Source: an uncultured Oscillospiraceae bacterium (lineage in GTDB: Bacteria > Bacillota > Clostridia > Oscillospirales > QAMX01). Taken from it: a stretch of 64,000 bases of DNA. The DNA is taken from positions 21,921-85,920 of the forward strand of contig CAZEUG010000001.1 in the NCBI GenBank assembly GCA_964515055.1, given 5' to 3'. How positions within the stretch are numbered: the first letter of the stretch is position 1; each line of letters begins with the position of its first letter. The notes under the pieces were generated by a model. The model was not told where the DNA came from. It searched no databases and saw only the letters and a list, made by a program, of their open reading frames with translations. Below are positions 1 to 64,000 of the stretch, piece after piece. Position numbers and translations under genes: made by a program.

Positions 1-1
1 C

Positions 2-604
2 AATGAGCTGCCGCCGAAGGTTCGTTCCGTTATGACGCTGCTCTTCTACGCACCGGCCATCTCCGGTAACAGCTACGTCATCTTCTCCTTCATCTTCTCA
101 TCCGATGAATACGGCTTCCTGAACTCCCGGTTGATGAACTGGGGCTTCATCAATGAAGCGATTACATGGCTGAAAGACGAAGACACGATCCCCGGCTGTA
201 TCATCGTGGTTATCCTGTGGCTGTCGCTCGGTACCGGCTTCCTGTCCCTGATCGCTGGCTTCCAGGGTGTTGACCGCGAACTGTACGAGGCAGGCGCCAT
301 CGACGGGATCCGCAACCGTTGGCAGGAGCTGTGGTTCATCACCCTGCCGTCCATGAAGGATCACCTGATGTTCGCCGCTGTTATGACCATCACCGGCTCC
401 TTTGGTATGGGCGCAGTCATTACCAACCTGGTCGGCTTCCCGAGCCCGAACTATTCGGCACACACCATCGTCCACCATCTGGAGGACTACGGGAATACAC
501 GATTTGAAATGGGCTATGCATCGGCCATCGCAACATTGCTCTTTATCCTGATGGTCGCCTGCAACCAGCTTGTTCAGAAGCTGCTCAGAAAGGTAGGGTC
601 CTGA
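2..604 (+). CDS. Carbohydrate ABC transporter permease (MalF/UgpA/LplB type), 5' end cut by window edge
   Basis: The frame is open from nt 2 with no upstream stop. Multi-TM protein with the EAA-loop motif EAGAIDGIRNRWQELWFITLP typical of binding-protein-dependent permeases. Confidence 0.85.
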   Translation, partial: NELPPKVRSVMTLLFYAPAISGNSYVIFSFIFSSDEYGFLNSRLMNWGFINEAITWLKDEDTIPGCIIVVILWLSLGTGFLSLIAGFQGVDRELYEAGAIDGIRNRWQELWFITLPSMKDHLMFAAVMTITGSFGMGAVITNLVGFPSPNYSAHTIVHHLEDYGNTRFEMGYASAIATLLFILMVACNQLVQKLLRKVGS

Positions 605-606
605 TT

Positions 607-1503
607 ATGGAAAGACTGGAAAAGCCAAAGAAGCGCTTCCACTTCTTTAAATCCAAAGCGGGTAACCGTGTCAACCGGTCGCTCTCCGGCGACCTTGGGA
701 TTATCATCCTTCTGTGCGTTTTTGCCGTGATTATGGCAATCCCACTGTACTACGCCATCATTCAGTCGTTGAAACCGCTGAACGAACTGTACATTTTCCC
801 GCCGAGAATGTACGTTTCCGTTCCCACCATGGATAACTACGCGGAACTCTTCCGCCTGATGTCCAGCTCCTGGGTCCCGTTCAGCCGCTACATTTTCAAC
901 ACTGTCATGATCACCGTTGTCGGTACATTCGGCCATATCATCCTCGCATCCATGGCCGCATATCCGCTGGCAAAATACAAATTCCCCGGCAGCGTGGCCT
1001 TCTCAAAAATGGTTCGCTTCGCCCTGATGTTCAACGGCACGGTTTTGACCATTCCGTCCTACATCATCATGGCAAAGCTGGGCTGGATCGATACCTACAT
1101 GTCTGTCATCGTTCCGGCATTTGGTTCACAGCTCGGTCTGTACCTGATGCAGAACTTCATGGCAGACCTGCATGACGCACTCTTCGATGCCGCGAAAATC
1201 GACGGCGCCAAGGAAGGCACCATCTTCTGGAAAATCGTCATGCCGAACGTCAAGTCCGGCTGGCTGACCCTGATGATCTTCTCGGTGCAGTCCCTCTGGA
1301 ATACCAACAACGGAATGTACATCTACAGCGAACCGCTGAAAACCATGCCGTACGCAATCAGCCAGATTACAAGCGGCGGTTATGCCCGCGCAGGCGCAGC
1401 CTCGGCCGGTGTCGTCGTCATGATGCTCGTTCCGATCATCGTGTTCATTATTTCGCAGAGCAACATCCTTGAAACCATGCAGAAGTCTGGTATTAAAGAA
1501 TAA
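607..1503 (+). CDS. Carbohydrate ABC transporter permease (MalG/UgpE/LplC type)
   Basis: Starts 2 nt after the previous stop. Carries the EAA loop DAAKIDGAKEGTIFWKIVMPNV and about six hydrophobic segments. Confidence 0.88.
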   Translation: MERLEKPKKRFHFFKSKAGNRVNRSLSGDLGIIILLCVFAVIMAIPLYYAIIQSLKPLNELYIFPPRMYVSVPTMDNYAELFRLMSSSWVPFSRYIFNTVMITVVGTFGHIILASMAAYPLAKYKFPGSVAFSKMVRFALMFNGTVLTIPSYIIMAKLGWIDTYMSVIVPAFGSQLGLYLMQNFMADLHDALFDAAKIDGAKEGTIFWKIVMPNVKSGWLTLMIFSVQSLWNTNNGMYIYSEPLKTMPYAISQITSGGYARAGAASAGVVVMMLVPIIVFIISQSNILETMQKSGIKE

Positions 1504-1520
1504 AAGGAGGTCGAGTCCGA

Positions 1521-3095
1521 ATGCGGAAAAGAATTGTTGCAGCGATCCTGCTGCTGCTGCTTTTCACGGCACAGGCAGTGTCGGTCTTGGCCGCACCGCC
1601 ATCCAGATCCTATACGTATAACACGAACGCACTCCCGGTCGCATCTCCGAACCCGTATACCTTCACTGGCGATATCGACGGTGTCAGCTACGGTATCGGC
1701 AAATTCTCGGAACCGGAAGACTTCGTGGTCGATTCAGAGAACTTCATCTATCTGCTGGATTCCGGCAATAAACGGATCGTCGTCTTTAACGGAGACATGG
1801 AGCTTGTCCGCGTGATTTCCGATATCTCCTACAAAGGCGAACAGATTACGATGAAAGCCCCGACGGCTCTCTACATCTATGAATTCTTCGACAGCAAGCT
1901 CCTCTACATCGCCGATACGGAAAACAGCCGGATTTTCAGAATTGATCTGAAAGAACAGCTCCACGGCGAAGTCGATGTGGATGCACCCGCCGAAGTCGAT
2001 AAGATGTATGGCAAACCGTCCATTGACATCATCGCTGCCGATACCCCGTACTATCCGACCAAGTTCATTGTTGACCGTGCAGAACGCATCTTTGTCCTCG
2101 GTCGAACCATCAACCGTGGTATCATCAAGCTGACGAAGGACGGCGCTTTTGACTCCTTCTTCGGCGCACCGGATGTCTCCTATTCGCTGACTGAAAAAAT
2201 CTGGCGTATGCTTTCCACCCAGGAACAGCTCGACAAGAGCTATAAGTTCGTTCCGACCGAATATTCCAATATCGCGCAGGACTCCCGCGGCTTTACTTAT
2301 GTAACGCTGAACGCCATTTCGCGTGCGAAGCTCTATAAGACGTTCTTCACGGAAATTGATGACGACGTCCGTAAGGACAACGCCGTCGTCAAGAAGCTCG
2401 CTGCCGACGGTACGGATATTCTGGTTCGCCACGGCTACTTCCCGCCGGTTGGTGATATCTCGATTTACAACCCCAACGCGGTGGAAGCGGTTCTGGCCGG
2501 TATGTCCTCGTTCGTCGATGTCTGCATCAACGACTATGACGTCTACACCATCATCGACGATATGCGCTGCAAGGTTTTCACCTACGACAATGAAGGCAAC
2601 CTCCTCTTTGTATTCGGTGGCTCCGGCACGCAGGACGGCACCTTCCAGAAGCCGGTCGCAGTTTCCTACTTCAAGGAAAATCAGATTGCAATTCTTGATA
2701 AGCGCACTGCCTCCATTTCCTTCTTCAAGCCGACAGACTACGGTATGACCATTCTGGCCGCCGTTGAATCCTACCAGGACGGCGAATACGAGAAGTCGGA
2801 AGAGTTGTGGAGCCGTGTACTTGAAATGAACTCCAATATGACCCAGGCGTACAGCGGTGCCGGTAAGTCGCTGCTTCGCGCTGGCGAATATAAGAGAGCA
2901 ATGGAGTATTTCCGGATTTCCAAGAACAAAGAGTATTACTCCAAGGCACTGGAACAGTACATCGGGCAAATCATCAGTGATAAATTCACCTACATTTTCC
3001 TGATTCTGGTTCTCTGGTACCTGATTGCCAAGATCTGGAAGCTGATCAAGAGATTCAGACGATTCCTCCGTGAAGGCGTAAAAAAGGTGGTGTAA
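1521..3095 (+). CDS. Surface-anchored NHL-repeat beta-propeller protein with TPR-like C-terminal region and C-terminal TM anchor
   Basis: RBS AAGGAGG lies upstream. N-terminal signal peptide (LLLLLFTAQAVSVLAAPP). Repeated NHL-like blades (FIYLLDSGNKRIVVFN, LLYIADTENSRIFRID, IAILDKRTASISFFKP). TPR-like stretch YQDGEYEKSEELWSRVLEMN...RAGEYKRAMEYF. Terminal hydrophobic helix FTYIFLILVLWYLIAKIW. Confidence 0.75.
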   Translation: MRKRIVAAILLLLLFTAQAVSVLAAPPSRSYTYNTNALPVASPNPYTFTGDIDGVSYGIGKFSEPEDFVVDSENFIYLLDSGNKRIVVFNGDMELVRVISDISYKGEQITMKAPTALYIYEFFDSKLLYIADTENSRIFRIDLKEQLHGEVDVDAPAEVDKMYGKPSIDIIAADTPYYPTKFIVDRAERIFVLGRTINRGIIKLTKDGAFDSFFGAPDVSYSLTEKIWRMLSTQEQLDKSYKFVPTEYSNIAQDSRGFTYVTLNAISRAKLYKTFFTEIDDDVRKDNAVVKKLAADGTDILVRHGYFPPVGDISIYNPNAVEAVLAGMSSFVDVCINDYDVYTIIDDMRCKVFTYDNEGNLLFVFGGSGTQDGTFQKPVAVSYFKENQIAILDKRTASISFFKPTDYGMTILAAVESYQDGEYEKSEELWSRVLEMNSNMTQAYSGAGKSLLRAGEYKRAMEYFRISKNKEYYSKALEQYIGQIISDKFTYIFLILVLWYLIAKIWKLIKRFRRFLREGVKKVV

Positions 3096-3098
3096 AAG

Positions 3099-3731
3099 AT
3101 GGCAGAGCTTTGGAAACAGTTGCGCTATACGTCCCATGTCATGTTCCATCCTTTTGACGGTTTCTGGGATTTGAAGCATGAACATCGTGGCAGCATGAAG
3201 GCAGCCATCGTACTGATTGCGATGCTTGTCATCAATTCAATCCTCGGTACACAGTTCACGGGATTCCTGTATAACCCGAACTACGATGGCGTCAGCCTGA
3301 ACGTGTTCAGCCACTTTACGTCCGTCGTCGGCACATTCCTCCTGTGGTGTGTCTCCAACTGGTGTCTGACCACCCTCATGGATGGCGAAGGCAGCTTCAA
3401 AGACATTGTTATGGTCAGCGCCTACGCATTGGCTCCGCTGTTCGTGATCAACATCCCGCTGACCTTCATCAGCAACATCATGCCGCTGGACTATGAAGCG
3501 TTCTACAATATCATTAGTAATATTTCGGTTCTCTGGGCGGGCTTCCTGATGCTTTCGGGTCTGATGGTTGTCCACCAGTATTCCCTGGGCAAGACGCTGT
3601 TGACAGCCGTGTTGATCGTAGTCGGTATGGCAGTCATCGTCTTCCTTGGACTGTTGTTCTTCAACCTGATTTCTCAGTTGATCAGCTTTGTTGTCGAAAT
3701 CTACTGGGAACTTTCGCTCAGATACTTCTAA
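3099..3731 (+). CDS. Yip1-like polytopic membrane protein
   Basis: Starts 3 nt after the previous stop. About five hydrophobic helices follow a short cytoplasmic N-terminus (HPFDGFWDLKHEHRGS), which resembles bacterial Yip1-domain proteins. Family assignment is from memory. Confidence 0.6.
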   Translation: MAELWKQLRYTSHVMFHPFDGFWDLKHEHRGSMKAAIVLIAMLVINSILGTQFTGFLYNPNYDGVSLNVFSHFTSVVGTFLLWCVSNWCLTTLMDGEGSFKDIVMVSAYALAPLFVINIPLTFISNIMPLDYEAFYNIISNISVLWAGFLMLSGLMVVHQYSLGKTLLTAVLIVVGMAVIVFLGLLFFNLISQLISFVVEIYWELSLRYF

Positions 3732-3746
3732 AGGGGAGGTGCTTGG

Positions 3747-6698
3747 ATGAAATTAAGAAAATATGCGGTAATCTGCTATATCCTCGTGCTTGCCATGATT
3801 CTGCCGCTGAGCAGTATGGCAATTACCCCCAAGGACGAGCAGTTTGTTGCTCCGGATTATGTGGATCCCTATATTGAGGGCGCCAATGGCGACTCTGCAC
3901 TTTCCATTTCACTGGAGCACGTTCAGAGCGAAAGCCTGAACATTCTGGTCAAGGACTCCCGCACCGGTAAGGTCTGGGAATCCAACCCCATCTTTACCAG
4001 CGGCGATAAAGCCAGCCTGACAGAGGATAAGAGAAAGGAACTGAGCTCCCAGCTCATCCTGCAATATACCTACGATAAAAACGGTGACGCCGGCAGTCTG
4101 GCCGATGTCGGGTATGTTTCCTCTGCGGCAACAACCGGTAAATTCACCAGCATCGAAGAATCCATCGAGAAAAACCAGCTGAAAATCGAGATGATTCTCG
4201 ACAATGATCAGCTCATGGATTACTACGTAGACGATTCTGCCGATTCCCCGGTTCCCAATAAGGTTCCGGCCGGTCGGAAGGTTGTCGGCTATCGCGTGAC
4301 CTACGGCTTCGGCGATGAAGATGCTTCGCTCTATCCGGAAATGCTCACCCAAACGCGTATGGATGAACTGCTGGAACGTGTCACTGTCCTCGATGAGGAT
4401 GGCAAGTTCGATGAAGCGGCCACGGAAAAGATGAAGAAAAACATCCTTTCCAAGTATGAGCTGATTACCATCGAAGGCGAAAAGCAGGACATCGAACGTC
4501 AGGTGAAACGTCAGAAGACAGATGCAGAAAAGGCTTCCAAGCGGAAGGAACTGGAAAAAGATCTGAAAACCCTGATTGAGGACTATCCGATTCTGGAAGA
4601 AGAAGGCCTCTATCGCCTCTATTCTGACGCCACTACCACAACGAGAAACAAGAAGCTGCTGCTCAGCTACTGGCAGACAGCCTCGTACACACGTGACGAC
4701 CTGGACTACGATAACGAAGAAACCGGCTTCGAAAAGGAAGCCAACGGTCTGAGCTTCAACATCCCGGTCGAATACGTGATCGAAGGCAACACCTTCCGTG
4801 CCACCATTCTGACGGATGAAATCGAATATGCGCCGGAAGTGGCCATCACCCGTCTGGACTTCCTGCCGGGCTTCGGCGGTGCAGACGATACGGTTGAGGA
4901 AGGCTACACCTTTGTCCCGGACGGCAGCGGTGCCTTGATCGAAATCAACAGCCCTGACCAGCGCATGACCGGCTATCAGGTTGCAGTCATGAACCGTCAG
5001 AAGGACGAAGCGCTGAGCATGGAATCCACCAACATTCGCGATATCCCGTATTATGAATATACGATTCTGCCGGTCTTCGGCCAGAAGCAGGACGATAACG
5101 CCTACTTCTGCATCATCGAGGAAGGCTATGAATTTACCAATATCACGGCCTATATCGCGGATAGCTTTACAAAGTACAATACGGCATTTGTCTCCTTCTT
5201 CCCGACCACCACAGACGAGATTTATTACTCCTCCGGCAGCTCCAGCGGAATCGCCATGTTCCCGAAGGTAGAAGTCGAAGAAGAAAAACTCACAACGGTT
5301 CGGAAAGAAGACAAGAAAACCGGCAAAGTCACCAAAGAAAAGGTTCTCAAGGAAATCGTCAGCAATTATTGCCGCCTGCCGGCAACGAATATGTCGGTTC
5401 GCTATGCGTTCCTCTCTGGTGATAAGGCCAACTACATCGGTATGGCGGAATACTACCGCACATACATGATGAATACGTATGACATGACCAAGCGCACCGA
5501 TGTCAGCAAGGACATGACGTTCTACGCCGACATCTACGGCATCATCGATAAGAAGGTCAGCTTTGCCGGCTTCCCGGTGAACAAAAAGTTCCCGCTGACC
5601 ACCTTCGATCAGGCCGAAATCATCGTCAACGCCCTGAAGGACAACGGCGTCGAAGATCTGAATGTGCGCTACCTCGGCATGGTGAACGGCGGCCTCAAGC
5701 AGACCTACGCCAATAAGTTCAAGGTTGAATCCAACCTCGGCGGCAAAAAAGGCTATAAGGACTTCCTCGCCGCCATGGATGAACTCGGTGTCAGCGTGTA
5801 TCCGGATATCGACGTGACGCACGTCTATCAGGATAAGATGTTCGACGGCTTCTCCGGAACGGACGATACCGTTATGACACTGGGTAAAACGCAGTCCATC
5901 ATCTACGACTTCAACATCGCAACCGGTTTGAAGGACAACAATGAGGACTCGAGATACTATCATCCGCGTTGGGTCGTTTCTCCGCGTATGTACGAGGAAC
6001 TGTTCGACTCCCTCCAGAAAAAGATGGATGCCTACGGCAACAAGAACGTTTCTCTCGGCTCCCTCGGCAGCAAGCTGTTCTCCGATTACAACGAAGAGTG
6101 CCTGATCGACCGCGGTCAGACCGCCCGTCTGATTGCTGACCAGCTCAGACAGTACCGTGACGACGGATACGATATTATCGTTGAAAAGGGTATGGCCTAT
6201 ACACTGCCCTACGTCTCCACCGTTCTGAACATCCCGATGACCTCCAGCAAATTTGTCGTCGAGTCCTATGAGATCCCGTTCGTTCAGATCGTTCTGCACG
6301 GCCTGGTCGAATACGCAGGCGAACCGTTCAACCTGACACAGGACATTCAGTACACGATTCTGAAGTGCCTCGAATACGGCGCAACCGCGTACGGACGCTT
6401 CATGTATGAAGAGGATGACGTCTTCCAGAATACCTATTATCTGGATCTCTATTCTCTCAACTATGAACACTGGCTGTCTGAGACCCAGCAAATCTACAAA
6501 GCAGTGAACGAAGCCATTGGTGATGTTCAGACAGAGTTCATCGTCAACCATGAACGGCTGGCTGATAACGTCTATCGCACGACATATGAAGGCGGTAAGC
6601 AGGTCATTGTGAACTACAATACCGAAGAGTATGTCTGCAAAGATCTCGGCGTTACCATTGCAGCCAGAGGCTACTATGTAACGGGAGGTGCGCAGTAA
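3747..6698 (+). CDS. Large secreted or membrane-anchored protein of unknown function (983 aa); I recall homologues being labelled DUF5696, unverified
   Basis: RBS GGGGAGGTG. N-terminal signal/anchor (VICYILVLAMILPLSSMAITP). No catalytic motif that I recognise. The stop overlaps the next start (TAATG). Confidence 0.7.
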   Translation: MKLRKYAVICYILVLAMILPLSSMAITPKDEQFVAPDYVDPYIEGANGDSALSISLEHVQSESLNILVKDSRTGKVWESNPIFTSGDKASLTEDKRKELSSQLILQYTYDKNGDAGSLADVGYVSSAATTGKFTSIEESIEKNQLKIEMILDNDQLMDYYVDDSADSPVPNKVPAGRKVVGYRVTYGFGDEDASLYPEMLTQTRMDELLERVTVLDEDGKFDEAATEKMKKNILSKYELITIEGEKQDIERQVKRQKTDAEKASKRKELEKDLKTLIEDYPILEEEGLYRLYSDATTTTRNKKLLLSYWQTASYTRDDLDYDNEETGFEKEANGLSFNIPVEYVIEGNTFRATILTDEIEYAPEVAITRLDFLPGFGGADDTVEEGYTFVPDGSGALIEINSPDQRMTGYQVAVMNRQKDEALSMESTNIRDIPYYEYTILPVFGQKQDDNAYFCIIEEGYEFTNITAYIADSFTKYNTAFVSFFPTTTDEIYYSSGSSSGIAMFPKVEVEEEKLTTVRKEDKKTGKVTKEKVLKEIVSNYCRLPATNMSVRYAFLSGDKANYIGMAEYYRTYMMNTYDMTKRTDVSKDMTFYADIYGIIDKKVSFAGFPVNKKFPLTTFDQAEIIVNALKDNGVEDLNVRYLGMVNGGLKQTYANKFKVESNLGGKKGYKDFLAAMDELGVSVYPDIDVTHVYQDKMFDGFSGTDDTVMTLGKTQSIIYDFNIATGLKDNNEDSRYYHPRWVVSPRMYEELFDSLQKKMDAYGNKNVSLGSLGSKLFSDYNEECLIDRGQTARLIADQLRQYRDDGYDIIVEKGMAYTLPYVSTVLNIPMTSSKFVVESYEIPFVQIVLHGLVEYAGEPFNLTQDIQYTILKCLEYGATAYGRFMYEEDDVFQNTYYLDLYSLNYEHWLSETQQIYKAVNEAIGDVQTEFIVNHERLADNVYRTTYEGGKQVIVNYNTEEYVCKDLGVTIAARGYYVTGGAQ

Positions 6699-7705
6699 TG
6701 GCAGAATATGTCCCGAAAAAGGAAGGCTTCTTCAAGAAATTGCAGAAGTTTATCATGAAACTCCTTCGGATGGATCTGATGGAAAAGAGAAACCTCGCAG
6801 GATATGTCTTTATCCTACCGTTTGTCATCGGCTTCCTTCTGATCTTCTTACCGTCCATTATCCAGACGTTCGTCTTCAGCCGGAGCGACATCAAGATTTT
6901 GTCTGACGGTACCGGATACTATCTGGTAGGGCGGGGCTTCCGGCACTACTATGAGGCGTTCTTCTCGGATACGGATTTCCGCGTCAAGCTGGTTGAATCC
7001 CTCCGCGATATCGTCATCAACCTGCCGGTTATCCTGATCTTCTCGTTCTTTATGGCACTCCTTCTGAACCGGAAAAAATTCCCGGGCAGAACCCTCTTCC
7101 GCATTATCTTCTTCCTGCCGGTTATCATCTATACCGGTGTCGCATCCACAGCCGGGATTGCAAGCGGCTCGACCGAGCTTTCGGAGGCCGCCTCCCAGGT
7201 CTTTGCAGACCCAACCATCGGCAATGAGGGGATGTCAACCGGTGCAACCAGTATCATCGGTATGGCAACCAACATATCCGCGATCATTGCATCCCTTGGG
7301 CTCGGAAGCACCTTGATGAACTTCATCTTTGCCTCCATCAGCCGACTGGAATGGATCATTCAGTCCTCCGGTGTTCAGATTCTCGTCTTCCTCTCTGCAT
7401 TGCAGGGCGTCCCGTCCTCCATCTTTGAGGCCGCAAGCGTTGAGGGTCTGACCAGCTGGGAAATGTTCTGGAAGATCACACTGCCAATGATCAGCCCGCA
7501 GATTCTGGTCAATACGATCTATACCATCGTTGACTCGTTTACGAATGAACGATACACGGTATTGCCGTATATCCAGAAGATTTCCTTCTCCAACGCAGAC
7601 TACGGTCTGGGTTCCGCAATGTCGTTTGTCTACTTCCTGTGTACGATCATCCTGATTGGTCTGGTCTCCCTGATCATCTCGAAGTTCGTATTCTACAACG
7701 AATAG
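6698..7705 (+). CDS. Carbohydrate ABC transporter permease (MalF type)
   Basis: The ATG overlaps the upstream TAA. EAA loop EAASVEGLTSWEMFWKITLPMISP. Multi-TM. Confidence 0.88.
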   Translation: MAEYVPKKEGFFKKLQKFIMKLLRMDLMEKRNLAGYVFILPFVIGFLLIFLPSIIQTFVFSRSDIKILSDGTGYYLVGRGFRHYYEAFFSDTDFRVKLVESLRDIVINLPVILIFSFFMALLLNRKKFPGRTLFRIIFFLPVIIYTGVASTAGIASGSTELSEAASQVFADPTIGNEGMSTGATSIIGMATNISAIIASLGLGSTLMNFIFASISRLEWIIQSSGVQILVFLSALQGVPSSIFEAASVEGLTSWEMFWKITLPMISPQILVNTIYTIVDSFTNERYTVLPYIQKISFSNADYGLGSAMSFVYFLCTIILIGLVSLIISKFVFYNE

Positions 7706-7717
7706 GAGTGTGTGTGA

Positions 7718-8683
7718 ATGGAAAAGATTGTCAAGAATCATACGACTACCTATCGGGAAACAACGTGGTTTGAACGGTTTCGTGCCAAGTACCTGTCGTG
7801 GCGGTTCCTTGCCACCGCGATCGGCAACATCTTTGCCTACGTTCTGACCATCGGAATTGCATTCGTCATTGTCTACCCGCTGCTCCGCCGTCTGAGTAAC
7901 GCATTCAAACCGGCCAGCGAATTCTATGACTCCTCGGTTGTGTATTTCCCGCGAAATCCAACCTTCCAGGTCATCAAGCAGGCATTTGATAAACTGAACT
8001 TCACGAAAGTCGGTCTGCCGTCCTTCCTGATGGCACTCTACGTCGGTCTGTCCCAGATGGTCGTCGCACTGGTCGTCGGCTACGGCTTCGCGAGATTCAA
8101 GTTCAAGGGCTCCAAGCTTCTCTTTGGCTGCGTCATCCTGACGCTGGTTGTTCCGCCGCAGACGATCCTGATTCCGCTGTATCTGCGGTTCCGTTACTTC
8201 GATATTCTCGGTATCATCGAAGCGATTACGGGCGATTCCGTGAAGCTGCTCGATACCTACTGGTGTCAGATCCTGCTTTCGGCAACCGGTATGGGCTGGA
8301 AAAACGGCCTCTACATCTATCTGATGCGTCAGTACTTCCGCGGTGTTCCGACCGCACTGGAAGAAGCTGCCTACATCGACGGTGCAAGAACCTTCAAGGC
8401 TTTTGTCAAGATCATGGTTCCGTCCGCACTGCCGACTATGTTGACCATCTTCCTGTTCTCCTTCTCGTGGCAATGGACCGATACGTTCTACACCGGCACG
8501 TTCCTGATCAATAAACGTCTGCTGGCGACGAGCGTCAACGCGATCAGCCATGACAACGAGATCATGCAGTTCAACCTGCAACAGACGGCCATCCTGATCA
8601 TCCTGATTCCGTTGATTTTGCTGTTCATCGTCACACAGCGCTATTTCGTCGAAGGAATCGAGCGTTCCGGTTTGACCGGCTGA
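7718..8683 (+). CDS. Carbohydrate ABC transporter permease (MalG type)
   Basis: EAA loop EAAYIDGARTFKAFVKIMVPSALP. Multi-TM. Followed by a strong terminator. Confidence 0.88.
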   Translation: MEKIVKNHTTTYRETTWFERFRAKYLSWRFLATAIGNIFAYVLTIGIAFVIVYPLLRRLSNAFKPASEFYDSSVVYFPRNPTFQVIKQAFDKLNFTKVGLPSFLMALYVGLSQMVVALVVGYGFARFKFKGSKLLFGCVILTLVVPPQTILIPLYLRFRYFDILGIIEAITGDSVKLLDTYWCQILLSATGMGWKNGLYIYLMRQYFRGVPTALEEAAYIDGARTFKAFVKIMVPSALPTMLTIFLFSFSWQWTDTFYTGTFLINKRLLATSVNAISHDNEIMQFNLQQTAILIILIPLILLFIVTQRYFVEGIERSGLTG

Positions 8684-8719
8684 TCTCCCATCGCAAATAT
8701 GCCCTTGCGCATTCAAAAA

Positions 8720-8747
8720 ACGCCCTGCCACCTGGCAGGGCGTTTTT
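8720..8747 (+). terminator. Rho-independent terminator closing the 7-gene transporter operon
   Basis: Hairpin ACGCCCTGCC-ACCT-GGCAGGGCGT followed by TTTTTG. Confidence 0.85.
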
Positions 8748-8772
8748 GATGGGCGGATTTCGGCGATTCGAA

Positions 8773-8802
8773 TTGACGCAGCCGCATTCTTTATGCTATA
8801 AT
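8773..8802 (+). promoter_or_regulatory. SigA-type promoter for zapA-maf-mreCD-pbp2-minD
   Basis: TTGACG, an 18-nt spacer, then TATAAT with a TGc extended -10. Confidence 0.6.
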
Positions 8803-8851
8803 AAAGAATACCATGAAATACGACCCCAGATGGGAAAGGAATGATGAATGG

Positions 8852-9187
8852 ATGGCGAACCGTGTCAACCTTCGAATTGGTGGAACATCCTTCGCACTGC
8901 TGGCGGACGAATCTCCGGAATATGTCCAAAAGCTCGCTGAATATCTGAACGCACGATGCCCGGATGACGGCACCCCACAAATGACGGCACTGGCGCTGGG
9001 GGGCCTGGCCGTCACGGAGGAGCTGTTCCAGACGATCGAAAAACATAAGGAAACAGAAATGCAGATCCGCTCCTATCAGGAGGAGACCGTCCGTCTCCGA
9101 AGCGAACTGTCCGCATTGAAGCGTCAGCTCTGCTATGACCAGACCCGACAGGCCAGTGCAGAGGAAAGCGCAGGCGAACAGGCATGA
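8852..9187 (+). CDS. zapA: Cell division protein ZapA
   Basis: The N-terminus MANRVNLRIGGTSFALLADESPEYVQKLAEYLN plus a C-terminal coiled coil is typical of ZapA. The ATG at 8852 has a GAAAGGA RBS. The ORF-track start at 8813 lies too close to the predicted transcription start. Confidence 0.75.
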   Translation: MANRVNLRIGGTSFALLADESPEYVQKLAEYLNARCPDDGTPQMTALALGGLAVTEELFQTIEKHKETEMQIRSYQEETVRLRSELSALKRQLCYDQTRQASAEESAGEQA

Positions 9188-9774
9188 AACAACTGCTCGT
9201 TCTGGCCTCCAAATCGCCGCGCCGTGTCGAACTGATGCAACAGATCGGCCTGGAATTCGCCGTCTGCCCAGCCAATATCGATGAATCAGTGGCGGATGAC
9301 CTGACACCCGCCGAGGCCGTTGCACAGATTTCGCGCCGTAAGGCGCTGGAAGTCATTCGTCAACAGCCACCGGAGGCCATTGTCATTGCCTGCGACACCG
9401 TCGTTGCCTGCGATGGCCGGATATTCGGTAAACCGAACGACGCCGATGAAGCCGCCGCTATGCTACACACCCTGTCCGGTCGAACACATCACGTCTATTC
9501 CGGCCTGACGGTTTGCTGCGCTGCCGAAGCGGTCACAACAACTGAATGCACGGAAGTGACGTTCCGAACCCTGACTGATGCGGAAATTCAGGCCTATGTC
9601 CGATCGGGTGAACCGATGGATAAGGCCGGTGCCTACGGGATTCAGGGGCTGGGTGCCGTTCTCGTCGAAAAAATCAACGGCGATTATTATAACGTGGTGG
9701 GTCTGCCACTTTGTCAACTGACACAGATGCTCCGCACGTTCGGCGTGGAGCTGCTGCAAACAACCGATTGCTGA
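9184..9774 (+). CDS. maf: Maf-like nucleoside triphosphate pyrophosphatase (septum formation protein)
   Basis: LASKSPRRVELMQQIGLEF...DKAGAYGIQG motifs. 4-nt overlap with zapA. Confidence 0.9.
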   Translation: MKQLLVLASKSPRRVELMQQIGLEFAVCPANIDESVADDLTPAEAVAQISRRKALEVIRQQPPEAIVIACDTVVACDGRIFGKPNDADEAAAMLHTLSGRTHHVYSGLTVCCAAEAVTTTECTEVTFRTLTDAEIQAYVRSGEPMDKAGAYGIQGLGAVLVEKINGDYYNVVGLPLCQLTQMLRTFGVELLQTTDC

Positions 9775-9789
9775 TGGGAGGTGTGGGCG

Positions 9790-10620
9790 ATGCGGCATGT
9801 TTTTCAAAAAAAAGCGATGTGGGTTGCGATTCTCCTGATCGTCGTGGTGCTGGTGACTTCAGCTGCACTGTCCATCTTTTCCGAAGGCACCTCTCTGCCA
9901 TACCGCATCGCCAATACGATCGTTGCGCCGTTCCAAAAGGGCTTCACCGCCGTCAAAAACGGCATCACATCCTTCTGGGACGCCCAGACACAGTATGAAG
10001 CGTTGCTGGAGGAAAATGAAGCGCTGCGTGATGAAATCCGCGAACTCAAACAGCTGATCAATGACGCATCGCGCTATCAGGAGGAAAATGAACAGCTGCG
10101 TGAACTGCTGAATATCCGCGAAGAACACGTCAACCTTTCCATTGATACCGCTTCTGTTATTGCGTGGAACGATACGGCGTGGTCCTCGTCCTTTACCATC
10201 GACCGCGGCACGCGGGACGGCGTTCTGGTCGGCTGCGCTGTAATGACGCAAGACGGCCTGGCCGGTGTGGTCATTCAAGCCGATGCGTCAACGGCGGAAG
10301 TTCGAACGATCGTGGACTCCAACTTCAGCGCCGGAGCCCAGATTGCGGACAGCGGCCTGCTGGCATCGGCCAACGGAACCTTTCGCCTGATGAAAAACGG
10401 CCGACTGCGGTTGGAAATGCTTCCGCTGAACAGCGCCGTCAAGGTCGGCGACCAGGTCATCACCTCCGGCATCGGTTCGATGTTCCCGCCGGAGCTGATC
10501 ATCGGCGAGATCGTGTCTGTCGGCACGGAAGCGGACGGCATGAGCCTGTATGCGGAGGTGGCACCGGCTGCACGGCTGGATGAGCTGAAGCAGGTTTTTG
10601 TCGTATTGTCCTTTGAATGA
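9790..10620 (+). CDS. mreC: Rod shape-determining protein MreC
   Basis: N-terminal TM, a coiled coil (LLEENEALRDEIRELKQL), and C-terminal beta domains with the VITSGIGSMFPPELIIGEI motif. RBS GGGAGGTG precedes the ATG at 9790. Confidence 0.88.
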   Translation: MRHVFQKKAMWVAILLIVVVLVTSAALSIFSEGTSLPYRIANTIVAPFQKGFTAVKNGITSFWDAQTQYEALLEENEALRDEIRELKQLINDASRYQEENEQLRELLNIREEHVNLSIDTASVIAWNDTAWSSSFTIDRGTRDGVLVGCAVMTQDGLAGVVIQADASTAEVRTIVDSNFSAGAQIADSGLLASANGTFRLMKNGRLRLEMLPLNSAVKVGDQVITSGIGSMFPPELIIGEIVSVGTEADGMSLYAEVAPAARLDELKQVFVVLSFE

Positions 10621-10635
10621 CAGGCGGTGTGAACG

Positions 10636-11163
10636 ATGCAGATCTTTCGAAAGGATCGAATCCTGAAAATACTGGCCTATTTGCTCCTGACCGTTCTGAC
10701 GGCAGCGCTGGAGACCTCCGTCCTCTCCAACTGGCGCATTCTGGGCGCAACACCCGAACTGCTCCCGTTTATTGCCGCGGCGGCTGCCGTGTACGAAGGG
10801 CCGATGGCGGCGGTCGGGTCCGGCTTCTTTGTCGGTCTGCTGATGGACGGCCTCGGCGCAAAAAGCCTCTGGTGGTATACCGTCTCCATGACGGGAATGT
10901 CGACGCTGATCGCGGCCATTTCCCCGCACCTGTTTCGCCCGCGATGGACAACGGCGCTGCTCTGGGGCGCACTGATGCAGCTGATCAGTGAGTTTTTCCG
11001 CTTCTTTGTCGTGTTTTACCTGTTTTCTAAAGCGGATCTGTCAGCCGTTGTGACGGTGCTTCTGCCGCAACTGCTCATTTCCACACTGTTGTCGCCGCTG
11101 ATTATTGCACCGCTCGCGGCATTGCATCGGGTCTGTCAACGGGATACGTCCCTCTTTCGCTGA
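10636..11163 (+). CDS. mreD: Rod shape-determining protein MreD
   Basis: Small polytopic membrane protein immediately after mreC. Confidence 0.8.
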   Translation: MQIFRKDRILKILAYLLLTVLTAALETSVLSNWRILGATPELLPFIAAAAAVYEGPMAAVGSGFFVGLLMDGLGAKSLWWYTVSMTGMSTLIAAISPHLFRPRWTTALLWGALMQLISEFFRFFVVFYLFSKADLSAVVTVLLPQLLISTLLSPLIIAPLAALHRVCQRDTSLFR

Positions 11164-11199
11164 AGCTGGACTCCGATGACCTGACCAGGAGGATTCAAA

Positions 11200-13236
11200 A
11201 TGAACCGTACCAATCATACGCTGTGGCGCGTCTGCCTTGTCGGCCTGATGGCGATTGCATTGACCATCACCATGGCGGTTCGGCTGCTGCGCCTGCAATT
11301 GACAGCGGCAGCGGAGGCCGATTCCTCGGCCAGGGTTGGCAATACCACCCTGTATACCCGAACCATTCCGGCCGTGCGCGGCGAAATCCTTGATCGCTAC
11401 GGCCGAAAGCTGGTGGCGAATCAGATCACCTGGCAGGTGGAATTTGCCTATCGCCTCTGGAGCAAATCGGCTCAAAATGACGTGCTGACCGAACTGATAG
11501 CTCTCTGTGGTGCGCATGGTCGGGTCTATGATGATCATCTGCCCATTCAGGCAGACGGCAATACCTTTCGGCCGGAAATCAGTGAAGACGATCAGCAGCG
11601 CTGGAGCCGTTTTCTGACGGCCCGCGAATGGGCGGAGACGCTGTCCGCTGCGGAGCTGATGTCCAGCCTGTGCGAGCGATACGGAATCGATGCAGAGCTC
11701 CCGCCGGAAACACAGCGCGCACTCGTCGGAATCCGATACGATATGGAGACCGGCCGCTTTTCCAATCTGGAACCGTTCGTCTTCCTGACGGATATCTCCA
11801 CCGAGCTCGGCATCTGCATCCGGGAACAGGCGGAACACCTGCCTGGCATCCAGATCACCAGCGTGGCGAAACGCGAATACCAGACGCCCTACGCGGCACA
11901 CCTCCTCGGCTACCTCGGCCCCATCAGCCGATCGGAGTACGAGGCACTTTCTGTGGAAGGCTATCAGCTGAACGACCGAATTGGTCGGGACGGGGTGGAA
12001 AAGGCCTTTGAATCGGAGCTGCACGGACAGGACGGGTATGAAAAGCTCCGCCTGGCATCGGATGGCCACGTCGTCGACATCGCCGATGAACAGCCGGCAC
12101 AGGCCGGCAACAACGTGATGCTCACGATTGATATTCGCCTGCAGGGCGCTGTCGAGCGCGCACTGGCCGAACAGATTGAACTGATGGTCGCCGAGGGCGT
12201 TGAGGACCCCACCAAGGCGCAGGACGTCGCGGGCGGCGCAGCCGCCGTTGTGGATGTCCGAACGGGGGATGTTCTCGCGCTGGCCTCCTATCCGACCTAT
12301 GACCTGTCGCGCTTCAACGAGCTGTTTTCGGAGCTGAACAGCGACCCGCTGACGCCTATGCTCAACCGCGCTGTCAGCGGCATCTATTCTCCGGGCTCCA
12401 TCTTCAAAATGGTGACGGCTGTGGCCGGGCTGGAGCTGGGGATTATCACGCCGGAAACCGTTATTGCGGATACCGGCATCTACCGATTCTACGATGACTA
12501 CCAGCCGACCTGCTGGCTTTACAGCGCATCCCGCATGACGCACGGCGATGAAACCGTCGTGACGGCACTGCGCGATTCCTGCAACATCTTTTTCTTTGAT
12601 ATCGGCCGCCAGATCGGCATCGAACAGCTGGCGGATTATGCCCGCGGCTTCGGCTTTGGCCAGTATACGGGCATCGAACTAAGCGGGGAATCCCGCGGCT
12701 ATGTGGCTTCTCCGGAGGTGAAGCAGAAGCTGGAGGGCAGCGCATGGGTCAGCGGTGACACGCTGGCCGCCGCCATCGGACAGTCCTCCAACCTGTTCAC
12801 GCCGCTGCAAATGGCCAGCTACATCGCAACGCTGGCCAATGGCGGAACGCGCTATGAAACGCATCTGCTGAAGTATGTCTGCAGCAACGATTATTCCTCC
12901 GTCCTCTCGGCAACGCAGTCTGTGATCGCAGGCCGCGTCGATCTGTCGGAGCAGACCTACCGGACAGTTATGGAGGGAATGTCTGAGGTGACGGAAAACG
13001 GCACCGCAGCCAGCTCATTCAAAAACTACAGCATCCACGTCGGCGGCAAAACCGGCTCGGCACAGGTCTCATCCGGCACGGCCAACAGCGTGTTTGCCGC
13101 ATTTGCACCGTTTGACGATCCGGAAATTGCCGTGGTTGTCATTGTCGAGCACGGCGGCTCCGGCAACCGGATTGCGCCGATTGCGCGCAGCATCTTTGAT
13201 GCATATTTCGAACTCAGCGCGCAGTATGAACGCTGA
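11200..13236 (+). CDS. mrdA: Penicillin-binding protein 2 (class B transpeptidase)
   Basis: N-terminal TM. SxxK (PGSIFKM), SxN (RDSCN) and KTG (GGKTGSAQ) motifs. Located after mreCD. Confidence 0.9.
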   Translation: MNRTNHTLWRVCLVGLMAIALTITMAVRLLRLQLTAAAEADSSARVGNTTLYTRTIPAVRGEILDRYGRKLVANQITWQVEFAYRLWSKSAQNDVLTELIALCGAHGRVYDDHLPIQADGNTFRPEISEDDQQRWSRFLTAREWAETLSAAELMSSLCERYGIDAELPPETQRALVGIRYDMETGRFSNLEPFVFLTDISTELGICIREQAEHLPGIQITSVAKREYQTPYAAHLLGYLGPISRSEYEALSVEGYQLNDRIGRDGVEKAFESELHGQDGYEKLRLASDGHVVDIADEQPAQAGNNVMLTIDIRLQGAVERALAEQIELMVAEGVEDPTKAQDVAGGAAAVVDVRTGDVLALASYPTYDLSRFNELFSELNSDPLTPMLNRAVSGIYSPGSIFKMVTAVAGLELGIITPETVIADTGIYRFYDDYQPTCWLYSASRMTHGDETVVTALRDSCNIFFFDIGRQIGIEQLADYARGFGFGQYTGIELSGESRGYVASPEVKQKLEGSAWVSGDTLAAAIGQSSNLFTPLQMASYIATLANGGTRYETHLLKYVCSNDYSSVLSATQSVIAGRVDLSEQTYRTVMEGMSEVTENGTAASSFKNYSIHVGGKTGSAQVSSGTANSVFAAFAPFDDPEIAVVVIVEHGGSGNRIAPIARSIFDAYFELSAQYER

Positions 13237-13257
13237 AGGAAGGGTAGGGGAGAAACG

Positions 13258-13998
13258 ATGAGTCGCTCAAACTTCTATGCCGTTGTTTCCGGAAAGGGTG
13301 GCACGGGCAAAACCACCGTCTGCGCGGCGGTGGCCTCCGCACTGTCGCAGCTGGGCAGACGCGTGTGTGCAATTGACCTGGATATCGGCCTGCACAATCT
13401 CGACCTCGCGCTCGGCCTGCAGGATCAGGCCATCTTCAACCTCGGCGATGTGGCAGCCGGACGCGCTGAACTGGATACCGCGCTGCTGCCCTGTGAAGGA
13501 TTGCCCAACCTGTCTGTTCTGGCCGCACCGGCAGACTACGCCGACCTCCTCGCCGGCATTCATCTGGATGCCGTCATGGACGAGCTGTCCAAACGCTTTC
13601 AATACTGCTTGATCGATGCCCCGGCCGGTATCGGACGCGGCTTCGATCTGACGGTTCGCTATGCCAGCCATGCGCTGGTTGTTTCCACACCGGATACCCC
13701 CTGTATGTCGGACTCTGCGACGGCTGCCGAAAAGCTGCGGGCAGCCGGAGTTGAGGATGCGCGCCTGGTGCTGAACCGTGTGGTTCGCCGTATGATTCGC
13801 AAAAAGAACGCACACAACATCGATGAGGCAATGGACTGGATCGGCTTGCCGCTGGCCGGAATCGTCTTTGAAAACTCAGCCATCACAGCGGCCTTCAATC
13901 GATGCAAGCCGCTCATGCTGACAGGCGAAAAAGCAACCGCTGATTTTCGGGAAATCGCCAGACGGCTGGAGGGTTTCCCGATTCGCCCAAAATTTTAG
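13258..13998 (+). CDS. minD: MinD-type septum site-determining ATPase (short form)
   Basis: Deviant Walker A SGKGGTGKTT, DLDIGLHNLDLALG and LVLNRV motifs. It ends about 8 residues after the conserved IARRL segment. Confidence 0.8.
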   Translation: MSRSNFYAVVSGKGGTGKTTVCAAVASALSQLGRRVCAIDLDIGLHNLDLALGLQDQAIFNLGDVAAGRAELDTALLPCEGLPNLSVLAAPADYADLLAGIHLDAVMDELSKRFQYCLIDAPAGIGRGFDLTVRYASHALVVSTPDTPCMSDSATAAEKLRAAGVEDARLVLNRVVRRMIRKKNAHNIDEAMDWIGLPLAGIVFENSAITAAFNRCKPLMLTGEKATADFREIARRLEGFPIRPKF

Positions 13999-14020
13999 CC
14001 GTCTTTTTTGCAAAACGGGC

Positions 14021-14048
14021 TTGAAAAATCCCAAAAATATTGTATAAT
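14021..14048 (+). promoter_or_regulatory. SigA-type promoter for mgsA
   Basis: TTGAAA, a 16-nt spacer, then TATAAT. Confidence 0.5.
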
Positions 14049-14122
14049 AAAGAGGTAGAAGGTTTTGCTGCGAAATTCGGGCGGCTTTGCCCGGCGCTGG
14101 TAAACAGAAACGGAGAACAACC

Positions 14123-14527
14123 ATGAACATTGCCCTGATTGCACACGATAAGAAAAAGGAACTGATGGTTCAGATCTGCATCGCATACTGTGGAATTCTG
14201 TCCAAACATAATATTTTTGCCACGGAAACAACCGGTAAGCTGGTCGCTGAGGCGACAGGGCTGCGGGTTCACCGGTTCCTGTCCGGCGCACAGGGCGGAG
14301 ATCAGCAGATCGGTATGCGGATTGCCTACAACGAAATCGACATGGTCATCTTCTTCCGCGATCCTGTGACACAGGGGCCGAATGAACCGGATGTCAACAG
14401 TCTGCTGAAGCTGTGCGATATCCATAATGTCCCGATTGCAACCAACGTGGCCACGGCAGAGGTACTGATTCTTGGCATGAATCGCGGCGATCTGGACTGG
14501 CGCGACATTGTAAATCCCAAAAACTGA
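14123..14527 (+). CDS. mgsA: Methylglyoxal synthase
   Basis: [15 protein letters not shown]...GGDQQIG...[12 protein letters not shown] is a typical MgsA sequence. A GGAG RBS precedes the ATG at 14123. Confidence 0.9.
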
Positions 14528-14567
14528 TTGTTTCCTGAAAAAAAGCAAAAAAATTCCGGATACCCCC

Positions 14568-14595
14568 TTGACTTTTCCCGATAGTGTGCTATAAT
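14568..14595 (+). promoter_or_regulatory. SigA-type promoter for rpmG-secE-nusG
   Basis: TTGACT, a 16-nt spacer, then TATAAT with a TGc extended -10. Confidence 0.65.
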
Positions 14596-14673
14596 ATTAG
14601 TACCTATAGAGAAAGGTCTTATTTTTTTGGCCTTTTTTAGGGAGGCAAAACTTTAAGGAGGTGCCGTTAAATC

Positions 14674-14823
14674 ATGAGAGTCAGAATCACTCTCGCCTGC
14701 ACGGAGTGCAAACAGCGGAACTATGACACAATGAAAAACAAAAAGCATACCCCCGACCGGCTTGAGCGGAACAAGTACTGCAGATTCTGCCGCAAGCATA
14801 CCCTGCACAGAGAGACGAAGTAA
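14674..14823 (+). CDS. rpmG: 50S ribosomal protein L33 (49 aa, below the ORF-track cutoff)
   Basis: Own translation: [59 protein letters not shown] 8 nt upstream. Canonical position before secE-nusG. Confidence 0.92.
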
Positions 14824-14851
14824 GGTCTCTGCTGCTATGAAATGAGAAAGG

Positions 14852-15157
14852 GTGAAGAAAGTGGCGGATCGCGGTAAAACGGACAAGCTGGAAGCAGTTG
14901 AAATGAAAACTGCGGAAAGCGCGAAAAACAGCAAAGAAAAGAAAAAGCCGAACTTTTTTCAGCGGGTCGGATCGCGGATCAAGAAATGGTTCAAGGAGCT
15001 GAAAAGCGAGGCCAAAAAGGTGACATGGCCGACATTCCATCAGGTTGTCAAGAACACACTCGTTGTGTTTGCCGTGGTGGTTGTTGTCGGAGTTGTCATT
15101 CTGCTGGCAGATGTCGCTTTCAGAAACGGCCTTGATCTGATCATCAGCTTATTTTAG
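14852..15157 (+). CDS. secE: Preprotein translocase subunit SecE
   Basis: Lys-rich N-terminus, the KKVTWPT motif and a single C-terminal TM. Located between rpmG and nusG. The exact start is uncertain (GTG at 14852 or 14861). Confidence 0.85.
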   Translation: MKKVADRGKTDKLEAVEMKTAESAKNSKEKKKPNFFQRVGSRIKKWFKELKSEAKKVTWPTFHQVVKNTLVVFAVVVVVGVVILLADVAFRNGLDLIISLF

Positions 15158-15188
15158 CGCGTAAACGCTGAACAAAAGGAGAACCTTC

Positions 15189-15728
15189 ATGTCGGAAGAA
15201 GCGAAATGGTACGTCATTCACACCTATTCCGGTTACGAGAACAAGGTGGCCAAGACAATTGAAAAAACCGTCGAAAACAGACATCTTGAAGAGCTGTTTC
15301 AGGATATCATGATTCCAACGGAAAAGGTTACCGAGATTCACGAAAACAAGGACGGCGATCAGACGGAAGTCCAGGTGGAGCGTAAGACCTATCCGGGCTA
15401 TGTCATGGTCAAAATGGTGATGAACGATGAAACGTGGCACGTTGTCCGCAACGTCCGCGGCGTCACCAGCTTCGTCGGTCCCGGTTCCAAGCCGGTGCCC
15501 CTGTCCGAAGCCGAAGTCATTCAGCTCGGCGGTGAACGCACCGCAGCTGCGGCTCCTGCTTACCAGATTGGCGATATTGTCCGGATTTGCGAAGGGATGC
15601 TGGAAGGCTTTTCCGGCACCGTCGAAGCAGTATCCACAGACAATACCAAGGTCAGCGTGAAAGTCATCATGTTTGGCCGGGAACAGGTCGTCGAGCTGGA
15701 TACGGAACAGGTCGAACTTGATATGTAA
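15189..15728 (+). CDS. nusG: Transcription termination/antitermination factor NusG
   Basis: KWYVIHTYSGYENKV NGN domain and a C-terminal KOW domain (GDIVRICEGMLEGFSGTVE). Confidence 0.95.
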   Translation: MSEEAKWYVIHTYSGYENKVAKTIEKTVENRHLEELFQDIMIPTEKVTEIHENKDGDQTEVQVERKTYPGYVMVKMVMNDETWHVVRNVRGVTSFVGPGSKPVPLSEAEVIQLGGERTAAAAPAYQIGDIVRICEGMLEGFSGTVEAVSTDNTKVSVKVIMFGREQVVELDTEQVELDM

Positions 15729-15782
15729 GTCATGATTCCCCGCGTTTTTTGTTTTTACAATGTTAGGAGGTTTCGCTAGACT

Positions 15783-16208
15783 ATGGCGCAAAAAGTAGTC
15801 GGTTATGTAAAATTCCAGATCAACGCCGGTAAGGCAGTCGCCGGTCCTCCGGTTGGCCCTGCACTGGCGCCGTATGGTATCAGTCTTCCAAATTTTGTCA
15901 AGGAGTTCAACGAGCGTACAAAGAACGACATTGGCTTCAAAGTTCCTGTTGTCGTCACCATTTACGCAGACCGTACGTTCACCTTTATTACGAAATCCCC
16001 ACCGGCAGCTGCACTGATCAAAAAAGCGTGCGGCCTTGAAAGCGGTTCCGGCGTTCCGAACAAGACAAAGGTTGCAACCATCAGCAAGGAAGATATCCGC
16101 AAAATCGCGGAAACCAAGATGAACGACCTGAATGCCAAGGATCTCGAAGGTGCCATGAGCATGATTGCCGGTACCTGCCGCAGCATGGGCGTTGTCGTGA
16201 AAGACTGA
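15783..16208 (+). CDS. rplK: 50S ribosomal protein L11
   Basis: [24 protein letters not shown] signature. Confidence 0.96.
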
Positions 16209-16312
16209 ACGATCTCAGCTTTTGGAAAAAAGCTCTCCTGATATTAGCAGGGCATGATTGCCCAGGCGGTGGGAGGATTATTCCGAAGTACCACTTTGAG
16301 GAGGAAATGTAA

Positions 16313-17014
16313 GTGCACAGAGGGAAAAATTATCTTGCAAGCGTAAATAATTACGACAAGCAGAGCCAATATGAACCGGATGACGCGCTGAAGCTCGTCA
16401 TTCAGAATGCCAAGGCAAAATTCGACGAAACCGTCGAACTGCACATCCGTTTGGGCGTTGACTCGCGCCACGCGGATCAGCAGGTCAGAGGCGCAGTCGT
16501 CCTGCCCCATGGCACCGGTAAAACCACGCGTGTCCTGGTTTTTGCCCGTGACGCCAAGGCTGCCGAAGCGCTGGAAGCCGGCGCAGACCTGGTCGGTGCC
16601 GAAGACATGGTTCAGAGAATTCAGAAGGAAAACTTCTTCGAATTTGACGCCGTTGTTGCAACCCCGGACATGATGGGCGTTGTCGGCCGCATCGGTCGTA
16701 TTCTCGGACCGAAGGGCTTGATGCCGAACCCGAAGGCCGGTACGGTTACGCCGAACGTTGCTCAGGCCGTCAAGGAACTGAAAGCCGGTAAAATCGAGTA
16801 TCGTCTCGACAGAACCAACATCATCCACTGCCCGATCGGCAAGGTTTCGTTCGGCGCTGAAAAGCTGTCCGAAAACCTGCGCACGCTGACGAACGCGGTT
16901 GTCCGCGCAAAACCGGCAGCAGCCAAGGGTCAGTACATCCGCTCCTGCGTCGTTACCTCGACGATGGGTCCGGGCGTCAAGATCAACACCGCTCGTGTGT
17001 CGGAGCTGATCTGA
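16313..17014 (+). CDS. rplA: 50S ribosomal protein L1
   Basis: [32 protein letters not shown] signature. GTG start with a GAGGAGG RBS. Confidence 0.95.
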
Positions 17015-17029
17015 CAAACTTTCAATGAT

Positions 17030-17250
17030 TATCGGCGCCTGAAAACAGACGCAGGTAATATATGAAAAGCCTTTTCCGAAGACAGCAGGTCGCTTTGCCG
17101 AACGGTTCCCGTGCGGCAGAGATGTAAATGCCCCTGCCGAGGAGAGAGCAGGTTGAACGAACCTATGCGCTCCTCGCTTCTCAGACCGGGACAGCGGGGA
17201 GCGTTCTTCATAATCATTCCGAAAAGGCTTTACCAAACGATTCGGAGGTG
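17030..17250 (+). promoter_or_regulatory. Probable ribosomal L10 (rplJ) autoregulatory leader RNA
   Basis: A 240-nt non-coding gap lies between rplA and the true rplJ start. It is GC-rich with many complementary segments. This is the position of the L10(L12)4-binding leader known in Firmicutes. The structure was not modelled. Confidence 0.45.
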
Positions 17251-17256
17251 AAACTC

Positions 17257-17784
17257 ATGCCAACAAGCAAGGTTCTTGCAGAAAAGCAGGCCGTCGTTGA
17301 TTCCCTGGTTGAACGCCTGCAAAACGCACAGTCCGGTGTCCTCTGCGAGTACAAGGGTATCACGGTGGAAGACGATACAGCGCTTCGCCGTGAGCTTCGC
17401 AATGCAGGCGTCCAGTACAGCGTTGTCAAAAACACGCTCCTGCGCCGCGCCGCGGACACAACCGGTCTCAATGAGATGGATCCGTTCCTCAGCGGAACGA
17501 CTGCCATCGCAACATCGGATTCCGATTTGACTGCTCCGGCCAGAATCCTGTCGGACTTTGTCAAAAAGTCCAAGTCCGGATTTGCCATCAAAGCCGGTAT
17601 TCTGGAAGGAAAGGTCATTGACGTCGCCACGGTTGAACAGCTGGCAGCACTCCCGTCCAAGGAGACACTGCTGTCCATGCTCCTCTCGGCCTTGAACGGC
17701 AATATCCGTGGCCTGGCTGTCGCACTCAATGCGATCGTCGAAAAGCAGTCCGAGGCTCCGGCCGAAGCTGCAGAAAACGCATAA
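17257..17784 (+). CDS. rplJ: 50S ribosomal protein L10
   Basis: MPTSKVLAEKQAVVDSLVERLQNAQ is a typical L10 N-terminus. RBS GGAGGTG sits 6 nt upstream of the ATG at 17257. The ORF-track start at 17128 is rejected. Confidence 0.93.
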   Translation: MPTSKVLAEKQAVVDSLVERLQNAQSGVLCEYKGITVEDDTALRRELRNAGVQYSVVKNTLLRRAADTTGLNEMDPFLSGTTAIATSDSDLTAPARILSDFVKKSKSGFAIKAGILEGKVIDVATVEQLAALPSKETLLSMLLSALNGNIRGLAVALNAIVEKQSEAPAEAAENA

Positions 17785-17832
17785 ATTGCGTCTCTCAACT
17801 GAAACAAATATAAATTACGGAGGTTAATGAAA

Positions 17833-18207
17833 ATGGCCAGCGAAAAAATTACAGCAATCGTCGAGTCCGTCAAGGGCCTGACTGTTCTTGAGCTTTCTGA
17901 GCTCGTTAAAGCAATTGAAGAAGAATTTGGTGTTTCCGCCGCTGCACCGGTTGCAGTGATGGGTGGCGCAGCAGCAGCTCCGGTCGAAGAAGAAAAGACC
18001 GAATTCACACCGGTTCTGGCCGACTTCGGCGCAAAGAAGCTGGATGTCATCAAGGTCATCCGCGAAATCACCGGTCTGGGTCTGAAAGAAGCCAAGGAAT
18101 TCGTCGAAAGCGCACCGAAGGCTGTCAAAGAGAACATTTCCAAGGAAGAAGCCGACACCATCAAAACCAAGCTGGAAGAAGCCGGCGCCAAAGTCGAAAT
18201 CAAGTAA
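17833..18207 (+). CDS. rplL: 50S ribosomal protein L7/L12
   Basis: An Ala-rich hinge and the C-terminal domain [24 protein letters not shown]. The ATG at 17833 has better spacing to the GGAGG RBS than the one at 17827. Confidence 0.95.
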
Positions 18208-18220
18208 ATCGATTTCCAAA

Positions 18221-18252
18221 AATGCTGCGTACTCTGTACGCAGCATTTTTTT
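18221..18252 (+). terminator. Rho-independent terminator after rplL
   Basis: AATGCTGCGTA-CTCTG-TACGCAGCATT followed by a T7 run. Confidence 0.9.
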
Positions 18253-18291
18253 GGACTCCCTACCGGGGACAGAAAGAGACAGGATAAAAAT

Positions 18292-19080
18292 ATGTTGGCA
18301 AACTACCATACTCATACCGTCCGCTGCCATCACGCAAAGGGGACGGAACGCGAATACATTGAACACGCCATTGAACAGGGACTCCGAATTCTGGGCTTTT
18401 CGGATCATGCGCCCTATTGCTTCCAAAATGGTTACATCTCCAATTTCCGGATGGGTCTGGAAGACTTCGAAGGCTATTGCCAGACGCTGAGCGACCTGAA
18501 GGCCGAATACCGCGGCCAGATTGAATTGCACATCGGCCTGGAAATGGAATACTACCCCTCGATTTTTGAGAAAACACTCGACTGGATGCGCGGCAGCCCG
18601 ATCGAATACCTGATTCTCGGCCAGCACTTCCTCGGCGATGAAGACGGAGAACCGTACAGCGGCAGCCCGAATAACGACGAAGCCACGATTCAACGTTACC
18701 TCGATCAGACGACAGAGGCGCTGAAAACCGGCTGCTATACCTATTTTGCACACCCGGATCTGATTCGCGGCAACGTGTCGCCGGAATTTTACCGCGCTGC
18801 CATGACCCGCCTCTGCGAAATGGCCAAACAACTGCACATCCCGATGGAACTGAACCTGCTGGGCGTCGGCGAACGCCGCGCCTACCCAAACGATGTGTTC
18901 TGGTCGATTGTCCATGAGGTCGGCTGCGACGTCGTCATCGGCTGCGATGCGCACGCACCGGAAAACGTCCCCGCGCCGCCCGTCCTGCAGGAAGCGTATG
19001 CGTATCTGGAACGCTTCGGACTGGCCCCCATGCAAACGGTCGCACTGCAAAACCCGTTTGCGCCGCGTGAATTTGCCTGA
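18292..19080 (+). CDS. PHP-domain histidinol-phosphatase family protein (HisJ-like)
   Basis: The N-terminal YHTHTVRCHHA metal-binding motif and FSDHAPY are typical of HisJ-family PHP phosphatases. Confidence 0.8.
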   Translation: MLANYHTHTVRCHHAKGTEREYIEHAIEQGLRILGFSDHAPYCFQNGYISNFRMGLEDFEGYCQTLSDLKAEYRGQIELHIGLEMEYYPSIFEKTLDWMRGSPIEYLILGQHFLGDEDGEPYSGSPNNDEATIQRYLDQTTEALKTGCYTYFAHPDLIRGNVSPEFYRAAMTRLCEMAKQLHIPMELNLLGVGERRAYPNDVFWSIVHEVGCDVVIGCDAHAPENVPAPPVLQEAYAYLERFGLAPMQTVALQNPFAPREFA

Positions 19081-19093
19081 CTATCTGACCGCC

Positions 19094-19128
19094 ATCCGGC
19101 TGAAGAATTTCTTCAGCCGGATTTTTTG
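19094..19128 (+). terminator. Rho-independent terminator
   Basis: ATCCGGCTGAAG-AATT-CTTCAGCCGGAT followed by a T6 run. Confidence 0.9.
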
Positions 19129-19259
19129 ATCGCATCGTCAACAATCTCGCTTTTTCGTCCGCAGAAATCGGGTATGATAAAAACACCGTGTATGAATTTT
19201 CTGAAAAGTGTGCAAACTGTTTTGTGTCAATCAACGCGATCAGAAAGGCAGGAATCACC

Positions 19260-21581
19260 ATGAAAGCATGCATTCTCGCGGGCGGGGAAGGGCGGCGCCT
19301 TCGACCGCTGACCACTCATCTGCCGAAACCAATGGTTCCGCTGCTTGGAAAGCCGCTGCTGCATCGAATCATCACGCAGCTTCGATCACATTGCATCCGG
19401 GAGATGGCGCTGACGCTCATGTATCTGCCGGATGTCATCCGCGACACATTGGGGGACGGTACGGAGTGGGATGCAACATTTTTCTACTCCGTGGAGCAGC
19501 AGCCCATGGGTACAGCCGGCGGCGTTCGCGCCTGTCTGGATTTTCTGAAGGGCGAGGATTGCCTGATCATCAGCGGCGATGCCGTCTGCGATTTTGACTT
19601 TTCCGAAGCGCTCCGCTTCCATCGGGAAAAACAGGCGGACGCGACCATCCTCCTGAACCGCCAGGACAACCCGACGGAGTACGGCCTCGTGCAGACCGAC
19701 CCGGAGGGGCGCATTCAGCGGTTTCTGGAAAAACCGGCCTGGTCAGAGGTGTTCACTAACGTCGTCAATACCGGCATCTATCTGCTCTCGCCGTCCGTCC
19801 TGGAGGAGATTCCGCCGAATCAGCCGTTTGATTTCTCGAAAGATCTGTTTCCGATGCTCCTGAAAAACGGCAGACGATTGTACGGCTACGAACCGGATGG
19901 CTACTGGTGCGATATCGGTGATACAGCCGCCTACCTTCAATGTACGATGGACGCGCTGAACGGCCGATTCCGCCTGCAACGCGAAGCCACACAACCGGGC
20001 TTCCCGCCGACGGTCTGGGTACACCCGGAAGCCGTCGTTCAGCCCGGCGCACAGCTCAGTGCCAACGTCTGGGTCGGTGCTGGCGCATATGTCGGCGAGA
20101 GCAGCGTGGTCGCCAACTCGATCGTGGAGGGAACGCTGAGCGCCAACTGCGAAGCCGAGGGCGCGATTGTCTGCGCGGGCAGTTGTGTCGATCACGGCAG
20201 TGTGCTGTGCCGCGGCTCTGTCATCGGCAGCGGTTCGAAGCTGGGCGATCACTGCTACGTCGGCAGCGGCGTTCGAATCGATTCCGAACTCCGAATTCCG
20301 CCGTCAGCGGTTGTGCGAACGACACAGAAGGCCGATGGCGCACAGCCGGTGCGCTTTGAGGACGATGCAGTGACCGGCGCATTCGGAACGGGTCTGTCGC
20401 CGGAGGTGGCGTCCGCCATCGGCTCGGCCTGCGCAGAGCTGCCCCGTGTCCGGACAGCAGCACTCGGTTGCTGCGGCGGAGCCGATGCGCAGAGTCTGCT
20501 TCAATCGATTGCGGGCGGCATGACAGCAGCGGGACTGCACGTGTTCGTCCACGATGTCCAGTTCGCCGCCGGAGCCGCCGCCATGCCGGAATTGCTTGGC
20601 GTGCCGCTCTCCGTCTTCGTGGACAGCGATGAGGAACTGTCGATTCGCCTCTATGACGCGACCGGCCGCCCCATTCCACTCGCCTGGCAGCGCAAGCTGG
20701 AGGGGAGCGTGGCTCGCGGGGAGTATCGGCGCGTCCCATCCATCTCCGCCGGACGCATCCGAACCGTGTCGGGCGGAACGGTGCTGTTTGCGGCATCCGT
20801 TGCACAGCCAATCGAGGGGCGGCTGACACAGGTCGCCGTCCATGGTCATCACCCGGCAGCAGCATCGCTGACAGCTGCCCTGCAAATTTCAGGCATTCAA
20901 CCGCCGACGCAGCCCGCACTCTCCCATCAGGGTCTGACGTATTCTGTCTCAAGGGACGGCTTCCACCTTGCGGTGTCGGACGGCGACTGCCGCCTGAATT
21001 GCCGGGAAACGGAGGCACTGGTACTGCTCACTGCAATGCTCAATCAGCCGGGCATCACACTCATACTGCCGCCGCTTGCACCGGAGGCGTATGAACGCAT
21101 GGCCGAAGCAAACGGCGCCACCGTCATCCGACTGGAAAGCGGTGACGAACGCGCACAGGCTCTGTATGCTTCACAGCGTATGACGCACAATGCCATAGCC
21201 GGCGCCGTTGCGCTGACTGCATTCCTGAACACGTCCGGCCGGTCTCTGCGCGCGCTGAAACCGCTTCTCCCGACTTTTGGTACCCATACCATGGAACTGG
21301 ATTGTGCGTGCGAAAAAAGCAGCCTGATGCGAATGCTGGCGGAAACGATGCAGCCGGAACCATCGAAGGGGCTGCTCTTCCGCCACACAAACGGAACGGT
21401 GCGCGTCACGCCCAGTGCCACACGCTCATCCCTGAAGATTCTCGTGGAGAGCTTTTCCGAAGAGGCGGCAAAGGAACTGGCTATGGATTTCGCCGTACAA
21501 ACGGAAAACCTCCGCAATCGCCGAACAGAAAAAGGGGAAAACAGGGCAGACACTTTACAAATCCGGAAAAATATGGTATAA
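19260..21581 (+). CDS. Fusion protein: sugar-1-phosphate nucleotidyltransferase + left-handed beta-helix + phosphohexomutase-like C-terminal half
   Basis: N-terminus MKACILAGGEGRRLRPLTTHLPKPMVPLLGKPLL (NTP-transferase G-loop). A hexapeptide-repeat region (VGAGAYVGESSVV...). The C-terminal part resembles PGM/PMM domains (SDGDCR, FRHTNGTVRVTPS). The ATG at 19260 is preferred over 19188. Confidence 0.75.
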   Translation: MKACILAGGEGRRLRPLTTHLPKPMVPLLGKPLLHRIITQLRSHCIREMALTLMYLPDVIRDTLGDGTEWDATFFYSVEQQPMGTAGGVRACLDFLKGEDCLIISGDAVCDFDFSEALRFHREKQADATILLNRQDNPTEYGLVQTDPEGRIQRFLEKPAWSEVFTNVVNTGIYLLSPSVLEEIPPNQPFDFSKDLFPMLLKNGRRLYGYEPDGYWCDIGDTAAYLQCTMDALNGRFRLQREATQPGFPPTVWVHPEAVVQPGAQLSANVWVGAGAYVGESSVVANSIVEGTLSANCEAEGAIVCAGSCVDHGSVLCRGSVIGSGSKLGDHCYVGSGVRIDSELRIPPSAVVRTTQKADGAQPVRFEDDAVTGAFGTGLSPEVASAIGSACAELPRVRTAALGCCGGADAQSLLQSIAGGMTAAGLHVFVHDVQFAAGAAAMPELLGVPLSVFVDSDEELSIRLYDATGRPIPLAWQRKLEGSVARGEYRRVPSISAGRIRTVSGGTVLFAASVAQPIEGRLTQVAVHGHHPAAASLTAALQISGIQPPTQPALSHQGLTYSVSRDGFHLAVSDGDCRLNCRETEALVLLTAMLNQPGITLILPPLAPEAYERMAEANGATVIRLESGDERAQALYASQRMTHNAIAGAVALTAFLNTSGRSLRALKPLLPTFGTHTMELDCACEKSSLMRMLAETMQPEPSKGLLFRHTNGTVRVTPSATRSSLKILVESFSEEAAKELAMDFAVQTENLRNRRTEKGENRADTLQIRKNMV

Positions 21582-21582
21582 T
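21554..21582 (+). promoter_or_regulatory. SigA-type promoter for rnj, overlapping the stop codon of the upstream gene
   Basis: TTTACA, a 17-nt spacer, then TATAAT with a TGg extended -10. Confidence 0.55.
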
Positions 21583-21598
21583 AGAAAGGATCATTACG

Positions 21599-21640
21599 CT
21601 GTACTGTGAAGTGCGGTGCAGGTCGCACTTCACAGTACAG
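21599..21640 (+). promoter_or_regulatory. Perfect 17-bp stem-loop at the predicted 5' end of the rnj leader (or a U-tract-less terminator of the upstream gene)
   Basis: CTGTACTGTGAAGTGCG-GTGCAGGT-CGCACTTCACAGTACAG. No T-run follows. Confidence 0.6.
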
Positions 21641-21830
21641 GTATTCTGCAGCAAAATTCCGTCCTACATAAGCCCGGTGAACGGCGTGCGAGGTTGGTGT
21701 CGCCGTCGGCCGTCGGGCTGTACGAACGCCTCTTTCCGATGAAACGGGGATTTCCCCTTTGTTTTGCTGCGCCCTTTTCATCCAACGATACGGGTTTGTT
21801 GCCCGACAAAACTGAAATACAGGAGATTTT

Positions 21831-23588
21831 ATGGCACATAAACTGAAAATTATTCCGCTTGGCGGTCTGAACGAGATCGGCAAAAACATGACCGTTTACG
21901 AATACAACGGCGACATCATCATTGTGGACGCAGGTCTGGCCTTCCCGGATGAAGAAATGTACGGCGTCGATCTGGTCATTCCGGACTTCACCTACCTGAT
22001 CGAACACAAAAAGAAGGTCAAAGCGATCTTCCTGACCCACGGCCACGAAGACCACATCGGTTCGATTCCGTACCTGATGCGTGTGATCGATGCACCGATC
22101 TATTGCACCCAGCTGACGGCGGGGCTGGTCGAGCTGAAGCTGGCCGAACATAAGCTGCTCAGCAAAACCGACATTCGCCGGGTGCGTCCGGGCGATGTGG
22201 TTTCTGCCGGTGTCTTTTCGGTGGAGTTCATTCAGGTAAACCACTCCATCATGGACAGCTGCGCGTTCGCCATCACGACACCGGTCGGCGTCGTGGTTCA
22301 AACGGGCGATTTCAAAATCGATACAACACCGGTTGACGGCAAAATGATCGACCTGGCTCGGCTGGGCGAACTCGGCAGAAATGGTGTCCTGCTGCTGCTG
22401 TCCGACTCCACCAACGTTGAACGCCCCGGCCTCGCCATGTCGGAGCGGATGGTCGGAGAATCCTTCCGCTCCATCTTCAAGGACTGCTCCAAACGCATCA
22501 TCGTCGCCTCGTTCGCTTCGAATATCCACAGAATCCAGCAGATCATCGATGCGGCGGTTGAAAATGGCCGAAAGGTTGCCGTTTCCGGCCGCAGCATGGA
22601 GAATATTCTGAACCTTGGCCTGGAGCTCGGCTATATCCGTGTCCAGGAAGATTGCCTGATTGACATTTCCGCCATCGATAAATATCCGAAAAAGAAGGTC
22701 TGTATCATTACAACCGGCAGCCAGGGCGAACCCATGTCGGCGCTGTCGCGGATGGCCTTCGATAATCATAAGCAGGTGGAGATCACAAACGGCGACCTCG
22801 TTATTTTGTCAGCGACCCCCATTCCGGGCAATGAAAAAACGGTCTATCGCCTCGTCAACGAGCTGTTCCGCAAGGGCGCAGAGGTCATTTATGAACGCCT
22901 GGCTGAGGTTCACGTCTCTGGCCACGCCTGCCGCGAAGAGCTGAAAATGATGCTGGCGCTGACCAAGCCGAAGTACTTCATGCCGGTTCATGGGGAGTAT
23001 CGCCACCTCGCCAGCCACGCCAATCTGGCGCAAACCTGCGGCATCCCCAAAAATAACGTCTTCATTTCCGAAATCGGCCGGATTCTGGAAGTCAATAAGG
23101 ACGGCGTGGCCAAGCTGGGCGGAACAGTCGCATCCGGCCGCGTCCTGGTGGATGGCCTTGGCATCGGCGACGTCGGCAGCGTCGTGCTGCGTGACCGGAA
23201 ACACCTCTCACAGGATGGCCTGATTGTCGTCGCATTCTCTCTCAATGCATCGGACGCCTCCATTCTCGCCGGCCCGGAAATTCTCACGCGTGGCTTTATC
23301 TATGCCCGCGAAGCGGAATCACTGATGTCGCAGCTCCGGGAATGCGCCGTGCGAACCGTTGAAAACTGCCGCAACAACCAGGTGACCGACTGGCTCATCA
23401 TCAAAAATGAGCTGCGCTCGGCGCTCTCCTCCTTCCTGTTCAAACAGATCAAACGCTCACCGATGATTCTTCCGGTGCTGCTCGGTGTGCCGGGCGAGTC
23501 GGATGAAATCTCCCGTTGGGAACAGGAAACGGAAGAATGGCCGCAGGAACCGCCTGCTAAGAAATCAACCCGCAAAAAATCGAACTGA
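21831..23588 (+). CDS. rnj: Ribonuclease J
   Basis: KIIPLGGLNEIGKNMTVYEY...LTHGHEDHIGSIPYL metallo-beta-lactamase/beta-CASP signature. 585 aa. Confidence 0.93.
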   Translation: MAHKLKIIPLGGLNEIGKNMTVYEYNGDIIIVDAGLAFPDEEMYGVDLVIPDFTYLIEHKKKVKAIFLTHGHEDHIGSIPYLMRVIDAPIYCTQLTAGLVELKLAEHKLLSKTDIRRVRPGDVVSAGVFSVEFIQVNHSIMDSCAFAITTPVGVVVQTGDFKIDTTPVDGKMIDLARLGELGRNGVLLLLSDSTNVERPGLAMSERMVGESFRSIFKDCSKRIIVASFASNIHRIQQIIDAAVENGRKVAVSGRSMENILNLGLELGYIRVQEDCLIDISAIDKYPKKKVCIITTGSQGEPMSALSRMAFDNHKQVEITNGDLVILSATPIPGNEKTVYRLVNELFRKGAEVIYERLAEVHVSGHACREELKMMLALTKPKYFMPVHGEYRHLASHANLAQTCGIPKNNVFISEIGRILEVNKDGVAKLGGTVASGRVLVDGLGIGDVGSVVLRDRKHLSQDGLIVVAFSLNASDASILAGPEILTRGFIYAREAESLMSQLRECAVRTVENCRNNQVTDWLIIKNELRSALSSFLFKQIKRSPMILPVLLGVPGESDEISRWEQETEEWPQEPPAKKSTRKKSN

Positions 23589-23596
23589 GCCCAATC

Positions 23597-23643
23597 AAAA
23601 AGTGCCCTGAACAGATAAATGCATCTGTTCAGGGCACTTTTTC
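23597..23643. terminator. Bidirectional rho-independent terminator between convergent rnj and the PPIase gene
   Basis: A 16-bp stem AGTGCCCTGAACAGAT/ATCTGTTCAGGGCACT flanked by an A-run and a T-run. Confidence 0.9.
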
Positions 23644-23655
23644 GCGGAATCGGAT

Positions 23656-24696
23656 TTATCGGACAACGATCGAATCGTAGTTCTTGTCGTTGATCTTGAT
23701 TTTGGCGGCTTCCGAGTTGTCACTCAGATACTTCTGGAATTTCCGTTGAATGACGGATTCATAGTAGGTCGAATAGGAATCGTCGGAGAGCTCATCGCGA
23801 ATGATGATGTGATAGCCGTATATGGATTTGACCAGATCGGAAATCTCGCCAACCTGCAGCGCAAATGCGGCCTCCTCGTATTCGGTGACCATTTCGCCAG
23901 TCGTGAAGGTGAGCGTGCCCTCTGTCGGGTTGTCCACATTCGCATCGGCGCGAACCGCTTCAAAATCCTCGCCGTTTTTCAGACGCGCCAGAGCGGCCTT
24001 CGCACGTTCATGGCTGGCCTCGATTTCGGCGTCACTCAGCGACACACCGGTAGATGAGTTGATGGTCAGGAAGAGCAGCTGACGAGTGGAAACGTAGGCT
24101 TCAGCGTAGTCCTCCTCGGCCTGCTTCTTTTCATCACTGGTCAGAGCGAATTTCTGGCCGTCCGCAAAGAGCTTCAAGAGCTTGGACATATAGAGCGAAT
24201 TTTCCAGATAACGCGTGTATGCACTGTCTGTTGTGCCGGTTTTCTTCAAAAACGTGTTGAAGGCGTTGGCACCGCCCAGCGTGGAAATAAACGCGTCACG
24301 GCTCGATTCGATGGTCTGCTTGTCAGTGGCGGTCAGCTTCAGCTTGTTTTCCTGAGCCAGCTGACGGCAGAGCTGCGCACTCAGCGCCGTGTTGGTTGCA
24401 GTCAGGAGCAGGTAATCTGCCATGGTGACATCGTCACCCAGATCCTGCGCAAGGAGGGACGCGTCCAGCTCATACAGGCCGTCAATGGTCATGGTTCCGT
24501 TGGAAATCTGGGTGCTGAACAGGGAATATTTCTGGAAAAACAGGTGAATCATGACGTCATCATATTGCACATCATCACCGTTGACGGTGAAAATGGTGGC
24601 CTTCCGCGGACTGCATCCGACGAAAAATGAAACGCAAAGCGCAAGCATGAGCAGCAGGGAGATGGCGCGGAAAGTGTTTTTTTTCATAAACGACAA
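23656..24696 (-). CDS. PrsA/SurA-like peptidyl-prolyl isomerase lipoprotein
   Basis: Lipobox LALCVSFFVGC. C-terminal parvulin motif (FTTGEMVTEYEEAAFAL...SIYGYHII). Confidence 0.8.
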   Translation of the reverse strand: MSFMKKNTFRAISLLLMLALCVSFFVGCSPRKATIFTVNGDDVQYDDVMIHLFFQKYSLFSTQISNGTMTIDGLYELDASLLAQDLGDDVTMADYLLLTATNTALSAQLCRQLAQENKLKLTATDKQTIESSRDAFISTLGGANAFNTFLKKTGTTDSAYTRYLENSLYMSKLLKLFADGQKFALTSDEKKQAEEDYAEAYVSTRQLLFLTINSSTGVSLSDAEIEASHERAKAALARLKNGEDFEAVRADANVDNPTEGTLTFTTGEMVTEYEEAAFALQVGEISDLVKSIYGYHIIIRDELSDDSYSTYYESVIQRKFQKYLSDNSEAAKIKINDKNYDSIVVR

Positions 24697-24805
24697 ATCC
24701 TTTCTTTGCAGAGCATATCGCTCTCCTTATGGTATCACGAATGGCCGAAAATGTAAAGAGCCTGAGACGATTTTTCTGTAAAAACTTTGGAAATTACGCG
24801 GGATA

Positions 24806-27800
24806 TCAGGATTTCAGCAGCGTTTCAATCAGCTCTTCGGCCAGTGCAACCCGGTCATCCTTCCGGCGAAGCCGGATGGCAATGTGCGGGCGCTCACCGG
24901 CATTCAGCAGGACGCGGCCTTTCAACACGGGGTGATCAAACAGCGGCTTGATCTGTTCGAAGGCGAAGTCCGTCCAGTAGAACCGGAGCGTATCCTCCTT
25001 GTCGGTGATTTCACAAATGCCCTTTTCCGAGGCGGCAAACCGCAGCTGAGCAATCCGAATCAGCGTCTCCGTGGCGTCCGGCACATCGCCGAACCGGTCA
25101 CAGAGCTCGTCACGCATATCGTCGGCGTCCTCAGCCGTCTGAATCCGTGCAATGCGACGATAGAGATCCATCCGCTCAAATGAGGACGTCACATAGCTGT
25201 CCGAAATGCCGGCAGGCACCGCCAGCTCAACGACGCATTCGCGCCGGGGCTGCGGCTTTTCGCCCTTTTCCTCCAGAACGGCTTCCTCCAGCAGGCGGAG
25301 ATACATATCGTAGCCGACGGAAATCATATGCCCGCTCTGCTCCGCACCGAGCAGGTTGCCCGCGCCACGAATTTCAAGATCCCGCATGGCAATCTTGAAC
25401 CCGGCACCGAATTCGGCGAAGTCGCGGATGGCGGCCAGACGCTTCTGGCTGATCTCTGTCAAAACGCGTCCGGCCGGGAAGGTCAGGTATGCATACGCGT
25501 GCCGGGAGGAACGGCCGACACGCCCGCGAATCTGGTGCAGCTGCGCCAGCCCGAACCGGTCGGCATTCTCAATGATCAGCGTGTTGACGTTGGGAATATC
25601 GATACCGGCCTCAATGATCGTCGTGCAGACAAGAATATCGGCTTCACCGTCTGTGAATGCCTGCATGACATCGCCGAGCTGCTTTTCACTCATCTTGCCG
25701 TGACCGACAATGACGGTGCGCTCCGGGAACATGGCCTGCAGCCGTGCCGCCGTCTTGTCAATGGTATCGACGCGGTTGTGCAGATAGTAGACCTGCCCGC
25801 CGCGGGACAGCTCCCGCGCAATCGCGTCGCGGATGACAGCATCGTTGTACTCCATCACATAGGTGGTGACCGGATAGCGGTCGTGCGGGGATTCCTCCAG
25901 CACGGACATATCCCGTACACCGGACAGCGCCATGTTGAGCGTGCGGGGAATCGGGGTAGCCGACAGCGTCAACACGTCCACGTTGCCGGTCATCTCCTTC
26001 AGGCGTTCCTTATGTGCAACGCCAAACCGCTGCTCTTCATCGACAATGATCAGTCCGAGGTCGTGGAAAACGACGGAGGCATTCAGAAGCCGGTGCGTTC
26101 CGACCACCATGTCAATCTGGCCGTTCCGCAGACCGCGCAGCGTCTTGGAGACGTCGGAGGGCGTGGAAAAACGGCTGAGCGTGGCAATCGTGACCGGATA
26201 ACCGCGAAACCGGTGCAGCGCCGTCAGATAATGCTGCCGCGCCAGCACCGTCGTCGGAACGAGCAGAGCGACCTGCTTGCTGTCGAGAATGCACTTCATG
26301 GCTGCCCGGAAGGCGACCTCCGTCTTGCCGAAGCCGACATCGCCGCACAGCAGCCGATCCATCGGGATGGAACGCTCCATGTCCTGCTTGATCTCCGCAA
26401 TGGAAACGAGCTGATCGTTCGTCTCCTCATATTCAAAGCTGTCTTCAAATTCACGCTGCCAGGCGCAGTCCTTGGCAAAGGCATGACCCGGCAGTCGGGC
26501 GCGTCGGGCGTAGAGCGCCAGCAGCTGCTTGGCGAGATCCTTCGCCGCACTTTTTGCGCGCTGCCGTGTGCGCGCCCAATCCGTCCCGCCGAGCTTGGAA
26601 AGCCGGACAGTCGAATCCTCAGCGGCACCGAGGTATTTGGAAATAACGTCCAGCTGCGTCACGGGGATATACAGCACATCGCTCCCGGCGTAGGCGAGCT
26701 TGATGAAATCGCGCTTGATGCCGTCCGCTTCCAGCTCCGTAATTCCGCAGAAGCGCCCAATCCCGTAGCTGTCGTGGACAATCAGATCGCCTTCCCGCAG
26801 ATCGGTGAAGGATTTCAAACGCTCCCGGCTGCCCTTGACTTCAGGAGCCACGCGGCGGGTGCGCTTCTTTTCCGACACCGTCGGCCGCGTATCGTTCAGC
26901 ACGGCGATGCCGGCGGAAGACAGCTCAATTCCGGCAGACAGGCTGCCCATGCCGATGGTTACGCTGCCGGGTGTCAGCGACTGGGAAACGTGCAGATCAA
27001 TCGACGCCGCAATCTGCTTTTCCAGCAGCAATGCGACCAGATAGTCGGCGCGTTCCCGGTTGGCCGTCAGAATCAGCACCGCAAAATTCTGTCGACGGTA
27101 AAACTCAATGTCCTGAAACAGCGCGTCAAAGCTCGTGGAGAGCGCGGGCAGCTGCTTGGAAACCAGCGTGATGATTTCACGGGGCGGCAGCTCACTGTGC
27201 TGCGAGGGGAACTGATCGAGCATCACAACGGAGTGCGCCGATAAAAATGCGAACAGATCAGCGGCGTCCAGATAATAGTCCTTTTGCCGCCCACAGATCA
27301 TGCCGGATTCCATCAGATGACGGAGATCCTGGACGGTTCGGCGGGCGAGCGAGCGCACCTCATCACAGACGCGCTGTGCGTCATCGAGAAAAAAGACGGT
27401 TCCCGGTGGACAGAAATCCAGCGCCGTGCAGGCGGCTTCCTGATACACCGGGAGATAGCGGTCGAGCGCGGCGAAACGCAGCCCGTCGCGAATGCGGCTG
27501 CTGTCGGCTTCCATGCGCTCAACGAGCTCGGCAGCGAGCTTCTGGCGGTTGATGCCCCGGAGCAGACCGGCCACGCGGGAGGCGAAGGCTTCGCGCCCAC
27601 CCTCCGCCAGATCGGGCGGGAGCTCCAGCGCCGGCGGAATGCGAATCTGGCGGAGATTTTCGGTGCGGCGCTGCGAGGTAATGTCAAATGCGCCCATGGA
27701 ATCGATTTCATCGCCGAAAAATTCCAGACGAACCGGACGGCGCATCCCGGGTGGGAACAGATCGAAAATACCGCCGCGGAATGCAAACTGGCCGACACCT

Positions 27801-28303
27801 TCTACGGTTTCCGAACGGGAATAGCCGAGATGCAGCAGCCGCTCTGCGAGCACGGTGACGTCCATCTCCATACCGACACTCAGCTCCAGCACGGCATCTG
27901 CAAAGGCTTTCGGCGAAATCGTCCGCAGAGAAAAGGCCTCTGCGGAACCACAGACAGCCATACAGGAACCGGATTGTAACGCATCGAGAACGCTGACGCG
28001 GCGCATTTCCCATTCCCGGCTGGAGCCTTCTACATCGTGGAAGATCAGCTCGCGGGACGGCAGCACAGCGTATTCTGAACCGCTGAAGGCGGCGGCATCG
28101 GCGGCAAAGGACGAAGCGGAGGCTTCATCGGCCGTAATAACGGCCACCGGGCGAAACAGCTCCGTCTGAATCGCCGCTGCAACCAGCGCACGGTGCAGCG
28201 GCGACAGACCGCAGATCAGAACCGGAGAATTGGGCTCCTTCAGTCGGCGTTCCAATGCCTTCAGCTCATCCGGGGTAAAAACGGATTGACAGAGAGACAG
28301 CAT
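24806..28303 (-). CDS. mfd: Transcription-repair coupling factor Mfd
   Basis: 1165 aa. RNAP-interacting domain (GDLIVHDSYGIGRF). Superfamily-2 helicase motifs (LLCGDVGFGKTEVA, DEEQRFG). TRCF C-terminal domain. Confidence 0.95.
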   Translation of the reverse strand: MLSLCQSVFTPDELKALERRLKEPNSPVLICGLSPLHRALVAAAIQTELFRPVAVITADEASASSFAADAAAFSGSEYAVLPSRELIFHDVEGSSREWEMRRVSVLDALQSGSCMAVCGSAEAFSLRTISPKAFADAVLELSVGMEMDVTVLAERLLHLGYSRSETVEGVGQFAFRGGIFDLFPPGMRRPVRLEFFGDEIDSMGAFDITSQRRTENLRQIRIPPALELPPDLAEGGREAFASRVAGLLRGINRQKLAAELVERMEADSSRIRDGLRFAALDRYLPVYQEAACTALDFCPPGTVFFLDDAQRVCDEVRSLARRTVQDLRHLMESGMICGRQKDYYLDAADLFAFLSAHSVVMLDQFPSQHSELPPREIITLVSKQLPALSTSFDALFQDIEFYRRQNFAVLILTANRERADYLVALLLEKQIAASIDLHVSQSLTPGSVTIGMGSLSAGIELSSAGIAVLNDTRPTVSEKKRTRRVAPEVKGSRERLKSFTDLREGDLIVHDSYGIGRFCGITELEADGIKRDFIKLAYAGSDVLYIPVTQLDVISKYLGAAEDSTVRLSKLGGTDWARTRQRAKSAAKDLAKQLLALYARRARLPGHAFAKDCAWQREFEDSFEYEETNDQLVSIAEIKQDMERSIPMDRLLCGDVGFGKTEVAFRAAMKCILDSKQVALLVPTTVLARQHYLTALHRFRGYPVTIATLSRFSTPSDVSKTLRGLRNGQIDMVVGTHRLLNASVVFHDLGLIIVDEEQRFGVAHKERLKEMTGNVDVLTLSATPIPRTLNMALSGVRDMSVLEESPHDRYPVTTYVMEYNDAVIRDAIARELSRGGQVYYLHNRVDTIDKTAARLQAMFPERTVIVGHGKMSEKQLGDVMQAFTDGEADILVCTTIIEAGIDIPNVNTLIIENADRFGLAQLHQIRGRVGRSSRHAYAYLTFPAGRVLTEISQKRLAAIRDFAEFGAGFKIAMRDLEIRGAGNLLGAEQSGHMISVGYDMYLRLLEEAVLEEKGEKPQPRRECVVELAVPAGISDSYVTSSFERMDLYRRIARIQTAEDADDMRDELCDRFGDVPDATETLIRIAQLRFAASEKGICEITDKEDTLRFYWTDFAFEQIKPLFDHPVLKGRVLLNAGERPHIAIRLRRKDDRVALAEELIETLLKS

Positions 28304-28348
28304 GAGAAACTCCTTGCATCAATGTAGTTCAAGGCAGGCAGAACCGGA

Positions 28349-29209
28349 CTATGCGTCCGTCTCAGTCAGTGCGGCCATCGGGTCGCGACGATGGGGCGCA
28401 AAAAAGAGCGGGACGACAGCCAGCGTGTACAGAAAACCGTAGAGGAAAATCAGAACGTCCAGCAGCTCGGAGCCGGCAACCGTGGTGCCGTTGAGCAGAA
28501 GGCGCAGCACATGACCGCCTCGTCCCACCAGAGAGAGCGTGCAGAAAAACAGGTTTGCGGCGGCCGACAGATACACACGCGTCGCACTTTTGCGTCCGTA
28601 GAGATAGCCGGAACAGGCGAACAGCATCAAAATCATCGTGATCAATGCGGCAATGTCGTAAAAATAGGCGCTGACGGATGGATTGGCCGATACCGTCCGA
28701 TAAACCTCGATCAGACGGAAGCACGCCCAGAACACAGGAACAAGCGACGCGGAGGCAGTGGGAGAGCCGCCGTCTACCGGCATGGAGAGCCGACGGACGA
28801 CCGGGACGGTCAAAGCTGCCGTCGCGAAAAAAAGCAGGCTGCTGAGCATCCCCCAAACTGAAACACTGCGGATGGCCGATGCGAAGGAAACGATGGTGCC
28901 GCAGGTCGCAGCAATGGCAGCAAAAATGGCGAAGAGGATGGTCGGAATGCCGACGATGCCGATGGATACGGGATTCTGAGGGAAAAGCCGGTCGGTTGCA
29001 GCCAGCAGAATGACTGCACCCAGTGCAACCAGCATGAAAACACATAAAATCAGGAGAATGAGCCCGCTGCGGTTGCCGGAAATTGCCAGACCGAGCGTGT
29101 CAAAGCCATCGCGCAGGTGCCTCAGGCGAATGACGCCGCCAAACAGCCCGGCCAGGAGCATCAGCATGAGCAGCGCAACTTTTTCAAAAGAAGTCGATTT
29201 TTGACGCAT
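28349..29209 (-). CDS. Polytopic membrane protein, unknown function
   Basis: About 8 hydrophobic segments. Sits between the carboxypeptidase gene and mfd on the same strand. No recognisable motif. Confidence 0.55.
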   Translation of the reverse strand: MRQKSTSFEKVALLMLMLLAGLFGGVIRLRHLRDGFDTLGLAISGNRSGLILLILCVFMLVALGAVILLAATDRLFPQNPVSIGIVGIPTILFAIFAAIAATCGTIVSFASAIRSVSVWGMLSSLLFFATAALTVPVVRRLSMPVDGGSPTASASLVPVFWACFRLIEVYRTVSANPSVSAYFYDIAALITMILMLFACSGYLYGRKSATRVYLSAAANLFFCTLSLVGRGGHVLRLLLNGTTVAGSELLDVLIFLYGFLYTLAVVPLFFAPHRRDPMAALTETDA

Positions 29210-29229
29210 GATGAATTTCCACCTTTCTT

Positions 29230-30648
29230 TCAGGAACGGGGATGGCGCGATTCGTCATTCCGCTGCGGTTTGGACGGGGCAGCAGAATGCTCCTGCTGCT
29301 TTTTCCGACGATACAGATAGGCGGAGAGAAACAGCACCACGCCGTACAGGACAGCGCAGACAATGGCGGCGCAGAGCAGAATCAGAAGAAAGCGGAGCAG
29401 CGTCCGGACAAACGAGCTGCCTTTTTTCACGCCGGACGAAACCGGCGAATCGGACGTGGTCATGTCGGAGGAAGACGACGAACCGGACGGATCGGTCACT
29501 GCGGCGATCTGATAATCGGTTCGGGAGACGAGCCTGGTTTGCCCGACCGGAGTTCCGTTGTCATACAGGGTGAGCGTGCCGAATACCGTCCCGGCCGGAG
29601 CGGGCTCGGAAATGACGTCCGGCACCTCATAGACGCATTCGAAGGCGAACGGATCGTCCTGCGTATGGCAGAGTACGGAGAACGGCTCCGGCTCCAAAAG
29701 GAGCGAATCACCGGACGCGGTGGGGACAGACTTGGCAAAGTCGATCGCACTGTCGATCGTTTTCAGCGCCAGGTTTTCTGCAAAATAATCCACAAGAGCC
29801 GAGGTGTTCTGGAAGGTCGTTCCCTTCGGCGCTTTCAGAATGGTGATGATGACCTGCATATCGTTGAACTCGGAGAGCGTCGCCAGCGTGTTGGCCGCCG
29901 GTGTGGTATAGCCGGTTTTCCCGCAGACCACCTTGCTGTTGTAAACGCCGGAGCGGGGCAGCAGCAGATCGTTGGTCGTCGTCAGATACCGGGTCTCGCT
30001 GCATTTGTTGGTCGGCGGAATCTCATAGGTGGGCGTCGACATGACCTCCACGAGGAACGGGTGCTGAATGCATTCCTGCAGCAGCGTGGCCAGATCGCGG
30101 GCGCTCATGTAATGATCCGGGTCGTGCAGACCGTTGGTGGTGACAAAGTGCGTATGCGTCATGCCGAGGGCGGCTGCGCGTTCATTCATCAACTCGACAA
30201 ACGCGTCCGCGCTGCCCGCAATGTATTCCGCCATACCGAGACACGCTTCGTTTGCGCTGGGGAGGAGGATGGCGTAAAAGACCTGACGCACCGTCAGCTG
30301 CTCGCCGACGTCGATGGCAATGTGCATGGTATCCCGCGGAATGCCGTAAACGGCTTCACGGGAGAAGGTGATGACATCATCCAGAGAGGCCTGACCCGCT
30401 TCAATGTACTCCATCGCGATCAGCGCCGTCATCAGCTTGGTGGTGCTGGCGGGATACAGCTGCTCATCGGCGTTCTGCTCCAAAAGGACAGCCCCGGTGT
30501 TCAGCTCAATGGCAAAAGCGGCATACCCTGAAATATCCGGCAATGAGGGAGCGCCGCACGCTTCTCCATAAAATGCGGCGGCCGAGGGCAGCCTGAAAAA
30601 AACAGTCAGCAAAACCAGCAGCGCGGAAACAAGCCTCTTGTGTTTCAC
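29230..30648 (-). CDS. D-alanyl-D-alanine carboxypeptidase (S11 low-MW PBP) with C-terminal TM anchor
   Basis: SxxK (ASTTKLMT), SxN (LPSANEA) and KTG (GKTGYT) motifs. GTG start at 30648 preceded by GGAGG. The ORF-track start at 30714 lacks an RBS. Confidence 0.85.
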   Translation of the reverse strand: MKHKRLVSALLVLLTVFFRLPSAAAFYGEACGAPSLPDISGYAAFAIELNTGAVLLEQNADEQLYPASTTKLMTALIAMEYIEAGQASLDDVITFSREAVYGIPRDTMHIAIDVGEQLTVRQVFYAILLPSANEACLGMAEYIAGSADAFVELMNERAAALGMTHTHFVTTNGLHDPDHYMSARDLATLLQECIQHPFLVEVMSTPTYEIPPTNKCSETRYLTTTNDLLLPRSGVYNSKVVCGKTGYTTPAANTLATLSEFNDMQVIITILKAPKGTTFQNTSALVDYFAENLALKTIDSAIDFAKSVPTASGDSLLLEPEPFSVLCHTQDDPFAFECVYEVPDVISEPAPAGTVFGTLTLYDNGTPVGQTRLVSRTDYQIAAVTDPSGSSSSSDMTTSDSPVSSGVKKGSSFVRTLLRFLLILLCAAIVCAVLYGVVLFLSAYLYRRKKQQEHSAAPSKPQRNDESRHPRS

Positions 30649-30813
30649 ACAAAAACCTCCAGTCCATACACAGAAAAAATCAACCACTTTATATTCTACC
30701 ATTTCAGGCACCATTTGTCAAAGCATTTTTTGTACTTCTTCCATTCTATTTCCTGATAGAAAGAAGGTGAAAAGACGGCAGAGCCTGCCGTTTTCATCAT
30801 CCGGGTGCGCACT

Positions 30814-30842
30814 TTGACAAATACAGTATCCGGTGGTATAAT
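30814..30842 (+). promoter_or_regulatory. SigA-type promoter for pdxK and the LD-carboxypeptidase gene
   Basis: Consensus TTGACA, a 17-nt spacer, then TATAAT with a TGg extended -10. Confidence 0.7.
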
Positions 30843-30880
30843 AGAGAAGGAATATCTGCTCAAACAGGAGGTTTCGCCCG

Positions 30881-31756
30881 ATGAATGCCGCACTGCCGCG
30901 TGTTGCCGCGATTCATGATGTATCCGGCTTTGGGAAATGTGCATTGACCATTGCCATCCCGGTTCTCTCTGCCTGCGGTGTGGAGGTCTGCCCACTGCCG
31001 ACAGCCGTCTTATCTGCAAATACCGATTTTCCGGGATTTCAGATGGTCGATCTGACAGCGGCCATGCCCGGCTTTCTCCATCATTGGGAAACCATGCAGC
31101 TGCATCTGGATGCGGTCTATTCCGGCTTCCTGGGCTCTGCGGCTCAGATGGACGACATCACACAGCTGGTGCAGTCGTTCCGCCCGAAACTGACGCTGGT
31201 GGATCCGGTCTGCGCCGACGACGGGAAGGTTTATAAAACCTACACGCCGGAGATGTGCAGGCGGCTGCGGACGTTCACGTCCGTTGCTGATGTGGTGACG
31301 CCGAATCTGACAGAAGCCTGCGTGCTCACGGAGACGGATTTTGCATCCTGCCGGACGGATCCAGCCGGCATCCGCGCTCTCGCCGAACAGATCCGCGAAT
31401 ACGGCGCCAAAAGCGTCATCATCACGGGGATTGAACGCGGCGGGGTACTCTGCAACTGCATTCTGGATGATCAGGGCTACGACGAACGTACCGTTTCGCT
31501 GCTTCCGTTCCGGATGCACGGCACGGGTGACCTGTTTGCCAGCGTCCTGACGGGCGGCCTGCTGACGGGGCATGACCTCCGAAGCAGCGTCGATTCAGCA
31601 GCGCAGTTCACTGCGTTTGCCATGGAGCAGAGCGCCCGATACGAAGATGCCTTCCGGCGCGGCGTCTGCTTTGAACCGTACCTGCATCTTCTGGCCGGCG
31701 GGCTGTTCCGTGCGGAAGAAAAGCCTGTCGAGCCCACACTAAAATCAGAAAATTGA
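30881..31756 (+). CDS. pdxK: Pyridoxal/pyridoxamine kinase
   Basis: PRVAAIHDVSGFGKCALTIAIPVLSACGVEVCPLPTAVLS and a C-terminal GTGDLFAS motif (ribokinase-fold PdxK). Confidence 0.85.
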   Translation: MNAALPRVAAIHDVSGFGKCALTIAIPVLSACGVEVCPLPTAVLSANTDFPGFQMVDLTAAMPGFLHHWETMQLHLDAVYSGFLGSAAQMDDITQLVQSFRPKLTLVDPVCADDGKVYKTYTPEMCRRLRTFTSVADVVTPNLTEACVLTETDFASCRTDPAGIRALAEQIREYGAKSVIITGIERGGVLCNCILDDQGYDERTVSLLPFRMHGTGDLFASVLTGGLLTGHDLRSSVDSAAQFTAFAMEQSARYEDAFRRGVCFEPYLHLLAGGLFRAEEKPVEPTLKSEN

Positions 31757-31759
31757 GGA

Positions 31760-32689
31760 ATGAACAGCATGGACAAAATGATAAAACCAAAGCGGCTGAT
31801 GCCGGGGGATACCATTGCGTTGATTGCACCCTGCGACGGGGTCAAACTGGGACAGGCGGATGGTCCGCTTGCGCAACTGGAAAAAATTGGATACCGGACA
31901 AAAGTCAGCCGGTATTTTTATGATCATGACTGGACCTTTGCGGCATCTGCCGAAAAACGCGCAGCCGATTTCAACGAGATGGCCGCAGACGACGAGGTCA
32001 AAATGGTCATTTTTGGCGGCGGCGAAGTCTCCAACGAAATTCTGCCCTATATGGACTTCGAAACCGTCCGCAAACACCCGAAGATCTACTGCTCCTACAG
32101 CGATGGAACCACACCGCTCAACGCGATCACATCCCTGACCGGTCTGGTCACCTACTATGGCTCTGACCCGGGCATCCCGGGCGGCAGTAACCTGTACAGC
32201 GCCCGCTCCTTTGAAGCGGCAGTCAACACCGGCACGGCGCCGTACAACTTCGAAAAAAGCAGCCCCTGGACAACCATTCGCGGCGGCGAAGGCACCGGTG
32301 AGCTGATCGGCGGCTTCCTCGCCAACTTCGCACTGATGCTCGGCGGCAGCTACCTCCGCATCGACAAAACCAAGCGCTATCTGCTGTTCCTGGAGGATCA
32401 TGAACAGTTCGGCGCACCGAACGTCACGTCCAAATATCTGTCCCATATCGAACAGAGCGGCCTGATGGAGAATGTCTCCGGCCTGATTATGGGACACTAC
32501 GCGGAAAAGGATTATCCGGATATCAACGCGATTCTCTCCCGCGTCGCAGAGCGCTACGGCATCCCGACCGTCAAAACGGACGATTTCGGCCACGGCCCGT
32601 TCCGTGCGACGCTTCCGATCGGCGTTTCGGCCGTCCTCGATGCGGACGCACAGACGCTTCGTTTCTTAGAGAACACGGTCGAATCCTGA
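31760..32689 (+). CDS. LD-carboxypeptidase family (S66) peptidase
   Basis: KRLMPGDTIALIAP..., FGGGEVSNEILPYMDF and YSDGTT (nucleophile Ser region) match the S66 layout. Confidence 0.75.
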   Translation: MNSMDKMIKPKRLMPGDTIALIAPCDGVKLGQADGPLAQLEKIGYRTKVSRYFYDHDWTFAASAEKRAADFNEMAADDEVKMVIFGGGEVSNEILPYMDFETVRKHPKIYCSYSDGTTPLNAITSLTGLVTYYGSDPGIPGGSNLYSARSFEAAVNTGTAPYNFEKSSPWTTIRGGEGTGELIGGFLANFALMLGGSYLRIDKTKRYLLFLEDHEQFGAPNVTSKYLSHIEQSGLMENVSGLIMGHYAEKDYPDINAILSRVAERYGIPTVKTDDFGHGPFRATLPIGVSAVLDADAQTLRFLENTVES

Positions 32690-32752
32690 AATAGCGGCAG
32701 AATCGCCACAGGAAGGCCGCGAAGAGGGCGGTATAATTATGAATTATATGCC

Positions 32753-32781
32753 TTTCGAAAAAGCGTGGAACGTGGTATAAT
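32753..32781 (+). promoter_or_regulatory. Candidate promoter for the P-loop gene / kor operon
   Basis: TGgTATAAT extended -10 at 32773-32781. The -35 (TTTCGA) is weak. Confidence 0.4.
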
Positions 32782-32819
32782 ATAAGGAATTTTTAGCGTA
32801 TCAGAAAAGGAGACGGATT

Positions 32820-33509
32820 GTGGGCAATCTCGCAGAAACGCTCGGACAAACCATTCTGCTGGCCGGACATTACGGCAGCGGAAAAACAAACATCGCATTG
32901 AACCTGGCTGTTCTGCTGCGGCGTGCAGGCCGGGACGTGACTGTGATTGACCTCGATATCATCAACCCCTACTTCCGTCTCGCTGATGGAAATTCCATTC
33001 TGGATCAGTACGGGATTGACCACATTGCCCCGGTTTACGCCAACACCAATGTGGATATCCCGGCACTTCCGCCCCGGATCCATTCGCTGCTCTCTGACCC
33101 GACCGGAACGCTGATTCTCGATGTCGGCGGCGATGATACGGGTGCTGCGGCACTGGGTGGCTTCGCAGAAGCCATCGTGCAGCGCGGCTACGAAATGCTC
33201 CTGACGGTGAATCCGTTCCGCCCGTTTACGGAAACGGAACAGGATGCCCGACAGGTTGCGGCGGATATTGAGCAGGCCGCCCGCCTGAAATTTACCGGGC
33301 TGGCCGCCAATCCGAATCTCGGAAGGGAAACAACCGCAGAGACTGTTCTGGGCGCGTGGCCATTTTGCCGCGACCTGGCAGAACAGCTGAACCTGCCGGT
33401 TGTGCTGACGGCCGTGCGGCAGGATCTGTACACGGCGGTGGAGGGCTCGGTGACCGGGCCACTGCTGCCGATCGAAATTCTGCAAAAACCGGGCTGGGAT
33501 ATTTTTTAA
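32820..33509 (+). CDS. SIMIBI-class P-loop NTPase (MinD/ParA/CooC-like), function unknown
   Basis: GTG start with an AAGGAG RBS. Walker A GHYGSGKTNIALNLA. Walker B-like LILDVGGDD. Confidence 0.65.
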   Translation: MGNLAETLGQTILLAGHYGSGKTNIALNLAVLLRRAGRDVTVIDLDIINPYFRLADGNSILDQYGIDHIAPVYANTNVDIPALPPRIHSLLSDPTGTLILDVGGDDTGAAALGGFAEAIVQRGYEMLLTVNPFRPFTETEQDARQVAADIEQAARLKFTGLAANPNLGRETTAETVLGAWPFCRDLAEQLNLPVVLTAVRQDLYTAVEGSVTGPLLPIEILQKPGWDIF

Positions 33510-33561
33510 GACAGAATGCTTTCTGAAAACGCAAAATCAGGATGGAAAGGTGATCAAGCAT

Positions 33562-33768
33562 ATGGCAAAAGTGACGATTGATGAAAAACGATGCAAGGGC
33601 TGCGCGCTCTGTGCTTCTGTTTGCCCGAAGAAAATCATCGCTCTGGCGGCACATCGTCTCAATGAAAAGGGACATCATCCGGCAGAAATCGTCCATCAGG
33701 ATCTGTGCATTGCCTGCGCGATGTGCGCACGGATGTGCCCTGACGCGGCGATTACGGTAGAACGGTAG
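33562..33768 (+). CDS. korD: 2-oxoacid:ferredoxin oxidoreductase delta subunit (2x[4Fe-4S] ferredoxin)
   Basis: Two CxxCxxCxxxCP motifs (CKGCALCASVCP, CIACAMCARMCP). Confidence 0.85.
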   Translation: MAKVTIDEKRCKGCALCASVCPKKIIALAAHRLNEKGHHPAEIVHQDLCIACAMCARMCPDAAITVER

Positions 33769-33784
33769 AACGAGAGAGGACGGA

Positions 33785-34858
33785 TTGCAAATTATGACTG
33801 AGAAAATTTTGATGAAAGGCAATGAGGCGCTGGCAGAAGCTGCCATCCGCGCTGGCTGCCGATACTTTTTCGGTTATCCGATTACCCCGCAGACGCAGGT
33901 CGCGGAATATATGGCGAAGAAGCTCCCGAAAATCGGCGGCGTCTATCTGCAGAGCGAAAGCGAAGTCGCAGCCATCAACATGGTCATGGGCGCTGCGGCC
34001 ACGGGTGCCCGTGCGATGACGTCGAGCTCTTCCCCCGGCATTTCGCTGAAGTCGGAAGGAATTTCCTATATTGCCGGCTGTGACCTCCCGGCGGTCATTG
34101 TCAATATGCAGCGCGGCGGCCCCGGTCTCGGCGGCATTCAGCCGGCACAGTCGGACTATTATCAGGCCACCAAGGGTCTTGGGCACGGCGACTTCCGGAT
34201 GATTGTCCTGGCACCGTGCGGTGTTCAGGAAATCGTTGATCTGATGGGCAAGGCGTTTGACCTGGCCGATGAATACCGGATGCCGGTCATGATCCTCGGC
34301 GACGGGATGCTGGGTCAGATGATGGAGCCGATCACGCTGCCTGAACCGAAGGAGGAAGACCGCAGCGGCAAAACCTGGGCGGCCTGCGGCACCGATGGCA
34401 AACGGAAACGGAATGTCGTCAACTCCCTGTACATTCAGCCGGATGTGCTGGAGCGCCTCGTTGTCGAACGCTATCAGCGCTATGACCGCGTCGCGGCCAA
34501 CGAAACGATGAGCGAAAGCTACCTGACGGAGGATGCGGAAATCGTGATCGCGGCATACGGCGCTTCGGCACGTATTGCGAAAAACGCCATTGCGGCAGCA
34601 CGCGCAGAAGGCATCAAAGCCGGTCTGGTGCGGCCGATCACGCTCTGGCCGTTCCCGAATGCGGCGTTCCAGAAGGCAGCCGAAACGGCCAAGGCATTCC
34701 TGACCGTTGAAATGAGCATGGGACAGATGGTTGATGACGTCAAGCTGGCCATTGAATGCGCCAAACCGGTTCATTTCTTTGGCCGTACAGGCGGCGTTGT
34801 GCCGACCCCGGCCGAAATTCTCGACCAGCTCAGAAAAATTCACGGAGGTGAACGGTAA
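33785..34858 (+). CDS. korA: 2-oxoacid:ferredoxin oxidoreductase alpha subunit
   Basis: KGNEALAEAAIRAGCRYFFGYPITPQT is a typical N-terminus. The start is TTG at 33785 or ATG at 33794. Confidence 0.88.
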   Translation: MQIMTEKILMKGNEALAEAAIRAGCRYFFGYPITPQTQVAEYMAKKLPKIGGVYLQSESEVAAINMVMGAAATGARAMTSSSSPGISLKSEGISYIAGCDLPAVIVNMQRGGPGLGGIQPAQSDYYQATKGLGHGDFRMIVLAPCGVQEIVDLMGKAFDLADEYRMPVMILGDGMLGQMMEPITLPEPKEEDRSGKTWAACGTDGKRKRNVVNSLYIQPDVLERLVVERYQRYDRVAANETMSESYLTEDAEIVIAAYGASARIAKNAIAAARAEGIKAGLVRPITLWPFPNAAFQKAAETAKAFLTVEMSMGQMVDDVKLAIECAKPVHFFGRTGGVVPTPAEILDQLRKIHGGER

Positions 34859-35610
34859 TGGCAATCGTTTATAAAAGACCGGCTTCTCTGTCGGATGTCG
34901 ATACCCACTACTGCCCCGGATGCACGCATGGCATTGTCCATCGTCTCGTGGCAGAAGTGATGGATGAACTGGAAATCGCGGATCGCACCATCGGAATTGC
35001 GTCCGTCGGCTGCTCCGTTTTTTCGTACAACTACTTTGAATGCGATATGATTCAGGCGGCACACGGCCGGGCTCCGGCTGTTGCAACCGGTGCCAAACGC
35101 GCCAACCCGTCGAAGGTCGTTTTCACCTATCAGGGCGACGGCGACCTGGCCGCCATCGGTACGGCGGAAACCGTCCATGCAGCGACCCGCGGCGAAAATA
35201 TCACGATCATCTTCATCAACAACGCGATTTACGGGATGACAAGCGGCCAGATGGCTCCGACGACACTGCCGGGTCAGGTGACCACCACCACTCCGTTCGG
35301 CCGTGATCCGAAGCTGGCCGGTTATCCGGTTCGCGTCTGCGAAATGCTGGCAACGCTCCGCGGCACCGCTTATGCCGAACGCGTCAGCGTCGATTCTGTG
35401 CCCAACATCATGAACGCCAAAAAAGCCATTAAAAAAGGCTTTGAGAAGCAGCTGGCCGGCAAGGGCTTCTCTCTGATCGAAGTGCTTTCCACCTGCCCGA
35501 CCAACTGGGGAATGCAGCCCATGGAAGCGCTGGAATGGGTCAGAAATAACATGATTCCGTATTACCCGCTTGGTGTCTACGCCGACCGGGACGATGTGTT
35601 TGGAGAATAA
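34858..35610 (+). CDS. korB: 2-oxoacid:ferredoxin oxidoreductase beta (TPP-binding) subunit
   Basis: YCPGCTHGIVHR and GDGDLAAIG TPP motifs. Start overlaps the korA stop. Confidence 0.9.
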   Translation: MAIVYKRPASLSDVDTHYCPGCTHGIVHRLVAEVMDELEIADRTIGIASVGCSVFSYNYFECDMIQAAHGRAPAVATGAKRANPSKVVFTYQGDGDLAAIGTAETVHAATRGENITIIFINNAIYGMTSGQMAPTTLPGQVTTTTPFGRDPKLAGYPVRVCEMLATLRGTAYAERVSVDSVPNIMNAKKAIKKGFEKQLAGKGFSLIEVLSTCPTNWGMQPMEALEWVRNNMIPYYPLGVYADRDDVFGE

Positions 35611-35613
35611 AAT

Positions 35614-36150
35614 ATGACAAACTACAATATCTTAATTGCGGGATTTGGCGGTCAGGGCATTCAGTTCGCAGGGAAACTGCTGACCTATATCGGAATGTAC
35701 ACCGGATTGGAGGTCTCCCTCTATCCGTCCTACGGCCCGGAAATGCGCGGCGGTACGTCGAACTGCGGCGTCAACATCAGCTCGGAGCCGATTGCTTCGC
35801 CGCTGGTTGTCAACCCGACTGAACTGATCGTCATGAACGGCCCGTCTCTCGATAAATTCGAAAGCACCACGGTGCCGGGCGGCAAAATCTTCTATGACAG
35901 CACGCTGATCGACCACAACGGCGGCCGGACAGATGTCACCTATTTTGCAGTGCCCGCCACAAAAATCGCAGAAGAAAACGGCATTGCCAAGCTGGCCAAC
36001 GTCATTATGTGCGGCAAGGTTCTGAAAGAAACCGGCCTGTGCGACATGGATGTGGCCGCGCCGATTATTCAAAAGCTCGTCCCGGCCAAAAAACCGGAGC
36101 TGTTTGATCTCAACATGAAAGCACTGAAAATCGGCTACTGCGACTGCTGA
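35614..36150 (+). CDS. korC: 2-oxoacid:ferredoxin oxidoreductase gamma subunit
   Basis: IAGFGGQGIQFAGKLL motif. Confidence 0.88.
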   Translation: MTNYNILIAGFGGQGIQFAGKLLTYIGMYTGLEVSLYPSYGPEMRGGTSNCGVNISSEPIASPLVVNPTELIVMNGPSLDKFESTTVPGGKIFYDSTLIDHNGGRTDVTYFAVPATKIAEENGIAKLANVIMCGKVLKETGLCDMDVAAPIIQKLVPAKKPELFDLNMKALKIGYCDC

Positions 36151-36174
36151 CCCCGAAAACAAATCGTCATAACC

Positions 36175-36212
36175 AAAAGAACCTGTTGCCTCGGACAACA
36201 GGTTCTTTTTTT
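36175..36212. terminator. Bidirectional terminator between convergent korC and ldh
   Basis: AAGAACCTGTTG-CCTCGGA-CAACAGGTTCTT with flanking A and T runs. Confidence 0.88.
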
Positions 36213-36248
36213 GATTGAATTGTTGGATGCAGCAGAAAAGCCGGAAAA

Positions 36249-37202
36249 TCAGATGCGCACCTGCGCAATGACGGCCTTCAGCGCATCGGCACTTTTCCGC
36301 AGCAGTGCGACTTCCGAATCGAGCAGCGGCGGGGCGATGGAACGCTTGATGCCCTGTGCGCCGAGGACAAACGGAATGCTCAGACAGACGTCGTTGATGC
36401 CGTACTGGTCGTGCAGCATGGAGGAGACGGTCATGACCGAGTCCGTGTCGCGAATGATGCAGTCGCAGAGGCAGGAAACGGAAATCGCGATGGCATAATA
36501 GGTGGCACTCTTCAGTGAGATGACCTTGGCACCGGCCGTTCGGACGTCCTCTTCAATCTCCTTCAACTCGACTTTGCCGCATTTGTTGTGCTTCGGACAG
36601 ATTTCCGTACAGTAGCGCGTCATTTCCAGACCGGCAATGGTCGTCAGAGACCAGGGAATCATAGCCGAGTCGCCGTGCTCGCCAAAGACATAGCCGTGTA
36701 CGCTTTTGGAGCTGAGCTGCATATGCGCCGCCAGCCGGGAGCGCAGACGGGCAGAATCCAGCATCGTGCCGGAGCCGATGACCTGATGCTCTGCCAGATT
36801 GGTGGTTTTCAGAATGGTGTAGGTGATGATGTCAACCGGGTTGCTGACAACGAGATAGACGGCGTCCGGCGCAATCGGCGTGATTTTCGGCATGACGGAT
36901 TTGACGATATCGATGTTGGCCTGCGCCAGATCGATGCGCGTCTGGCCGGCCTTCCGCGCCATGCCAACCGTGACGATGACGATGTCGCTGTCTACAGCGT
37001 CCTCATAGGTTCCGGCGTAGATGTTTACCGGGGAGCTGAACGGTGTTCCCTGAATGATATCCATCGCTTCACCGAGCGCCTTCCGCTCGTTGACATCGAC
37101 GAGGACAATCTCGGAGACCATCCCGGCAATCGTCAGGGTGTAGGCAATGGAGGCGCCCACATTGCCCGCGCCGAGAATTGTGATCTTTTTTCCTTTTTTC
37201 AT
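36249..37202 (-). CDS. ldh: L-lactate dehydrogenase
   Basis: KITILGAGNVGASIAYTL Rossmann motif, VTVGMARKAGQTRIDL and GEHGDS motifs. Confidence 0.92.
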   Translation of the reverse strand: MKKGKKITILGAGNVGASIAYTLTIAGMVSEIVLVDVNERKALGEAMDIIQGTPFSSPVNIYAGTYEDAVDSDIVIVTVGMARKAGQTRIDLAQANIDIVKSVMPKITPIAPDAVYLVVSNPVDIITYTILKTTNLAEHQVIGSGTMLDSARLRSRLAAHMQLSSKSVHGYVFGEHGDSAMIPWSLTTIAGLEMTRYCTEICPKHNKCGKVELKEIEEDVRTAGAKVISLKSATYYAIAISVSCLCDCIIRDTDSVMTVSSMLHDQYGINDVCLSIPFVLGAQGIKRSIAPPLLDSEVALLRKSADALKAVIAQVRI

Positions 37203-37325
37203 GGTGGAGTCCCTCCATGCAGATAGAATGGCAGCCCGGCCAGACCGGAACTGCGGTGAAAACCCTCAGAAGCCTCTGATGATTCGTGGAACGGAAATGG
37301 AGAACCATTCCGGTACCCCAATTCT

Positions 37326-37354
37326 ATTATAATACAAGCACGTGATTTTGTAAA
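37326..37354 (-). promoter_or_regulatory. SigA-type promoter for ldh
   Basis: On the minus strand: TTTACA, a 17-nt spacer, then TATAAT. Confidence 0.55.
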
Positions 37355-37375
37355 GAGAACGGTCGATCAAAGCGC

Positions 37376-37417
37376 AAAAAAAGTCAACGACCCGACAGCG
37401 GGTGGTTGACTTTTTTT
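37376..37417 (-). terminator. Terminator after the minus-strand Gfo/Idh/MocA gene (A/T runs on both sides)
   Basis: GTCAACGACCCG-ACAG-CGGGTGGTTGAC (one mismatch) flanked by A7 and T7 runs. Confidence 0.85.
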
Positions 37418-37437
37418 GCAGACTGCGTGCAGTGCCG

Positions 37438-38523
37438 TCAGTCAAAATAGATGGTTTTTCCGGTTTCGGCCGATGTGTAGATGGCTTCGATGATCTGCGA
37501 AACGACAGCTGCCTTCCGGCCGGGAGCCAGCAGGGGCGTCCCCTCCGTGATGGCGCTGATCCACTGGTTCATGTCGTACTGGCATTCATCCAGCTCACGC
37601 CCCTTGAAGAGGTCACGGGTGTAGCGGTTCGGTTCCAGCTCCTGAGTAAACAGCGAACCGTTGACTTCGCCGTTGATCCGGACGTGGCCGTTCTTCATGG
37701 AGAGCCCGGCGCGGTCGCCAACGATGATCGGTGTGTAGCCACACTGATCGGATTCCATGTTGATCGCCCAGGAGGCCTCAATGTGCATGGCACAGCCGTT
37801 CCGGAAGCGGATAAAGCCCATGGCGGAGTCCTCCACCTGGTACTCCTCCTCTGTAAACAGACGACCGTTGTTCGTTTCGGCGCATTTGGCACCCAGCTTC
37901 CGGTAGGAAACGCCGGTGACACTGGCGACGTCGTAGTTGTCGATGATAAACATGGCGGAGTCGATGGAGTGCGTGCCGATGTCGATCATGGGGCCGCCGC
38001 CCTGCTTTTCATAATCAAGGAAAACGCCCCAGGTCGGAATGCCGCGGCGGCGCAGATTGCGCGCCTTGACGTAGTAGACGTTGCCCAGCATTCCGTCGCG
38101 GACGACGTTGCGGGCGAGCTGGAACATGGCGGTGCTGCGCGTCTGATAGCCGACAGACAGGAGCTTCCCGGCTTTTTCAGCCGCCTCACACATGGCGAGC
38201 GCATCCGCATAGGTCTTGGCCATTGGCTTTTCGCTGTAGACGTGCTTTCCGGCCTTGAATGCGTCAATCGTGATGGGCGCATGGCTGGAGTTTGGCGTGC
38301 AGACGTGGACGGCTTCGATTTCGTCCATCGCGAGCAGCTCATGATAATCCTCAAAGACGCGGGCGCCTTCTACCCCGTATTCCCGGGCAGCCTTTTCGGC
38401 GCGCTCCCGAATGATGTCACAGAATGCGACAATCTGAATGTTTTCAACGCTTTTCAATCCGGGAAGATGCTTGCCGTTTGCAATTCCGCCGCATCCGATG
38501 ATGCCGACTTTTACAGGTCTCAT
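37438..38523 (-). CDS. Gfo/Idh/MocA family NAD(P)-dependent oxidoreductase (paralogue 1)
   Basis: MRPVKVGIIGCGGIANGKHLP Rossmann N-terminus and an EKPMA motif. The ATG at 38523 has a GGAGGA RBS. Confidence 0.85.
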   Translation of the reverse strand: MRPVKVGIIGCGGIANGKHLPGLKSVENIQIVAFCDIIRERAEKAAREYGVEGARVFEDYHELLAMDEIEAVHVCTPNSSHAPITIDAFKAGKHVYSEKPMAKTYADALAMCEAAEKAGKLLSVGYQTRSTAMFQLARNVVRDGMLGNVYYVKARNLRRRGIPTWGVFLDYEKQGGGPMIDIGTHSIDSAMFIIDNYDVASVTGVSYRKLGAKCAETNNGRLFTEEEYQVEDSAMGFIRFRNGCAMHIEASWAINMESDQCGYTPIIVGDRAGLSMKNGHVRINGEVNGSLFTQELEPNRYTRDLFKGRELDECQYDMNQWISAITEGTPLLAPGRKAAVVSQIIEAIYTSAETGKTIYFD

Positions 38524-38543
38524 ATCAAATCCTCCACTGTATC

Positions 38544-38561
38544 TGAGCACAGCCGTGCTCA
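38544..38561. promoter_or_regulatory. 18-nt palindrome in the leader of the minus-strand oxidoreductase gene (candidate operator or 5' hairpin)
   Basis: TGAGCAC-AGCC-GTGCTCA lies between the predicted -10 and the RBS. Confidence 0.3.
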
Positions 38562-38580
38562 TTCGATTTCTGACAGAATC

Positions 38581-38609
38581 AGTATAACACAATCGACCGT
38601 CAAATGCAA
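38581..38609 (-). promoter_or_regulatory. Candidate SigA-type promoter for the minus-strand oxidoreductase gene
   Basis: On the minus strand: TTGCAT, a 17-nt spacer, then TATACT. Confidence 0.45.
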
Positions 38610-38706
38610 TCCTGCTTCCGATGAAAAACGGACGGATTCATTTATCCTGAAGCGTGGTTGTTTGCAGGATATGGGAAAAAGTTTTTGAAAAAAAAGTGGA
38701 ACGCTG

Positions 38707-38735
38707 TTGAAATCAATGCACAAATCCTGTATAAT
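38707..38735 (+). promoter_or_regulatory. SigA-type promoter for the TIM-barrel / sulfatase-like / oxidoreductase operon
   Basis: TTGAAA, a 17-nt spacer, then TATAAT. Confidence 0.6.
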
Positions 38736-38801
38736 GAAGGTACCGGATTCTGCCGGCATCAAGGGGTCAAAAGCCCCATGCTTTGATCGGAGGAGATCTT
38801 T

Positions 38802-39599
38802 ATGATTCAGCTTGGCGTCAATACCGTTTTGTATAAGGCATTTTCTCTGCGGGAAGCCGTGGAAAATCTGAAAAAAATCGGCTATGACGGATTTGAAATT
38901 TCAGCCATTGAAGGAATGTGCGAACACCTGAACCTCAATGACTGGCGCAGTCAGAAAAATGAGATTTCGGAGCTCTGCGAAGAATTTGATATGAAAATTC
39001 TTGCGACAGAGGTGGCCAGCACGGATCCTGCCCGCCTGACGCTTGCATTTGAAGCGGCCAGAGAACTGGGCATCCCTGTTGTCAACATCGGCCCGCGGGG
39101 CAAATCCGATGATGAAGCCGATCTGGTCGACTGCATCGCCCACATGAACACGCTGGCAAAGCTCGCCGAAAGCTATGAAGTGACGCTGTGCATGAAGGCA
39201 CACGTCGGCTCCAGCGTCTACAGCACACCGACTACACTTCGCATGATCGAAGGCGTCAAGAATCCGTACTTCGGAATCGATATGGACCCCAGCCATATTT
39301 TCCGCTGCGGAGAGGAACCGGAGAACGCACTGTCCGCCGTTCTCCCGGCCATGCGTCATATCCATATCCGTGACTGCCACGGAAGACAGCAATCGCCCGG
39401 CCTGCCGCTTCAGCAGACCTGCGGCACAGGTGATATCAATTTGCGCGGCTATCTGGCCGAAATGGTCAAGCAGGGCTATCAGGGCCCGGTCGATCTCGAA
39501 GTGATCGGACCGGAACTGTCGCTGGCGGATGCCAACATCGTCGCCGCCGAGAGCTACGGTTATCTGAATGCCTGCCTGAAAGAGCTGGGCGCCCGCTGA
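38802..39599 (+). CDS. Xylose isomerase-like TIM-barrel protein (sugar phosphate isomerase/epimerase family)
   Basis: The N-terminus LGVNTVLYKAFSLREAVENLKKIGYDGFEIS and the HIHIRD metal-site motif are typical of this fold. Confidence 0.8.
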   Translation: MIQLGVNTVLYKAFSLREAVENLKKIGYDGFEISAIEGMCEHLNLNDWRSQKNEISELCEEFDMKILATEVASTDPARLTLAFEAARELGIPVVNIGPRGKSDDEADLVDCIAHMNTLAKLAESYEVTLCMKAHVGSSVYSTPTTLRMIEGVKNPYFGIDMDPSHIFRCGEEPENALSAVLPAMRHIHIRDCHGRQQSPGLPLQQTCGTGDINLRGYLAEMVKQGYQGPVDLEVIGPELSLADANIVAAESYGYLNACLKELGAR

Positions 39600-39615
39600 A
39601 AAGGAGGACTTTCTA

Positions 39616-41001
39616 ATGAAAAAAAAGCCGAATATTCTGTTCCTTGGCATTGATTCCTGCCGAGCCCTCAATCTGAGCCTCTGCGGGTATCACCGCCAGA
39701 CCACGCCGCATATCGACCGCATGGCGGAGGACGGCGTCAATTTCGTCAACTGCTTCTCTCCGAGCATTCCGACCCCTCCGGGCTATTCCGCACTGCTGAC
39801 CGGTCGGGACTGCTTCGGCACCGGCGTCGTGACGCTGCGCAATGTGCCGGAACTCGAAAAGGGCATCACGCTGCAGGAAGAACTGGCCAAAAACGGCTAC
39901 AACTGCACCTGCATCGGCTTCGGTGAGGAACCGTATACCCATGGCTTCCATAAATACATCAACTACTCCGGCTGGGGCGCAGACCGCCCGGACGGCAAAT
40001 CGCACAAAGCGGAAAACATGAACGACGTCGCCATCCCCGAGCTGAAACGCCTGGCCGCGGAGGATCAGCCGTTCTTCCTCTTCCTGCGCCACATGGATCC
40101 GCATTCCCCGTACCTCCCGCCGGCACCGTTCGACCGGATGTTCCACTCCGGTGACGAATGCGACCCGAACAACCACTCCCTGGACGATCTCTACAACTTC
40201 AAACCGTTCCGCGACTATTTCTGTGAATGGTTCCCGGCCGGATGCACCGACAAGGAATATGTCAACGCCCAGTACGACGGCGCCATCGCCTACATGGACA
40301 GCTGCATTCAGCGCATCTTCACCACTGTGAAGGAACTCGGCATCGAGGACGAAACGCTGATTGTTCTGACGAGTGACCACGGCGAAACGCTGGACGAGCA
40401 TGAATGCTACTATGACCACCACGGCCTGTATGAATGCACGCTGCACGTCCCGCTGGTCTTCAAATTCCCGGGCATTGTGCCGGAAGGCTATGTGTTTGAC
40501 GATTATGTCCAGCAGAAGGACGTCATGCCGACGATCCTGGAGCTGCTTGGCATCGAGACTGACCTGAAATTCGACGGCCGCAGCCTTGTCCCGTTCTGGA
40601 CGGGCGAAGAACGCGCTGCCGAACCGGAAATGTACCTGACCGAGTCCACCTGGATGCGGAAGCACGGCTGGCGGACACCGGAATGGAAGCTGATCGTCGC
40701 ACTGGAGCCGGACTTCCACTTCAAGCCACAGGTGGAGCTCTACAACCTGATCAAGGATCCGGACGAGCTGCATAACGTCGCAGACGAGGAACCGGAAGTC
40801 GTGAAAATGCTCACCAAGCGCATGGAAGACCACATCGCAAAGCGCAAAGCGGCCTACCAGACGGAAAACCCGATCGACCTGGCCGGAACGAAATGGAACC
40901 CGCTGGGCCGTCCGTTCGAATCCTGCGAGGAAGCGTACAACACCCTGCACATCGGCGACGCCAGCGCGGCACAGAAGCTCCAGTCGCACGAAAAGAAATA
41001 A
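39616..41001 (+). CDS. Sulfatase-fold (alkaline phosphatase superfamily) enzyme lacking the Cys/Ser-x-Pro-x-Arg formylglycine motif; no signal peptide
   Basis: NILFLGIDSCRALNLSLCGY, TSDHGE and the overall layout match type I sulfatases. The position of CxPxRxxxLTG reads TPPGYSALLTG. Confidence 0.75.
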   Translation: MKKKPNILFLGIDSCRALNLSLCGYHRQTTPHIDRMAEDGVNFVNCFSPSIPTPPGYSALLTGRDCFGTGVVTLRNVPELEKGITLQEELAKNGYNCTCIGFGEEPYTHGFHKYINYSGWGADRPDGKSHKAENMNDVAIPELKRLAAEDQPFFLFLRHMDPHSPYLPPAPFDRMFHSGDECDPNNHSLDDLYNFKPFRDYFCEWFPAGCTDKEYVNAQYDGAIAYMDSCIQRIFTTVKELGIEDETLIVLTSDHGETLDEHECYYDHHGLYECTLHVPLVFKFPGIVPEGYVFDDYVQQKDVMPTILELLGIETDLKFDGRSLVPFWTGEERAAEPEMYLTESTWMRKHGWRTPEWKLIVALEPDFHFKPQVELYNLIKDPDELHNVADEEPEVVKMLTKRMEDHIAKRKAAYQTENPIDLAGTKWNPLGRPFESCEEAYNTLHIGDASAAQKLQSHEKK

Positions 41002-41019
41002 GCAGAACCGGAGAAGGAT

Positions 41020-42021
41020 ATGCAAAGAGTTTGTGTGATTGGCCTTGGCCATATCGGAAATCTGCATTCGCGGATTTATCAGGGGTGCCAGGAGGCAGAG
41101 CTGGTCGGCGTGTGCGACCTGATTGAGGAGCGTGCAGCGGCCGCCGGAAAGGTCTATGGCGTTCCGTACTACCTGGACGCACAGCAAATGCTGGACGAGC
41201 TGAAGCCCGATCTGTGCAGCGTTGCGACAGGCGGCTATGAATACAGCTCAGACCATTACAAGCCGTCCATGCAGGTGCTGGCCTCCGGCGCACATCTGCT
41301 GTGCGAGAAGCCAATTTCCAATGACATCGGCCATGCGCGGGAAATGGTGGAGCTGGCAGAAAAGAACCATCGCTGCTTTGGCATCGACTTCAACCACCGC
41401 TTCACCCCGGCTTCCTTTGCCGCGGAACGCTGGCAGAAGGAAGGCCGCCTGGGTGACCTGCTGTTCTGCAATATGGCGCTCTGGATTGGCAAGCCCGGCT
41501 CCTTTGAATCGCCGTATTACCACCTCAAGGCGCTGAACCCGCATAGCGTGGACATGATGCGCCACTTCATGGGCGATGTCGAAAAGGTGCAGTGCTTCGC
41601 GATGAAAGCACCGGGGCGCGATATCTGGTCGAGCGCATCCATCAATATGTATTTCAAAAATGGAACCATCGGCCACCTGACCTCCAGCTATGACCTGGCT
41701 CGCGGTCATCCGATGGAACGCTGCGAGGTTGCTGGAACCAGGGGGAGAATGGTCATCGAGGATATGTGGCGCGAAGCGACACTGTACCCGGCTGACGATA
41801 TGACCAAGCTCTGCTATACGAATCCGGTCTTCGGCGGTTATTCCAACTTTGACGATACGTTCCGCTGCCGTATTGAGACGTTCGTCCGACAGGTGGACGG
41901 TGGTGCAGCACCGGAGGAGATCAACGGCAGCGGCCGGGACGGCCTGGAGGCGCAGCGCGTCATCCATGCGGCGATCAGAAGTCTGGATGAAGGACGGATC
42001 GTCGAGGTTGCCGAAATTTGA
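41020..42021 (+). CDS. Gfo/Idh/MocA family oxidoreductase (paralogue 2)
   Basis: MQRVCVIGLGHIGNLH Rossmann N-terminus and a CEKPIS motif. Confidence 0.85.
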   Translation: MQRVCVIGLGHIGNLHSRIYQGCQEAELVGVCDLIEERAAAAGKVYGVPYYLDAQQMLDELKPDLCSVATGGYEYSSDHYKPSMQVLASGAHLLCEKPISNDIGHAREMVELAEKNHRCFGIDFNHRFTPASFAAERWQKEGRLGDLLFCNMALWIGKPGSFESPYYHLKALNPHSVDMMRHFMGDVEKVQCFAMKAPGRDIWSSASINMYFKNGTIGHLTSSYDLARGHPMERCEVAGTRGRMVIEDMWREATLYPADDMTKLCYTNPVFGGYSNFDDTFRCRIETFVRQVDGGAAPEEINGSGRDGLEAQRVIHAAIRSLDEGRIVEVAEI

Positions 42022-42101
42022 CCCATCCCTGCATGAATTTGTCCCCAAACCCCGGCCGGCGTGTGCCGGGAAAACCATAAAAAACAGGAGTTGACATACT
42101 T

Positions 42102-43214
42102 ATGGCGATTAAAACAGGCGTCGTTGGTATGGGCGGCATCGGTTATACCCATGCACGCGCATATGCGGCGGACCCGCTGGCAGAGCTGATTGCTGTCTGC
42201 GATATCAACCGCGAAGTGGCCGACAAGGCCGCGGAAGAATTCCACGTCAAAGCGTATTATTCGCTCAAGGAAATGATCGAATCGGAGCCCGATCTGGAAG
42301 CCGTCTCGATCTGCACCAGCGGCTACGAAAACGCTTCCTTCCACTTTGAACCGGCCATGGAAGCCCTGTCCTACGGGAAAAAGGTGCTCTGCGAGAAGCC
42401 GCTCTGCGCGGACATCCGCGATGCGCGTGAGCTGGTCAAATACGCTCTGGACAACAAGCTCTATCTGGGCTGCGACCTGAACCACTATTTCACAGACCTT
42501 GCCCTGCAGGCCAAAAAGCTGCAGGAGGAAGGCAACATCGGCGAGCTGGCCTACTGCCTCCATAAGGTCGGCTTTGACGGCAGCGAAATCGGCTACGGCG
42601 GCGTCAATGACCCGAAATCCCGTTGGCTCAAGCCGTATTCCCACTGCAAGGCCTTCCTGACGCATCCGTTCTCCGTCATGCGCTACTTCTGCGGCGATAT
42701 CACCCACGTCCAGGCCTTCCTGGATCGTCCGGGCGTCCGCAAGACGGCGGGAGATCCGATGCTCTCCATCAACAGCGTCAACTGCAAGTTTGAAAAAGGC
42801 GGCGTCGGCGTCCTGCTCAGCCAGCGCGGCGATGCGCGGTTTGGTCTCGGCGGCTGGTGGAGCTATGAGCATGCCGGTACACGCGGCACGTTCTGCATCG
42901 AAAACTGCGTCGAAAAGCTGACGTATTGGCCGGGTCAGCGCAAAAACGAAGAGGGCAAACTCGAAATGCCTGAACCGGAAGTCACCAATACTGGCATCAA
43001 GAACTTTGATGCGACCTTCCCGAAGCGGATTCACGCCTGGCTGGAGGATCTGACCAACAAGGTTCACTACGAATTCATCCGCGCCTCCGGCCGCGATGCA
43101 CTGGCCACCCTCGAATACATCGAAGCGGTCATCCAGTCCTACGAAGCAGGCGGCGAGATGGTTCGTCCGCATCCGCTGCCGGCGATCCACGGCACCCCGG
43201 AATATATTCACTGA
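42102..43214 (+). CDS. Gfo/Idh/MocA family oxidoreductase (paralogue 3)
   Basis: IKTGVVGMGGIGYTHARAY Rossmann N-terminus and a CEKPLC motif. Its last 51 nt lie inside the tandem repeat. Confidence 0.85.
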   Translation: MAIKTGVVGMGGIGYTHARAYAADPLAELIAVCDINREVADKAAEEFHVKAYYSLKEMIESEPDLEAVSICTSGYENASFHFEPAMEALSYGKKVLCEKPLCADIRDARELVKYALDNKLYLGCDLNHYFTDLALQAKKLQEEGNIGELAYCLHKVGFDGSEIGYGGVNDPKSRWLKPYSHCKAFLTHPFSVMRYFCGDITHVQAFLDRPGVRKTAGDPMLSINSVNCKFEKGGVGVLLSQRGDARFGLGGWWSYEHAGTRGTFCIENCVEKLTYWPGQRKNEEGKLEMPEPEVTNTGIKNFDATFPKRIHAWLEDLTNKVHYEFIRASGRDALATLEYIEAVIQSYEAGGEMVRPHPLPAIHGTPEYIH

Positions 43215-43223
43215 CCTTTCAAA

Positions 43224-43267
43224 CCGCCTCTCCGATGCGCTCCAATCGCCCGGAGAGGCGGTTTTTC
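43224..43267 (+). terminator. Rho-independent terminator after oxidoreductase paralogue 3 (inside repeat copy 1)
   Basis: CCGCCTCTCCG...CGGAGAGGCGG followed by TTTTT. Confidence 0.85.
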
Positions 43268-43409
43268 TGTCGATTGCCCCGGACTGCTAACCGCCAGGGA
43301 CGCAAACGGCCGCACCGCCCCGTGTGCAACGAGTGGTCAGGCAGATCAAGGCCGGGACTGATTCCATCCGGATTCAGCCCCGGTTTTGGTGCGGAAAAAG
43401 AAGAGGTTC

Positions 43410-43438
43410 TTGCAATTTTTACATTTAAAGCGTATAAT
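43410..43438 (+). promoter_or_regulatory. SigA-type yggS promoter, copy 1
   Basis: TTGCAA, a 17-nt spacer, then TATAAT. Confidence 0.6.
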
Positions 43439-43510
43439 AAAAAAGACGATCGGAACCTGCAACGGACAGTACCCGAACCGCCCAAACCAAGCGAATGGAA
43501 GATGAATTGC

Positions 43511-44071
43511 ATGACAGAGCCGGAAACCAACCGGATTCAGGATATCCAACAGAAAATCAAAGCCATCCAGCTGCGCGTCGCCGAAAGTGCAGCACACGCC
43601 GGGCGGACGCCCGCCTCTGTCACCCTGCTGGCGGCGACAAAAACGCGAACCTGCGACGAGGTGCGCGCAGCCATTGATGCCGGAATTGACGCCGTCGGCG
43701 AAAACCGCGTGCAGGAGCTACGCGATAAGCTCGCGCTGCACGCATACGACGGCTGCCCGCTGCACCTGATCGGCCCACTGCAAACCAACAAGGTGAAATA
43801 CCTGATCGGCCATGTCGCCATGATTCACTCGGTTGATTCAACCCATCTGGCCGATTGCATCCAGCAGCTGTCAGCACGTGCTAATGTGCAGACGGACGTC
43901 CTGATCGAGGTCAACATCGGCGGAGAGGCCAGTAAATCCGGTGTCACCCCGACAGACGCACAGCGGTTGGCAGAGCATCTCCTGACGCTGTCCGCAGTTC
44001 GCCTGCGCGGACTGATGACCCGTCCGCATCCGCTGCCGGCGATCCACGGCACCCCGGAATATATTCACTGA
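43511..44071 (+). pseudogene. Chimeric ORF: first 170 codons of yggS fused in frame to the last 16 codons and stop of the upstream oxidoreductase
   Basis: The translation ends ...LRGLMT|RPHPLPAIHGTPEYIH*. It lacks the YggS C-terminal third (the SMGMSRD...RVGSAIFG region). It has its own promoter, RBS and terminator copies. Confidence 0.8.
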
Positions 44072-44080
44072 CCTTTCAAA

Positions 44081-44124
44081 CCGCCTCTCCGATGCGCTCC
44101 AATCGCCCGGAGAGGCGGTTTTTC
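44081..44124 (+). terminator. Duplicate of the 43224 terminator (inside repeat copy 2)
   Basis: Identical sequence at +857. Confidence 0.85.
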
Positions 44125-44266
44125 TGTCGATTGCCCCGGACTGCTAACCGCCAGGGACGCAAACGGCCGCACCGCCCCGTGTGCAACGAGTGGTCAGGCA
44201 GATCAAGGCCGGGACTGATTCCATCCGGATTCAGCCCCGGTTTTGGTGCGGAAAAAGAAGAGGTTC

Positions 44267-44295
44267 TTGCAATTTTTACATTTAAAGCGTATAAT
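44267..44295 (+). promoter_or_regulatory. SigA-type yggS promoter, copy 2
   Basis: Identical to 43410-43438. Confidence 0.6.
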
Positions 44296-44367
44296 AAAAA
44301 AGACGATCGGAACCTGCAACGGACAGTACCCGAACCGCCCAAACCAAGCGAATGGAAGATGAATTGC

Positions 44368-45102
44368 ATGACAGAGCCGGAAACCAACCGGATTCAGGAT
44401 ATCCAACAGAAAATCAAAGCCATCCAGCTGCGCGTCGCCGAAAGTGCAGCACACGCCGGGCGGACGCCCGCCTCTGTCACCCTGCTGGCGGCGACAAAAA
44501 CGCGAACCTGCGACGAGGTGCGCGCAGCCATTGATGCCGGAATTGACGCCGTCGGCGAAAACCGCGTGCAGGAGCTACGCGATAAGCTCGCGCTGCACGC
44601 ATACGACGGCTGCCCGCTGCACCTGATCGGCCCACTGCAAACCAACAAGGTGAAATACCTGATCGGCCATGTCGCCATGATTCACTCGGTTGATTCAACC
44701 CATCTGGCCGATTGCATCCAGCAGCTGTCAGCACGTGCTAATGTGCAGACGGACGTCCTGATCGAGGTCAACATCGGCGGAGAGGCCAGTAAATCCGGTG
44801 TCACCCCGACAGACGCACAGCGGTTGGCAGAGCATCTCCTGACGCTGTCCGCAGTTCGCCTGCGCGGACTGATGACCATTCCACCGGTCGGAGAAGAGCC
44901 GCGCCGCTATTTTGCGACCATGCGCACGCAGTTTGAGCAGATGCGTCAAAATCTGCCGGCTTCATTTGATACACTGTCTATGGGCATGAGCCGTGATTTC
45001 GAAACGGCCATTGAAGAAGGTGCAACCATTGTCCGCGTGGGCAGCGCGATTTTCGGCGCCCGCCCGGCCAATCCGGTTCGGAAAGCGGAGGAACAGGCAT
45101 GA
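44368..45102 (+). CDS. yggS: YggS-family pyridoxal-phosphate homeostasis protein (intact copy)
   Basis: LLAATKTR (PLP Lys), GENRVQEL, HLIGPLQTNKVKY, LRGLMTIPP and LSMGMSRDFETAIEEGATIVRVGSAIFG motifs. The start is 44368 or 44359. The ORF-track start at 44092 is rejected. Confidence 0.88.
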   Translation: MTEPETNRIQDIQQKIKAIQLRVAESAAHAGRTPASVTLLAATKTRTCDEVRAAIDAGIDAVGENRVQELRDKLALHAYDGCPLHLIGPLQTNKVKYLIGHVAMIHSVDSTHLADCIQQLSARANVQTDVLIEVNIGGEASKSGVTPTDAQRLAEHLLTLSAVRLRGLMTIPPVGEEPRRYFATMRTQFEQMRQNLPASFDTLSMGMSRDFETAIEEGATIVRVGSAIFGARPANPVRKAEEQA

Positions 45103-45425
45103 GCCATAAATCAGAAAATGTCGCCTTTGTCTGCGAAAACTGTGGAAAAGAAGTGCAGCCGGTGACAAACGGCAGCTATCGGAATCACTGCCCCTATTGC
45201 CTCTGCTCCAAACACGTAGACTGCCTGCCCGGCGATCGCGCAAGCACCTGCGGCGGAATTATGGATCCGGTCGGCATCCTTTACAATCCGGCCAAGGGCT
45301 GGCAGCTGATTCATCAATGCCGCACGTGCGGTACGCGCTCCAAAAACCGAATCGCGGAAGCGACCATCCAGGAAGACGACCAGGCGCAGATCCGCGCACT
45401 CATGCAGCGAACCGCCAGAGCATAA
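45099..45425 (+). CDS. RNHCP-domain zinc-ribbon protein
   Basis: Contains the literal SYRNHCPYC motif plus CENCG and CRTCG Cys pairs. Its ATG overlaps the yggS TGA (ATGA). Confidence 0.75.
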   Translation: MSHKSENVAFVCENCGKEVQPVTNGSYRNHCPYCLCSKHVDCLPGDRASTCGGIMDPVGILYNPAKGWQLIHQCRTCGTRSKNRIAEATIQEDDQAQIRALMQRTARA

Positions 45426-45454
45426 CGAACCCTTCAGAAAGGTACGGCTACACC

Positions 45455-47989
45455 ATGAATGCACAAACAACCAAACCGTTTCCAAAACTGTCAGAAACGG
45501 CAAAAAAACGCATTGGAATCCTTGAAAAAATTCTGAGAGTCATCGGTAAAGTTCTGGTGACCATTCTGCTCATTCTCCTGTTTACGGGGGTGCTTTGCGC
45601 CGGTGCGTTTGGCCTGTATGTTCGAAAATACCTGCAGCCGGATGTCGACATCGACATTGGCAATATCCGCATGAATTACTCCTCCGTCATCTACGCGACC
45701 AATTCGACCACCGGCGAGAAGACGGAGCTGACACGCCTGTACGGGACGGAAAACCGCGTGTGGGCGAACTACGATCAAATCCCGAAAAATCTGGTGGACG
45801 CCTTTATCGCCATCGAGGATGAACGCTTTGAAAGCCACAAGGGCGTGGACTGGAAGCGAACCATCGGCGCAACCATCAACCTGATCATGCCGTTTTCCTC
45901 CAACTTCGGCGGTTCCACAATCACGCAGCAGGTGATCAAAAACATCACCGGCGACAGCGAGCCGACGATTCAGCGCAAGGTTCTGGAAATCCTCCGTGCG
46001 CTGAATCTTGAACGCCAGCTCTCAAAAGACCAGATTATGGAGATCTACCTGAATACCATCAACCTGAGTCAGGGCTGCTACGGCGTCAGTTCGGCGGCGT
46101 ATGTCTACTTCGGCAAGGAGGTCAGCGACCTGAACCTGGCCGAATGCGCCTGCATCGCCGGGATTACCAACAGCCCTACCTACTACGACCCCTTCCAGAA
46201 CCCGGACAACAACAAGCGCCGTCAGGAGCTGATTCTGGGCAAAATGCTCGAGCTGGGCAAAATTTCACAGAATGAATATGAACGGGCCATCGGCGAGACG
46301 CTGGCCTTTCGGAAATATGACGATGAGGACAACAGCACCACCAACGTGCAGTCGTATTTTGTCGATCTGCTGATCAACGAACTCATCACGGAGCTGAAGG
46401 AAACCTACGGTTATTCGAACACCATCGCCTACAAAATGCTGTATGCGGGCGGCCTGACCATCGAGGCGACCATCGACCCCCGGGTGCAGGCGGCGATTGA
46501 ACAGGTCTATGCCGATCGGGACAATTTCCCGACCGTCAGAGGGACGACACAGCTTGAATCTGCTATGACGATTTTCTCCCCGGACGGCCGCCTGCTCGGC
46601 GTCGTCGGCGGAATCGGCACCAAATACGGGAATCTCGTCCTCAACCGCGCCGTTGCCAGACGCTCACCGGGTTCCTCCATCAAACCGATCAGCGTCTACG
46701 CTCCGGCCATCGAATATGGCCTGATCACGCCATACAGCGTGCTGGATGACTCGCCCTCCAAAATCATCAACAGCTCCGGCGCACTGGTTGAACCGGAATC
46801 TGCCATTCTGATCGGCGGGAACGAGCTCTCTGCATGGCCGGCCAACCAGAACCGCACGTATTCCGGCCGAACCACCATAACGACAGCTGTGGCCAAATCG
46901 CTGAATACCATTCCGGTTCGCGTGCTCGATCTGATGTCGCTGGAAACTGCCTTCCAGTTCGCGACGGAAAACTTCGGGCTGAGCCTGTTGCACCAGCAAA
47001 CCGTCAACGGGGTCTATTATGACGATATGACCTACTCGGCTCTGGCACTCGGCGGCGTCAGCCGCGGCGTTTCGCTGCTGGAAATGACGGCGGCCTATGT
47101 CCCATTTCTGAACGACGGGATTTATGTGGAGCCGACCACCTACCTGCGTGTGCTCGACTCGGACGGAAACGTCCTGATTGATCATACCGCCCGGGAAAAT
47201 GTCGCAATTTCCGCCGATACGGCGTATTATATGCGCGCCATGCTGGAAAACGTGGTGAAAAACGGTACCGGTTCCGCTGCATCACTCAACGGAATTTCCG
47301 TGGCCGGGAAAACCGGTACGACCTCCAACGACTATGATCGGTGGTTCATCGGCTTCACGCCGTATTACGTCGGCGGCGTCTGGTTCGGCTTCGATCTGCA
47401 GAAGGAAATCACCGGCCTGTCGGCCAACCCGGCCGTTTCCACCTGGAAACAGGTCATGGAAATTCTGCATGAAGATCAGCCGGCTGCAACCTTTGAAACA
47501 CTACCCAACCTGCAAACGTATTCCTACTGCCTCGACAGCGGCGGCATCCCAACGGCGGCCTGCAAGGCTGACCCCCGCGGCAGCCGCGTCGCCTACGGGA
47601 AATTCCAGCCGGAGGATGCGCCAAAGTCGCTCTGCTCCATGCATACAACGGTTCAGGTCTGCAGCGAATCAGGCAAGCTCGCCCGCGCACACTGCCCGGA
47701 GGAATCGCTGACAACCGTTTCGCGCCTGAATCTCTACCGCTATTTTGCGGTGCCGAATGTCTCGGTGGCCGACGAGAAATATACCGTCCACTTTGAAGGC
47801 ATCCTCTCCGAACGCATCCTTTCGTATTATTACCCGGCAACCTGCTCTGACGGCTACGCGCTGGAAGGACAGTGCACGATTCATGTCACCGCACCGCAGC
47901 CGACCGACCCGGATGTGACCGATGAAACCGGCGGGACGGATTTCCAACCGATTGAGCCGCCGGAGCCGGATATCACCCCGGACGACTGA
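45455..47989 (+). CDS. Class A penicillin-binding protein (PBP1A-type glycosyltransferase/transpeptidase)
   Basis: N-terminal TM. GT51 motifs (AFIAIEDERFESHKGVD, GGSTITQQ). Transpeptidase SxxK (PGSSIKP) and KTG (GKTGTT). The ATG at 45455 is chosen. Confidence 0.9.
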   Translation: MNAQTTKPFPKLSETAKKRIGILEKILRVIGKVLVTILLILLFTGVLCAGAFGLYVRKYLQPDVDIDIGNIRMNYSSVIYATNSTTGEKTELTRLYGTENRVWANYDQIPKNLVDAFIAIEDERFESHKGVDWKRTIGATINLIMPFSSNFGGSTITQQVIKNITGDSEPTIQRKVLEILRALNLERQLSKDQIMEIYLNTINLSQGCYGVSSAAYVYFGKEVSDLNLAECACIAGITNSPTYYDPFQNPDNNKRRQELILGKMLELGKISQNEYERAIGETLAFRKYDDEDNSTTNVQSYFVDLLINELITELKETYGYSNTIAYKMLYAGGLTIEATIDPRVQAAIEQVYADRDNFPTVRGTTQLESAMTIFSPDGRLLGVVGGIGTKYGNLVLNRAVARRSPGSSIKPISVYAPAIEYGLITPYSVLDDSPSKIINSSGALVEPESAILIGGNELSAWPANQNRTYSGRTTITTAVAKSLNTIPVRVLDLMSLETAFQFATENFGLSLLHQQTVNGVYYDDMTYSALALGGVSRGVSLLEMTAAYVPFLNDGIYVEPTTYLRVLDSDGNVLIDHTARENVAISADTAYYMRAMLENVVKNGTGSAASLNGISVAGKTGTTSNDYDRWFIGFTPYYVGGVWFGFDLQKEITGLSANPAVSTWKQVMEILHEDQPAATFETLPNLQTYSYCLDSGGIPTAACKADPRGSRVAYGKFQPEDAPKSLCSMHTTVQVCSESGKLARAHCPEESLTTVSRLNLYRYFAVPNVSVADEKYTVHFEGILSERILSYYYPATCSDGYALEGQCTIHVTAPQPTDPDVTDETGGTDFQPIEPPEPDITPDD

Positions 47990-48019
47990 ACAGAAACTTG
48001 ACGGACAGGGAGGTTCACT

Positions 48020-48934
48020 GTGTCCAATTCTGCAAACCTTACCGCGAAAGACCTGACGCGGCTGCTGCCGGGCGGTCTGGTTCTCCAAAATGAACCGCTG
48101 GCAGCGCATACCTCGTTTCAAATCGGCGGCCCATGCGCCGTCTTTGCAGTGCCCGGCTCCGAAGAGGAGCTGGCCGCTCTGCTTCAATATACCGCGGAAA
48201 AGGCGCTGCCGCGCTTCCTGATGGGCAGCGGCACCAACCTGCTGTGCGCAGATGCGGGCTTTGACGGCGTAGTCATCCAGACCGGCCGCCTTTGCCGGGT
48301 GTCCGTTGAAGACCATGTGGTCACAGCAGGAGCGGGGAGCTCCCTGACCAGGACGGCCTATGCGGCCATGAACGCGGGGCTGACCGGGCTGGAATTTGCA
48401 CACGGCATTCCGGGCAGCGTTGGCGGCGGCGCGGTCATGAACGCCGGCGCATATGGCGGCGCTCTGCAGGACGTGATTCTCGACGTGACCTGCCTGGATG
48501 ACGATGGCAACCGCCGGCGCTTTTCCAACATTGAATCGGCGTTTTCCTATCGCCACAGCCGCTTCCAGGAGGAACCGCTGACCGTTACATCGGTTCGGTT
48601 TGCCCTGCAGCCGGGCGAGCCGGATGCCATACGTGCAACGATGAACGAGCTGGCGGAGCGCCGCCGCGCAAAGCAGCCACTCGAACTGCCGAGCGCGGGG
48701 AGTGTTTTCAAACGTCCGCCCAATGGCTATGCCTCTGCCATGATCGATGAATGCGGTCTGAAGGGGCTGACGGTCGGCGGTGCCTGTGTTTCACCCAAAC
48801 ACGCAGGCTTTATCGTGAACAACGGCGGCGCAACGTGTGCAGATGTGCTGCAACTGATTGAAATCATCCAAACCCACATTCAGAACCGGTTCGGCGTGCG
48901 GCTGGAATGCGAAATCCGAACGCTGGGGTTCTGA
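48020..48934 (+). CDS. murB: UDP-N-acetylenolpyruvoylglucosamine reductase
   Basis: FQIGGPCAVFAVP, GSGTNLL and PSAGSVFKRP motifs. Confidence 0.92.
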   Translation: MSNSANLTAKDLTRLLPGGLVLQNEPLAAHTSFQIGGPCAVFAVPGSEEELAALLQYTAEKALPRFLMGSGTNLLCADAGFDGVVIQTGRLCRVSVEDHVVTAGAGSSLTRTAYAAMNAGLTGLEFAHGIPGSVGGGAVMNAGAYGGALQDVILDVTCLDDDGNRRRFSNIESAFSYRHSRFQEEPLTVTSVRFALQPGEPDAIRATMNELAERRRAKQPLELPSAGSVFKRPPNGYASAMIDECGLKGLTVGGACVSPKHAGFIVNNGGATCADVLQLIEIIQTHIQNRFGVRLECEIRTLGF

Positions 48935-48960
48935 ACAACCGACAGAAAGGAGAAGCAGCC

Positions 48961-49881
48961 ATGTCCTTTTCCGGCAGTGCCAAAACGGAAGTCTGTAGAA
49001 TTCCGGTGCAAAAGCCGTGCTGCGCCCTGGCGGAGCTGTATGGCATTCTGCTCTTTGCGAGTACCTTTTCGCCACAGGAAATCCGAATCATCACCGGCAA
49101 CGAAAAGCTGGCGCGCCGCATCGCTCAGCTCTGTGCCGCACAGCAACCGTCGATTGAGCTCCCGTTCGAAACGACAACGGTTTCCGGCGGACGGACGATT
49201 CTGACGCTTGCGGACTCGGAACGGATTGCACCGCTGCTCCACCTCTTTGGCTACGATGAAACCGGCTTCCTGACGCTGCATTTTCACGGCTGGATGGTCG
49301 AGTCGGACTGCTGCCGTGCGGCGTTTTTGCGCGGTGCATTTCTGACGGGCGGCTATCTGGCCGAACCGGAAAAAATGTACTACCTGGAGCTGTCCAGCCC
49401 GCACGCACTGATGATGCGGGAGCTGGGCATCCTGTTTGCGGATATGGAGCTGCACCTGAAAGCCGGACGCCGGAAGGACAATGCACTCCTGTACTGCAAG
49501 GACAGCGAAACCATCGAAACGTATCTGACGGTGATTGGCGCCCACCGTTCCGTCATCAATTTTATGGAGACACGCGTGATCAAGGATGTCCGAAACACCA
49601 TCAATCGCCGTGTCAACTGCGAAGCATCCAATATCATCAAGGCGGCCGAAAACGGGACGAATCAACTGAAGCTCCTCCAACGCATCGAGCAGGCCGGACA
49701 GACGGAGCAGCTCGACGATAAGCTGCGGGAGGCCATGCAGCTTCGAATGCAATACCCCGATGAAACGCTGGCCGAGCTGGCTGCCCGCGCCAATCCGCCC
49801 GTTTCGAAATCCGGCCTGAACCATCGTCTGAAAAAACTGATGGCCATAGCAGAGACCCTTCCGGAGGTTCCGGAAGCATAG
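48961..49881 (+). CDS. whiA: DNA-binding protein WhiA
   Basis: MSFSGSAKTEVCRI...CCALAELYGILLF N-terminus and a C-terminal HTH (LAELA...SKSGLNHRLKKL). Confidence 0.9.
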   Translation: MSFSGSAKTEVCRIPVQKPCCALAELYGILLFASTFSPQEIRIITGNEKLARRIAQLCAAQQPSIELPFETTTVSGGRTILTLADSERIAPLLHLFGYDETGFLTLHFHGWMVESDCCRAAFLRGAFLTGGYLAEPEKMYYLELSSPHALMMRELGILFADMELHLKAGRRKDNALLYCKDSETIETYLTVIGAHRSVINFMETRVIKDVRNTINRRVNCEASNIIKAAENGTNQLKLLQRIEQAGQTEQLDDKLREAMQLRMQYPDETLAELAARANPPVSKSGLNHRLKKLMAIAETLPEVPEA

Positions 49882-49900
49882 CGCGAAAGGGGATGCCTGA

Positions 49901-52900
49901 ATGACTGATTTTGTCCATTTGCACGTTCACACGGAATACAGTCTGCTGGACGGCGCCTGCCGCATCAGCCGGTTGATGGATTATGTCAAATCCATCGGGC
50001 AGTCGGCCATTGCGATCACCGATCACGGCGCAATGTTCGGCGTGTACGATTTCTATCGCGCCGCAAAAGCTGCCGGTGTCAAACCGATCATCGGCTGCGA
50101 GGTGTATGTGGCACCGCGCAGTCGCTTTGACCGCCAGAGCGAGGATGCCCATGCATCCCACCTGGTGCTGCTCTGCGAAACACGGGAAGGGTACCGGAAT
50201 CTGTGCAGGCTGGTTAGTTGTGCCTATACAGAGGGCTTCTATAAGAAGCCGCGCATTGATCTGGAGCTGCTGGAACAGCACGCCGAAGGCCTGATCGGCC
50301 TCTCCGCCTGCCTGGCCGGTGACGTGGCCAGACACCTGTCCGCCGAGGATTATGACGGCGCTCTGAGCTGCGCCAGGCGATACGATCGGATTTTTGGCCA
50401 CGGCAATTTCTTCCTGGAGCTGCAGGATCATCAGATTCCGGAGCAGAAGCTCGTCAATCGCGGCATCCGCAGACTGCATTCAGAAACCGGCATCCCGATG
50501 GTCATCACCAATGACGCGCATTACATTCGCAGGGAGGAAGCAGAGCTGCAGGACGTTCTGATGTGCATCCAGACCGGCAAAACCGTTGACACACCGGATC
50601 GCCTCCGCTTTTCCACACAGGAATTCTATATCAAATCGGCGGATGAACTCGGTGAGCTGTTCCCGGACGATGAGGCCGCCTTCGAAAATACGGTGAAAAT
50701 CGCGGAAAGATGCCAATCCGACTTTTTTGATTTCACCGGGTATATCCTCCCGCAGTATCAGGCGGAAACCGGCGAGGACAGCAAGACCTACCTCCGCCGG
50801 AAAAGTGAAGAGGGTTTTTTACGCCGATACGGCGAAAACGCGCCGCAGGCCTATCGCGATCGTTTGAACTATGAGCTGGATGTCATCATTCAGATGGGCT
50901 TCGCTGACTACTACCTGATCGTCTGGGATTACGTTCAGTATGCCAGAAGCCGTGAAATTCCGGTCGGCCCGGGACGCGGCTCCGGTGCAGGCAGTCTGGT
51001 GGCCTACTGCATGGGCATCACCAACATCTGCCCCATGAAATACGCGCTCTATTTCGAGCGCTTCCTGAATCCGGAACGCGTTTCCATGCCGGACTTTGAT
51101 GTGGATTTCTGCCCGAAGCGCCGCGGCGAGGTCATTCAGTATATGTCGGAGCGCTATGGTGCTGAGCACGTGGCGCAAATCGTGACGTTTGGCACCATGG
51201 CCGCACGGAGCGTCATCCGCGATGTCGGCCGCGCATTTGGCGTACCGCTGACACAGGTGGACGCATTGGCCAAGCTCGTACCGAATGAGCTGCACATGAC
51301 CATTGAAAAGGCACTGCAAAAATCCGCAGACCTGAAAGCGCAGTATGAGCAGGACGAAACGACACACCGCCTGATCGATACGGCCATGTGGCTCGAGGGA
51401 ATGCCGAAAAATACGTCGACCCACGCGGCGGGCGTTGTGCTGACGCCAAAGGCCACCAGTGAATATGTGCCGCTGGCGGTCAATGAAAATGTCGTCGTGA
51501 CACAGTTCCCTATGACGTCCATCGGCGACCTGGGACTGGTCAAAATGGACTTTCTCGGCCTGCGCAATCTGACCATCATTGCCGACGCGGAACGCATGAT
51601 CCGCGAAACGCAGCCGGATTTCCGGATTGAACAGATTCCGGACGATGACCCCCAGACGTTCCAGATGCTGGCAGAGGGGAAAACGTGCGGCGTGTTTCAG
51701 CTCGAATCGGCGGGCATGACCTCCGTAGCCGTCGGTATGCAGGCACAGTCGATTGAAGAAATCTGCGCCGTGATCGCGCTGTATCGTCCGGGCCCCATGG
51801 AGTCGATTCCCAGGTTCATCGATGGCAAGAAGCACCCGGAGCGCGTCTCCTACGCCCACCCGATGCTGAAGGATATTCTGGACGTCACCTACGGCTGTCC
51901 GCTCTATCAGGAGCAGGTGATGATGATATTCCGCAAGCTGGCCGGCTACTCCATGGGTCGCGCCGATATTGTGCGCCGCGCCATCAGCAAGAAAAAGACG
52001 GAAGCCCTGCGACAGGAGCGCGAGAATTTTCTCTACGGCAATGAAAAAGAGGGCATTCCGGGCTGCATCGCCAACGGCGTCGATGAAAAAACGGCCACGG
52101 AGATTTTTGAGGCCGTGCTCGACTTCGGCGGCTATGCCTTCAATAAAGCGCACTCCGCGGCCTATGCCATGGTGTCCTATCAGACGGCGTACCTGAAATG
52201 CCGCTACCCGCAGGAATACATGGGCGCGCTGCTGTCCAGCGTGCTGGGCAACCCGGCCAAGGTGGCAGAATACATCGGCGAATGCAAAACCATGGGCATT
52301 GCCATTCTGCCGCCGGACGTCAACCGCTCGGAAATGCATTTTGCAGTTGACGGCAAGGATATCCGCTTCGGAATGTGCGCGATCAAAAACGTCAGCGAAA
52401 AGCTGATCGCCGATCTCGTGGGCGAACGCCGGGAAAACGGCCCGTTCATGGGCTTTGCTGATTTCTGCAGCCGAATGTCCTGCCATGAACTGAACAGTAA
52501 AACCGTGGAATGGCTGATCAAGGCCGGGGCGTGCGACTGTTTTGGCCTGAACCGGATGCAGATGCTCAACGCGTATGACAACCTGATTGCATCGGCCATT
52601 CTGGAGCGAAAAAGCAAGATCGAGGGGCAGCTGTCCCTGTTCGGAGAAGAAGAGGATCAGAGCATCAACGAACCGGTCATTCCGGACATGAAGGATTTCA
52701 CCCGCCGGGAGCGGTTTGCCATGGAAAAGGAAGCCATGGGGATTTATCTCTCCGGCCATCCGGCAGATGAATATCAGGCATCCTTCCGTCAGGCGGGCTG
52801 CATTGCCATCCGTGAGCTGCTCGGCGATGAAGAGGAACGCGAGGAACCGGACGATTCAGAGTCCACGCTGCTGTCCGGCAACACGGAATATGACAACCGC

Positions 52901-53464
52901 GAGGTGACCATTGGCGGCGTCGTGACGGCGCTGAAGCAGAAGGTCACAAAGAGCGGGCAAACCATGGCGTTTGCAACGGTCGAAGACCTGACCGGCGCGA
53001 TGGAAATTCTCGTCTTTCCGAAGATTCTGACGGAATACGGTCTGTTCCTGAAACAGGAGAACGCCGTTATTCTGCGCGGAAGGGTCAGCCTGCGGGAAAA
53101 TGAGGAGCCGAAGCTGATCTGCGAACGCATCCGGCTGGCGACGAGCAACGGACAGGAAACACCTGCGCCGCCCATGATGGAACCGCGGGAACCGTTGCCG
53201 ACAGCCGGGGAACCGCAGGAGCCGCGCCTGCAGTTTGCACCGGAGCAGAAGCTCTACCTCCGTGTCTATAACGAGGAACAGCGCTTCTTTGAACGGCTGA
53301 AGGGGCTGTTCACCATGTTCCCCGGAACGCGACAGGCCATCCTCTACTATCCGGTGTCGCAGCGCCGCCTGGCAACGGATGCATCCCTGCGCGTGAGCGA
53401 TGATATGCGCCTGTATCGGGAGCTGTACCGCCTGCTGGGCGAGGAAAACGTCAAGCTGAAGTAA
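49901..53464 (+). CDS. dnaE: DNA polymerase III alpha subunit (DnaE type)
   Basis: PHP domain FVHLHVHTEYSLLDGA and the catalytic region PDFDVDF. 1187 aa. Confidence 0.95.
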   Translation: MTDFVHLHVHTEYSLLDGACRISRLMDYVKSIGQSAIAITDHGAMFGVYDFYRAAKAAGVKPIIGCEVYVAPRSRFDRQSEDAHASHLVLLCETREGYRNLCRLVSCAYTEGFYKKPRIDLELLEQHAEGLIGLSACLAGDVARHLSAEDYDGALSCARRYDRIFGHGNFFLELQDHQIPEQKLVNRGIRRLHSETGIPMVITNDAHYIRREEAELQDVLMCIQTGKTVDTPDRLRFSTQEFYIKSADELGELFPDDEAAFENTVKIAERCQSDFFDFTGYILPQYQAETGEDSKTYLRRKSEEGFLRRYGENAPQAYRDRLNYELDVIIQMGFADYYLIVWDYVQYARSREIPVGPGRGSGAGSLVAYCMGITNICPMKYALYFERFLNPERVSMPDFDVDFCPKRRGEVIQYMSERYGAEHVAQIVTFGTMAARSVIRDVGRAFGVPLTQVDALAKLVPNELHMTIEKALQKSADLKAQYEQDETTHRLIDTAMWLEGMPKNTSTHAAGVVLTPKATSEYVPLAVNENVVVTQFPMTSIGDLGLVKMDFLGLRNLTIIADAERMIRETQPDFRIEQIPDDDPQTFQMLAEGKTCGVFQLESAGMTSVAVGMQAQSIEEICAVIALYRPGPMESIPRFIDGKKHPERVSYAHPMLKDILDVTYGCPLYQEQVMMIFRKLAGYSMGRADIVRRAISKKKTEALRQERENFLYGNEKEGIPGCIANGVDEKTATEIFEAVLDFGGYAFNKAHSAAYAMVSYQTAYLKCRYPQEYMGALLSSVLGNPAKVAEYIGECKTMGIAILPPDVNRSEMHFAVDGKDIRFGMCAIKNVSEKLIADLVGERRENGPFMGFADFCSRMSCHELNSKTVEWLIKAGACDCFGLNRMQMLNAYDNLIASAILERKSKIEGQLSLFGEEEDQSINEPVIPDMKDFTRRERFAMEKEAMGIYLSGHPADEYQASFRQAGCIAIRELLGDEEEREEPDDSESTLLSGNTEYDNREVTIGGVVTALKQKVTKSGQTMAFATVEDLTGAMEILVFPKILTEYGLFLKQENAVILRGRVSLRENEEPKLICERIRLATSNGQETPAPPMMEPREPLPTAGEPQEPRLQFAPEQKLYLRVYNEEQRFFERLKGLFTMFPGTRQAILYYPVSQRRLATDASLRVSDDMRLYRELYRLLGEENVKLK

Positions 53465-53504
53465 CGGACACAGGAAAAAGACACAGATTTTGTGAAAAAC
53501 AGGA

Positions 53505-53533
53505 TTGAAATTTGCACGCAAATTCGGTATAAT
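53505..53533 (+). promoter_or_regulatory. SigA-type promoter for dnaB-tilS-hpt-ftsH
   Basis: TTGAAA, a 17-nt spacer, then TATAAT. Confidence 0.6.
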
Positions 53534-53592
53534 AGATAAAATCAATCGATGTGTTGAACCGGGAACCACCGGACAGGAAAGGAGGCTGCATC

Positions 53593-54918
53593 ATGGAAGA
53601 GCTCGTTCTGCGACGTCAGCCATACAGTGCAGAAGCAGAACAGGCCGTGCTGGGCAGTCTGCTGATTGATCCGGCATGCATTGCCGAGGCGATTGAAATT
53701 GTCGCAGCAGATGATTTCTATCTGCCGGAAAATAAGAAAATTTTTGAAACCATCACATCCATGTACACGCTGGGTCAGAAAATGGACCCGGTTATTCTGC
53801 TGGATGAACTGAAAAACCGCGAGATCTACGATGAAGCCGGCGGCCGAGCCTACCTCTATAAGCTGATTGAGATTACGCCGACCGCCGCCAACGTGAAGGC
53901 CTATGCCCAGATTGTCCGCGCCAAGGCGAAGCTGCGCAAGCTGGCCAAAATCACCGGGGAGACGAATGAGCGGGCGCTGTCGGAGGCCGGTGAGGTCAAC
54001 GAACTGATCGAAACGCTGGAGCAGCAGCTCTTTGAAATGCGCGGCGAAAAGCAGGGGCAGGGTCTGGTTCACATCCGCGCCGCCATCATGGATTCGATTG
54101 AAATCCTCAACGAACTCTCCAAGCACAAGGGTACCATGCCGGGCATTCCGACCGGCTTTTCCGATCTGGACTACTACATCACCGGCCTGAACCAGTCAGA
54201 CCTGATTCTGCTGGCCGCCCGCCCCGGTATCGGCAAAACCTCCGTTGCATTGAATATCGCCCGGAATGCATCGAAATCCGGAAAAAATGTCGCGGTCTTC
54301 AACCTGGAAATGAGCCGAACGCAGCTGGTACAGAGAATGCTGTCCAGCGAAGGCATGATCGACCTGAAAAAAATCAAGACGGCGGATTTGACCGATGACG
54401 AATGGGACCGTCTGGCCAGCGCCTCCAAGGAGCTGTCGGCTGCACCGATCTATATCGACGATACCGCCAACATCACAGTCGCGGAAATCAAAGCGCGCTG
54501 CCGCCGCCTGCCCAATCTGGGTCTGGTGATTATCGACTATCTCCAGCTGATCAGCGGCACCCGCAAGGACGGCAACCGCGTTCTGGAGGTTTCGGAAATC
54601 TCACGCGCCCTGAAAATTATGGCGAAGGAACTGAATATTCCAGTGCTTTGCCTGTCCCAGCTCTCCCGCGCATCCGATCAGCGCAAGGAGCGGCCGCGCC
54701 TGTCCGATCTGCGCGACTCCGGTGCCATTGAGCAAGACGCCGATATTGTTCTGTTTTTGTATAAGGATGAGGATTATAACCCGGATACCGCGGATAAAAA
54801 CGTCTGCGAATGTATCATTGCGAAAAACAGAAACGGCCAGACCAATACCGTGAAATTCCGTTGGCTGGGTCAGTTCACCCGATTCGTCACACAGGACAAT
54901 CACCATGCAGAAGCCTGA
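53593..54918 (+). CDS. dnaB: Replicative DNA helicase DnaB
   Basis: PYSAEAEQAVLGSLLID, Walker A ARPGIGKTSVAL and IIDYLQL motifs. RBS AAAGGAGG precedes the ATG at 53593. Confidence 0.93.
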   Translation: MEELVLRRQPYSAEAEQAVLGSLLIDPACIAEAIEIVAADDFYLPENKKIFETITSMYTLGQKMDPVILLDELKNREIYDEAGGRAYLYKLIEITPTAANVKAYAQIVRAKAKLRKLAKITGETNERALSEAGEVNELIETLEQQLFEMRGEKQGQGLVHIRAAIMDSIEILNELSKHKGTMPGIPTGFSDLDYYITGLNQSDLILLAARPGIGKTSVALNIARNASKSGKNVAVFNLEMSRTQLVQRMLSSEGMIDLKKIKTADLTDDEWDRLASASKELSAAPIYIDDTANITVAEIKARCRRLPNLGLVIIDYLQLISGTRKDGNRVLEVSEISRALKIMAKELNIPVLCLSQLSRASDQRKERPRLSDLRDSGAIEQDADIVLFLYKDEDYNPDTADKNVCECIIAKNRNGQTNTVKFRWLGQFTRFVTQDNHHAEA

Positions 54919-56290
54919 TTGCCTGCACCCGTATGAGCAGAGGGTGCTGCGCTGGCTGCGCGAGAACCGCGTTTCACTGTCCGGCTGCCGGGTTCTGGCG
55001 GCTCTGTCCGGCGGCGCGGATTCGGTCGCAATGACCCTTCTGCTGCAAAACCTGGCCGGGCAGAACGGCTTTACGCTCTGCGCGGCACACGTCAATCATC
55101 AGATTCGCGGCGAGGAGGCCGAGCGGGACGCCACGTTCTGCCGCGCCTTCTGCGAAGCGCGTGGGATTCCGTTTCGCCTACTGGTCGGTGATGCCCGACA
55201 GGTGGCAGCCAACCGCAGACAGGGGCTGGAGGAGGCCGCCAGGACGATGCGCTATGAGCTGCTGCAAAGTGCAGCCAATGCGTTGCAGGCCGACTGGATT
55301 GCAACGGCGCATACGGCGGATGATCAGCTGGAAACCGTTTTGCTCAACCTGATGCGCGGCAGTGCGGCGCGGGGGCTGAGCGGGATTCCACCGGTCAACG
55401 GTCGGATTCTTCGCCCGATTCTTCCACTGGAACGCGCTGATACCGAAACGATTGTCCGACTGGCCGGAACCGGCTATGTGACCGATTCGACAAATGAGTC
55501 CGATGCGTATGCCCGAAACCGCCTGCGCAATCAGGTGATCCCCGTTCTGCGCAGCCTGAACGGAAACGTGGCAAACCTTGCACTGGAAAACGGCATCATC
55601 CTGCGCGAAGAGGATCAGTACCTTGCCGAACTGGCGGCGGATGCACTTTCCTCCGTTCGCAACGGTGAACGGCTGTCTGTCTCCGCCGTTCAGACGCTGC
55701 CGGAAGCGATGCGCAGCCGCGTGGTGCGCCTCTGGGGCGGGGAATCCGGCATCCGGCTGGATCGCCGGAAAACCGCCGCCATCCTGGCACTCCTCACATC
55801 GCGGTGCCCTTCATCGTTCTGTGAACTCTCCGATGGGAAAATCTGCCGCCGGATTTATGGGGAATTGGCCATCGAAACGGTGTCCGAACCGCCCGCAGAC
55901 TTCTTCGTCCCCCTGCCGCTTGGAAAAACGGAACCGGTCGGCCGAAAATATACCGCTGAAGGCCGTTTTCTGGCGGGTTCACTCGTAAAAACACAGCAAG
56001 TTTATAAACTATTCAACCACTGCTATCTCAACTGTGATACAATAAAAGGAATGGTTTGCATCCGAAATCGCCGTCCGGGAGATCGTTTCGCAAGGAATGC
56101 GTCCTCCGGCTCCAAATCGCTGAAGCAGGTCTTCACCGACCTGAAAATCCCCGCCGACACCCGAAGGGAGTTGCCGGTCGTTGCGGATGAAGCAGGTGTT
56201 TTGTGGGTCTACGGCATCGGCCCCAACCATCTGCGCCCTCTTTACCGCCCGGAAACGGACGGATACGAAATCTGTTTTCGGGAAATCTAA
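54905..56290 (+). CDS. tilS: tRNA(Ile)-lysidine synthetase
   Basis: PP-loop motif LSGGADSVAM. Located before hpt-ftsH. Confidence 0.9.
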   Translation: MQKPDCLHPYEQRVLRWLRENRVSLSGCRVLAALSGGADSVAMTLLLQNLAGQNGFTLCAAHVNHQIRGEEAERDATFCRAFCEARGIPFRLLVGDARQVAANRRQGLEEAARTMRYELLQSAANALQADWIATAHTADDQLETVLLNLMRGSAARGLSGIPPVNGRILRPILPLERADTETIVRLAGTGYVTDSTNESDAYARNRLRNQVIPVLRSLNGNVANLALENGIILREEDQYLAELAADALSSVRNGERLSVSAVQTLPEAMRSRVVRLWGGESGIRLDRRKTAAILALLTSRCPSSFCELSDGKICRRIYGELAIETVSEPPADFFVPLPLGKTEPVGRKYTAEGRFLAGSLVKTQQVYKLFNHCYLNCDTIKGMVCIRNRRPGDRFARNASSGSKSLKQVFTDLKIPADTRRELPVVADEAGVLWVYGIGPNHLRPLYRPETDGYEICFREI

Positions 56291-56350
56291 CTACCATACC
56301 GACTGTTCCGGTAGGCCAACAAACGAACTTGGGAAGGAAGCGTCAGGCAT

Positions 56351-56914
56351 ATGACAAACAAACTGAATCAAATGGAAGACAAAATTGAACACGTTCTGAT
56401 TTCTGAAGAGGATCTGGCTGCAAAGGTGCAGGAAATCGGTGCAAAAATCAGCGCGGACTACGCGGGCAAGCGCCCACTGCTGGTGAGCGTGCTGAAGGGC
56501 TCCATCGTTTTCATGGCCGACCTCATGCGCGCCATTACGATCGAATGCGATATCGACTTTATGAGCTGCTCCTCCTATGGAAAAGGGAAGACGAGCAACG
56601 GCGTTGTCCGGATTCTGAAGGATTTGGACAGTGATATCACCAACCGCCACATCATCGTCGTCGAGGACATCCTGGACAGCGGACTGACGCTTTCCTATAT
56701 TCTGGAGCTGCTCCGCACCCGCGGCGCGGCCTCCATTGCACTTTGTACGCTGCTGGATAAGCCGGAACGCCGCAAGGTCGAGGTCAAGGTGGATTATTCC
56801 GGCTTCACCATCCCGGACGAATTCGTCGTCGGATTCGGTCTGGACTATGCGGATTTGTACCGTAATCTCCCGTATATCGGTGTCCTGAAACCTGAAGTCT
56901 ATACACAGGCATAA
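56351..56914 (+). CDS. hpt: Hypoxanthine phosphoribosyltransferase
   Basis: PRPP motif IIVVEDILDSGLTLSY. Confidence 0.93.
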   Translation: MTNKLNQMEDKIEHVLISEEDLAAKVQEIGAKISADYAGKRPLLVSVLKGSIVFMADLMRAITIECDIDFMSCSSYGKGKTSNGVVRILKDLDSDITNRHIIVVEDILDSGLTLSYILELLRTRGAASIALCTLLDKPERRKVEVKVDYSGFTIPDEFVVGFGLDYADLYRNLPYIGVLKPEVYTQA

Positions 56915-56935
56915 TCATTTCCCGCATTTGCAGCC

Positions 56936-58866
<1,931 letters not shown>

Positions 58867-58867
<1 letters not shown>

Positions 58868-59754
58868 TGGCGCGCACAGTCCGGTTGACGGTGCCGGAAG
58901 CATACCATGGATGCAGACTCAGCACGTTCCTGCGCCGAACACTCGGCGCAGGAACGGCACTGTGCCAGACTCTGAAAAAGGACGAAAATGCCGTGCTGCG
59001 CAACGGCATTCCGTCCTTTTTGACTGTATTTGTCCAGAAGGATGATGTTATCCAGCTTCAACTGCCGGAAACCTTCGAAGAATGCGGCAGGGAACCGACG
59101 GTTGCGCCGGTCGACCTCGGTATCGGCATGGCCTATGAGGACGCGGACTATGCCGTGCTGATCAAACCGGCCGGTATGCCGGTTCACCCGTCCCGCGCCC
59201 ATGTCTATGACACCCTGGCCAATGATTTTCTGTTTCACCATCCATCCGTCGTCTTTCGCCCACTGACCCGGCTCGATTATGATACCTCCGGCCTCGTCCT
59301 GGTTGCTAAAAATCAATTGGCGGCAGAGGTTGACCGCAGCCGCCTGACGCGGATTTACTATGGCATCACGGACCGCCACGTCGCATCCGCAGGCGGCATC
59401 TGTGACCTGCCGATCGAACGCGAGACGGAGGGCAGCTGCCGACGTGCCGTTCGCCTGGACGGCAAACCTGCCGTCACACACTGGCGCACCGTGGGACGGC
59501 TGCATGGGCTGACCGTCCTGCGGTTTCGACTGGAAACGGGTCGAACGCATCAGATCCGCGTCCATTGTGCCGCGATGGGCTTCCCGCTCTGTGGCGATGC
59601 GCTGTATGGCGGCTCTATGGAGCAGATCGGGCGACAGGCACTCCATGCGGCCTACCTGACCTTCGAAAATATCATCACCGGCAAAAAGACGACGGTGAAG
59701 GCGCCGCTGCCGGACGATATGCAGGCGCTGCTACGCGAAAAAAATGACACCTGA
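58867..59754 (+). CDS. RluA-family pseudouridine synthase
   Basis: Catalytic HRLDYDTSG-like motif (TRLDYDTSGLVLVAK) and a HQIRVH motif. Confidence 0.88.
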
Positions 59755-59790
59755 ACCGTTTTATGTGCAACAAAATCAACGGTTCAGGTG
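59748..59790 (+). terminator. 13-bp perfect hairpin overlapping the rluA stop codon (terminator-like, weak U-tract)
   Basis: CACCTGAACCGTT, a 17-nt loop, then AACGGTTCAGGTG, followed by TATATTCT. Confidence 0.45.
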
Positions 59791-59832
59791 TATATTCTAT
59801 GAGCCAAAACAAACGGAGAGGAGGTGCCGGAC

Positions 59833-60208
59833 ATGGCAGAACAGACCGGATTGGAAGCGCTGTATGCGCGCCGGTTCGACCTCGTTGATCGGATTTGTTT
59901 TCTGTTTCTCAAAAATCCGAGCGATGCGGAGGACGCGACATCCGTCGTATTTCTGCGCGTTCTGGAATCGGCGGTGCAGTTTGCATCGGAGGAACATGAA
60001 AAAGCATGGCTGATTCGAACCACGCGGAATGTCTGCAAAAATGAACAGCGCCGCAAAGCGCGCCAGCACCTTTCGCTGGACGATGACCCTGCAAACCGCG
60101 ACCGGAAGACTGAACCTCATTTTCTACCCCAAGATTTCGTATGTCTGGGGCGGATACCGCGTGCAGCCGGATACCTGGGAACACCTGCAAACCATCCTCG
60201 CGGAGTAG
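59833..60208 (+). pseudogene. Sigma-70/ECF-type sigma factor remnant: region 2 only, probable frameshift or truncation
   Basis: AGGAGG RBS 8 nt upstream of the ATG at 59833. Region 2 motifs are present (DAEDATSVVFLRV, AWLIRTTRNVCKNEQRR). No region 4 HTH appears in any frame. The ORF-track frame runs through the terminator to 60270. Another frame stops at 60206-60208, just before the terminator. Confidence 0.45.
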
Positions 60209-60227
60209 CCGCCCCCCTGAAAACAAT

Positions 60228-60268
60228 CGACACCGCCCGATTTGACCAATCGAGCGGTGTCGTTTTTT
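60228..60268. terminator. Terminator between convergent sigma remnant and the DivIVA-like gene
   Basis: CGACACCGC...GCGGTGTCG followed by a T6 run. Confidence 0.8.
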
Positions 60269-60283
60269 GATGTATGAAACGTG

Positions 60284-60850
60284 TCAGGCATCCTGCTCGG
60301 ACGTGGCGTCCGACTGCGCGGCGGCGGATAAATTGCCGAGCAGCGAGCGCACGGCGGTCTGGAAGCCGGAGAGCTTTTCGAGCGATGCGTGCAGCTCCCG
60401 GTTTTCTGCGGTCAAGGCGTCGATCTGGCTGTTGAGCGCGTTGATTTGTGCATCGTCAGCCGTGGGCACGGGAACGGCGCAGAGATCGTCGGCCGCGCTG
60501 CGCAGACCGGAAAAAATGGTCTGAAACCGTGCATCCATGTCGGCTTTGGCGGCGTCCAGCGCAGCAATCCGCGCATTGGCCTGCTCCAGCGCTTCCCGCA
60601 GAGCTTCTGCTTCAGAACGCACCTGTGCCAGCTCCTGATTGGCGTGCGTCAATGCCGTGGATAATGAGATGATCTGCTCTTTCGTTCGCCGATGAGCCTG
60701 CTCAGAGGCGGAGAGGTCGGCGCGCAAATCGTCCAATTCCGAAATCTGATCCTGATTTTGCCGGGCGATATAGGCGACAACGTCCGATTTGTTAAATCCA
60801 CCAATCAGATTCTTGCGGAAAAAGACCTTTTTCTGCTCAGAACGCTCCAT
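60284..60850 (-). CDS. DivIVA-domain coiled-coil protein
   Basis: N-terminal FRKNLIGGFNKSDVVAYI (DivIVA-like lipid-binding motif) followed by long heptad-rich helices. The ATG at 60850 is better spaced from the RBS than the one at 60859. Confidence 0.7.
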   Translation of the reverse strand: MERSEQKKVFFRKNLIGGFNKSDVVAYIARQNQDQISELDDLRADLSASEQAHRRTKEQIISLSTALTHANQELAQVRSEAEALREALEQANARIAALDAAKADMDARFQTIFSGLRSAADDLCAVPVPTADDAQINALNSQIDALTAENRELHASLEKLSGFQTAVRSLLGNLSAAAQSDATSEQDA

Positions 60851-60926
60851 GCCGTGCATCCTTCTTTCTCAATTCGATTCCATATACGAACATTATACCA
60901 TGTTTTGCACGTTTGTGCAAGAGCTT

Positions 60927-61145
60927 CTATGAAACCGTCACACCCTTCAGCTCGTAGCCGGTCTCGCGTAGAACGGCCTGCAGCCGCACCATGTCCGGCG
61001 CTTCTGCCATATAAAAGACCGTTTCACCTTTTCTACGGGAAGACGAAACCTTTTTCACAGGGAAATGGCTGCGAATGGCATCATTGACGTGCGCTTCGCA
61101 CATTCCGCACATCATTCCATCAATTTTCAACGTGATTTTCAGCAT
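60927..61145 (-). CDS. Heavy-metal-associated (HMA) domain protein, CopZ-like (72 aa)
   Basis: MLKITLKIDGMMCGMCEAHVNDAI contains the GMxCxxC motif. RBS GAGGTGG. The longer ORF-track call to 61385 runs through a terminator and another gene. Confidence 0.8.
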   Translation of the reverse strand: MLKITLKIDGMMCGMCEAHVNDAIRSHFPVKKVSSSRRKGETVFYMAEAPDMVRLQAVLRETGYELKGVTVS

Positions 61146-61186
61146 GAATTCCACCTCACTTTCTGCTGCCTGATTCGATTGCGGGT

Positions 61187-61222
61187 AAAAACAGAGGCGC
61201 ACCCGGAACGGATGCGCCTCTG
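61187..61222 (-). terminator. Rho-independent terminator after the feoB-associated small gene
   Basis: On the minus strand: CAGAGGCGCA-loop-TGCGCCTCTG followed by a T5 run. Confidence 0.85.
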
Positions 61223-61227
61223 CTGTG

Positions 61228-61398
61228 TCAGGTTTTGTGACAGGAGCCGGACATTGCACAATGCGCACAATTGCCGCCACAGGGAGATTTCCCTTTTTTA
61301 CGGTCACGGACGAGAACGAAGACGATGGCGGCAACAACCAACAGAAGAACCAGACAGATGAGAATGGTTCCGATGTTTGCAGCAATCCATGAGAACAT
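61228..61398 (-). CDS. FeoB-associated Cys-rich small membrane protein (56 aa, below the ORF-track cutoff)
   Basis: Own translation: MFSWIAANIGTILICLVLLLVVAAIVFVLVRDRKKGKSPCGGNCAHCAMSGSCHKT. RBS AAAGGAG 8 nt upstream. Lies directly after feoB. Confidence 0.8.
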   Translation of the reverse strand: MFSWIAANIGTILICLVLLLVVAAIVFVLVRDRKKGKSPCGGNCAHCAMSGSCHKT

Positions 61399-61424
61399 AA
61401 GCGGGACTCCTTTTCAAAATGGAA

Positions 61425-63914
61425 TTACACTCTGACGTTTTTCTTCAACGTGGTGGCTTCGTGATACGGACGGAAGAGCAGATAGATCATACCGGCCAGC
61501 AGGGCAAAGGCGACGATCAGACCGATCACGGAGACGTTCCCTGTGAAGATGCCGCCGAACTGATTGACCATCAGCGAGATCACATAGGCGAAGCCGCACT
61601 GATAACCAATGGCGAACCATGTCCATTTGGCGTTGTTCATTTCGCGACGGATGGCGCCGATGGCTGCAAAGCACGGGGCGCACAGCAGGTTGAAGATGAG
61701 GAAGGAATAGGCGGTCAGACCGGTGAATGCAGCGGCCAGCGCCTGATAGACGGAACCGTCTCCGCCGCCGTAGAGAATGCCGAGCGTGCCGACGATATTT
61801 TCCTTGGCGACCAGACCGGTGATCGATGCGACAGCGGCCTGCCAGTTGCCCCAGCCGAGCGGTGCAAAAATCCAGGCAATCGCGCCGCCGATCTTTGCGA
61901 GGATGGAGCAGTCAATTTCGTCCTCCGACAGCATCCGGAATCCGTCTTCGGCCCAGCCGAAGTAGGTGGCGAACCAGACAAAAATCGTGGACAGGAGGAT
62001 GATCGTCCCGGCTTTCTTGATGAATGACCAGCCGCGCTCCCACATGGAACGGAGAACGTTGCCGAGCGTCGGCCAGTGGTAAGCCGGAAGCTCCATGACA
62101 AACGGAGCCGGATCCCCGGCGAACATTCGCGTTTTCTTCAGGATGATACCGGAAATGATGATGGCGAGCATACCGATGAAGTAGGCGGAGGTGGAAACCC
62201 AGGCTGAGTTGCCGAAGAGCGCACCGGCAATCATGGCGATGAAGGGCACCTTTGCGCCGCAGGGGATGAACGTGGTGGTCATGATTGTCATACGGCGGTC
62301 GCGCTCGTTTTCGATGGTACGTGAGGCCATGATACCCGGGATACCGCAGCCGGTGCCGATCAGCATCGGGATGAAGGACTTGCCGGACAGACCGAATTTG
62401 CGGAAAATGCGGTCGAGGACAAACGCGATACGCGCCATATAGCCGCAGGCTTCCAGAAATGCGAGCAGGAGGAAGAGCACGAGCATCTGTGGGACAAAGC
62501 CGAGAACAGCGCCGACACCGGCGACAATCCCGTCATTGATCAGACCGGCGAGCCAGTCCGGAGCGTTGGCGCTGTCCAGCAGGTCGCCCACCAGCACGGG
62601 GATGCCGGGCACCCAGACGCCAGAGTCGGCCGGATCCGGTGCTTCAAAGCCGTTGACCTCGAAGTATTCAACGGCTTCCAGATAGGAAACACCGATTGTG
62701 AATTCTCCGTCGGCATCGGCCGGAATGGTGTCGTAGTAAACGAACCATTCAGACTCCGCCAACGTTTCTTCATCTTCCAGCGTGATGCTGGAGAAAGCGT
62801 CTTCTGTCCGGAAGGACTTGATTTCTGACAGAACGGCGTCTGCGTCAAAATCCTCGCCTTCCGGATCCACTTCGACAAAACCGTTGATGGCGTTCAATGC
62901 GTCTTCGTATGCGCCGGAGGCTTCTTCCGCTGCGGCCGAACCGATGCCAAACAGATGCCAGCCATCGCCGAACACGCCGTCATTCACCCAGTCGGTCGCC
63001 ATGCTGCCGACGGTGACCATGGAGAGGTAATATACAAGGAACATTACAATGGCGAAAATCGGAAGTCCCAGCCAGCGGTTTGTGACGACTTTGTCGATGC
63101 GGTCGGAGGTGGAGAGCTTGTTGTGATTCTTTTTCTGGTAGCACGCCTTGATCACCGTGGCAATGTACAGATAGCGCTCGTTGGTAATGATCGATTCCGC
63201 ATCGTCATCCAGCTCCGCTTCTACCGCACGAATGTCGCTTTCAATGTGCGACAGCACCGCCGGATCGATGGAGCGCGCCGACAGCACCTGACTGTCGCGC
63301 TCAAAAATCTTGATGGCGTACCATCTCTGCTGCTCCTCCGGGAGACCGTGGACAGCCGCTTCTTCAATATGCGCAATCGCGTGCTCAACGGAACCGGAGA
63401 AGGTGTGCATCGGAACGGTTTTCCCGCCCCTGGCCGCCTGAATGGCCGCTGTGGCCGCTTCCATGACGCCGTTGCCCTTCAATGCGGAAATCTCAACAAC
63501 CGGACAGCCCAGCTGCCGGGACAGCTCCGCCGTATTGATGCGGTCGCCGTTCTTCCGGACAACATCCATCATGTTGATCGCGACAACCACCGGAATGCCA
63601 AGCTCCGTCAGCTGCGTAGTCAGGTACAGGTTGCGCTCCAGGTTGGTACCGTCAATGATGTTCAAAATGGCGTTGGGACGCTCGTCGATCAGATAGTTTC
63701 GTGCGACAACCTCCTCCAGCGTGTAGGGGGAGAGGGAATAAATCCCCGGCAGGTCGGTGATGATGACGCCCTCGTGTTTTTTGAGCCTGCCTTCTTTTTT
63801 CTCAACGGTAACGCCCGGCCAGTTCCCAACAAACTGGTTGGAACCGGTCAACGCGTTGAACAGGGTCGTCTTACCGGAGTTTGGGTTCCCGGCAAGAGCA
63901 ATTCGTAAATCCAT
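61425..63914 (-). CDS. feoB: Ferrous iron transporter FeoB (long form, 829 aa)
   Basis: G-domain LAGNPNSGKTTLFNALTG and DLPGIYSL, plus the polytopic C-terminal permease domain. Confidence 0.95.
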   Translation of the reverse strand: MDLRIALAGNPNSGKTTLFNALTGSNQFVGNWPGVTVEKKEGRLKKHEGVIITDLPGIYSLSPYTLEEVVARNYLIDERPNAILNIIDGTNLERNLYLTTQLTELGIPVVVAINMMDVVRKNGDRINTAELSRQLGCPVVEISALKGNGVMEAATAAIQAARGGKTVPMHTFSGSVEHAIAHIEEAAVHGLPEEQQRWYAIKIFERDSQVLSARSIDPAVLSHIESDIRAVEAELDDDAESIITNERYLYIATVIKACYQKKNHNKLSTSDRIDKVVTNRWLGLPIFAIVMFLVYYLSMVTVGSMATDWVNDGVFGDGWHLFGIGSAAAEEASGAYEDALNAINGFVEVDPEGEDFDADAVLSEIKSFRTEDAFSSITLEDEETLAESEWFVYYDTIPADADGEFTIGVSYLEAVEYFEVNGFEAPDPADSGVWVPGIPVLVGDLLDSANAPDWLAGLINDGIVAGVGAVLGFVPQMLVLFLLLAFLEACGYMARIAFVLDRIFRKFGLSGKSFIPMLIGTGCGIPGIMASRTIENERDRRMTIMTTTFIPCGAKVPFIAMIAGALFGNSAWVSTSAYFIGMLAIIISGIILKKTRMFAGDPAPFVMELPAYHWPTLGNVLRSMWERGWSFIKKAGTIILLSTIFVWFATYFGWAEDGFRMLSEDEIDCSILAKIGGAIAWIFAPLGWGNWQAAVASITGLVAKENIVGTLGILYGGGDGSVYQALAAAFTGLTAYSFLIFNLLCAPCFAAIGAIRREMNNAKWTWFAIGYQCGFAYVISLMVNQFGGIFTGNVSVIGLIVAFALLAGMIYLLFRPYHEATTLKKNVRV

Positions 63915-63955
63915 CTCTGAAATCCTCTCTTTCTGTCAGGTACGGCATCCGTACA

Positions 63956-64000
63956 TCATTCAATCTCGATCATTTCGGCATCCGCTTTTCTGAGCGACAG
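63956..64000 (-). CDS. feoA: FeoA, C-terminal fragment (gene continues beyond the window)
   Basis: The minus-strand frame reads ...LSLRKADAEMIEIE*, typical of the FeoA C-terminus, immediately upstream of feoB. Confidence 0.6.
   Translation of the reverse strand: MSLRKADAEMIEIE

Follow-up and report, generated by a model that had tools for sequence, protein, structure and literature searches.

A conserved four-gene module combining a threonine-type sulfatase-fold enzyme, a TIM barrel and two Gfo/Idh/MocA oxidoreductases, adjacent to an independent DgpA-like dehydrogenase gene in an uncultured Oscillospiraceae bacterium

The analyzed window, a 64,000-nt stretch of the genome of an uncultured Oscillospiraceae bacterium, carries a four-gene module that is found in hundreds of bacterial species and has apparently never been studied; our literature search found no paper describing it. 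The locus, previously taken for a single five-gene cluster, is composed of two independent transcription units that have come to lie side by side in this species. The plus-strand unit encodes a xylose-isomerase-like TIM barrel (38802–39599, 265 aa; PF01261 at 4.3e-26), a sulfatase-fold enzyme of the alkaline-phosphatase superfamily (39616–41001, 461 aa; PF00884 at 3e-41), and two Gfo/Idh/MocA oxidoreductases assigned by family profile matches, the NAD-type GFO2 (41020–42021, 333 aa) and GFO3 (42102–43214, 370 aa). The minus-strand unit is the monocistronic gene of a third Gfo/Idh/MocA protein, GFO1 (PF01408 at 3.9e-31). With confidence a little below even, we hypothesize that the plus-strand module acts in the cytoplasm, where it would strip an ester group from a sugar that is then oxidized, isomerized or subjected to elimination, and reduced.

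Profile searches, together with inspection of repeats and sequence, confirmed the five genes, their families, both terminators and the palindrome listed in the preliminary description. On inspection, none of the five proteins carries a signal peptide, and each opens at the first β-strand of its own fold (e.g., MRPVKVGIIGCGG, MKKKPNILFLGIDS); their cytoplasmic location was upheld. The operon is preceded by the promoter TTGAAA-17-TATAAT (38707–38735, plus strand), which matches 11 of 12 consensus positions in a promoter scan; its −35 TTGAA and its −10 TATAAT do not vary among seven relatives. The comparison with these relatives revealed no conserved operator at this promoter, the leader has no Rfam match, and the near-consensus promoter looks unregulated. 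The intergenic gaps are 16, 18 and 80 nt, and the operon ends at an intrinsic terminator (43222–43267, plus strand) consisting of a hairpin at 43222–43263 (AACCGCCTCTCCG...CGGAGAGGCGGTT) directly followed by TTTTT. The two units are flanked by ldh, a 2-oxoacid:ferredoxin oxidoreductase, yggS and PBP1A, with no transporter or regulator gene within about 5 kb on either side; the sole ABC transporter genes of the window lie at 32–3095 and share 22–33% identity with module-linked transporters elsewhere.

In a one-genome-per-species collection, the plus-strand module gave 587 confirmed matches from about ten phyla. Lack of co-conservation, which the preliminary description had named as grounds for refuting its reading, was found for GFO1, whereas the four plus-strand genes are co-conserved. 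Gene neighbours were counted in 54 loci at species level, each flanked by 4 kb or more; in 49 of them the TIM barrel and at least one Gfo/Idh/MocA gene adjoin the gene of the sulfatase-fold enzyme, a predicted esterase. A GFO2 orthologue (57–92% identity) lies next to the esterase gene in 32 of these loci, and a GFO3 orthologue (50–93% identity) occurs in 24; GFO2 is a core member of the module and GFO3 a frequent one. The esterase itself is 57–88% identical across Clostridia, Bacillaceae/Paenibacillus, Planctomycetota, Verrucomicrobiota, Kiritimatiellia, Victivallales, Chloroflexota, Armatimonadota, Spirochaetes and Latescibacterota. Cultured strains that carry the module include Paenibacillus chondroitinus NBRC 15376 and Bianquea renquensis NSJ-32.

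Elsewhere the setting of the module is catabolic, within sugar-uptake operons: ABC sugar or oligosaccharide transporters are present in 29/54 loci and AraC regulators in 27/54, and genes for GH2, GH4, GH42 and apiosidase-like glycoside hydrolases lie nearby. The absence of transporter and regulator genes noted earlier is thus correct for this locus but is a peculiarity of the lineage, not a trait of the module. The window operon has neither a transporter nor a regulator nor an accessory sulfatase, and its substrate may not be the one used at the richer loci. Sulfur-ester genes lend contextual support to the earlier idea that the sugar is sulfated or phosphorylated: half of the loci (27/54) have at least one gene for a Cys-type sulfatase, PAPS sulfotransferase or APS kinase. 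Individually, an orthologous Cys-x-Pro-x-Arg sulfatase is present in 13/54 loci, a PAPS-type sulfotransferase directly 3′ of the esterase gene in 9/54 (plus locus L097) and an APS kinase in 12/54. Genes resembling ATP sulfurylase and a TauE-type exporter, assigned by motifs only, also occur near the module, and no phosphate-metabolism genes were noticed in its neighbourhoods.

The sulfatase-fold enzyme was rightly called atypical, with T-P-P-G-Y standing where C/S-x-P-x-R is expected. Every one of the 120 homologues matches P-[SH]-[IV]-P-T-x-[PS]-[GA]-Y, so that an invariant Thr-x-Pro-Gly-Tyr takes the place of the Cys/Ser-x-Pro-x-Arg of formylglycine sulfatases; D13, S14, T53, Y57, D161, H163, D254, H255 and H268 are invariant as well. 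Judged by these motifs, the protein is not a canonical sulfatase, and it is predicted to be a metal-dependent esterase. Of the nearest 50%-identity cluster representatives, 129 cover the nucleophile position in the alignment, and 122 of these have Thr there. Thr co-occurs with His268 and Asp/Glu161; in two Cys-x-Pro-x-Arg matches, residue 268 is Lys or Arg and residue 161 is Ala. Asp161, His163 and His268 probably form a second metal site, as deduced from sequence covariation only. The enzyme exceeds the PF01663 cut-off (42 vs 23 bits), reaches no NCBIfam model cut-off and is part of a very large clade of Thr-type proteins; neither a curated model nor a paper was found for this clade. Its structural model is mediocre (pLDDT 70.8, below 50 in the nucleophile loop). 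Unconverted Ser/Cys sulfatase variants stall as the sulfo-enzyme, and Thr-type enzymes of the alkaline-phosphatase superfamily are phosphoryl transferases; a Thr nucleophile is therefore a poor fit for sulfate-ester hydrolysis.

GFO2 and GFO3 are paralogues with 35% identity. The AlphaFold model of the TIM barrel (pLDDT 96.3) has SCO6571, UlaE, ketose 3-epimerases, IolE and AsbF as PDB neighbours at only 14–19% identity; because no close characterized relative is at hand, several reaction types are possible, and the protein is predicted to act as an isomerase, epimerase, lyase or hydratase on a keto-sugar intermediate. The comparison with IolE and DgpB/C proposed for this protein recovered IolE among the structural neighbours, but no PDB sequence match to DgpB/C at E < 1e-3. 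The gene families support the earlier view that Gfo/Idh/MocA and TIM-barrel genes together indicate oxidation followed by isomerization or elimination.

In the proposed pathway, a small esterified sugar or short oligosaccharide would be imported by a transporter encoded elsewhere, and the sulfatase-fold enzyme would cleave its O-linked ester group at a metal centre formed by Asp13, Thr53, Asp254 and His255, probably together with the second site. One Gfo/Idh/MocA enzyme would then use NAD+ to turn a ring hydroxyl into a ketone, the TIM barrel would isomerize, epimerize or eliminate/hydrate at the activated adjacent carbon, and the second Gfo/Idh/MocA enzyme would re-reduce the ketone, regenerating NAD+ and yielding an ordinary sugar. 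As to the ester, a sulfate, favoured by the gene neighbourhoods, has close to an even chance; a phosphate or phosphonate (di)ester, favoured by the nucleophilic Thr and the probable two-metal site, is a tentative assignment that falls somewhat short of even. Simple desulfation does not account for the PAPS sulfotransferase and APS kinase genes found in catabolic operons.

GFO1 was originally called as a long ORF (37438–38592, minus strand). The likely start is ATG 38523, 7 nt after GGAGGA, rather than TTG 38592, giving a 361-aa protein (37438–38523); the same product is called in assemblies of the same species. Full-length similarity to DgpA (PDB 7xr9; E 6.5e-96, 324 bits, residues 2–355) identifies it, at the sequence level, as a DgpA-like glycoside 3-dehydrogenase homologue outside the conserved module. 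Between the GFO1 stop codon, which it directly follows, and the ldh promoter (TTTACA-17-TATAAT, 37354–37326, minus strand, from the promoter scan) lies a hairpin terminator (37374–37419), a 21-nt inverted repeat (37374–37394/37399–37419) with 95% complementarity and flanking A and T runs. A putative GFO1 promoter was read from the sequence at 38581–38609 (minus strand); it has the extended −10 TGTTATACT (reverse complement of 38581–38589) and a weak −35, TTGCAT (reverse complement of 38604–38609), and was not called by the consensus scan because this −35 matches only 3/6 consensus positions. Its TTGTGTTATACT is identical in L099 and in L102–L104, which are relatives at 84%. The palindrome, described as a site in the divergent control region, is present as a single exact copy in the window (TGAGCAC-AGCC-GTGCTCA, 38544–38561, minus strand; 7-bp stem, 4-nt loop), but it is placed in the GFO1 5′ leader, between the putative extended −10 and the Shine-Dalgarno sequence, and is not a demonstrated operator. 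A different 7-bp hairpin occupies the same position in the sister species (L102–L104); as the structure is kept while the sequence changes, an RNA stem-loop in the GFO1 mRNA fits better than an operator.

That all five genes serve one pathway, with three dehydrogenases acting sequentially or stereospecifically on the sulfate or phosphate ester of a cyclitol or sugar and the palindrome as the operator of an unlinked regulator, is very unlikely. GFO1 and the operon are indeed divergent, adjacent and joined by a common 278-bp control region, the arrangement recurs in two other assemblies of the species, and DgpA-type dehydrogenases normally work with TIM-barrel lyases, as in the DgpABC system. 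However, GFO1 is missing near the module in 97 of the 98 loci compared, the sole exception (L037) carrying a 49% homologue 7 kb off on the opposite strand. In the sister species, GFO1 stays beside ldh and the operon sits in a different neighbourhood; the conserved neighbour of GFO1 is ldh, and the gene is independent of the operon. GFO1 is moreover distant from GFO2 and GFO3 (27–29% identity over about 150 residues of the N-terminal domain only), and the palindrome is conserved as a hairpin, not as a sequence. Synteny thus largely refutes the five-gene reading, and with it the view of three paralogous dehydrogenases in one pathway. At the other extreme, the four plus-strand genes might be chance neighbours, or the sulfatase-fold protein a non-catalytic relic. 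Nothing beyond the missing canonical sulfatase motif speaks for this highly improbable reading, which is refuted by the co-location of the four genes across about ten phyla and by the cross-phylum identity of the esterase, which, with its invariant metal ligands and Thr, indicates purifying selection on the active site.

Two further alternatives accept the module but assign it another chemistry. In an inositol or cyclitol (phosphate) route, GFO2 and GFO3 would be IolG/IolW-like, the TIM barrel IolE/IolI-like and the Thr enzyme an inositol-phosphate or glycerophosphoinositol esterase. Such a route would share with the Iol system the pairing of Gfo/Idh/MocA dehydrogenases with a xylose-isomerase-fold enzyme; IolG is the best or near-best NCBIfam match of GFO2 and GFO3 (109 and 82 bits), GFO2 aligns full-length with the inositol dehydrogenase structures 3ezy and 4hkt, the TIM barrel has the IolE resemblance described above, and a Thr nucleophile suits phosphoester chemistry. 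It is nevertheless quite improbable: the equivalog cut-offs are missed widely (355 for IolG; 26.8 vs 290 for IolE), no families of IolB, C, D, J or A type are among the neighbourhood genes listed, and the module is surrounded by genes for glycoside hydrolases, for oligosaccharide transporters and for sulfatases, not by inositol genes. Alternatively, no simple de-esterification takes place, the Thr enzyme being a transferase or mutase, or PAPS-dependent sulfation being obligatory for leaving-group activation or a sulfated product. In loci of Planctomycetota, Chloroflexota, Armatimonadota and Verrucomicrobiota, a sulfotransferase gene comes right after the esterase gene, and in Paenibacillus the operon includes an APS kinase gene; both arrangements point in this direction, as do PEtN transferases and LtaS, Thr-type members of Pfam Sulfatase that are transferases and give weak NCBIfam matches. 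We nonetheless consider it unlikely, as the window operon and its nearest relatives lack both sulfur genes, the Thr enzyme lacks a membrane anchor, the neighbourhoods showed neither glycosyltransferase genes nor export genes of a biosynthetic type, and importers and AraC regulators predominate.

Among known systems, S1 sulfatases and phosphonate monoester hydrolases (4uph, 2vqr, 6pt4) are the best sequence and structure matches of the sulfatase-fold enzyme (20–25% identity among structural neighbours), with a common fold and C-terminal subdomain (PF00884, PF16347). Of the S1 active-site residues, the P-H-x-P His and the D-H pair are kept, whereas Thr53 replaces formylglycine, Tyr57 Arg, Ser14 the second Asp and His268 the sulfate-binding Lys, and the enzyme is cytoplasmic. 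NPP phosphodiesterases and PEtN transferases/LtaS resemble it in the Thr nucleophile, the Asp/Thr/Asp/His metal site and a possible second metal; yet in sequence and structure NPP and EptA are further from it than the S1 sulfatases are, it is soluble, and it scores only 30–47 bits against the EptA and LtaS NCBIfam models. GFO1 matches DgpA (7xr9, 9m3d) over its full length with a conserved D-x-x-x-H region, but no DgpB/C-type partner is recognizable at the locus, where the adjacent TIM barrel belongs to the conserved plus-strand module. The gut AL1-5/BT2156-2160 3-keto-glycoside clusters perform oxidation, elimination and hydration with two Gfo/Idh/MocA enzymes and a 3-keto-glycoside 1,2-lyase that goes under the name "sugar phosphate isomerase" (bioRxiv 10.1101/2024.03.25.586180). 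Unlike the module, they have no esterase, are periplasmic and use tightly bound NAD and a DUF1080 lyase/hydratase, and the module falls far below their cut-offs (BT_2158_fam ≤72 vs 750 bits; BT_2159_fam ≤55 vs 650). In the levoglucosan pathway of Bacillus smithii (LgdA, LgdB1, LgdB2, LgdC; oxidation, elimination, hydration, reduction), a Gfo/Idh/MocA dehydrogenase first oxidizes the substrate to its 3-keto form, elimination and hydration are the task of TIM barrels named "sugar phosphate isomerase", and reduction by a second Gfo/Idh/MocA enzyme yields glucose in a cytoplasmic, NAD-cycling and Mn-dependent route (PMC7676230). Although this pathway lacks an alkaline-phosphatase-superfamily enzyme and has two TIM barrels instead of one, and the window proteins reach only 109, 48 and 58 bits with the levoglucosan dehydrogenase model, whose cut-off is 650, it shares its enzyme families and redox logic with the module.

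The plus strand carries a four-gene operon, hereafter the module, composed of a xylose-isomerase-like TIM barrel (38802–39599), a 461-aa sulfatase-fold protein with a threonine at position 53 (the Thr enzyme, 39616–41001) and two Gfo/Idh/MocA proteins, GFO2 (41020–42021) and GFO3 (42102–43214), with intergenic gaps of 16, 18 and 80 nt. A third Gfo/Idh/MocA oxidoreductase, GFO1, is encoded divergently on the minus strand (37438–38523). The ORF listing and Pfam bear out the five gene families named in the preliminary description, and the bounding terminators it proposed are seen as a hairpin with 21-nt arms 3' of the GFO1 stop codon (37374–37419) and a hairpin with a T-run 3' of GFO3 (43222–43267). 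Inspection of all five N-termini likewise agrees with its reading that no signal peptide is apparent. The plus-strand genes are preceded by a promoter, TTGAAA-17-TATAAT (38707–38735). GFO1 most likely starts at the ATG at 38523, seven nucleotides past GGAGGA, rather than at an upstream TTG, and its 361-aa product is also present in the gene calls of other same-species assemblies. The flanks are of a housekeeping kind, with ldh and 2-oxoacid:ferredoxin oxidoreductase genes on one side and yggS, a small RNHCP-family gene (45099–45425) and PBP1A on the other; the GFO1 terminator is followed directly by a near-consensus ldh promoter, TTTACA-17-TATAAT (37326–37354, minus strand).

The window also contains an 857-bp exact tandem duplication (43164–44020 = 44021–44877). 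It extends from the final 51 nt of GFO3 through the terminator and the yggS promoter into the 5' part of yggS, giving rise to a chimeric ORF (43235–44071). Since L099 and L101, both assemblies of this species, hold one copy of the segment, the duplication is either an assembly artefact or strain-specific. The mechanically called ORF starts are over-extended for yggS (44092–45102), which likely starts near 44368 (MTEPETNRIQ...), and for PBP1A (45197–47989), which is 844 aa long as called in L099 versus a 930-aa ORF in the window.

The genes observed in the preliminary description stand; its interpretation of them as one five-gene cluster, with three dehydrogenases in one pathway, is only partly supported. 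The TIM barrel, Thr enzyme, GFO2 and GFO3 are indeed co-located across genomes, and GFO1 is the exception: a homologue occurs near the module in only 1 of 98 loci (L037), where it is 49% identical, 7 kb away and on the other strand. GFO2 and GFO3 are true paralogues (35% identity, E 2e-55), and GFO1 shares with them only 27–29% identity over about 150 residues. The gene order of the window is repeated in two further same-species assemblies (about 95% DNA identity). In a sister species (84% GFO1 identity), GFO1 stays beside the ldh and oxidoreductase genes and the operon is not found within 8 kb; in comparably related genomes (89% TIM-barrel identity), including one scaffold from the same metagenome, the four-gene operon sits in a lexA-side neighborhood without GFO1. 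The adjacency of GFO1 and the operon is thus a recent rearrangement, and GFO1 is a unit separate from the operon. Its conserved neighbor is ldh, which in the sister species is followed by a malic enzyme gene. GFO1 matches the C-glycoside 3-dehydrogenase DgpA over residues 2–355 (7xr9, E 6.5e-96; 9m3d, E 5.2e-89). The linkage of DgpA to the DgpB/DgpC lyase pair is not matched at GFO1: no DgpB/C protein is among the PDB sequence matches of the adjoining TIM barrel, and the called neighbors of GFO1 in the same-species and sister-species loci include no second TIM barrel.

A palindrome placed by the preliminary description in the divergent control region is present at 38544–38561 as the single exact copy in the window, 21 nt 5' of the GFO1 start codon. 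It lies downstream of an extended −10 element, TGTTATACT, which is conserved between the GFO1 leaders of the window (38524–38620, minus strand) and of the sister-species relatives L102–L104 (7863–8000); the sister species, with 84% identity, shares TTGTGTTATACT without a change. At the palindrome position itself the sister species has a 7-bp GC-rich hairpin of different sequence. That the hairpin is kept while its sequence differs argues for a stem-loop in the 5' mRNA over a protein operator, and the operator reading was rejected on this ground. Folding of the leader gave z = −4.8 in L102 and z = −1.0 in the window, and a search of the palindrome region against Rfam found nothing.

The Thr enzyme has the sulfatase/alkaline-phosphatase fold (PF00884, 3e-41) with a C-terminal PF16347 subdomain (8e-19), as detected by Pfam. 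By sequence as well as by structure it comes closest to formylglycine (S1) sulfatases and phosphonate monoester hydrolases (20–25% identity), and these two groups account for all top Foldseek matches. The preliminary description had called the enzyme atypical, and rightly so: Thr-Pro-Pro-Gly-Tyr fills the position aligned with Cys/Ser-x-Pro-x-Arg, the motif that is converted to formylglycine in S1 sulfatases. The pattern P-[SH]-[IV]-P-T-x-[PS]-[GA]-Y is kept in 120/120 of the closest database homologues, and D13, S14, T53, Y57, D161, H163, D254, H255 and H268 are invariant across a 23-sequence alignment covering several phyla. Unlike S1 sulfatases, the Thr enzyme lacks as such both the sulfate-binding Lys/Lys/His/Arg set and the Asp-Asp...Asp-Asn calcium site; the second Asp is replaced by Ser14, Arg by Tyr57, Asn by His255 and Lys by His268, the last at the aligned position where the Agrobacterium enzyme 4uph has its sulfate-binding Lys, and the His of P-H-x-P is kept as His163. 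The enzyme is therefore not a canonical sulfatase. Invariant D13, T53, D254 and H255 match the Asp/Thr/Asp/His site of the Thr-nucleophile members of the alkaline-phosphatase superfamily (NPP and EptA/LtaS type), and PF01663 scores 42 bits (cut-off 23). D161, H163 and H268 are not only invariant but co-vary with Thr, and the combined Asp/Thr/Asp/His plus Asp/His/His pattern may resemble NPP-type two-metal sites; in the AlphaFold model (pLDDT 70.8), confidence is low precisely in these metal-site loops.

To place the enzyme among its relatives, 1.84 billion cluster representatives were searched exhaustively. The close family is essentially one 50%-identity cluster, and 6,375 such clusters match at E ≤ 1e-30. 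Among the best 129 alignable representatives the nucleophile is Thr in 122, Cys in 6 and Ser in 1; Thr is accompanied by His at 268 and Asp/Glu at 161, and in two Cys-x-Pro-x-Arg matches position 268 is Lys or Arg and position 161 is Ala. This co-variation, together with the prevalence of Thr, places the enzyme within a very large Thr-type clade of the Pfam 'Sulfatase' family. Against NCBIfam models, the Thr enzyme stays far below every cut-off (the best, 'arylsulfatase' PRK13759, scores 181 bits vs 481), and all five proteins, nine more distant Thr-type relatives and a module-linked paralogue fall below NCBIfam cut-offs. Of the nearest relatives annotated as 'sulfatase' (proteins P0241–P0390), most carry Thr and fall outside any curated family; some are long proteins in which the enzyme is fused to another sulfatase-fold domain, to TPR repeats or to an FkbM methyltransferase domain. 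Thr variants are unmentioned in the SulfAtlas paper, and full-text literature searches returned no paper on any Thr-type S1-like enzyme or on the module, and no described function for the latter.

A scan for the module over one genome per species gave at least 587 confirmed matches, and 80 loci were retrieved among the matches listed, with 57–88% identity to the query. These 80 listed loci come from Clostridia, Bacillaceae/Paenibacillus, Planctomycetota, Verrucomicrobiota, Kiritimatiellia, Victivallales, Chloroflexota, Armatimonadota, Spirochaetes, Latescibacterota and candidate phyla, about ten phyla among the matches listed. Neighborhoods were counted in 54 of the listed loci, those with at least 4 kb on each side, leaving the spurious antisense ORFs of high-GC loci (clusters 8, 10, 13, 20 and 26) out of account. 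A TIM-barrel orthologue adjoins the Thr-enzyme gene in 49 of the 54, each time accompanied by one or more Gfo/Idh/MocA genes; orthologues of GFO2 are found in 32/54 and of GFO3 in 24/54, and both join the TIM barrel in 16/54. Promoter hexamers 5' of the TIM-barrel gene are invariant among seven relatives, which show no visible conserved operator there, and the operon leader gave no Rfam match to a riboswitch or other RNA element at E ≤ 0.1.

In other lineages, the module is set within typical sugar-utilization operons. Of the 54 listed loci, 29 encode ABC transporters of the CUT1 or Opp type and 27 encode AraC-type regulators; glycoside hydrolases of families GH2, GH4 and GH42 and an apiosidase-like one accompany the module as well. 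The preliminary description reported a cluster devoid of transporters and regulators, which is true within about 5 kb of the locus here; given their presence beside the module elsewhere, this absence is a trait of the window's lineage and not of the module. The window's own ABC transporter (32–3095) was considered as the missing one and set aside, as its similarity is at the family level only (22–33% identity). Several other genes recur around the module. URO-D-like genes, of a kind that includes methyltransferases, flank it in likely anaerobes (L001, 1039–2121; L005, 198–2542; L098, 3451–4599), and PhyH-family dioxygenase genes do so in 11 loci of Bacillaceae, Paenibacillus and Chloroflexota (e.g., L022, 20244–21056); it is tempting to speculate that the two form a complementary pair, for instance in demethylating a methylated sugar. 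In the Bacillus-group loci L033, L038, L053, L057 and L078, the region just 5' of the module codes for a small ASRT-family (Anabaena sensory rhodopsin transducer) protein.

Clustering and Pfam scans of neighboring genes also disclosed a link to sulfur esters. An orthologous, cytoplasmic, canonical Cys-x-Pro-x-Arg sulfatase is encoded in 13 of the 54 listed loci, a PAPS-type sulfotransferase (PF13469) immediately 3' of the Thr enzyme in 9/54 plus L097, and an APS kinase (PF01583) in 12/54, within the operon in Paenibacillus; any of the three is present in 27/54. A second Thr-type paralogue occurs in 25/54, and some loci hold putative ATP sulfurylase and TauE/SafE-type exporter genes, as judged by sequence motifs. 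The sulfotransferase gene directly follows the esterase gene in L027, L039–L041, L044, L045, L063, L088, L089 and L097, the APS kinase gene lies inside the operon in the Paenibacillus loci L022, L024, L034, L073, L075 and L085, and in Bacillus-group loci sat-like and cysC genes follow just downstream. For the accessory Cys-type sulfatase the nearest match is the exo-2S iota-carrageenan sulfatase 6pt4 (E 6e-60), for the Opp-type binding protein it is SPH1118 (7ver, E 9e-65) and for the CUT1 binding protein 5ci5 (E 4e-34); such resemblances are suggestive of the substrate, not decisive.

Considering the levoglucosan (Lgd) and 3-keto-glycoside precedents, to which orthology is lacking, we infer a scheme in which the Thr enzyme, predicted to be metal-dependent, would strip an ester group off an imported sugar, and GFO2, GFO3 and the TIM barrel would then convert the product via a keto intermediate to a common sugar, with no net redox change over these steps. 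Gene context favors a sulfate as the ester, a reading that we rate at close to an even chance; the sulfated substrate suggested in the preliminary description gains support from the 27 listed loci with sulfur-ester genes, which do not thereby make the Thr enzyme a sulfatase, and the recurrence of a PAPS sulfotransferase or APS kinase in an apparently catabolic operon is an odd, unexplained fit. The nucleophile points instead to a phosphate or phosphonate (di)ester, because Thr accompanies phosphoryl transfer in characterized alkaline-phosphatase-superfamily enzymes, and on sulfate it would yield a poorly hydrolysable sulfo-enzyme; this is a credible reading, at less than even probability. More tentative is the full proposal that the Thr enzyme may be a formylglycine-independent, metal-dependent sugar-sulfate or sugar-phosphodiester esterase that acts with the redox triad in an undescribed cytoplasmic 'de-esterify and redox-isomerize' pathway for an esterified sugar of wide occurrence; we consider this possible and rather doubtful.

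Were this esterase pathway to hold, the Thr enzyme would give the very large 'sulfatase'-annotated clade its first tractable member, and genome and metagenome surveys would have to revise their sulfatase counts. The Thr enzyme, the best-conserved protein of the module, shows that much of what is labeled 'sulfatase' or 'arylsulfatase A-like' has no formylglycine machinery and probably performs different chemistry, which affects the counted sulfatase repertoires of Planctomycetota, Verrucomicrobiota and gut Firmicutes. Carriers of the module degrade polysaccharides and live in guts, soils, fresh water and hot springs. Some are in culture, among them Paenibacillus (e.g., P. chondroitinus NBRC 15376), Bacillus-group genera (e.g., Lederbergia wuyishanensis) and Bianquea (B. 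renquensis). Since their loci are richer and add a transporter, a regulator and accessory sulfatases to the module, the substrate is open to direct search; binding proteins encoded in such loci include a CUT1 protein in B. renquensis (L056) and an Opp-type protein in Paenibacillus cisolokensis (L031).

Judged by family models, the window proteins are not orthologues of the Lgd, gut 3-keto-glycoside or Iol enzymes. They score 109, 48 and 58 bits against LevoglcsnDh (LgdA, cut-off 650), 72, 25 and 41 against BT_2158_fam (cut-off 750), 55, 39 and 34 against BT_2159_fam (cut-off 650) and 114, 109 and 82 against TIGR04380 (IolG, cut-off 355); the TIGR04379 score for IolE is 26.8 (cut-off 290), and no IolB/C/D/J/A genes are among the called genes and Pfam families of the window flanks and the comparison loci inspected. 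A structural comparison of the TIM barrel, also raised in the preliminary description, yielded a model of pLDDT 96 with neighbors only 14–19% identical; the structure searches returned generic TIM-barrel and S1-sulfatase neighbors only, and the function was not narrowed. The redox logic of the module is of a known kind; what is undescribed, so far as the searches reach, is that this logic is coupled to the Thr enzyme, that the set is conserved so broadly and that a sulfotransferase or APS kinase recurs with it. In the levoglucosan pathway, LgdA, B1, B2 and C carry out oxidation, beta-elimination, hydration and reduction (PMC7676230), and gut 3-keto-glycoside clusters are the other closest precedent for a set of Gfo/Idh/MocA, TIM barrel and Gfo/Idh/MocA proteins (bioRxiv 10.1101/2024.03.25.586180). 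The composition of the Lgd and BT2156-2160 systems, a dehydrogenase, one or more TIM-barrel lyases and a reductase, is matched in the operon by GFO2, the TIM barrel and GFO3.

Follow-up and report, generated by a model that had tools for sequence, protein, structure and literature searches.

Can an enzyme with the fold of a type I (S1) sulfatase work without formylglycine (FGly)? The question is raised by one open reading frame in a 64,000-nucleotide stretch of DNA from an uncultured Oscillospiraceae bacterium (the whole of this stretch is called the window below). Sulfatases are thought to be absolutely dependent on FGly, and this dependence complicates both sulfatase annotation and heterologous production because a maturase is needed. 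An earlier note, made from the sequence alone, proposed that the protein has Thr in place of the Cys or Ser from which FGly is made, and that it may be an FGly-independent enzyme with a Thr nucleophile. From the comparisons described below we consider it probable that the ORF encodes an active, cytoplasmic, FGly-independent metalloenzyme of the alkaline phosphatase (AP) superfamily that uses a Thr nucleophile. With a TIM-barrel protein and a Gfo/Idh/MocA dehydrogenase it would act on a substrate that resembles a carbohydrate or cyclitol and is linked to the metabolism of sulfate esters or PAPS. The features of the locus are collected in Table 1.

Table 1. Features of the Thr-type sulfatase locus (positions in the window; 9koq is the E. 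faecium arylsulfatase EfAS)
Feature	Position	Strand	Basis or remark
Third Gfo/Idh/MocA oxidoreductase GfoA, divergently transcribed	37438..38562	-	PF01408/PF02894
Promoter-like site TTGAAA-17-TATAAT, 11/12 match	38707..38735	+	Consensus scan only; 67 nt before TIM-barrel start
Xylose-isomerase-like TIM-barrel protein, first cassette gene	38802..39599	+	PF01261, E=4e-26
Shine-Dalgarno AGGAGG	39602..39607	+	Read from sequence; 8 nt before ATG, 3 nt after TIM-barrel stop codon
Thr-type sulfatase-fold enzyme, 461 aa, predicted cytoplasmic	39616..41001	+	PF00884 + SGSH_C
D13-S14; D13 is the first metal ligand (D20 of 9koq)	39652..39657	+	Invariant; profile alignment
T53-P-P-G-Y57-S-A-L-L-T-G, replacing the FGly motif (C/S)-x-P-x-R-x-x-x-L-T-G	39772..39804	+	Alignments
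F102-G-E104, replacing sulfate-binding Lys-x-His (K110/H112 of 9koq)	39919..39927	+	Profile alignment
H159-M-D161-P-H163; H163 matches the conserved active-site His (H220 of 9koq)	40090..40104	+	Alignment, conservation
D254-H255, metal ligands (D311/H312 of 9koq)	40375..40380	+	Invariant; profile alignment
H262-E-C-Y-Y-D267-H268-H269; D267 or H268 replaces sulfate-binding Lys (K324 of 9koq)	40399..40422	+	Alignment
Gfo/Idh/MocA oxidoreductase GfoB, 18 nt downstream of the Thr-type gene	41020..42021	+	PF01408/PF22725
Second Gfo/Idh/MocA oxidoreductase GfoC	42102..43214	+	PF01408, E=7e-27

A sulfatase fold with threonine at the formylglycine position

A Pfam scan of the ORF gives a Sulfatase match (PF00884, E=3e-41) over residues 5–313 and an SGSH_C match (E=8e-19), so that both the N-terminal domain and the C-terminal subdomain that define the S1 fold are present. 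The AF2 model (pLDDT 82, pTM 0.86) agrees with this assignment, the best 50 Foldseek matches in the PDB all being S1 sulfatases or phosphonate monoester hydrolases (PMH) with TM scores of 0.58–0.69. The fold landmarks named in the earlier note, NILFLGIDSCRALN at the N-terminus, TSDHGE at residues 252–257 and LYNLIKDPDELHN at residues 375–387, are all in place, and the metal ligands are kept. There is also a partial match to PF01663 (the NPP family) of 42 bits against a cut-off of 23, the best stretch of which is 38 residues around D254-H255. No signal peptide is present in the sulfatase-like protein. Its conserved first beta-strand starts at residue 6 and the Shine-Dalgarno sequence lies 8 nt before its ATG, which bears out the claim that it has no export signal; the protein is predicted to be cytoplasmic.

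The motif in Table 1 translates exactly as TPPGYSALLTG (ORF residues 53–63). In phmmer alignments to the solved FGly sulfatases 4uph, 7oz8 and 6pt6, T53 lies on the FGly position and Y57 on the motif Arg, and the same placement results when a family profile built from 36 sequences is aligned to EfAS and 4uph. In EfAS T53 and Y57 correspond to C61 and R65, both of which are essential by mutagenesis; our motif numbering was verified against these mutagenised residues (PMC12421950). The S1 signature (C/S)-x-(P/A)-x-R is thus broken at two places relative to all four proteins, by Thr at the nucleophile position, where the profile puts neither Cys nor Ser, and by Tyr at the Arg that maturation needs, as had been seen by eye. 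Every one of the 121 homologues that share 61% identity or more carries both T53 and Y57, and a chance mutation or sequencing error can therefore be dismissed. The wider clade was sampled by representatives of 50%-identity clusters; 127 of these are informative at the nucleophile position, and 120 have Thr there. Two other serines, S48 and S50, were ruled out as the FGly precursor: the combination of a +2 Pro with a +4 Arg is found at neither, and 25 of the 121 homologues have His instead of S50.

The previously noted absence of an anSME or FGE-like gene from the 64-kb window held in two scans: no Radical_SAM, SPASM or FGE-sulfatase match was found in the roughly 50 window ORFs scanned, which were all but four short ones, and CxxxCxxC is absent from every window ORF of at least 120 aa.

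Metal ligands and a remodelled anion pocket

The S1 metal ligands, Asp and Asp-[Asn/His/Gln], are represented by D13, D254 and H255. These three residues, T53, Y57, H163 and H268 are invariant (121 homologues; 36-sequence alignment), and about 20 more polar residues, besides the metal ligands and T53, are invariant across phyla. In the AF2 model T53 opens a helix (residues 53–62), D13 follows the strand 6–12 and D254-H255 follow the strand 247–253. The combination of a Thr/Ser nucleophile with an Asp/Glu and Asp-His metal site is found at the level of sequence equivalence and predicted secondary structure.

The sulfate- and FGly-binding Lys-x-His and Lys of S1 sulfatases are K113, H115 and K375 in P. 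aeruginosa AtsA and K110, H112 and K324 in EfAS. The Thr-type protein has F102, E104 and D267 or H268 there instead; which of the last two replaces the catalytic Lys depends on the placing of a single alignment gap, and a gap-free alignment to Cys-type paralogues puts the Lys on D267. We compared 333 Thr-type sequences with 19 neighbouring Cys/Ser-type sequences at these positions. The residues listed for the Thr-type sequences are Tyr, His and Phe at position 57, Phe, Asn and Ser at 102 (Lys is not among the five commonest) and Asp and Glu at 267, with no Arg or Lys listed; the Cys/Ser-type neighbours have R57 in 16/19, K102 in 8/19 and K267 in 12/19. The cationic pocket of the FGly sulfatases has thus changed as a set, with Arg becoming Tyr, Lys-x-His becoming Phe-x-x and Lys becoming Asp (or His).

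H159 and D161 are invariant and specific to the Thr-type family, and we infer that they are candidate ligands of a second metal. The invariant D161, H163, D267 and H268 are likewise candidates, of which D267 and H268 lie in a loop (residues 261–271, carrying D267-H269) that is modelled with pLDDT below 50.

A widespread family with a conserved gene cassette

At E ≤ 1e-30 the wider clade amounts to 6375 representative clusters. Its orthologues of the window gene, which are at least 57% identical across phyla, come from at least 584 species genomes. Database entries for clade members are labelled simply "sulfatase". Neither the size and spread of the clade nor its PAPS-linked conserved cassette was mentioned in the earlier note.

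The cassette order, TIM barrel, Thr-type gene, Gfo/Idh/MocA dehydrogenase, is found in 73–75 of 83 orthologous loci from at least eight phyla. A TIM-barrel homologue (median identity 55%) lies within 5 kb in 73 of the 83, and a homologue of GfoB, the most conserved neighbour (median identity 63%), lies within the same distance in 75. The nearest named models to GfoB are inositol 2-dehydrogenase and sugar 3-dehydrogenases, all of which it matches far under their cut-offs. No fusion of the sulfatase-like protein to a TIM-barrel or Gfo protein was found in the 83 loci, and the cassette showed no sugar kinase gene.

Genes of sulfate metabolism accompany the cassette in all three ortholog lineages, as a sulfotransferase, as ATP sulfurylase/APS kinase in Bacilli or as Cys-type sulfatases, according to lineage. 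A sulfotransferase gene is directly downstream, 4–200 bp away, in 21 loci, 15 Bacillota loci carry a genuine APS kinase, some of them together with ATP sulfurylase, and Cys-type sulfatases are found at 14 loci (Clostridia and Paenibacillus). PAPS or sulfotransferase genes occur at only about 44% of loci, and none adjoins the cassette in the window's own Clostridia lineage.

Proposed mechanism and alternative readings

The invariance of T53 and of D13, D254 and H255, together with the set-wise remodelling of the pocket, leads us to favour the FGly-independent Thr nucleophile first suggested in the earlier note; the activity is a predicted one. D13, D254 and H255 would hold a divalent metal that activates the hydroxyl of T53 at the N-terminus of its helix, and T53 would attack an anionic ester at its S or P centre to give a covalent sulfo- or phospho-threonyl intermediate, which water or an acceptor would then resolve. 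Around FGly and sulfate, true sulfatases place an Arg, a Lys-x-His and a Lys; their counterparts here are Tyr57, Phe102 and Asp267. The invariant residues gained by the family, H159, D161, D267, H268 and H269, could build a second metal site of the kind known from NPP and alkaline phosphatase. As partners the enzyme would have the neighbouring TIM-barrel protein and one or more of the Gfo/Idh/MocA dehydrogenases, and the substrate is expected to be carbohydrate- or cyclitol-like. The evidence conflicts on which group is transferred: all characterised Thr/Ser enzymes of the superfamily that we know of carry out phosphoryl transfer, but the neighbouring genes speak for sulfate. As an approximate estimate, phosphoryl-type chemistry seems the leading candidate, while falling short of probable, sulfuryl transfer is possible and somewhat less favoured, and some other chemistry is unlikely.

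Several observations would suit an enzyme that is truly a sulfatase, or a sulfuryl transferase, without FGly: the nearest relatives in sequence and in fold are without exception S1 sulfatases or PMH, sulfate-metabolism genes are linked in all three lineages, and a sugar kinase was not seen in the cassette. In this reading T53 would attack sulfur to form a sulfo-threonine intermediate, and the enzyme would remove or relocate sulfate derived from the neighbouring PAPS sulfotransferase or from an imported sulfated sugar. However, the sulfate-binding Arg and two Lys of genuine sulfatases are gone; a sulfo-alkyl intermediate is unable to collapse as the FGly hemiacetal does, and we know of no Ser/Thr enzyme of the superfamily that is an efficient sulfatase, so we regard this reading as a serious but rather doubtful one. 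Slightly more tentative still is the idea that an FGly-independent sulfate-ester enzyme with Thr, together with a PAPS sulfotransferase, the TIM-barrel protein and NAD-dependent sugar dehydrogenases, would make up a new cytoplasmic pathway in which a carbohydrate is transiently sulfated, not phosphorylated, and then desulfated. Thr and candidate second-metal chemistry could also be reconciled with the PAPS gene context if the enzyme performed phosphoryl transfer on a sulfonucleotide, as a PAP 3'-phosphatase or an APS/PAPS phosphosulfate hydrolase supporting the sulfotransferase step; the partial PF01663 match favours this, and the high orthologue identity across phyla would suit a small universal substrate. 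Such a role is unlikely given that the Thr-type gene is universal in the cassette and the PAPS and sulfotransferase genes are not, being absent from the window's lineage, and it does not account for the close tie between this gene and its TIM-barrel and Gfo neighbours.

The loss of the canonical nucleophile and of four sulfate-pocket residues would be expected of a catalytically dead pseudo-enzyme that acts as a subunit of the neighbouring enzymes, for binding or as a scaffold, and Thr-bearing PF00884 proteins are not demonstrably sulfatases according to the authors of SulfAtlas (PMC5066984). The invariance across phyla of Thr, D13, D254, H255 and the further polar residues is a pattern typical of an active site, and makes this very unlikely. 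The most improbable of the alternatives is a maturation of T53 to 2-amino-3-oxobutyrate, a keto residue that in its hydrated form would act like FGly, with the adjacent NAD-dependent Gfo/Idh/MocA dehydrogenase as maturase. Gfo is indeed the most constant neighbour, and oxidation of Thr would yield a ketone, as the SulfAtlas paper remarks (PMC5066984), but there is no precedent for such a maturation, the residues that stabilise the FGly gem-diol (Arg and Lys) are exactly those lost, and Gfo and TIM-barrel pairs are ordinary partners in sugar oxidation and isomerisation or elimination.

Relationship to known enzymes

The S1 FGly sulfatase and PMH branch (EfAS, 9koq; A. radiobacter PMH, 4uph; BT1918, 7oz8) shares the whole two-subdomain fold with the Thr-type protein and supplies the best sequence matches of the family profile (E 1e-39). 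The metal ligands Asp and Asp-His of PMH and EfAS are alike, with His as the fourth ligand, as are the active-site His (H163, H220 of EfAS) and the L-T-G tail of the motif. The two differ in that the branch uses Cys or Ser (as FGly) and a maturase, and the Thr-type protein Thr, which would need no maturase. We note that the Mn-dependent arylsulfatase EfAS is not itself a Thr enzyme, as it uses Cys/FGly.

Other PF00884 proteins, LtaS, the EptA/MCR phosphoethanolamine transferases, OpgB and YejM, have Thr at the nucleophile position and a similar Asp/Glu and Asp-His metal site without FGly. Unlike the Thr-type protein they are membrane-anchored, extracytoplasmic lipid-headgroup transferases, and the LtaS/EptA group lacks the match to the sulfatase C-terminal subdomain. 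The EptA, LtaS, MCR and YejM models match at E 1e-10 to 1e-12 over about 60–110 residues and at 20–47 bits against NCBIfam cut-offs of 400–1250, and the PF01663 cut-off is passed over 38 residues only, so that the protein belongs to none of these curated families. NPP and alkaline phosphatase have a comparable metal-activated Thr/Ser nucleophile and, possibly, a comparable Asp/His/His second-metal site; the NPP motif T-F-P-N-H-Y-S-I-V-T-G resembles the T-x-P-[GS]-[YH]-x-S-[ILM]-x-T-G of the Thr-type clade. They form a separate family, however, and the candidate second-metal ligands of the Thr-type protein have the spacing D-x-H instead of D-x-x-x-H.

Thr at the FGly position of sulfatase-profile proteins has been flagged before. 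In the SulfAtlas paper 30 of 59 Pfam PF00884 seed sequences bear Thr, including a TxNxE group, and these uncharacterised proteins were left out of family S1 (PMC5066984). The clade described here differs from the TxNxE group in its T-x-P-G-Y motif, in being far closer to genuine S1 sulfatases and in having a defined cassette. In the literature searched we found no characterised member of the clade and no description of the cassette; the nearest statements are the SulfAtlas remark on Thr-bearing proteins and one on an essential "sulfatase", its role unexplained, in the ascamycin gene cluster.

This is a very large clade in which the S1 sulfatase fold is kept, Thr is swapped in and the anion pocket is rebuilt. 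Should its members be phosphatases or phosphodiesterases, thousands of annotations would be wrong, as would the sulfatase counts in glycan-degrading bacteria that are in wide use for Planctomycetota, Verrucomicrobiota and gut Clostridia. If they act on sulfate esters, they would represent a new catalytic solution, and sulfatase-type enzymes could be expressed without a maturase. The conserved cassette and its link to sulfotransferase and PAPS synthesis offer a concrete experimental system.

Other features of the locus

GfoA, upstream of the TIM-barrel gene, has counterparts elsewhere: 15 other loci also have a further Gfo gene on the upstream side of the TIM gene. A search of 36000–45500 gave no riboswitch and no match to any other Rfam family. 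Two downstream "alanine-racemase-like" ORFs were considered as cassette members and rejected, since their homologues adjoin the module at just one further locus. One of the two is a YggS-family gene and the other a truncated copy of it that derives from a perfect 857-bp tandem duplication.

Threonine at the formylglycine position

The Thr-type enzyme is a 461 amino acid sulfatase-fold protein whose gene has an AGGAGG Shine-Dalgarno sequence 8 nt 5' of its ATG, lies 16 nt past the preceding gene's stop codon and 18 nt short of the next gene; these short gaps indicate that it is an internal operon gene. In Pfam, PF00884 (Sulfatase) matches residues 5–313 (3e-41) and the sulfatase C-terminal subdomain SGSH_C is also matched (8e-19). 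Curated arylsulfatase, PehA and choline-sulfatase models give E-values of 1e-34 to 1e-53 and those for the Thr-using EptA, LtaS and YejM weaker values of 1e-8 to 1e-12; none of the models scanned, these included, reaches its cut-off, and by sequence the protein is far closer to the former group. Its homologues are labelled "sulfatase", "sulfatase-like hydrolase/transferase" or "arylsulfatase A-like enzyme" in the databases.

The earlier note had placed T53, from an alignment by eye, where formylglycine (FGly) sulfatases have Cys or Ser. In phmmer alignments with 4uph (A. radiobacter phosphonate monoester hydrolase), 7oz8 (BT1918) and 6pt6, T53 of the segment T53-P-P-G-Y57-S-A-L-L-T-G pairs with the Cys/Ser of (C/S)-x-P-x-R and Y57 with its Arg, and a 36-member family profile reproduces both placements against 4uph and the Enterococcus faecium arylsulfatase EfAS (9koq), with T53 and no Cys or Ser at the nucleophile position. 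These alignments, together with the match between our EfAS numbering (9koq chain count, offset +4) and that of the enzyme's paper, show that the by-eye alignment was right, and the motif Arg is indeed missing. The landmarks NILFLGIDSCR, TSDHGE and LYNLIKDPDELHN listed in that note are all in the ORF. By profile alignment D13, S14, T53, Y57, F102, E104, H163, D254 and H255 correspond to EfAS D20, Q21, C61, R65, K110, H112, H220, D311 and H312, respectively, and D267 or H268 to K324; mutagenesis found each of these ten EfAS residues to be required for activity (PMC12421950).

In an AlphaFold2 model (mean pLDDT 82, pTM 0.86), T53 opens helix 53–62, strand 6–12 is followed by D13 and strand 247–253 by D254-H255, a predicted placement that corresponds to the standard alkaline-phosphatase superfamily core; loop 261–271, which bears D267-H268-H269, is modelled with low confidence. 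The best 50 Foldseek PDB matches are all S1 sulfatases or phosphonate monoester hydrolases (TM 0.58–0.69, 18–22% identity). The protein has no signal peptide, since its N-terminus is the first β-strand, and the window has no Radical_SAM, SPASM or FGE-sulfatase match (about 50 ORFs against Pfam, four short ORFs left out), both as the earlier note had stated. No window ORF of 120 amino acids or more has a CxxxCxxC cluster.

Conservation and the anion pocket

T53 and Y57, like D13, S14, P52 and G63, are unchanged in 121 of 121 sequences (the query and 120 database homologues of 61–88% identity), and H159, D161, H163, D254, H255, H262, D267, H268 and H269 are also invariant in a 36-sequence alignment. 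When 1.84 billion cluster representatives were searched exhaustively with HMMER, 6375 matched at E <= 1e-30; among the best 150 of these, Thr is present in 120 of the 127 that cover the motif. The wider clade has the signature D-[TS]-x-R ... T-x-P-[SGA]-[HYF]-x-[ST]-x-x-[TS]-G ... H-Y-W-D-P-H-x-P-Y ... S-D-H-G-E ... F-D-H-H-G.

Common searches and loci yielded 333 Thr-type and 19 Cys/Ser-type sequences for comparison. Both types have D13, H163, D254, H255 and H268. The Thr types have Tyr/His/Phe at position 57, Phe/Asn/Ser at 102 and Asp/Glu at 267, with neither Arg nor Lys among the residues listed at these positions, whereas the Cys/Ser types have Arg (16/19), Lys (8/19) and Lys (12/19), respectively. 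The nucleophile co-varies with the anion pocket: the active site has been remodelled in concert, and such remodelling is the pattern of changed chemistry, not of decay.

Three proteins inside the Thr clade (P0185, P0204 and P0205) have a Cys nucleophile and retain other clade signatures (HYWDPHTPY and similar), P0205 with a complete C-V-P-S-R motif, so nucleophile type may have switched more than once. Six further members (P0135, P0137, P0141, P0146, P0237 and P0244) are 900–1550 amino acids long, with either two to four matches to the sulfatase-like domain or large extra regions around it.

A conserved cassette with sulfate-related neighbours

The gene lies between those for a xylose-isomerase-like TIM barrel and GfoB, a Gfo/Idh/MocA dehydrogenase. 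These two proteins have only remote likeness to inositol 2-dehydrogenase, sugar 3-dehydrogenases, IolE and ribulose-phosphate epimerase, and all their scores against characterised-enzyme models are far under the cut-offs.

Features of the window and of orthologous loci (L handles)
Feature	Location	Strand	Remarks
GfoA	37438-38562	-	divergent transcription
Promoter-like site	38707-38735		between GfoA and TIM barrel
TIM barrel	38802-39599		upstream neighbour of Thr-type enzyme
Thr-type enzyme	39616..41001	+	sulfatase-fold
T53–G63 motif	39772-39804		exact translation
GfoB	41020-42021		directly after Thr-type enzyme
GfoC	42102-43214		after GfoB
857-bp repeat	43164-44020, 44021-44877		100% identical units
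Chimeric ORF	43235-44071		truncated
YggS-family gene	44092-45102		intact copy
Putative glycan-utilisation locus	32-8683
ABC permeases	32-1503		glycan locus
Two ORFs	6698-7705, 7718-8683		glycan locus
Sulfate-activation genes	L044 13850-15646; L025 13981-17559; L001 12459-13007; L054 4854-6812	same as cassette	right after cassette
Three consecutive sulfatase-fold genes (Paenibacillus)	L001 13004-14407 and 14404-15798		same layout in L014, L016, L026, L065, L066, L068, L078
Downstream Sulfotransfer_3	L019, L021, L024, L028, L031-L037, L045, L048, L052, L054, L056, L058, L060, L064, L067, L081, L082
PF07100 small protein	L025 7712-8122		141 bits

With one genome scanned per species, at least 584 genomes have an orthologue; the best 80 loci (57–88% identity) come from Clostridia, Bacilli, Armatimonadota, Planctomycetota, Verrucomicrobiota, Chloroflexota, Spirochaetota, Lentisphaerota and others. 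Among 83 loci compared, several of which lack a partner on truncated contigs, 73 have a TIM-barrel homologue within 5 kb and 75 a GfoB homologue, at median identities of 55% and 63%, respectively. Pre-computed Pfam annotations repeat the cassette order on independent contigs, where AraC regulators, sugar or Opp-type ABC importers and glycoside hydrolases lie nearby; the cassette showed no sugar kinase.

In a neighbour-joining tree the orthologues fall into three broad groups, non-Firmicute, Bacilli and Clostridia. In the first, 21 loci have a same-strand Sulfotransfer_3 gene 4–200 bp 3' of the orthologue; its products are 57–73% identical to the BLAST query, the sulfotransferase of locus L019, whose PAPS-binding motifs look intact by eye. 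Fifteen Bacilli loci have an APS kinase 1–5.5 kb downstream, called genuine by TIGR00455 (208 bits, cut-off 139), and in Bacillus AraC comes next after the cassette, then ATP sulfurylase (342 bits), then a CitMHS/Na-sulfate-symporter-type transporter and finally APS kinase; Bacilli loci with sulfate-activation genes have no sulfotransferase homologue. One Brocadiia locus has a CysN/CysC fusion together with the sulfotransferase. In Paenibacillus operons, consecutive genes encode the T-P-G-Y enzyme, another Thr-type paralogue with I-P-T-E-[VA]-A-H and a cytoplasmic sulfatase of the Cys type (C-x-P-A-R). The Clostridia group, to which the window belongs, has neither sulfotransferase nor sulfate-activation genes adjacent to the cassette, and seven of its loci have a cytoplasmic C-x-P-A-R sulfatase. 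These neighbours connect the cassette with sulfate-ester or PAPS metabolism in all three lineages, by different genes each time.

Possible function

The evidence best supports an active, FGly-independent metalloenzyme, in agreement with the Thr-nucleophile reading of the earlier note. A metal on D13, D254 and H255 would activate T53 as nucleophile, the role that Thr has in NPP, LtaS and EptA. In the alignment three cationic pocket residues are gone, one replaced by Asp, and the family has gained invariant H159, D161, D267, H268 and H269, which makes a second metal site resembling that of NPP or AP plausible. A pseudo-enzyme is very improbable, given that neither the metal ligands nor the Thr varies between phyla. 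The SulfAtlas authors state that Thr oxidation would give a ketone, not FGly (PMC5066984). A keto-Thr cofactor produced by the adjacent dehydrogenase seems even less credible than a pseudo-enzyme.

For the proposed metalloenzyme, mechanistic precedent favours phosphoryl transfer, since to our knowledge all Ser/Thr superfamily members that have been characterised carry it out, and FGly is generally explained by the very difficulty of resolving a sulfo-alkyl intermediate. Gene context, with its neighbouring sulfotransferase, sulfate-activation or Cys-type sulfatase genes, favours sulfate as the group handled. The two lines would agree if the substrate were a sulfonucleotide (PAP, PAPS or APS), which leaves the universal coupling to TIM and Gfo genes unexplained.

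The characterised Thr members LtaS, EptA/MCR, OpgB and YejM are membrane-anchored transferases and only remote relatives of the Thr-type enzyme. Many other Thr-bearing proteins are matched by PF00884, including 30 of its 59 Pfam seed sequences, and the SulfAtlas authors hold that they should not be called sulfatases without evidence (PMC5066984). The sequences are public and the general idea of Thr-bearing PF00884 proteins is known; neither the clade nor its concerted active-site change nor its gene context has been characterised, and the literature searched contained no description of a soluble S1-like Thr clade or of the cassette. The clade is no surprise in principle, yet the family is large, well delimited and open to testing: if its members are phosphatases, thousands of annotations need correcting, and if they are maturase-free sulfate-ester enzymes, they represent new sulfatase chemistry.

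Other features

The small PF07100 protein (Anabaena sensory-rhodopsin-transducer family) is encoded just upstream of the cassette in L025 and six other loci, and PhyH-family dioxygenases occur in 11 loci. The remaining window genes are housekeeping (Mfd, PBPs, ribosomal proteins, MurB, WhiA, DnaE, DnaB, FtsH). In a perfect tandem duplication the repeated unit covers the final 51 bases of GfoC and extends to the middle of a YggS-family PLP-protein gene, giving a chimeric ORF ahead of the intact copy; the duplication is either a very recent event or an assembly artefact. The separate putative glycan-utilisation locus also encodes, by Pfam, an NHL-repeat protein, a Yip1-domain protein and a 983 amino acid DUF5696 protein (552 bits).

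Follow-up and report, generated by a model that had tools for sequence, protein, structure and literature searches.

The 64,000-nt stretch of DNA from an uncultured Oscillospiraceae bacterium that was analysed (the window) carries a perfect 857-nt head-to-tail repeat, whose second copy we regard, with a probability of about 0.5, as a product of the making of the record, in assembly or finishing, and as absent from the DNA of the organism. We infer such an origin from copies that are identical, breakpoints that are arbitrary and free of homology, the absence of the repeat from relatives, and a repeated unit that contains no whole gene. A reading of this DNA made from the letters alone (the sequence-only reading) had concluded that the repeat was either very recent or an artefact, and this is still the correct statement. 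The repeat is ordinary either way, whether it arose as an error of assembly or as a functionless duplication of very recent date.

A computed alignment of positions 43164-44020 with 44021-44877 gave 857 nt and 0 mismatches, which confirms the identity that had been claimed for the two copies. Each base equals the base 857 nt downstream for exactly positions 43164 to 44020, and this relation is broken one base beyond either end. The unit is present in exactly two copies, both on the plus strand (as are all genes and sites given below), and it is the sole repeat of at least 40 nt within the window; TRF omits it because the longest period that the program considers is 500. At the novel junction (44001-44040, with the break at 44020/44021) CTGATGACC is joined directly to CGTCCGCATCC. 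The match ends sharply on both sides with 0 nt of microhomology, as the sequence-only reading had also noted. This value is expected from an arbitrary join, where its chance is approximately 9/16. Within 40 nt on either side of the breakpoints the longest shared word has 7 nt, as it does in random pairs of 80-mers taken from the window. A cause in slippage or template switching was sought in the form of homology, inverted repeats and nearby microhomology, and none was found beyond chance. Tandem duplications mediated by homology or microhomology have a direct repeat or microhomology at both breakpoints, and neither was found here. Neither an Rfam scan nor a tRNA scan of the window returned anything relevant.

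The unit is composed of 51 nt of the 3' end of a GFO/IDH/MocA-family oxidoreductase gene, a 296-nt intergenic region and 510 nt of the 5' part of yggS, and the number of whole genes inside it is zero. Its limits agree with those proposed earlier, with a start 51 nt before the end of the oxidoreductase gene (42102-43214) and an end after codon 170 of yggS (start codon at 43511 in the first copy and at 44368 in the second), and the arithmetic that placed both breakpoints on codon boundaries holds. The two parental genes are intact, as had been read. Upstream, the oxidoreductase gene encodes 370 aa, matches PF01408 with 94.9 bits and has its exact protein on 8 public contigs; downstream, yggS (44368-45102) encodes 244 aa. 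Since a tandem duplication keeps both parental genes intact, it carries no cost of gene loss. An intrinsic-terminator-like hairpin with a U-run lies at 43221-43268 (scan match and fold) and again at 44078-44125 (scan match and identity of the unit), where it is now 3' of the chimeric ORF described below. The hairpin has a fold energy of -31.7 kcal/mol (z = -5.98); none of 200 shuffles was as stable. A promoter-like site, TTGCAA-17-TATAAT, which agrees with the consensus at 10 of 12 positions, occurs at 43410-43438 and at 44267-44295. A second complete transcription unit had been proposed on this basis; the hairpin and the promoter-like site are indeed both doubled, but the term is overstated for what are consensus matches only.

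The family of the downstream gene is settled by its TIGR00044 and PDB matches. Its product scores 186.6 bits against TIGR00044 (cutoff 106.25) over profile positions 2-229 of 229, aligns to E. coli YggS 1W8G with E = 5.4e-39 over residues 10-233, and was found as an exact 244-aa protein on public contigs. In E. coli YggS, K36 is the Schiff-base lysine, S205 and T223 are phosphate ligands and R220 is the N1 ligand (PMC9601805). The aligned ligands of the intact protein are K44 (equivalent to K36), S208 (in SMGMS), R223 and S226 (in RVGSAIFG), and it belongs to the YggS/PLPHP family both by the full-length profile and by these PLP ligands.

The junction ORF (43511-44071) encodes 186 aa, consisting of YggS residues 1-170 and a 16-aa tail from the oxidoreductase gene. 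It reads in frame through the junction as LRGLMT followed by RPHPLPAIHGTPEYIH and the stop codon, with GLMTRPHPLPAIHGTPEYIH as its junction-specific part. Translation bears out the earlier description of a 186-aa in-frame chimera followed by an intact yggS. The chimera was also said to keep the PLP lysine and to lose the SMGMS and RVGSAIFG segments, and both statements are correct, the lysine being K44. It covers only profile positions 2-165 of the 229 of TIGR00044, with 115.4 bits, and stops where E. coli YggS has residue 165. Eight pocket residues are missing from it (I166, G203, M204, S205, R220, I221, G222 and T223), among which the alignment to E. coli YggS places both PLP-phosphate ligands (S205 and T223) and the ring-N1 ligand R220. 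The TIM barrel would also be short of about two of its eight beta/alpha units, a quarter of the whole, and 43511-44071 encodes neither a complete (beta/alpha)8 barrel nor an intact PLP pocket. In exact look-ups, neither the 186-aa chimera nor its 278-aa long-ORF version was on record; the PBP of the window was not on record in the same kind of search. The chimera is probably a dead, truncated copy of yggS.

A genuine duplication might have been kept by selection if the chimera, or the extra copy of the promoter and terminator, had gained a function, for example as a fragment that binds PLP or RNA and so affects vitamin-B6 homeostasis, or by changing how yggS and the cell-wall genes downstream of it are regulated. 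We find this hardly credible. The ORF is in frame, is preceded by a weak Shine-Dalgarno sequence, has a promoter-like site, stop and terminator of its own, and retains K44 and a TIGR00044 score above the cutoff; against this stand the pocket residues that are gone, including both phosphate ligands and R220 (PMC9601805), the barrel units that would be missing, and the fact that the chimera is conserved in no relative and, at zero divergence, has no evolutionary history. By chance, one junction in three is in frame and one in nine has both breakpoints on codon boundaries, and neither is significant. Dosage selection is the usual force that keeps unstable tandem duplications at high frequency, and in a unit without a complete gene it has nothing to act on. 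In a selected gene amplification one or more complete genes are open to selection for dosage, often in more than two copies, and the present repeat has no such gene. Absent from near-identical relatives, without a whole gene in its unit and with a broken barrel, the chimera shows no sign of function or selection. If it were selected, it would be a gene seen at its very birth, before any divergence.

The codon-boundary placement would also fit a duplication that was added after assembly, deliberately or by accident, through record editing, a cloning construct or sequence manipulation, and so would the blunt and homology-free ends. We consider this origin very unlikely: the 1-in-9 placement lacks significance as stated above, the junction has no vector, linker or restriction-site scar, and the rest of the window shows nothing that looks engineered.

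The comparison with sister loci that the sequence-only reading had proposed was performed on 11 independent metagenome contigs of 99.6-100% identity, all of which are single-copy across both breakpoints. Three of them (L087, L089 and L098) are 100% identical to the window with the repeat collapsed. The identical strain is present in the runs SRR17221324, SRR22923256 and SRR19576302; a search of the literature for SRA run accessions had no hits. The nearest GTDB genome (approximately 95% nucleotide identity) is likewise single-copy, a 40-mer spanning the junction (44001-44040) was absent from 15 of 15 sister contigs tested, and no comparable duplication was found in 91 related loci (1.38 Mb). 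The 857-bp duplication is a private feature of this assembly. A false duplication from assembly or finishing would show identical copies side by side that other, independent assemblies of the strain lack, and this is the pattern found here. A junction 50-mer was also absent from JGI metagenome contigs, a result that is uninformative as a 42-mer from inside the unit was absent too (the organism is not in the collection). The k=31 Logan assemblies were queried with the partial YggS product of a contig starting at 44848, and none was found; this contig-start test for a junction was validated separately. No public contig begins at the k=31 graph break that is expected from a junction. The contig L089 ends exactly 31 nt past the right breakpoint. 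This end was considered as a trace of the junction and rejected, since it is in the wrong place for a junction-branch break; no SNP accounts for it, and we take it as a coincidence.

At all nine sites of the unit that are variable among the sister contigs the two copies have the same allele (for instance G at 43269 and 44126). The surrounding sequence has five private differences from its sisters, consisting of four substitutions and one 1-nt homopolymer (A-run) indel, with no frameshifts. An error-prone long-read assembly was considered and rejected; private homopolymer indels and frameshifts were sought, and just the one 1-nt A-run difference was seen. The surrounding sequence is clean and has no general mark of poor assembly, which speaks against an artefact.

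We nevertheless prefer an assembly or finishing artefact because of the zero divergence, the absence of microhomology at the junction and of homology within 40 nt of the breakpoints, the single copy without a junction in the 11 near-identical contigs and the nearest GTDB genome, a unit that offers dosage selection no complete gene, and the lack of a k=31 contig start of the kind a junction would cause. Two ends of contigs or of read consensuses that overlapped by 857 nt may have been joined end to end without being merged; a graph loop walked once too often, or an error of gap-filling or finishing, could have had the same outcome. The true locus would then be single-copy, as in every relative, with the oxidoreductase gene, terminator, promoter and yggS in this order, and the join would have created the 186-aa chimera as a side effect. 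De Bruijn-graph assemblers need reads with a novel junction in order to write one, and they normally discard a chimeric read that stands alone. If the assembly is a plain metaSPAdes or HiFi one, it is therefore simpler to suppose that the junction is genuine in some or all of the population.

A genuine tandem duplication of this kind, which arose very recently in the strain or population that was sequenced and is neutral or slightly deleterious, is a serious contender, with a chance that we would place somewhat short of even. It would have arisen by homology-independent (illegitimate) joining of sister chromosomes, via template switching at a stalled fork or end-joining, and RecA recombination between the 857-nt repeats would be expected to remove the second copy. 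The junction ORF would be a by-product, expressed or not, that is unable to fold into the YggS barrel. The read support that most modern assemblers require for a junction is in its favour, as are the strain-specific haplotype shared by both copies at 9/9 polymorphic sites, the clean surrounding consensus and the two intact parental genes. Growing populations often contain spontaneous duplications (PMC3411829). Duplications with 0-1 bp of homology at the junction are documented in experimental populations of Pseudomonas (bioRxiv 10.64898/2026.05.22.727201), which weighs against an artefact. However, verified spontaneous cases usually have microhomology, compared to 0 nt here; in a genome-wide survey of Salmonella their junctions shared 11 bp or more of homology, and junctions with little homology could not be told apart from chimeric reads (PMC3411829). 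The absence of the repeat from the 11 near-identical contigs, three of them identical, is also against a genuine duplication. No whole gene is doubled, so nothing would hold the repeat at consensus frequency, and drift to the population majority ahead of recombinational loss is uncommon.

The repeat matters mainly for data quality: the record as it stands will be annotated with a further "YggS family" gene, since even the truncated ORF scores above the TIGR00044 cutoff, and its locus structure would differ from that of every relative. If real, the repeat would be a small, clean case of tandem duplication without homology, with a chimeric ORF as its product, in an uncultured gut Oscillospiraceae. 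It would be useful for the study of junction formation outside model organisms and no new kind of biology.

Among known systems, E. coli YggS (1W8G, 7U9C) and the PLPHP proteins (COG0325, TIGR00044) resemble the full-length product of 44368-45102 in the Schiff-base lysine and the counterparts of S205, R220 and T223, whereas the 186-aa junction product, which stops at the residue 165 equivalent, is an incomplete member. Spontaneous RecA-independent tandem duplications in bacteria are the topic of reviews by Reams and Roth. The RecA-independent short-junction duplications of Salmonella and E. coli (PMC3411829) are similar to the present repeat in their head-to-tail chromosomal segment with identical copies, their intact parental genes, their novel junction ORF and their expected instability; the verified examples have at least 11 bp of junction microhomology and usually whole genes, in contrast to 0 nt and an 857-nt unit with no complete gene. 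The duplications of experimentally evolved Pseudomonas fluorescens SBW25 with 0-1 bp junctions (bioRxiv 10.64898/2026.05.22.727201) share the lack of a flanking repeat and have almost no microhomology. They extend over 285-767 kb, originated under selection and were both confirmed and quantified by junction reads, whereas the present repeat is sub-genic, is known from assembled sequence only and has no identifiable selection. False duplications from unmerged overlaps comprise untrimmed circularisation overlaps and scaffold or gap-filling joins, and are addressed by tools such as Circlator and Unicycler. With these the repeat shares identical adjacent copies, blunt and arbitrary breakpoints and absence from independent assemblies of the same strain; it differs in size, as circularisation overlaps from long-read assemblers usually measure several kb and de Bruijn-graph overlaps have the k-mer length (127 nt or less), and 857 nt is atypical of both.

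Direct comparison of positions 43164-44020 (copy 1) with 44021-44877 (copy 2) gave 857 nt with no mismatches, so that the perfect head-to-tail duplication claimed by the sequence-only reading holds. The period-857 identity is confined to exactly these positions and fails one base beyond either end; the microhomology at the junction (44020|44021) is therefore 0 nt, as that reading had also stated. No homology was found near the breakpoints, the longest common word within +/-40 nt being 7 nt, equal to that of random pairs of window segments. The duplication is the sole repeat of at least 40 nt within the 64-kb window (it is missing from the TRF output because of the TRF period limit of 500), and no comparable duplication was found across 91 related loci (1.38 Mb). 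Hence the duplication, which is real in the record, is rare; its significance is low.

The anatomy proposed earlier for the unit and its junction ORF agrees with the coordinates and translation. Each unit holds the last 51 nt (16 codons and stop) of the GFO/IDH/MocA-family oxidoreductase (GFO) gene 42102-43214 (PF01408, 94.9 bits) at 43164-43214 and 44021-44071; a terminator-like hairpin with U-run at 43221-43268 and 44078-44125 (-31.7 kcal/mol, z = -5.98); a promoter-like site, TTGCAA-17-TATAAT, at 43410-43438 and 44267-44295, a 10/12 consensus match only; a weak Shine-Dalgarno GGAAG, read from the sequence 9 nt 5' of ATG, at 43497-43501 and 44354-44358; and the first 170 codons of the YggS-family gene at 43511-44020 and 44368-44877. 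No complete gene lies within the unit. The GFO gene upstream and yggS downstream are both intact, and a tandem duplication always leaves both parental genes intact.

The full-length yggS copy (44368-45102, 244 aa) scores 186.6 bits on TIGR00044 (cutoff 106.25) with the whole profile covered, matches E. coli YggS 1W8G with E = 5e-39, and is a bona fide YggS/PLPHP member. Public gene calls differ on its start, ATG 44092 (336 aa) or ATG 44368 (244 aa), and divide the Logan metagenome contigs L087, L093 and L096-L098 from L001-L003, L088 and L095; the 336-aa call (44092-45102) spans the terminator hairpin and the promoter-like site. Since the family profile alignment begins at residue 10 of the 244-aa form, ATG 44368 is the credible start. 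Next comes a 108-aa RNHCP-domain gene (PF12647, 45099-45425), whose start shares 4 nt (ATGA) with the yggS stop and to which yggS may be translationally coupled. Class-A PBP, murB, whiA, dnaE, dnaB and tilS follow at 45455-56290, in what is a conserved neighbourhood of cell-wall and replication genes. On the other side, ~37400-43214 is probably a cluster for the utilisation of sulfated sugars or glycans. Besides a sulfatase and an AP_endonuc_2 (xylose-isomerase-like TIM) protein, it encodes three paralogous GFO/IDH/MocA oxidoreductases, one of them on the minus strand; several Logan contigs begin at 41098-41103, within the first plus-strand paralogue. The window (1-64000) has no tRNA genes and no Rfam match at gathering thresholds, and its GC of 49-61% reveals no obvious island.

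The junction is in frame, as had been claimed, and yields a 186-aa ORF (43511-44071) of YggS residues 1-170 followed by RPHPLPAIHGTPEYIH and a stop. The chance of an in-frame junction is 1/3 and that of both breakpoints falling on codon boundaries 1/9, neither of which is remarkable. E. coli YggS is a monomeric TIM barrel of eight strands, whose PLP pocket includes K36 (Schiff base), M164, I166, G203, M204, S205, R220, I221, G222 and T223, with S205 and T223 hydrogen-bonding the phosphate and R220 the ring N1 (PMC9601805). The chimera retains the PLP-lysine (K44, equivalent to K36) and has lost SMGMS and RVGSAIFG, both as previously described; aligned to E. coli YggS, it is cut after the equivalent of residue 165 and has no equivalents of I166, G203-S205 and R220-T223. 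It would thus lack about two beta/alpha units at the C-terminal end, and we infer that a closed barrel and normal PLP binding would not be possible. On TIGR00044 the chimera reaches 115.4 bits and still exceeds the cutoff, so that automatic annotation would name it a YggS-family protein. As a YggS/PLPHP member the junction ORF is incomplete, and no biological interpretation of this extra 'YggS' is warranted.

The window comes from an uncultured Oscillospiraceae. The closest GTDB representative, CAYUXI010000006 (binchicken_co370_216; ~95% nucleotide and ~97% YggS amino-acid identity), has one copy at the yggS locus. Logan contigs from many SRA runs were retrieved by exact-protein look-ups of YggS, the GFO protein and the downstream RNHCP protein, and aligned against the window collapsed to one unit. 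The collapsed window is colinear with 14 near-identical contigs (99.6-100% identity; 100% for L087, L089 and L098). Both wild-type breakpoint 40-mers occur in 11 of the 14 (L001/L084, L002/L085, L003, L087, L088, L089, L093, L095, L096, L097, L098), and the junction 40-mer occurs in none of them, nor in the contig L004. At the nine sites within the unit that vary among these strains, the two window copies never differ, and they are therefore of one haplotype. An A-run right after the -10-like TATAAT before yggS (43438/43439, also 44295/44296) varies in length in L088 and L095, which could alter promoter context among strains; another A-run, at 38688, is privately 1 nt longer in the window than in three sister contigs.

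Exact look-up of the chimera as a 186-aa or 278-aa ORF gave no record; neither did the window's own PBP, so the source assembly is not in that protein and contig collection. The junction 50-mer is not in JGI metagenome contigs, a negative that is uninformative because a unit-internal 42-mer is missing there too. In a k=31 graph, a junction-bearing sample is expected to give a contig starting at 44848, and protein look-up found no record of its partial YggS product; the approach recovers one known edge-cut product. The single-copy L089 (SRR22923256) ends at 44908, beyond the right breakpoint by exactly 31 nt, which is the Logan k-mer size. Breaks caused by a junction branch would lie at a different place, and 44909 has no known SNP; the position is probably a coincidence.

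We put the probability that the duplication is an artefact at about 0.50, the false second copy then arising from an overlap left unmerged or some other error of finishing. The join is blunt and homology-free, the copies are perfectly identical, the duplication is restricted to one assembly and it offers no whole gene to dosage selection; all of this is as expected from such an error, and the last two points also count against a real, very young and neutral duplication. So does a Salmonella survey, in which the spontaneous duplications that were verified shared 11 bp or more at their junctions, versus 0 nt here, and low-homology junctions were like chimeric reads in behaviour (PMC3411829). However, junctions with 0-1 bp of homology have been reported from P. 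fluorescens populations under experimental evolution, graph-based assemblers require junction-containing reads in order to write such a structure, and the flanking consensus is clean and free of frameshifts, its 5 private differences being 4 substitutions and a 1-nt homopolymer indel; we give the young neutral duplication somewhat less than even odds. Both this and the artefact are ordinary. Manipulation after assembly seems very improbable, and a real duplication that is functional or selected more improbable still. The duplication in the record is best regarded as putative.

Among known systems, RecA-independent tandem duplication is alike in mechanism, although its usual hallmark, junction microhomology, is missing here. 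The hallmarks of selected amplification, a unit that includes a whole gene and a copy number above two, are both missing from the 857-nt duplication. At the level of sequence, it shows the hallmarks of a false assembly duplication.
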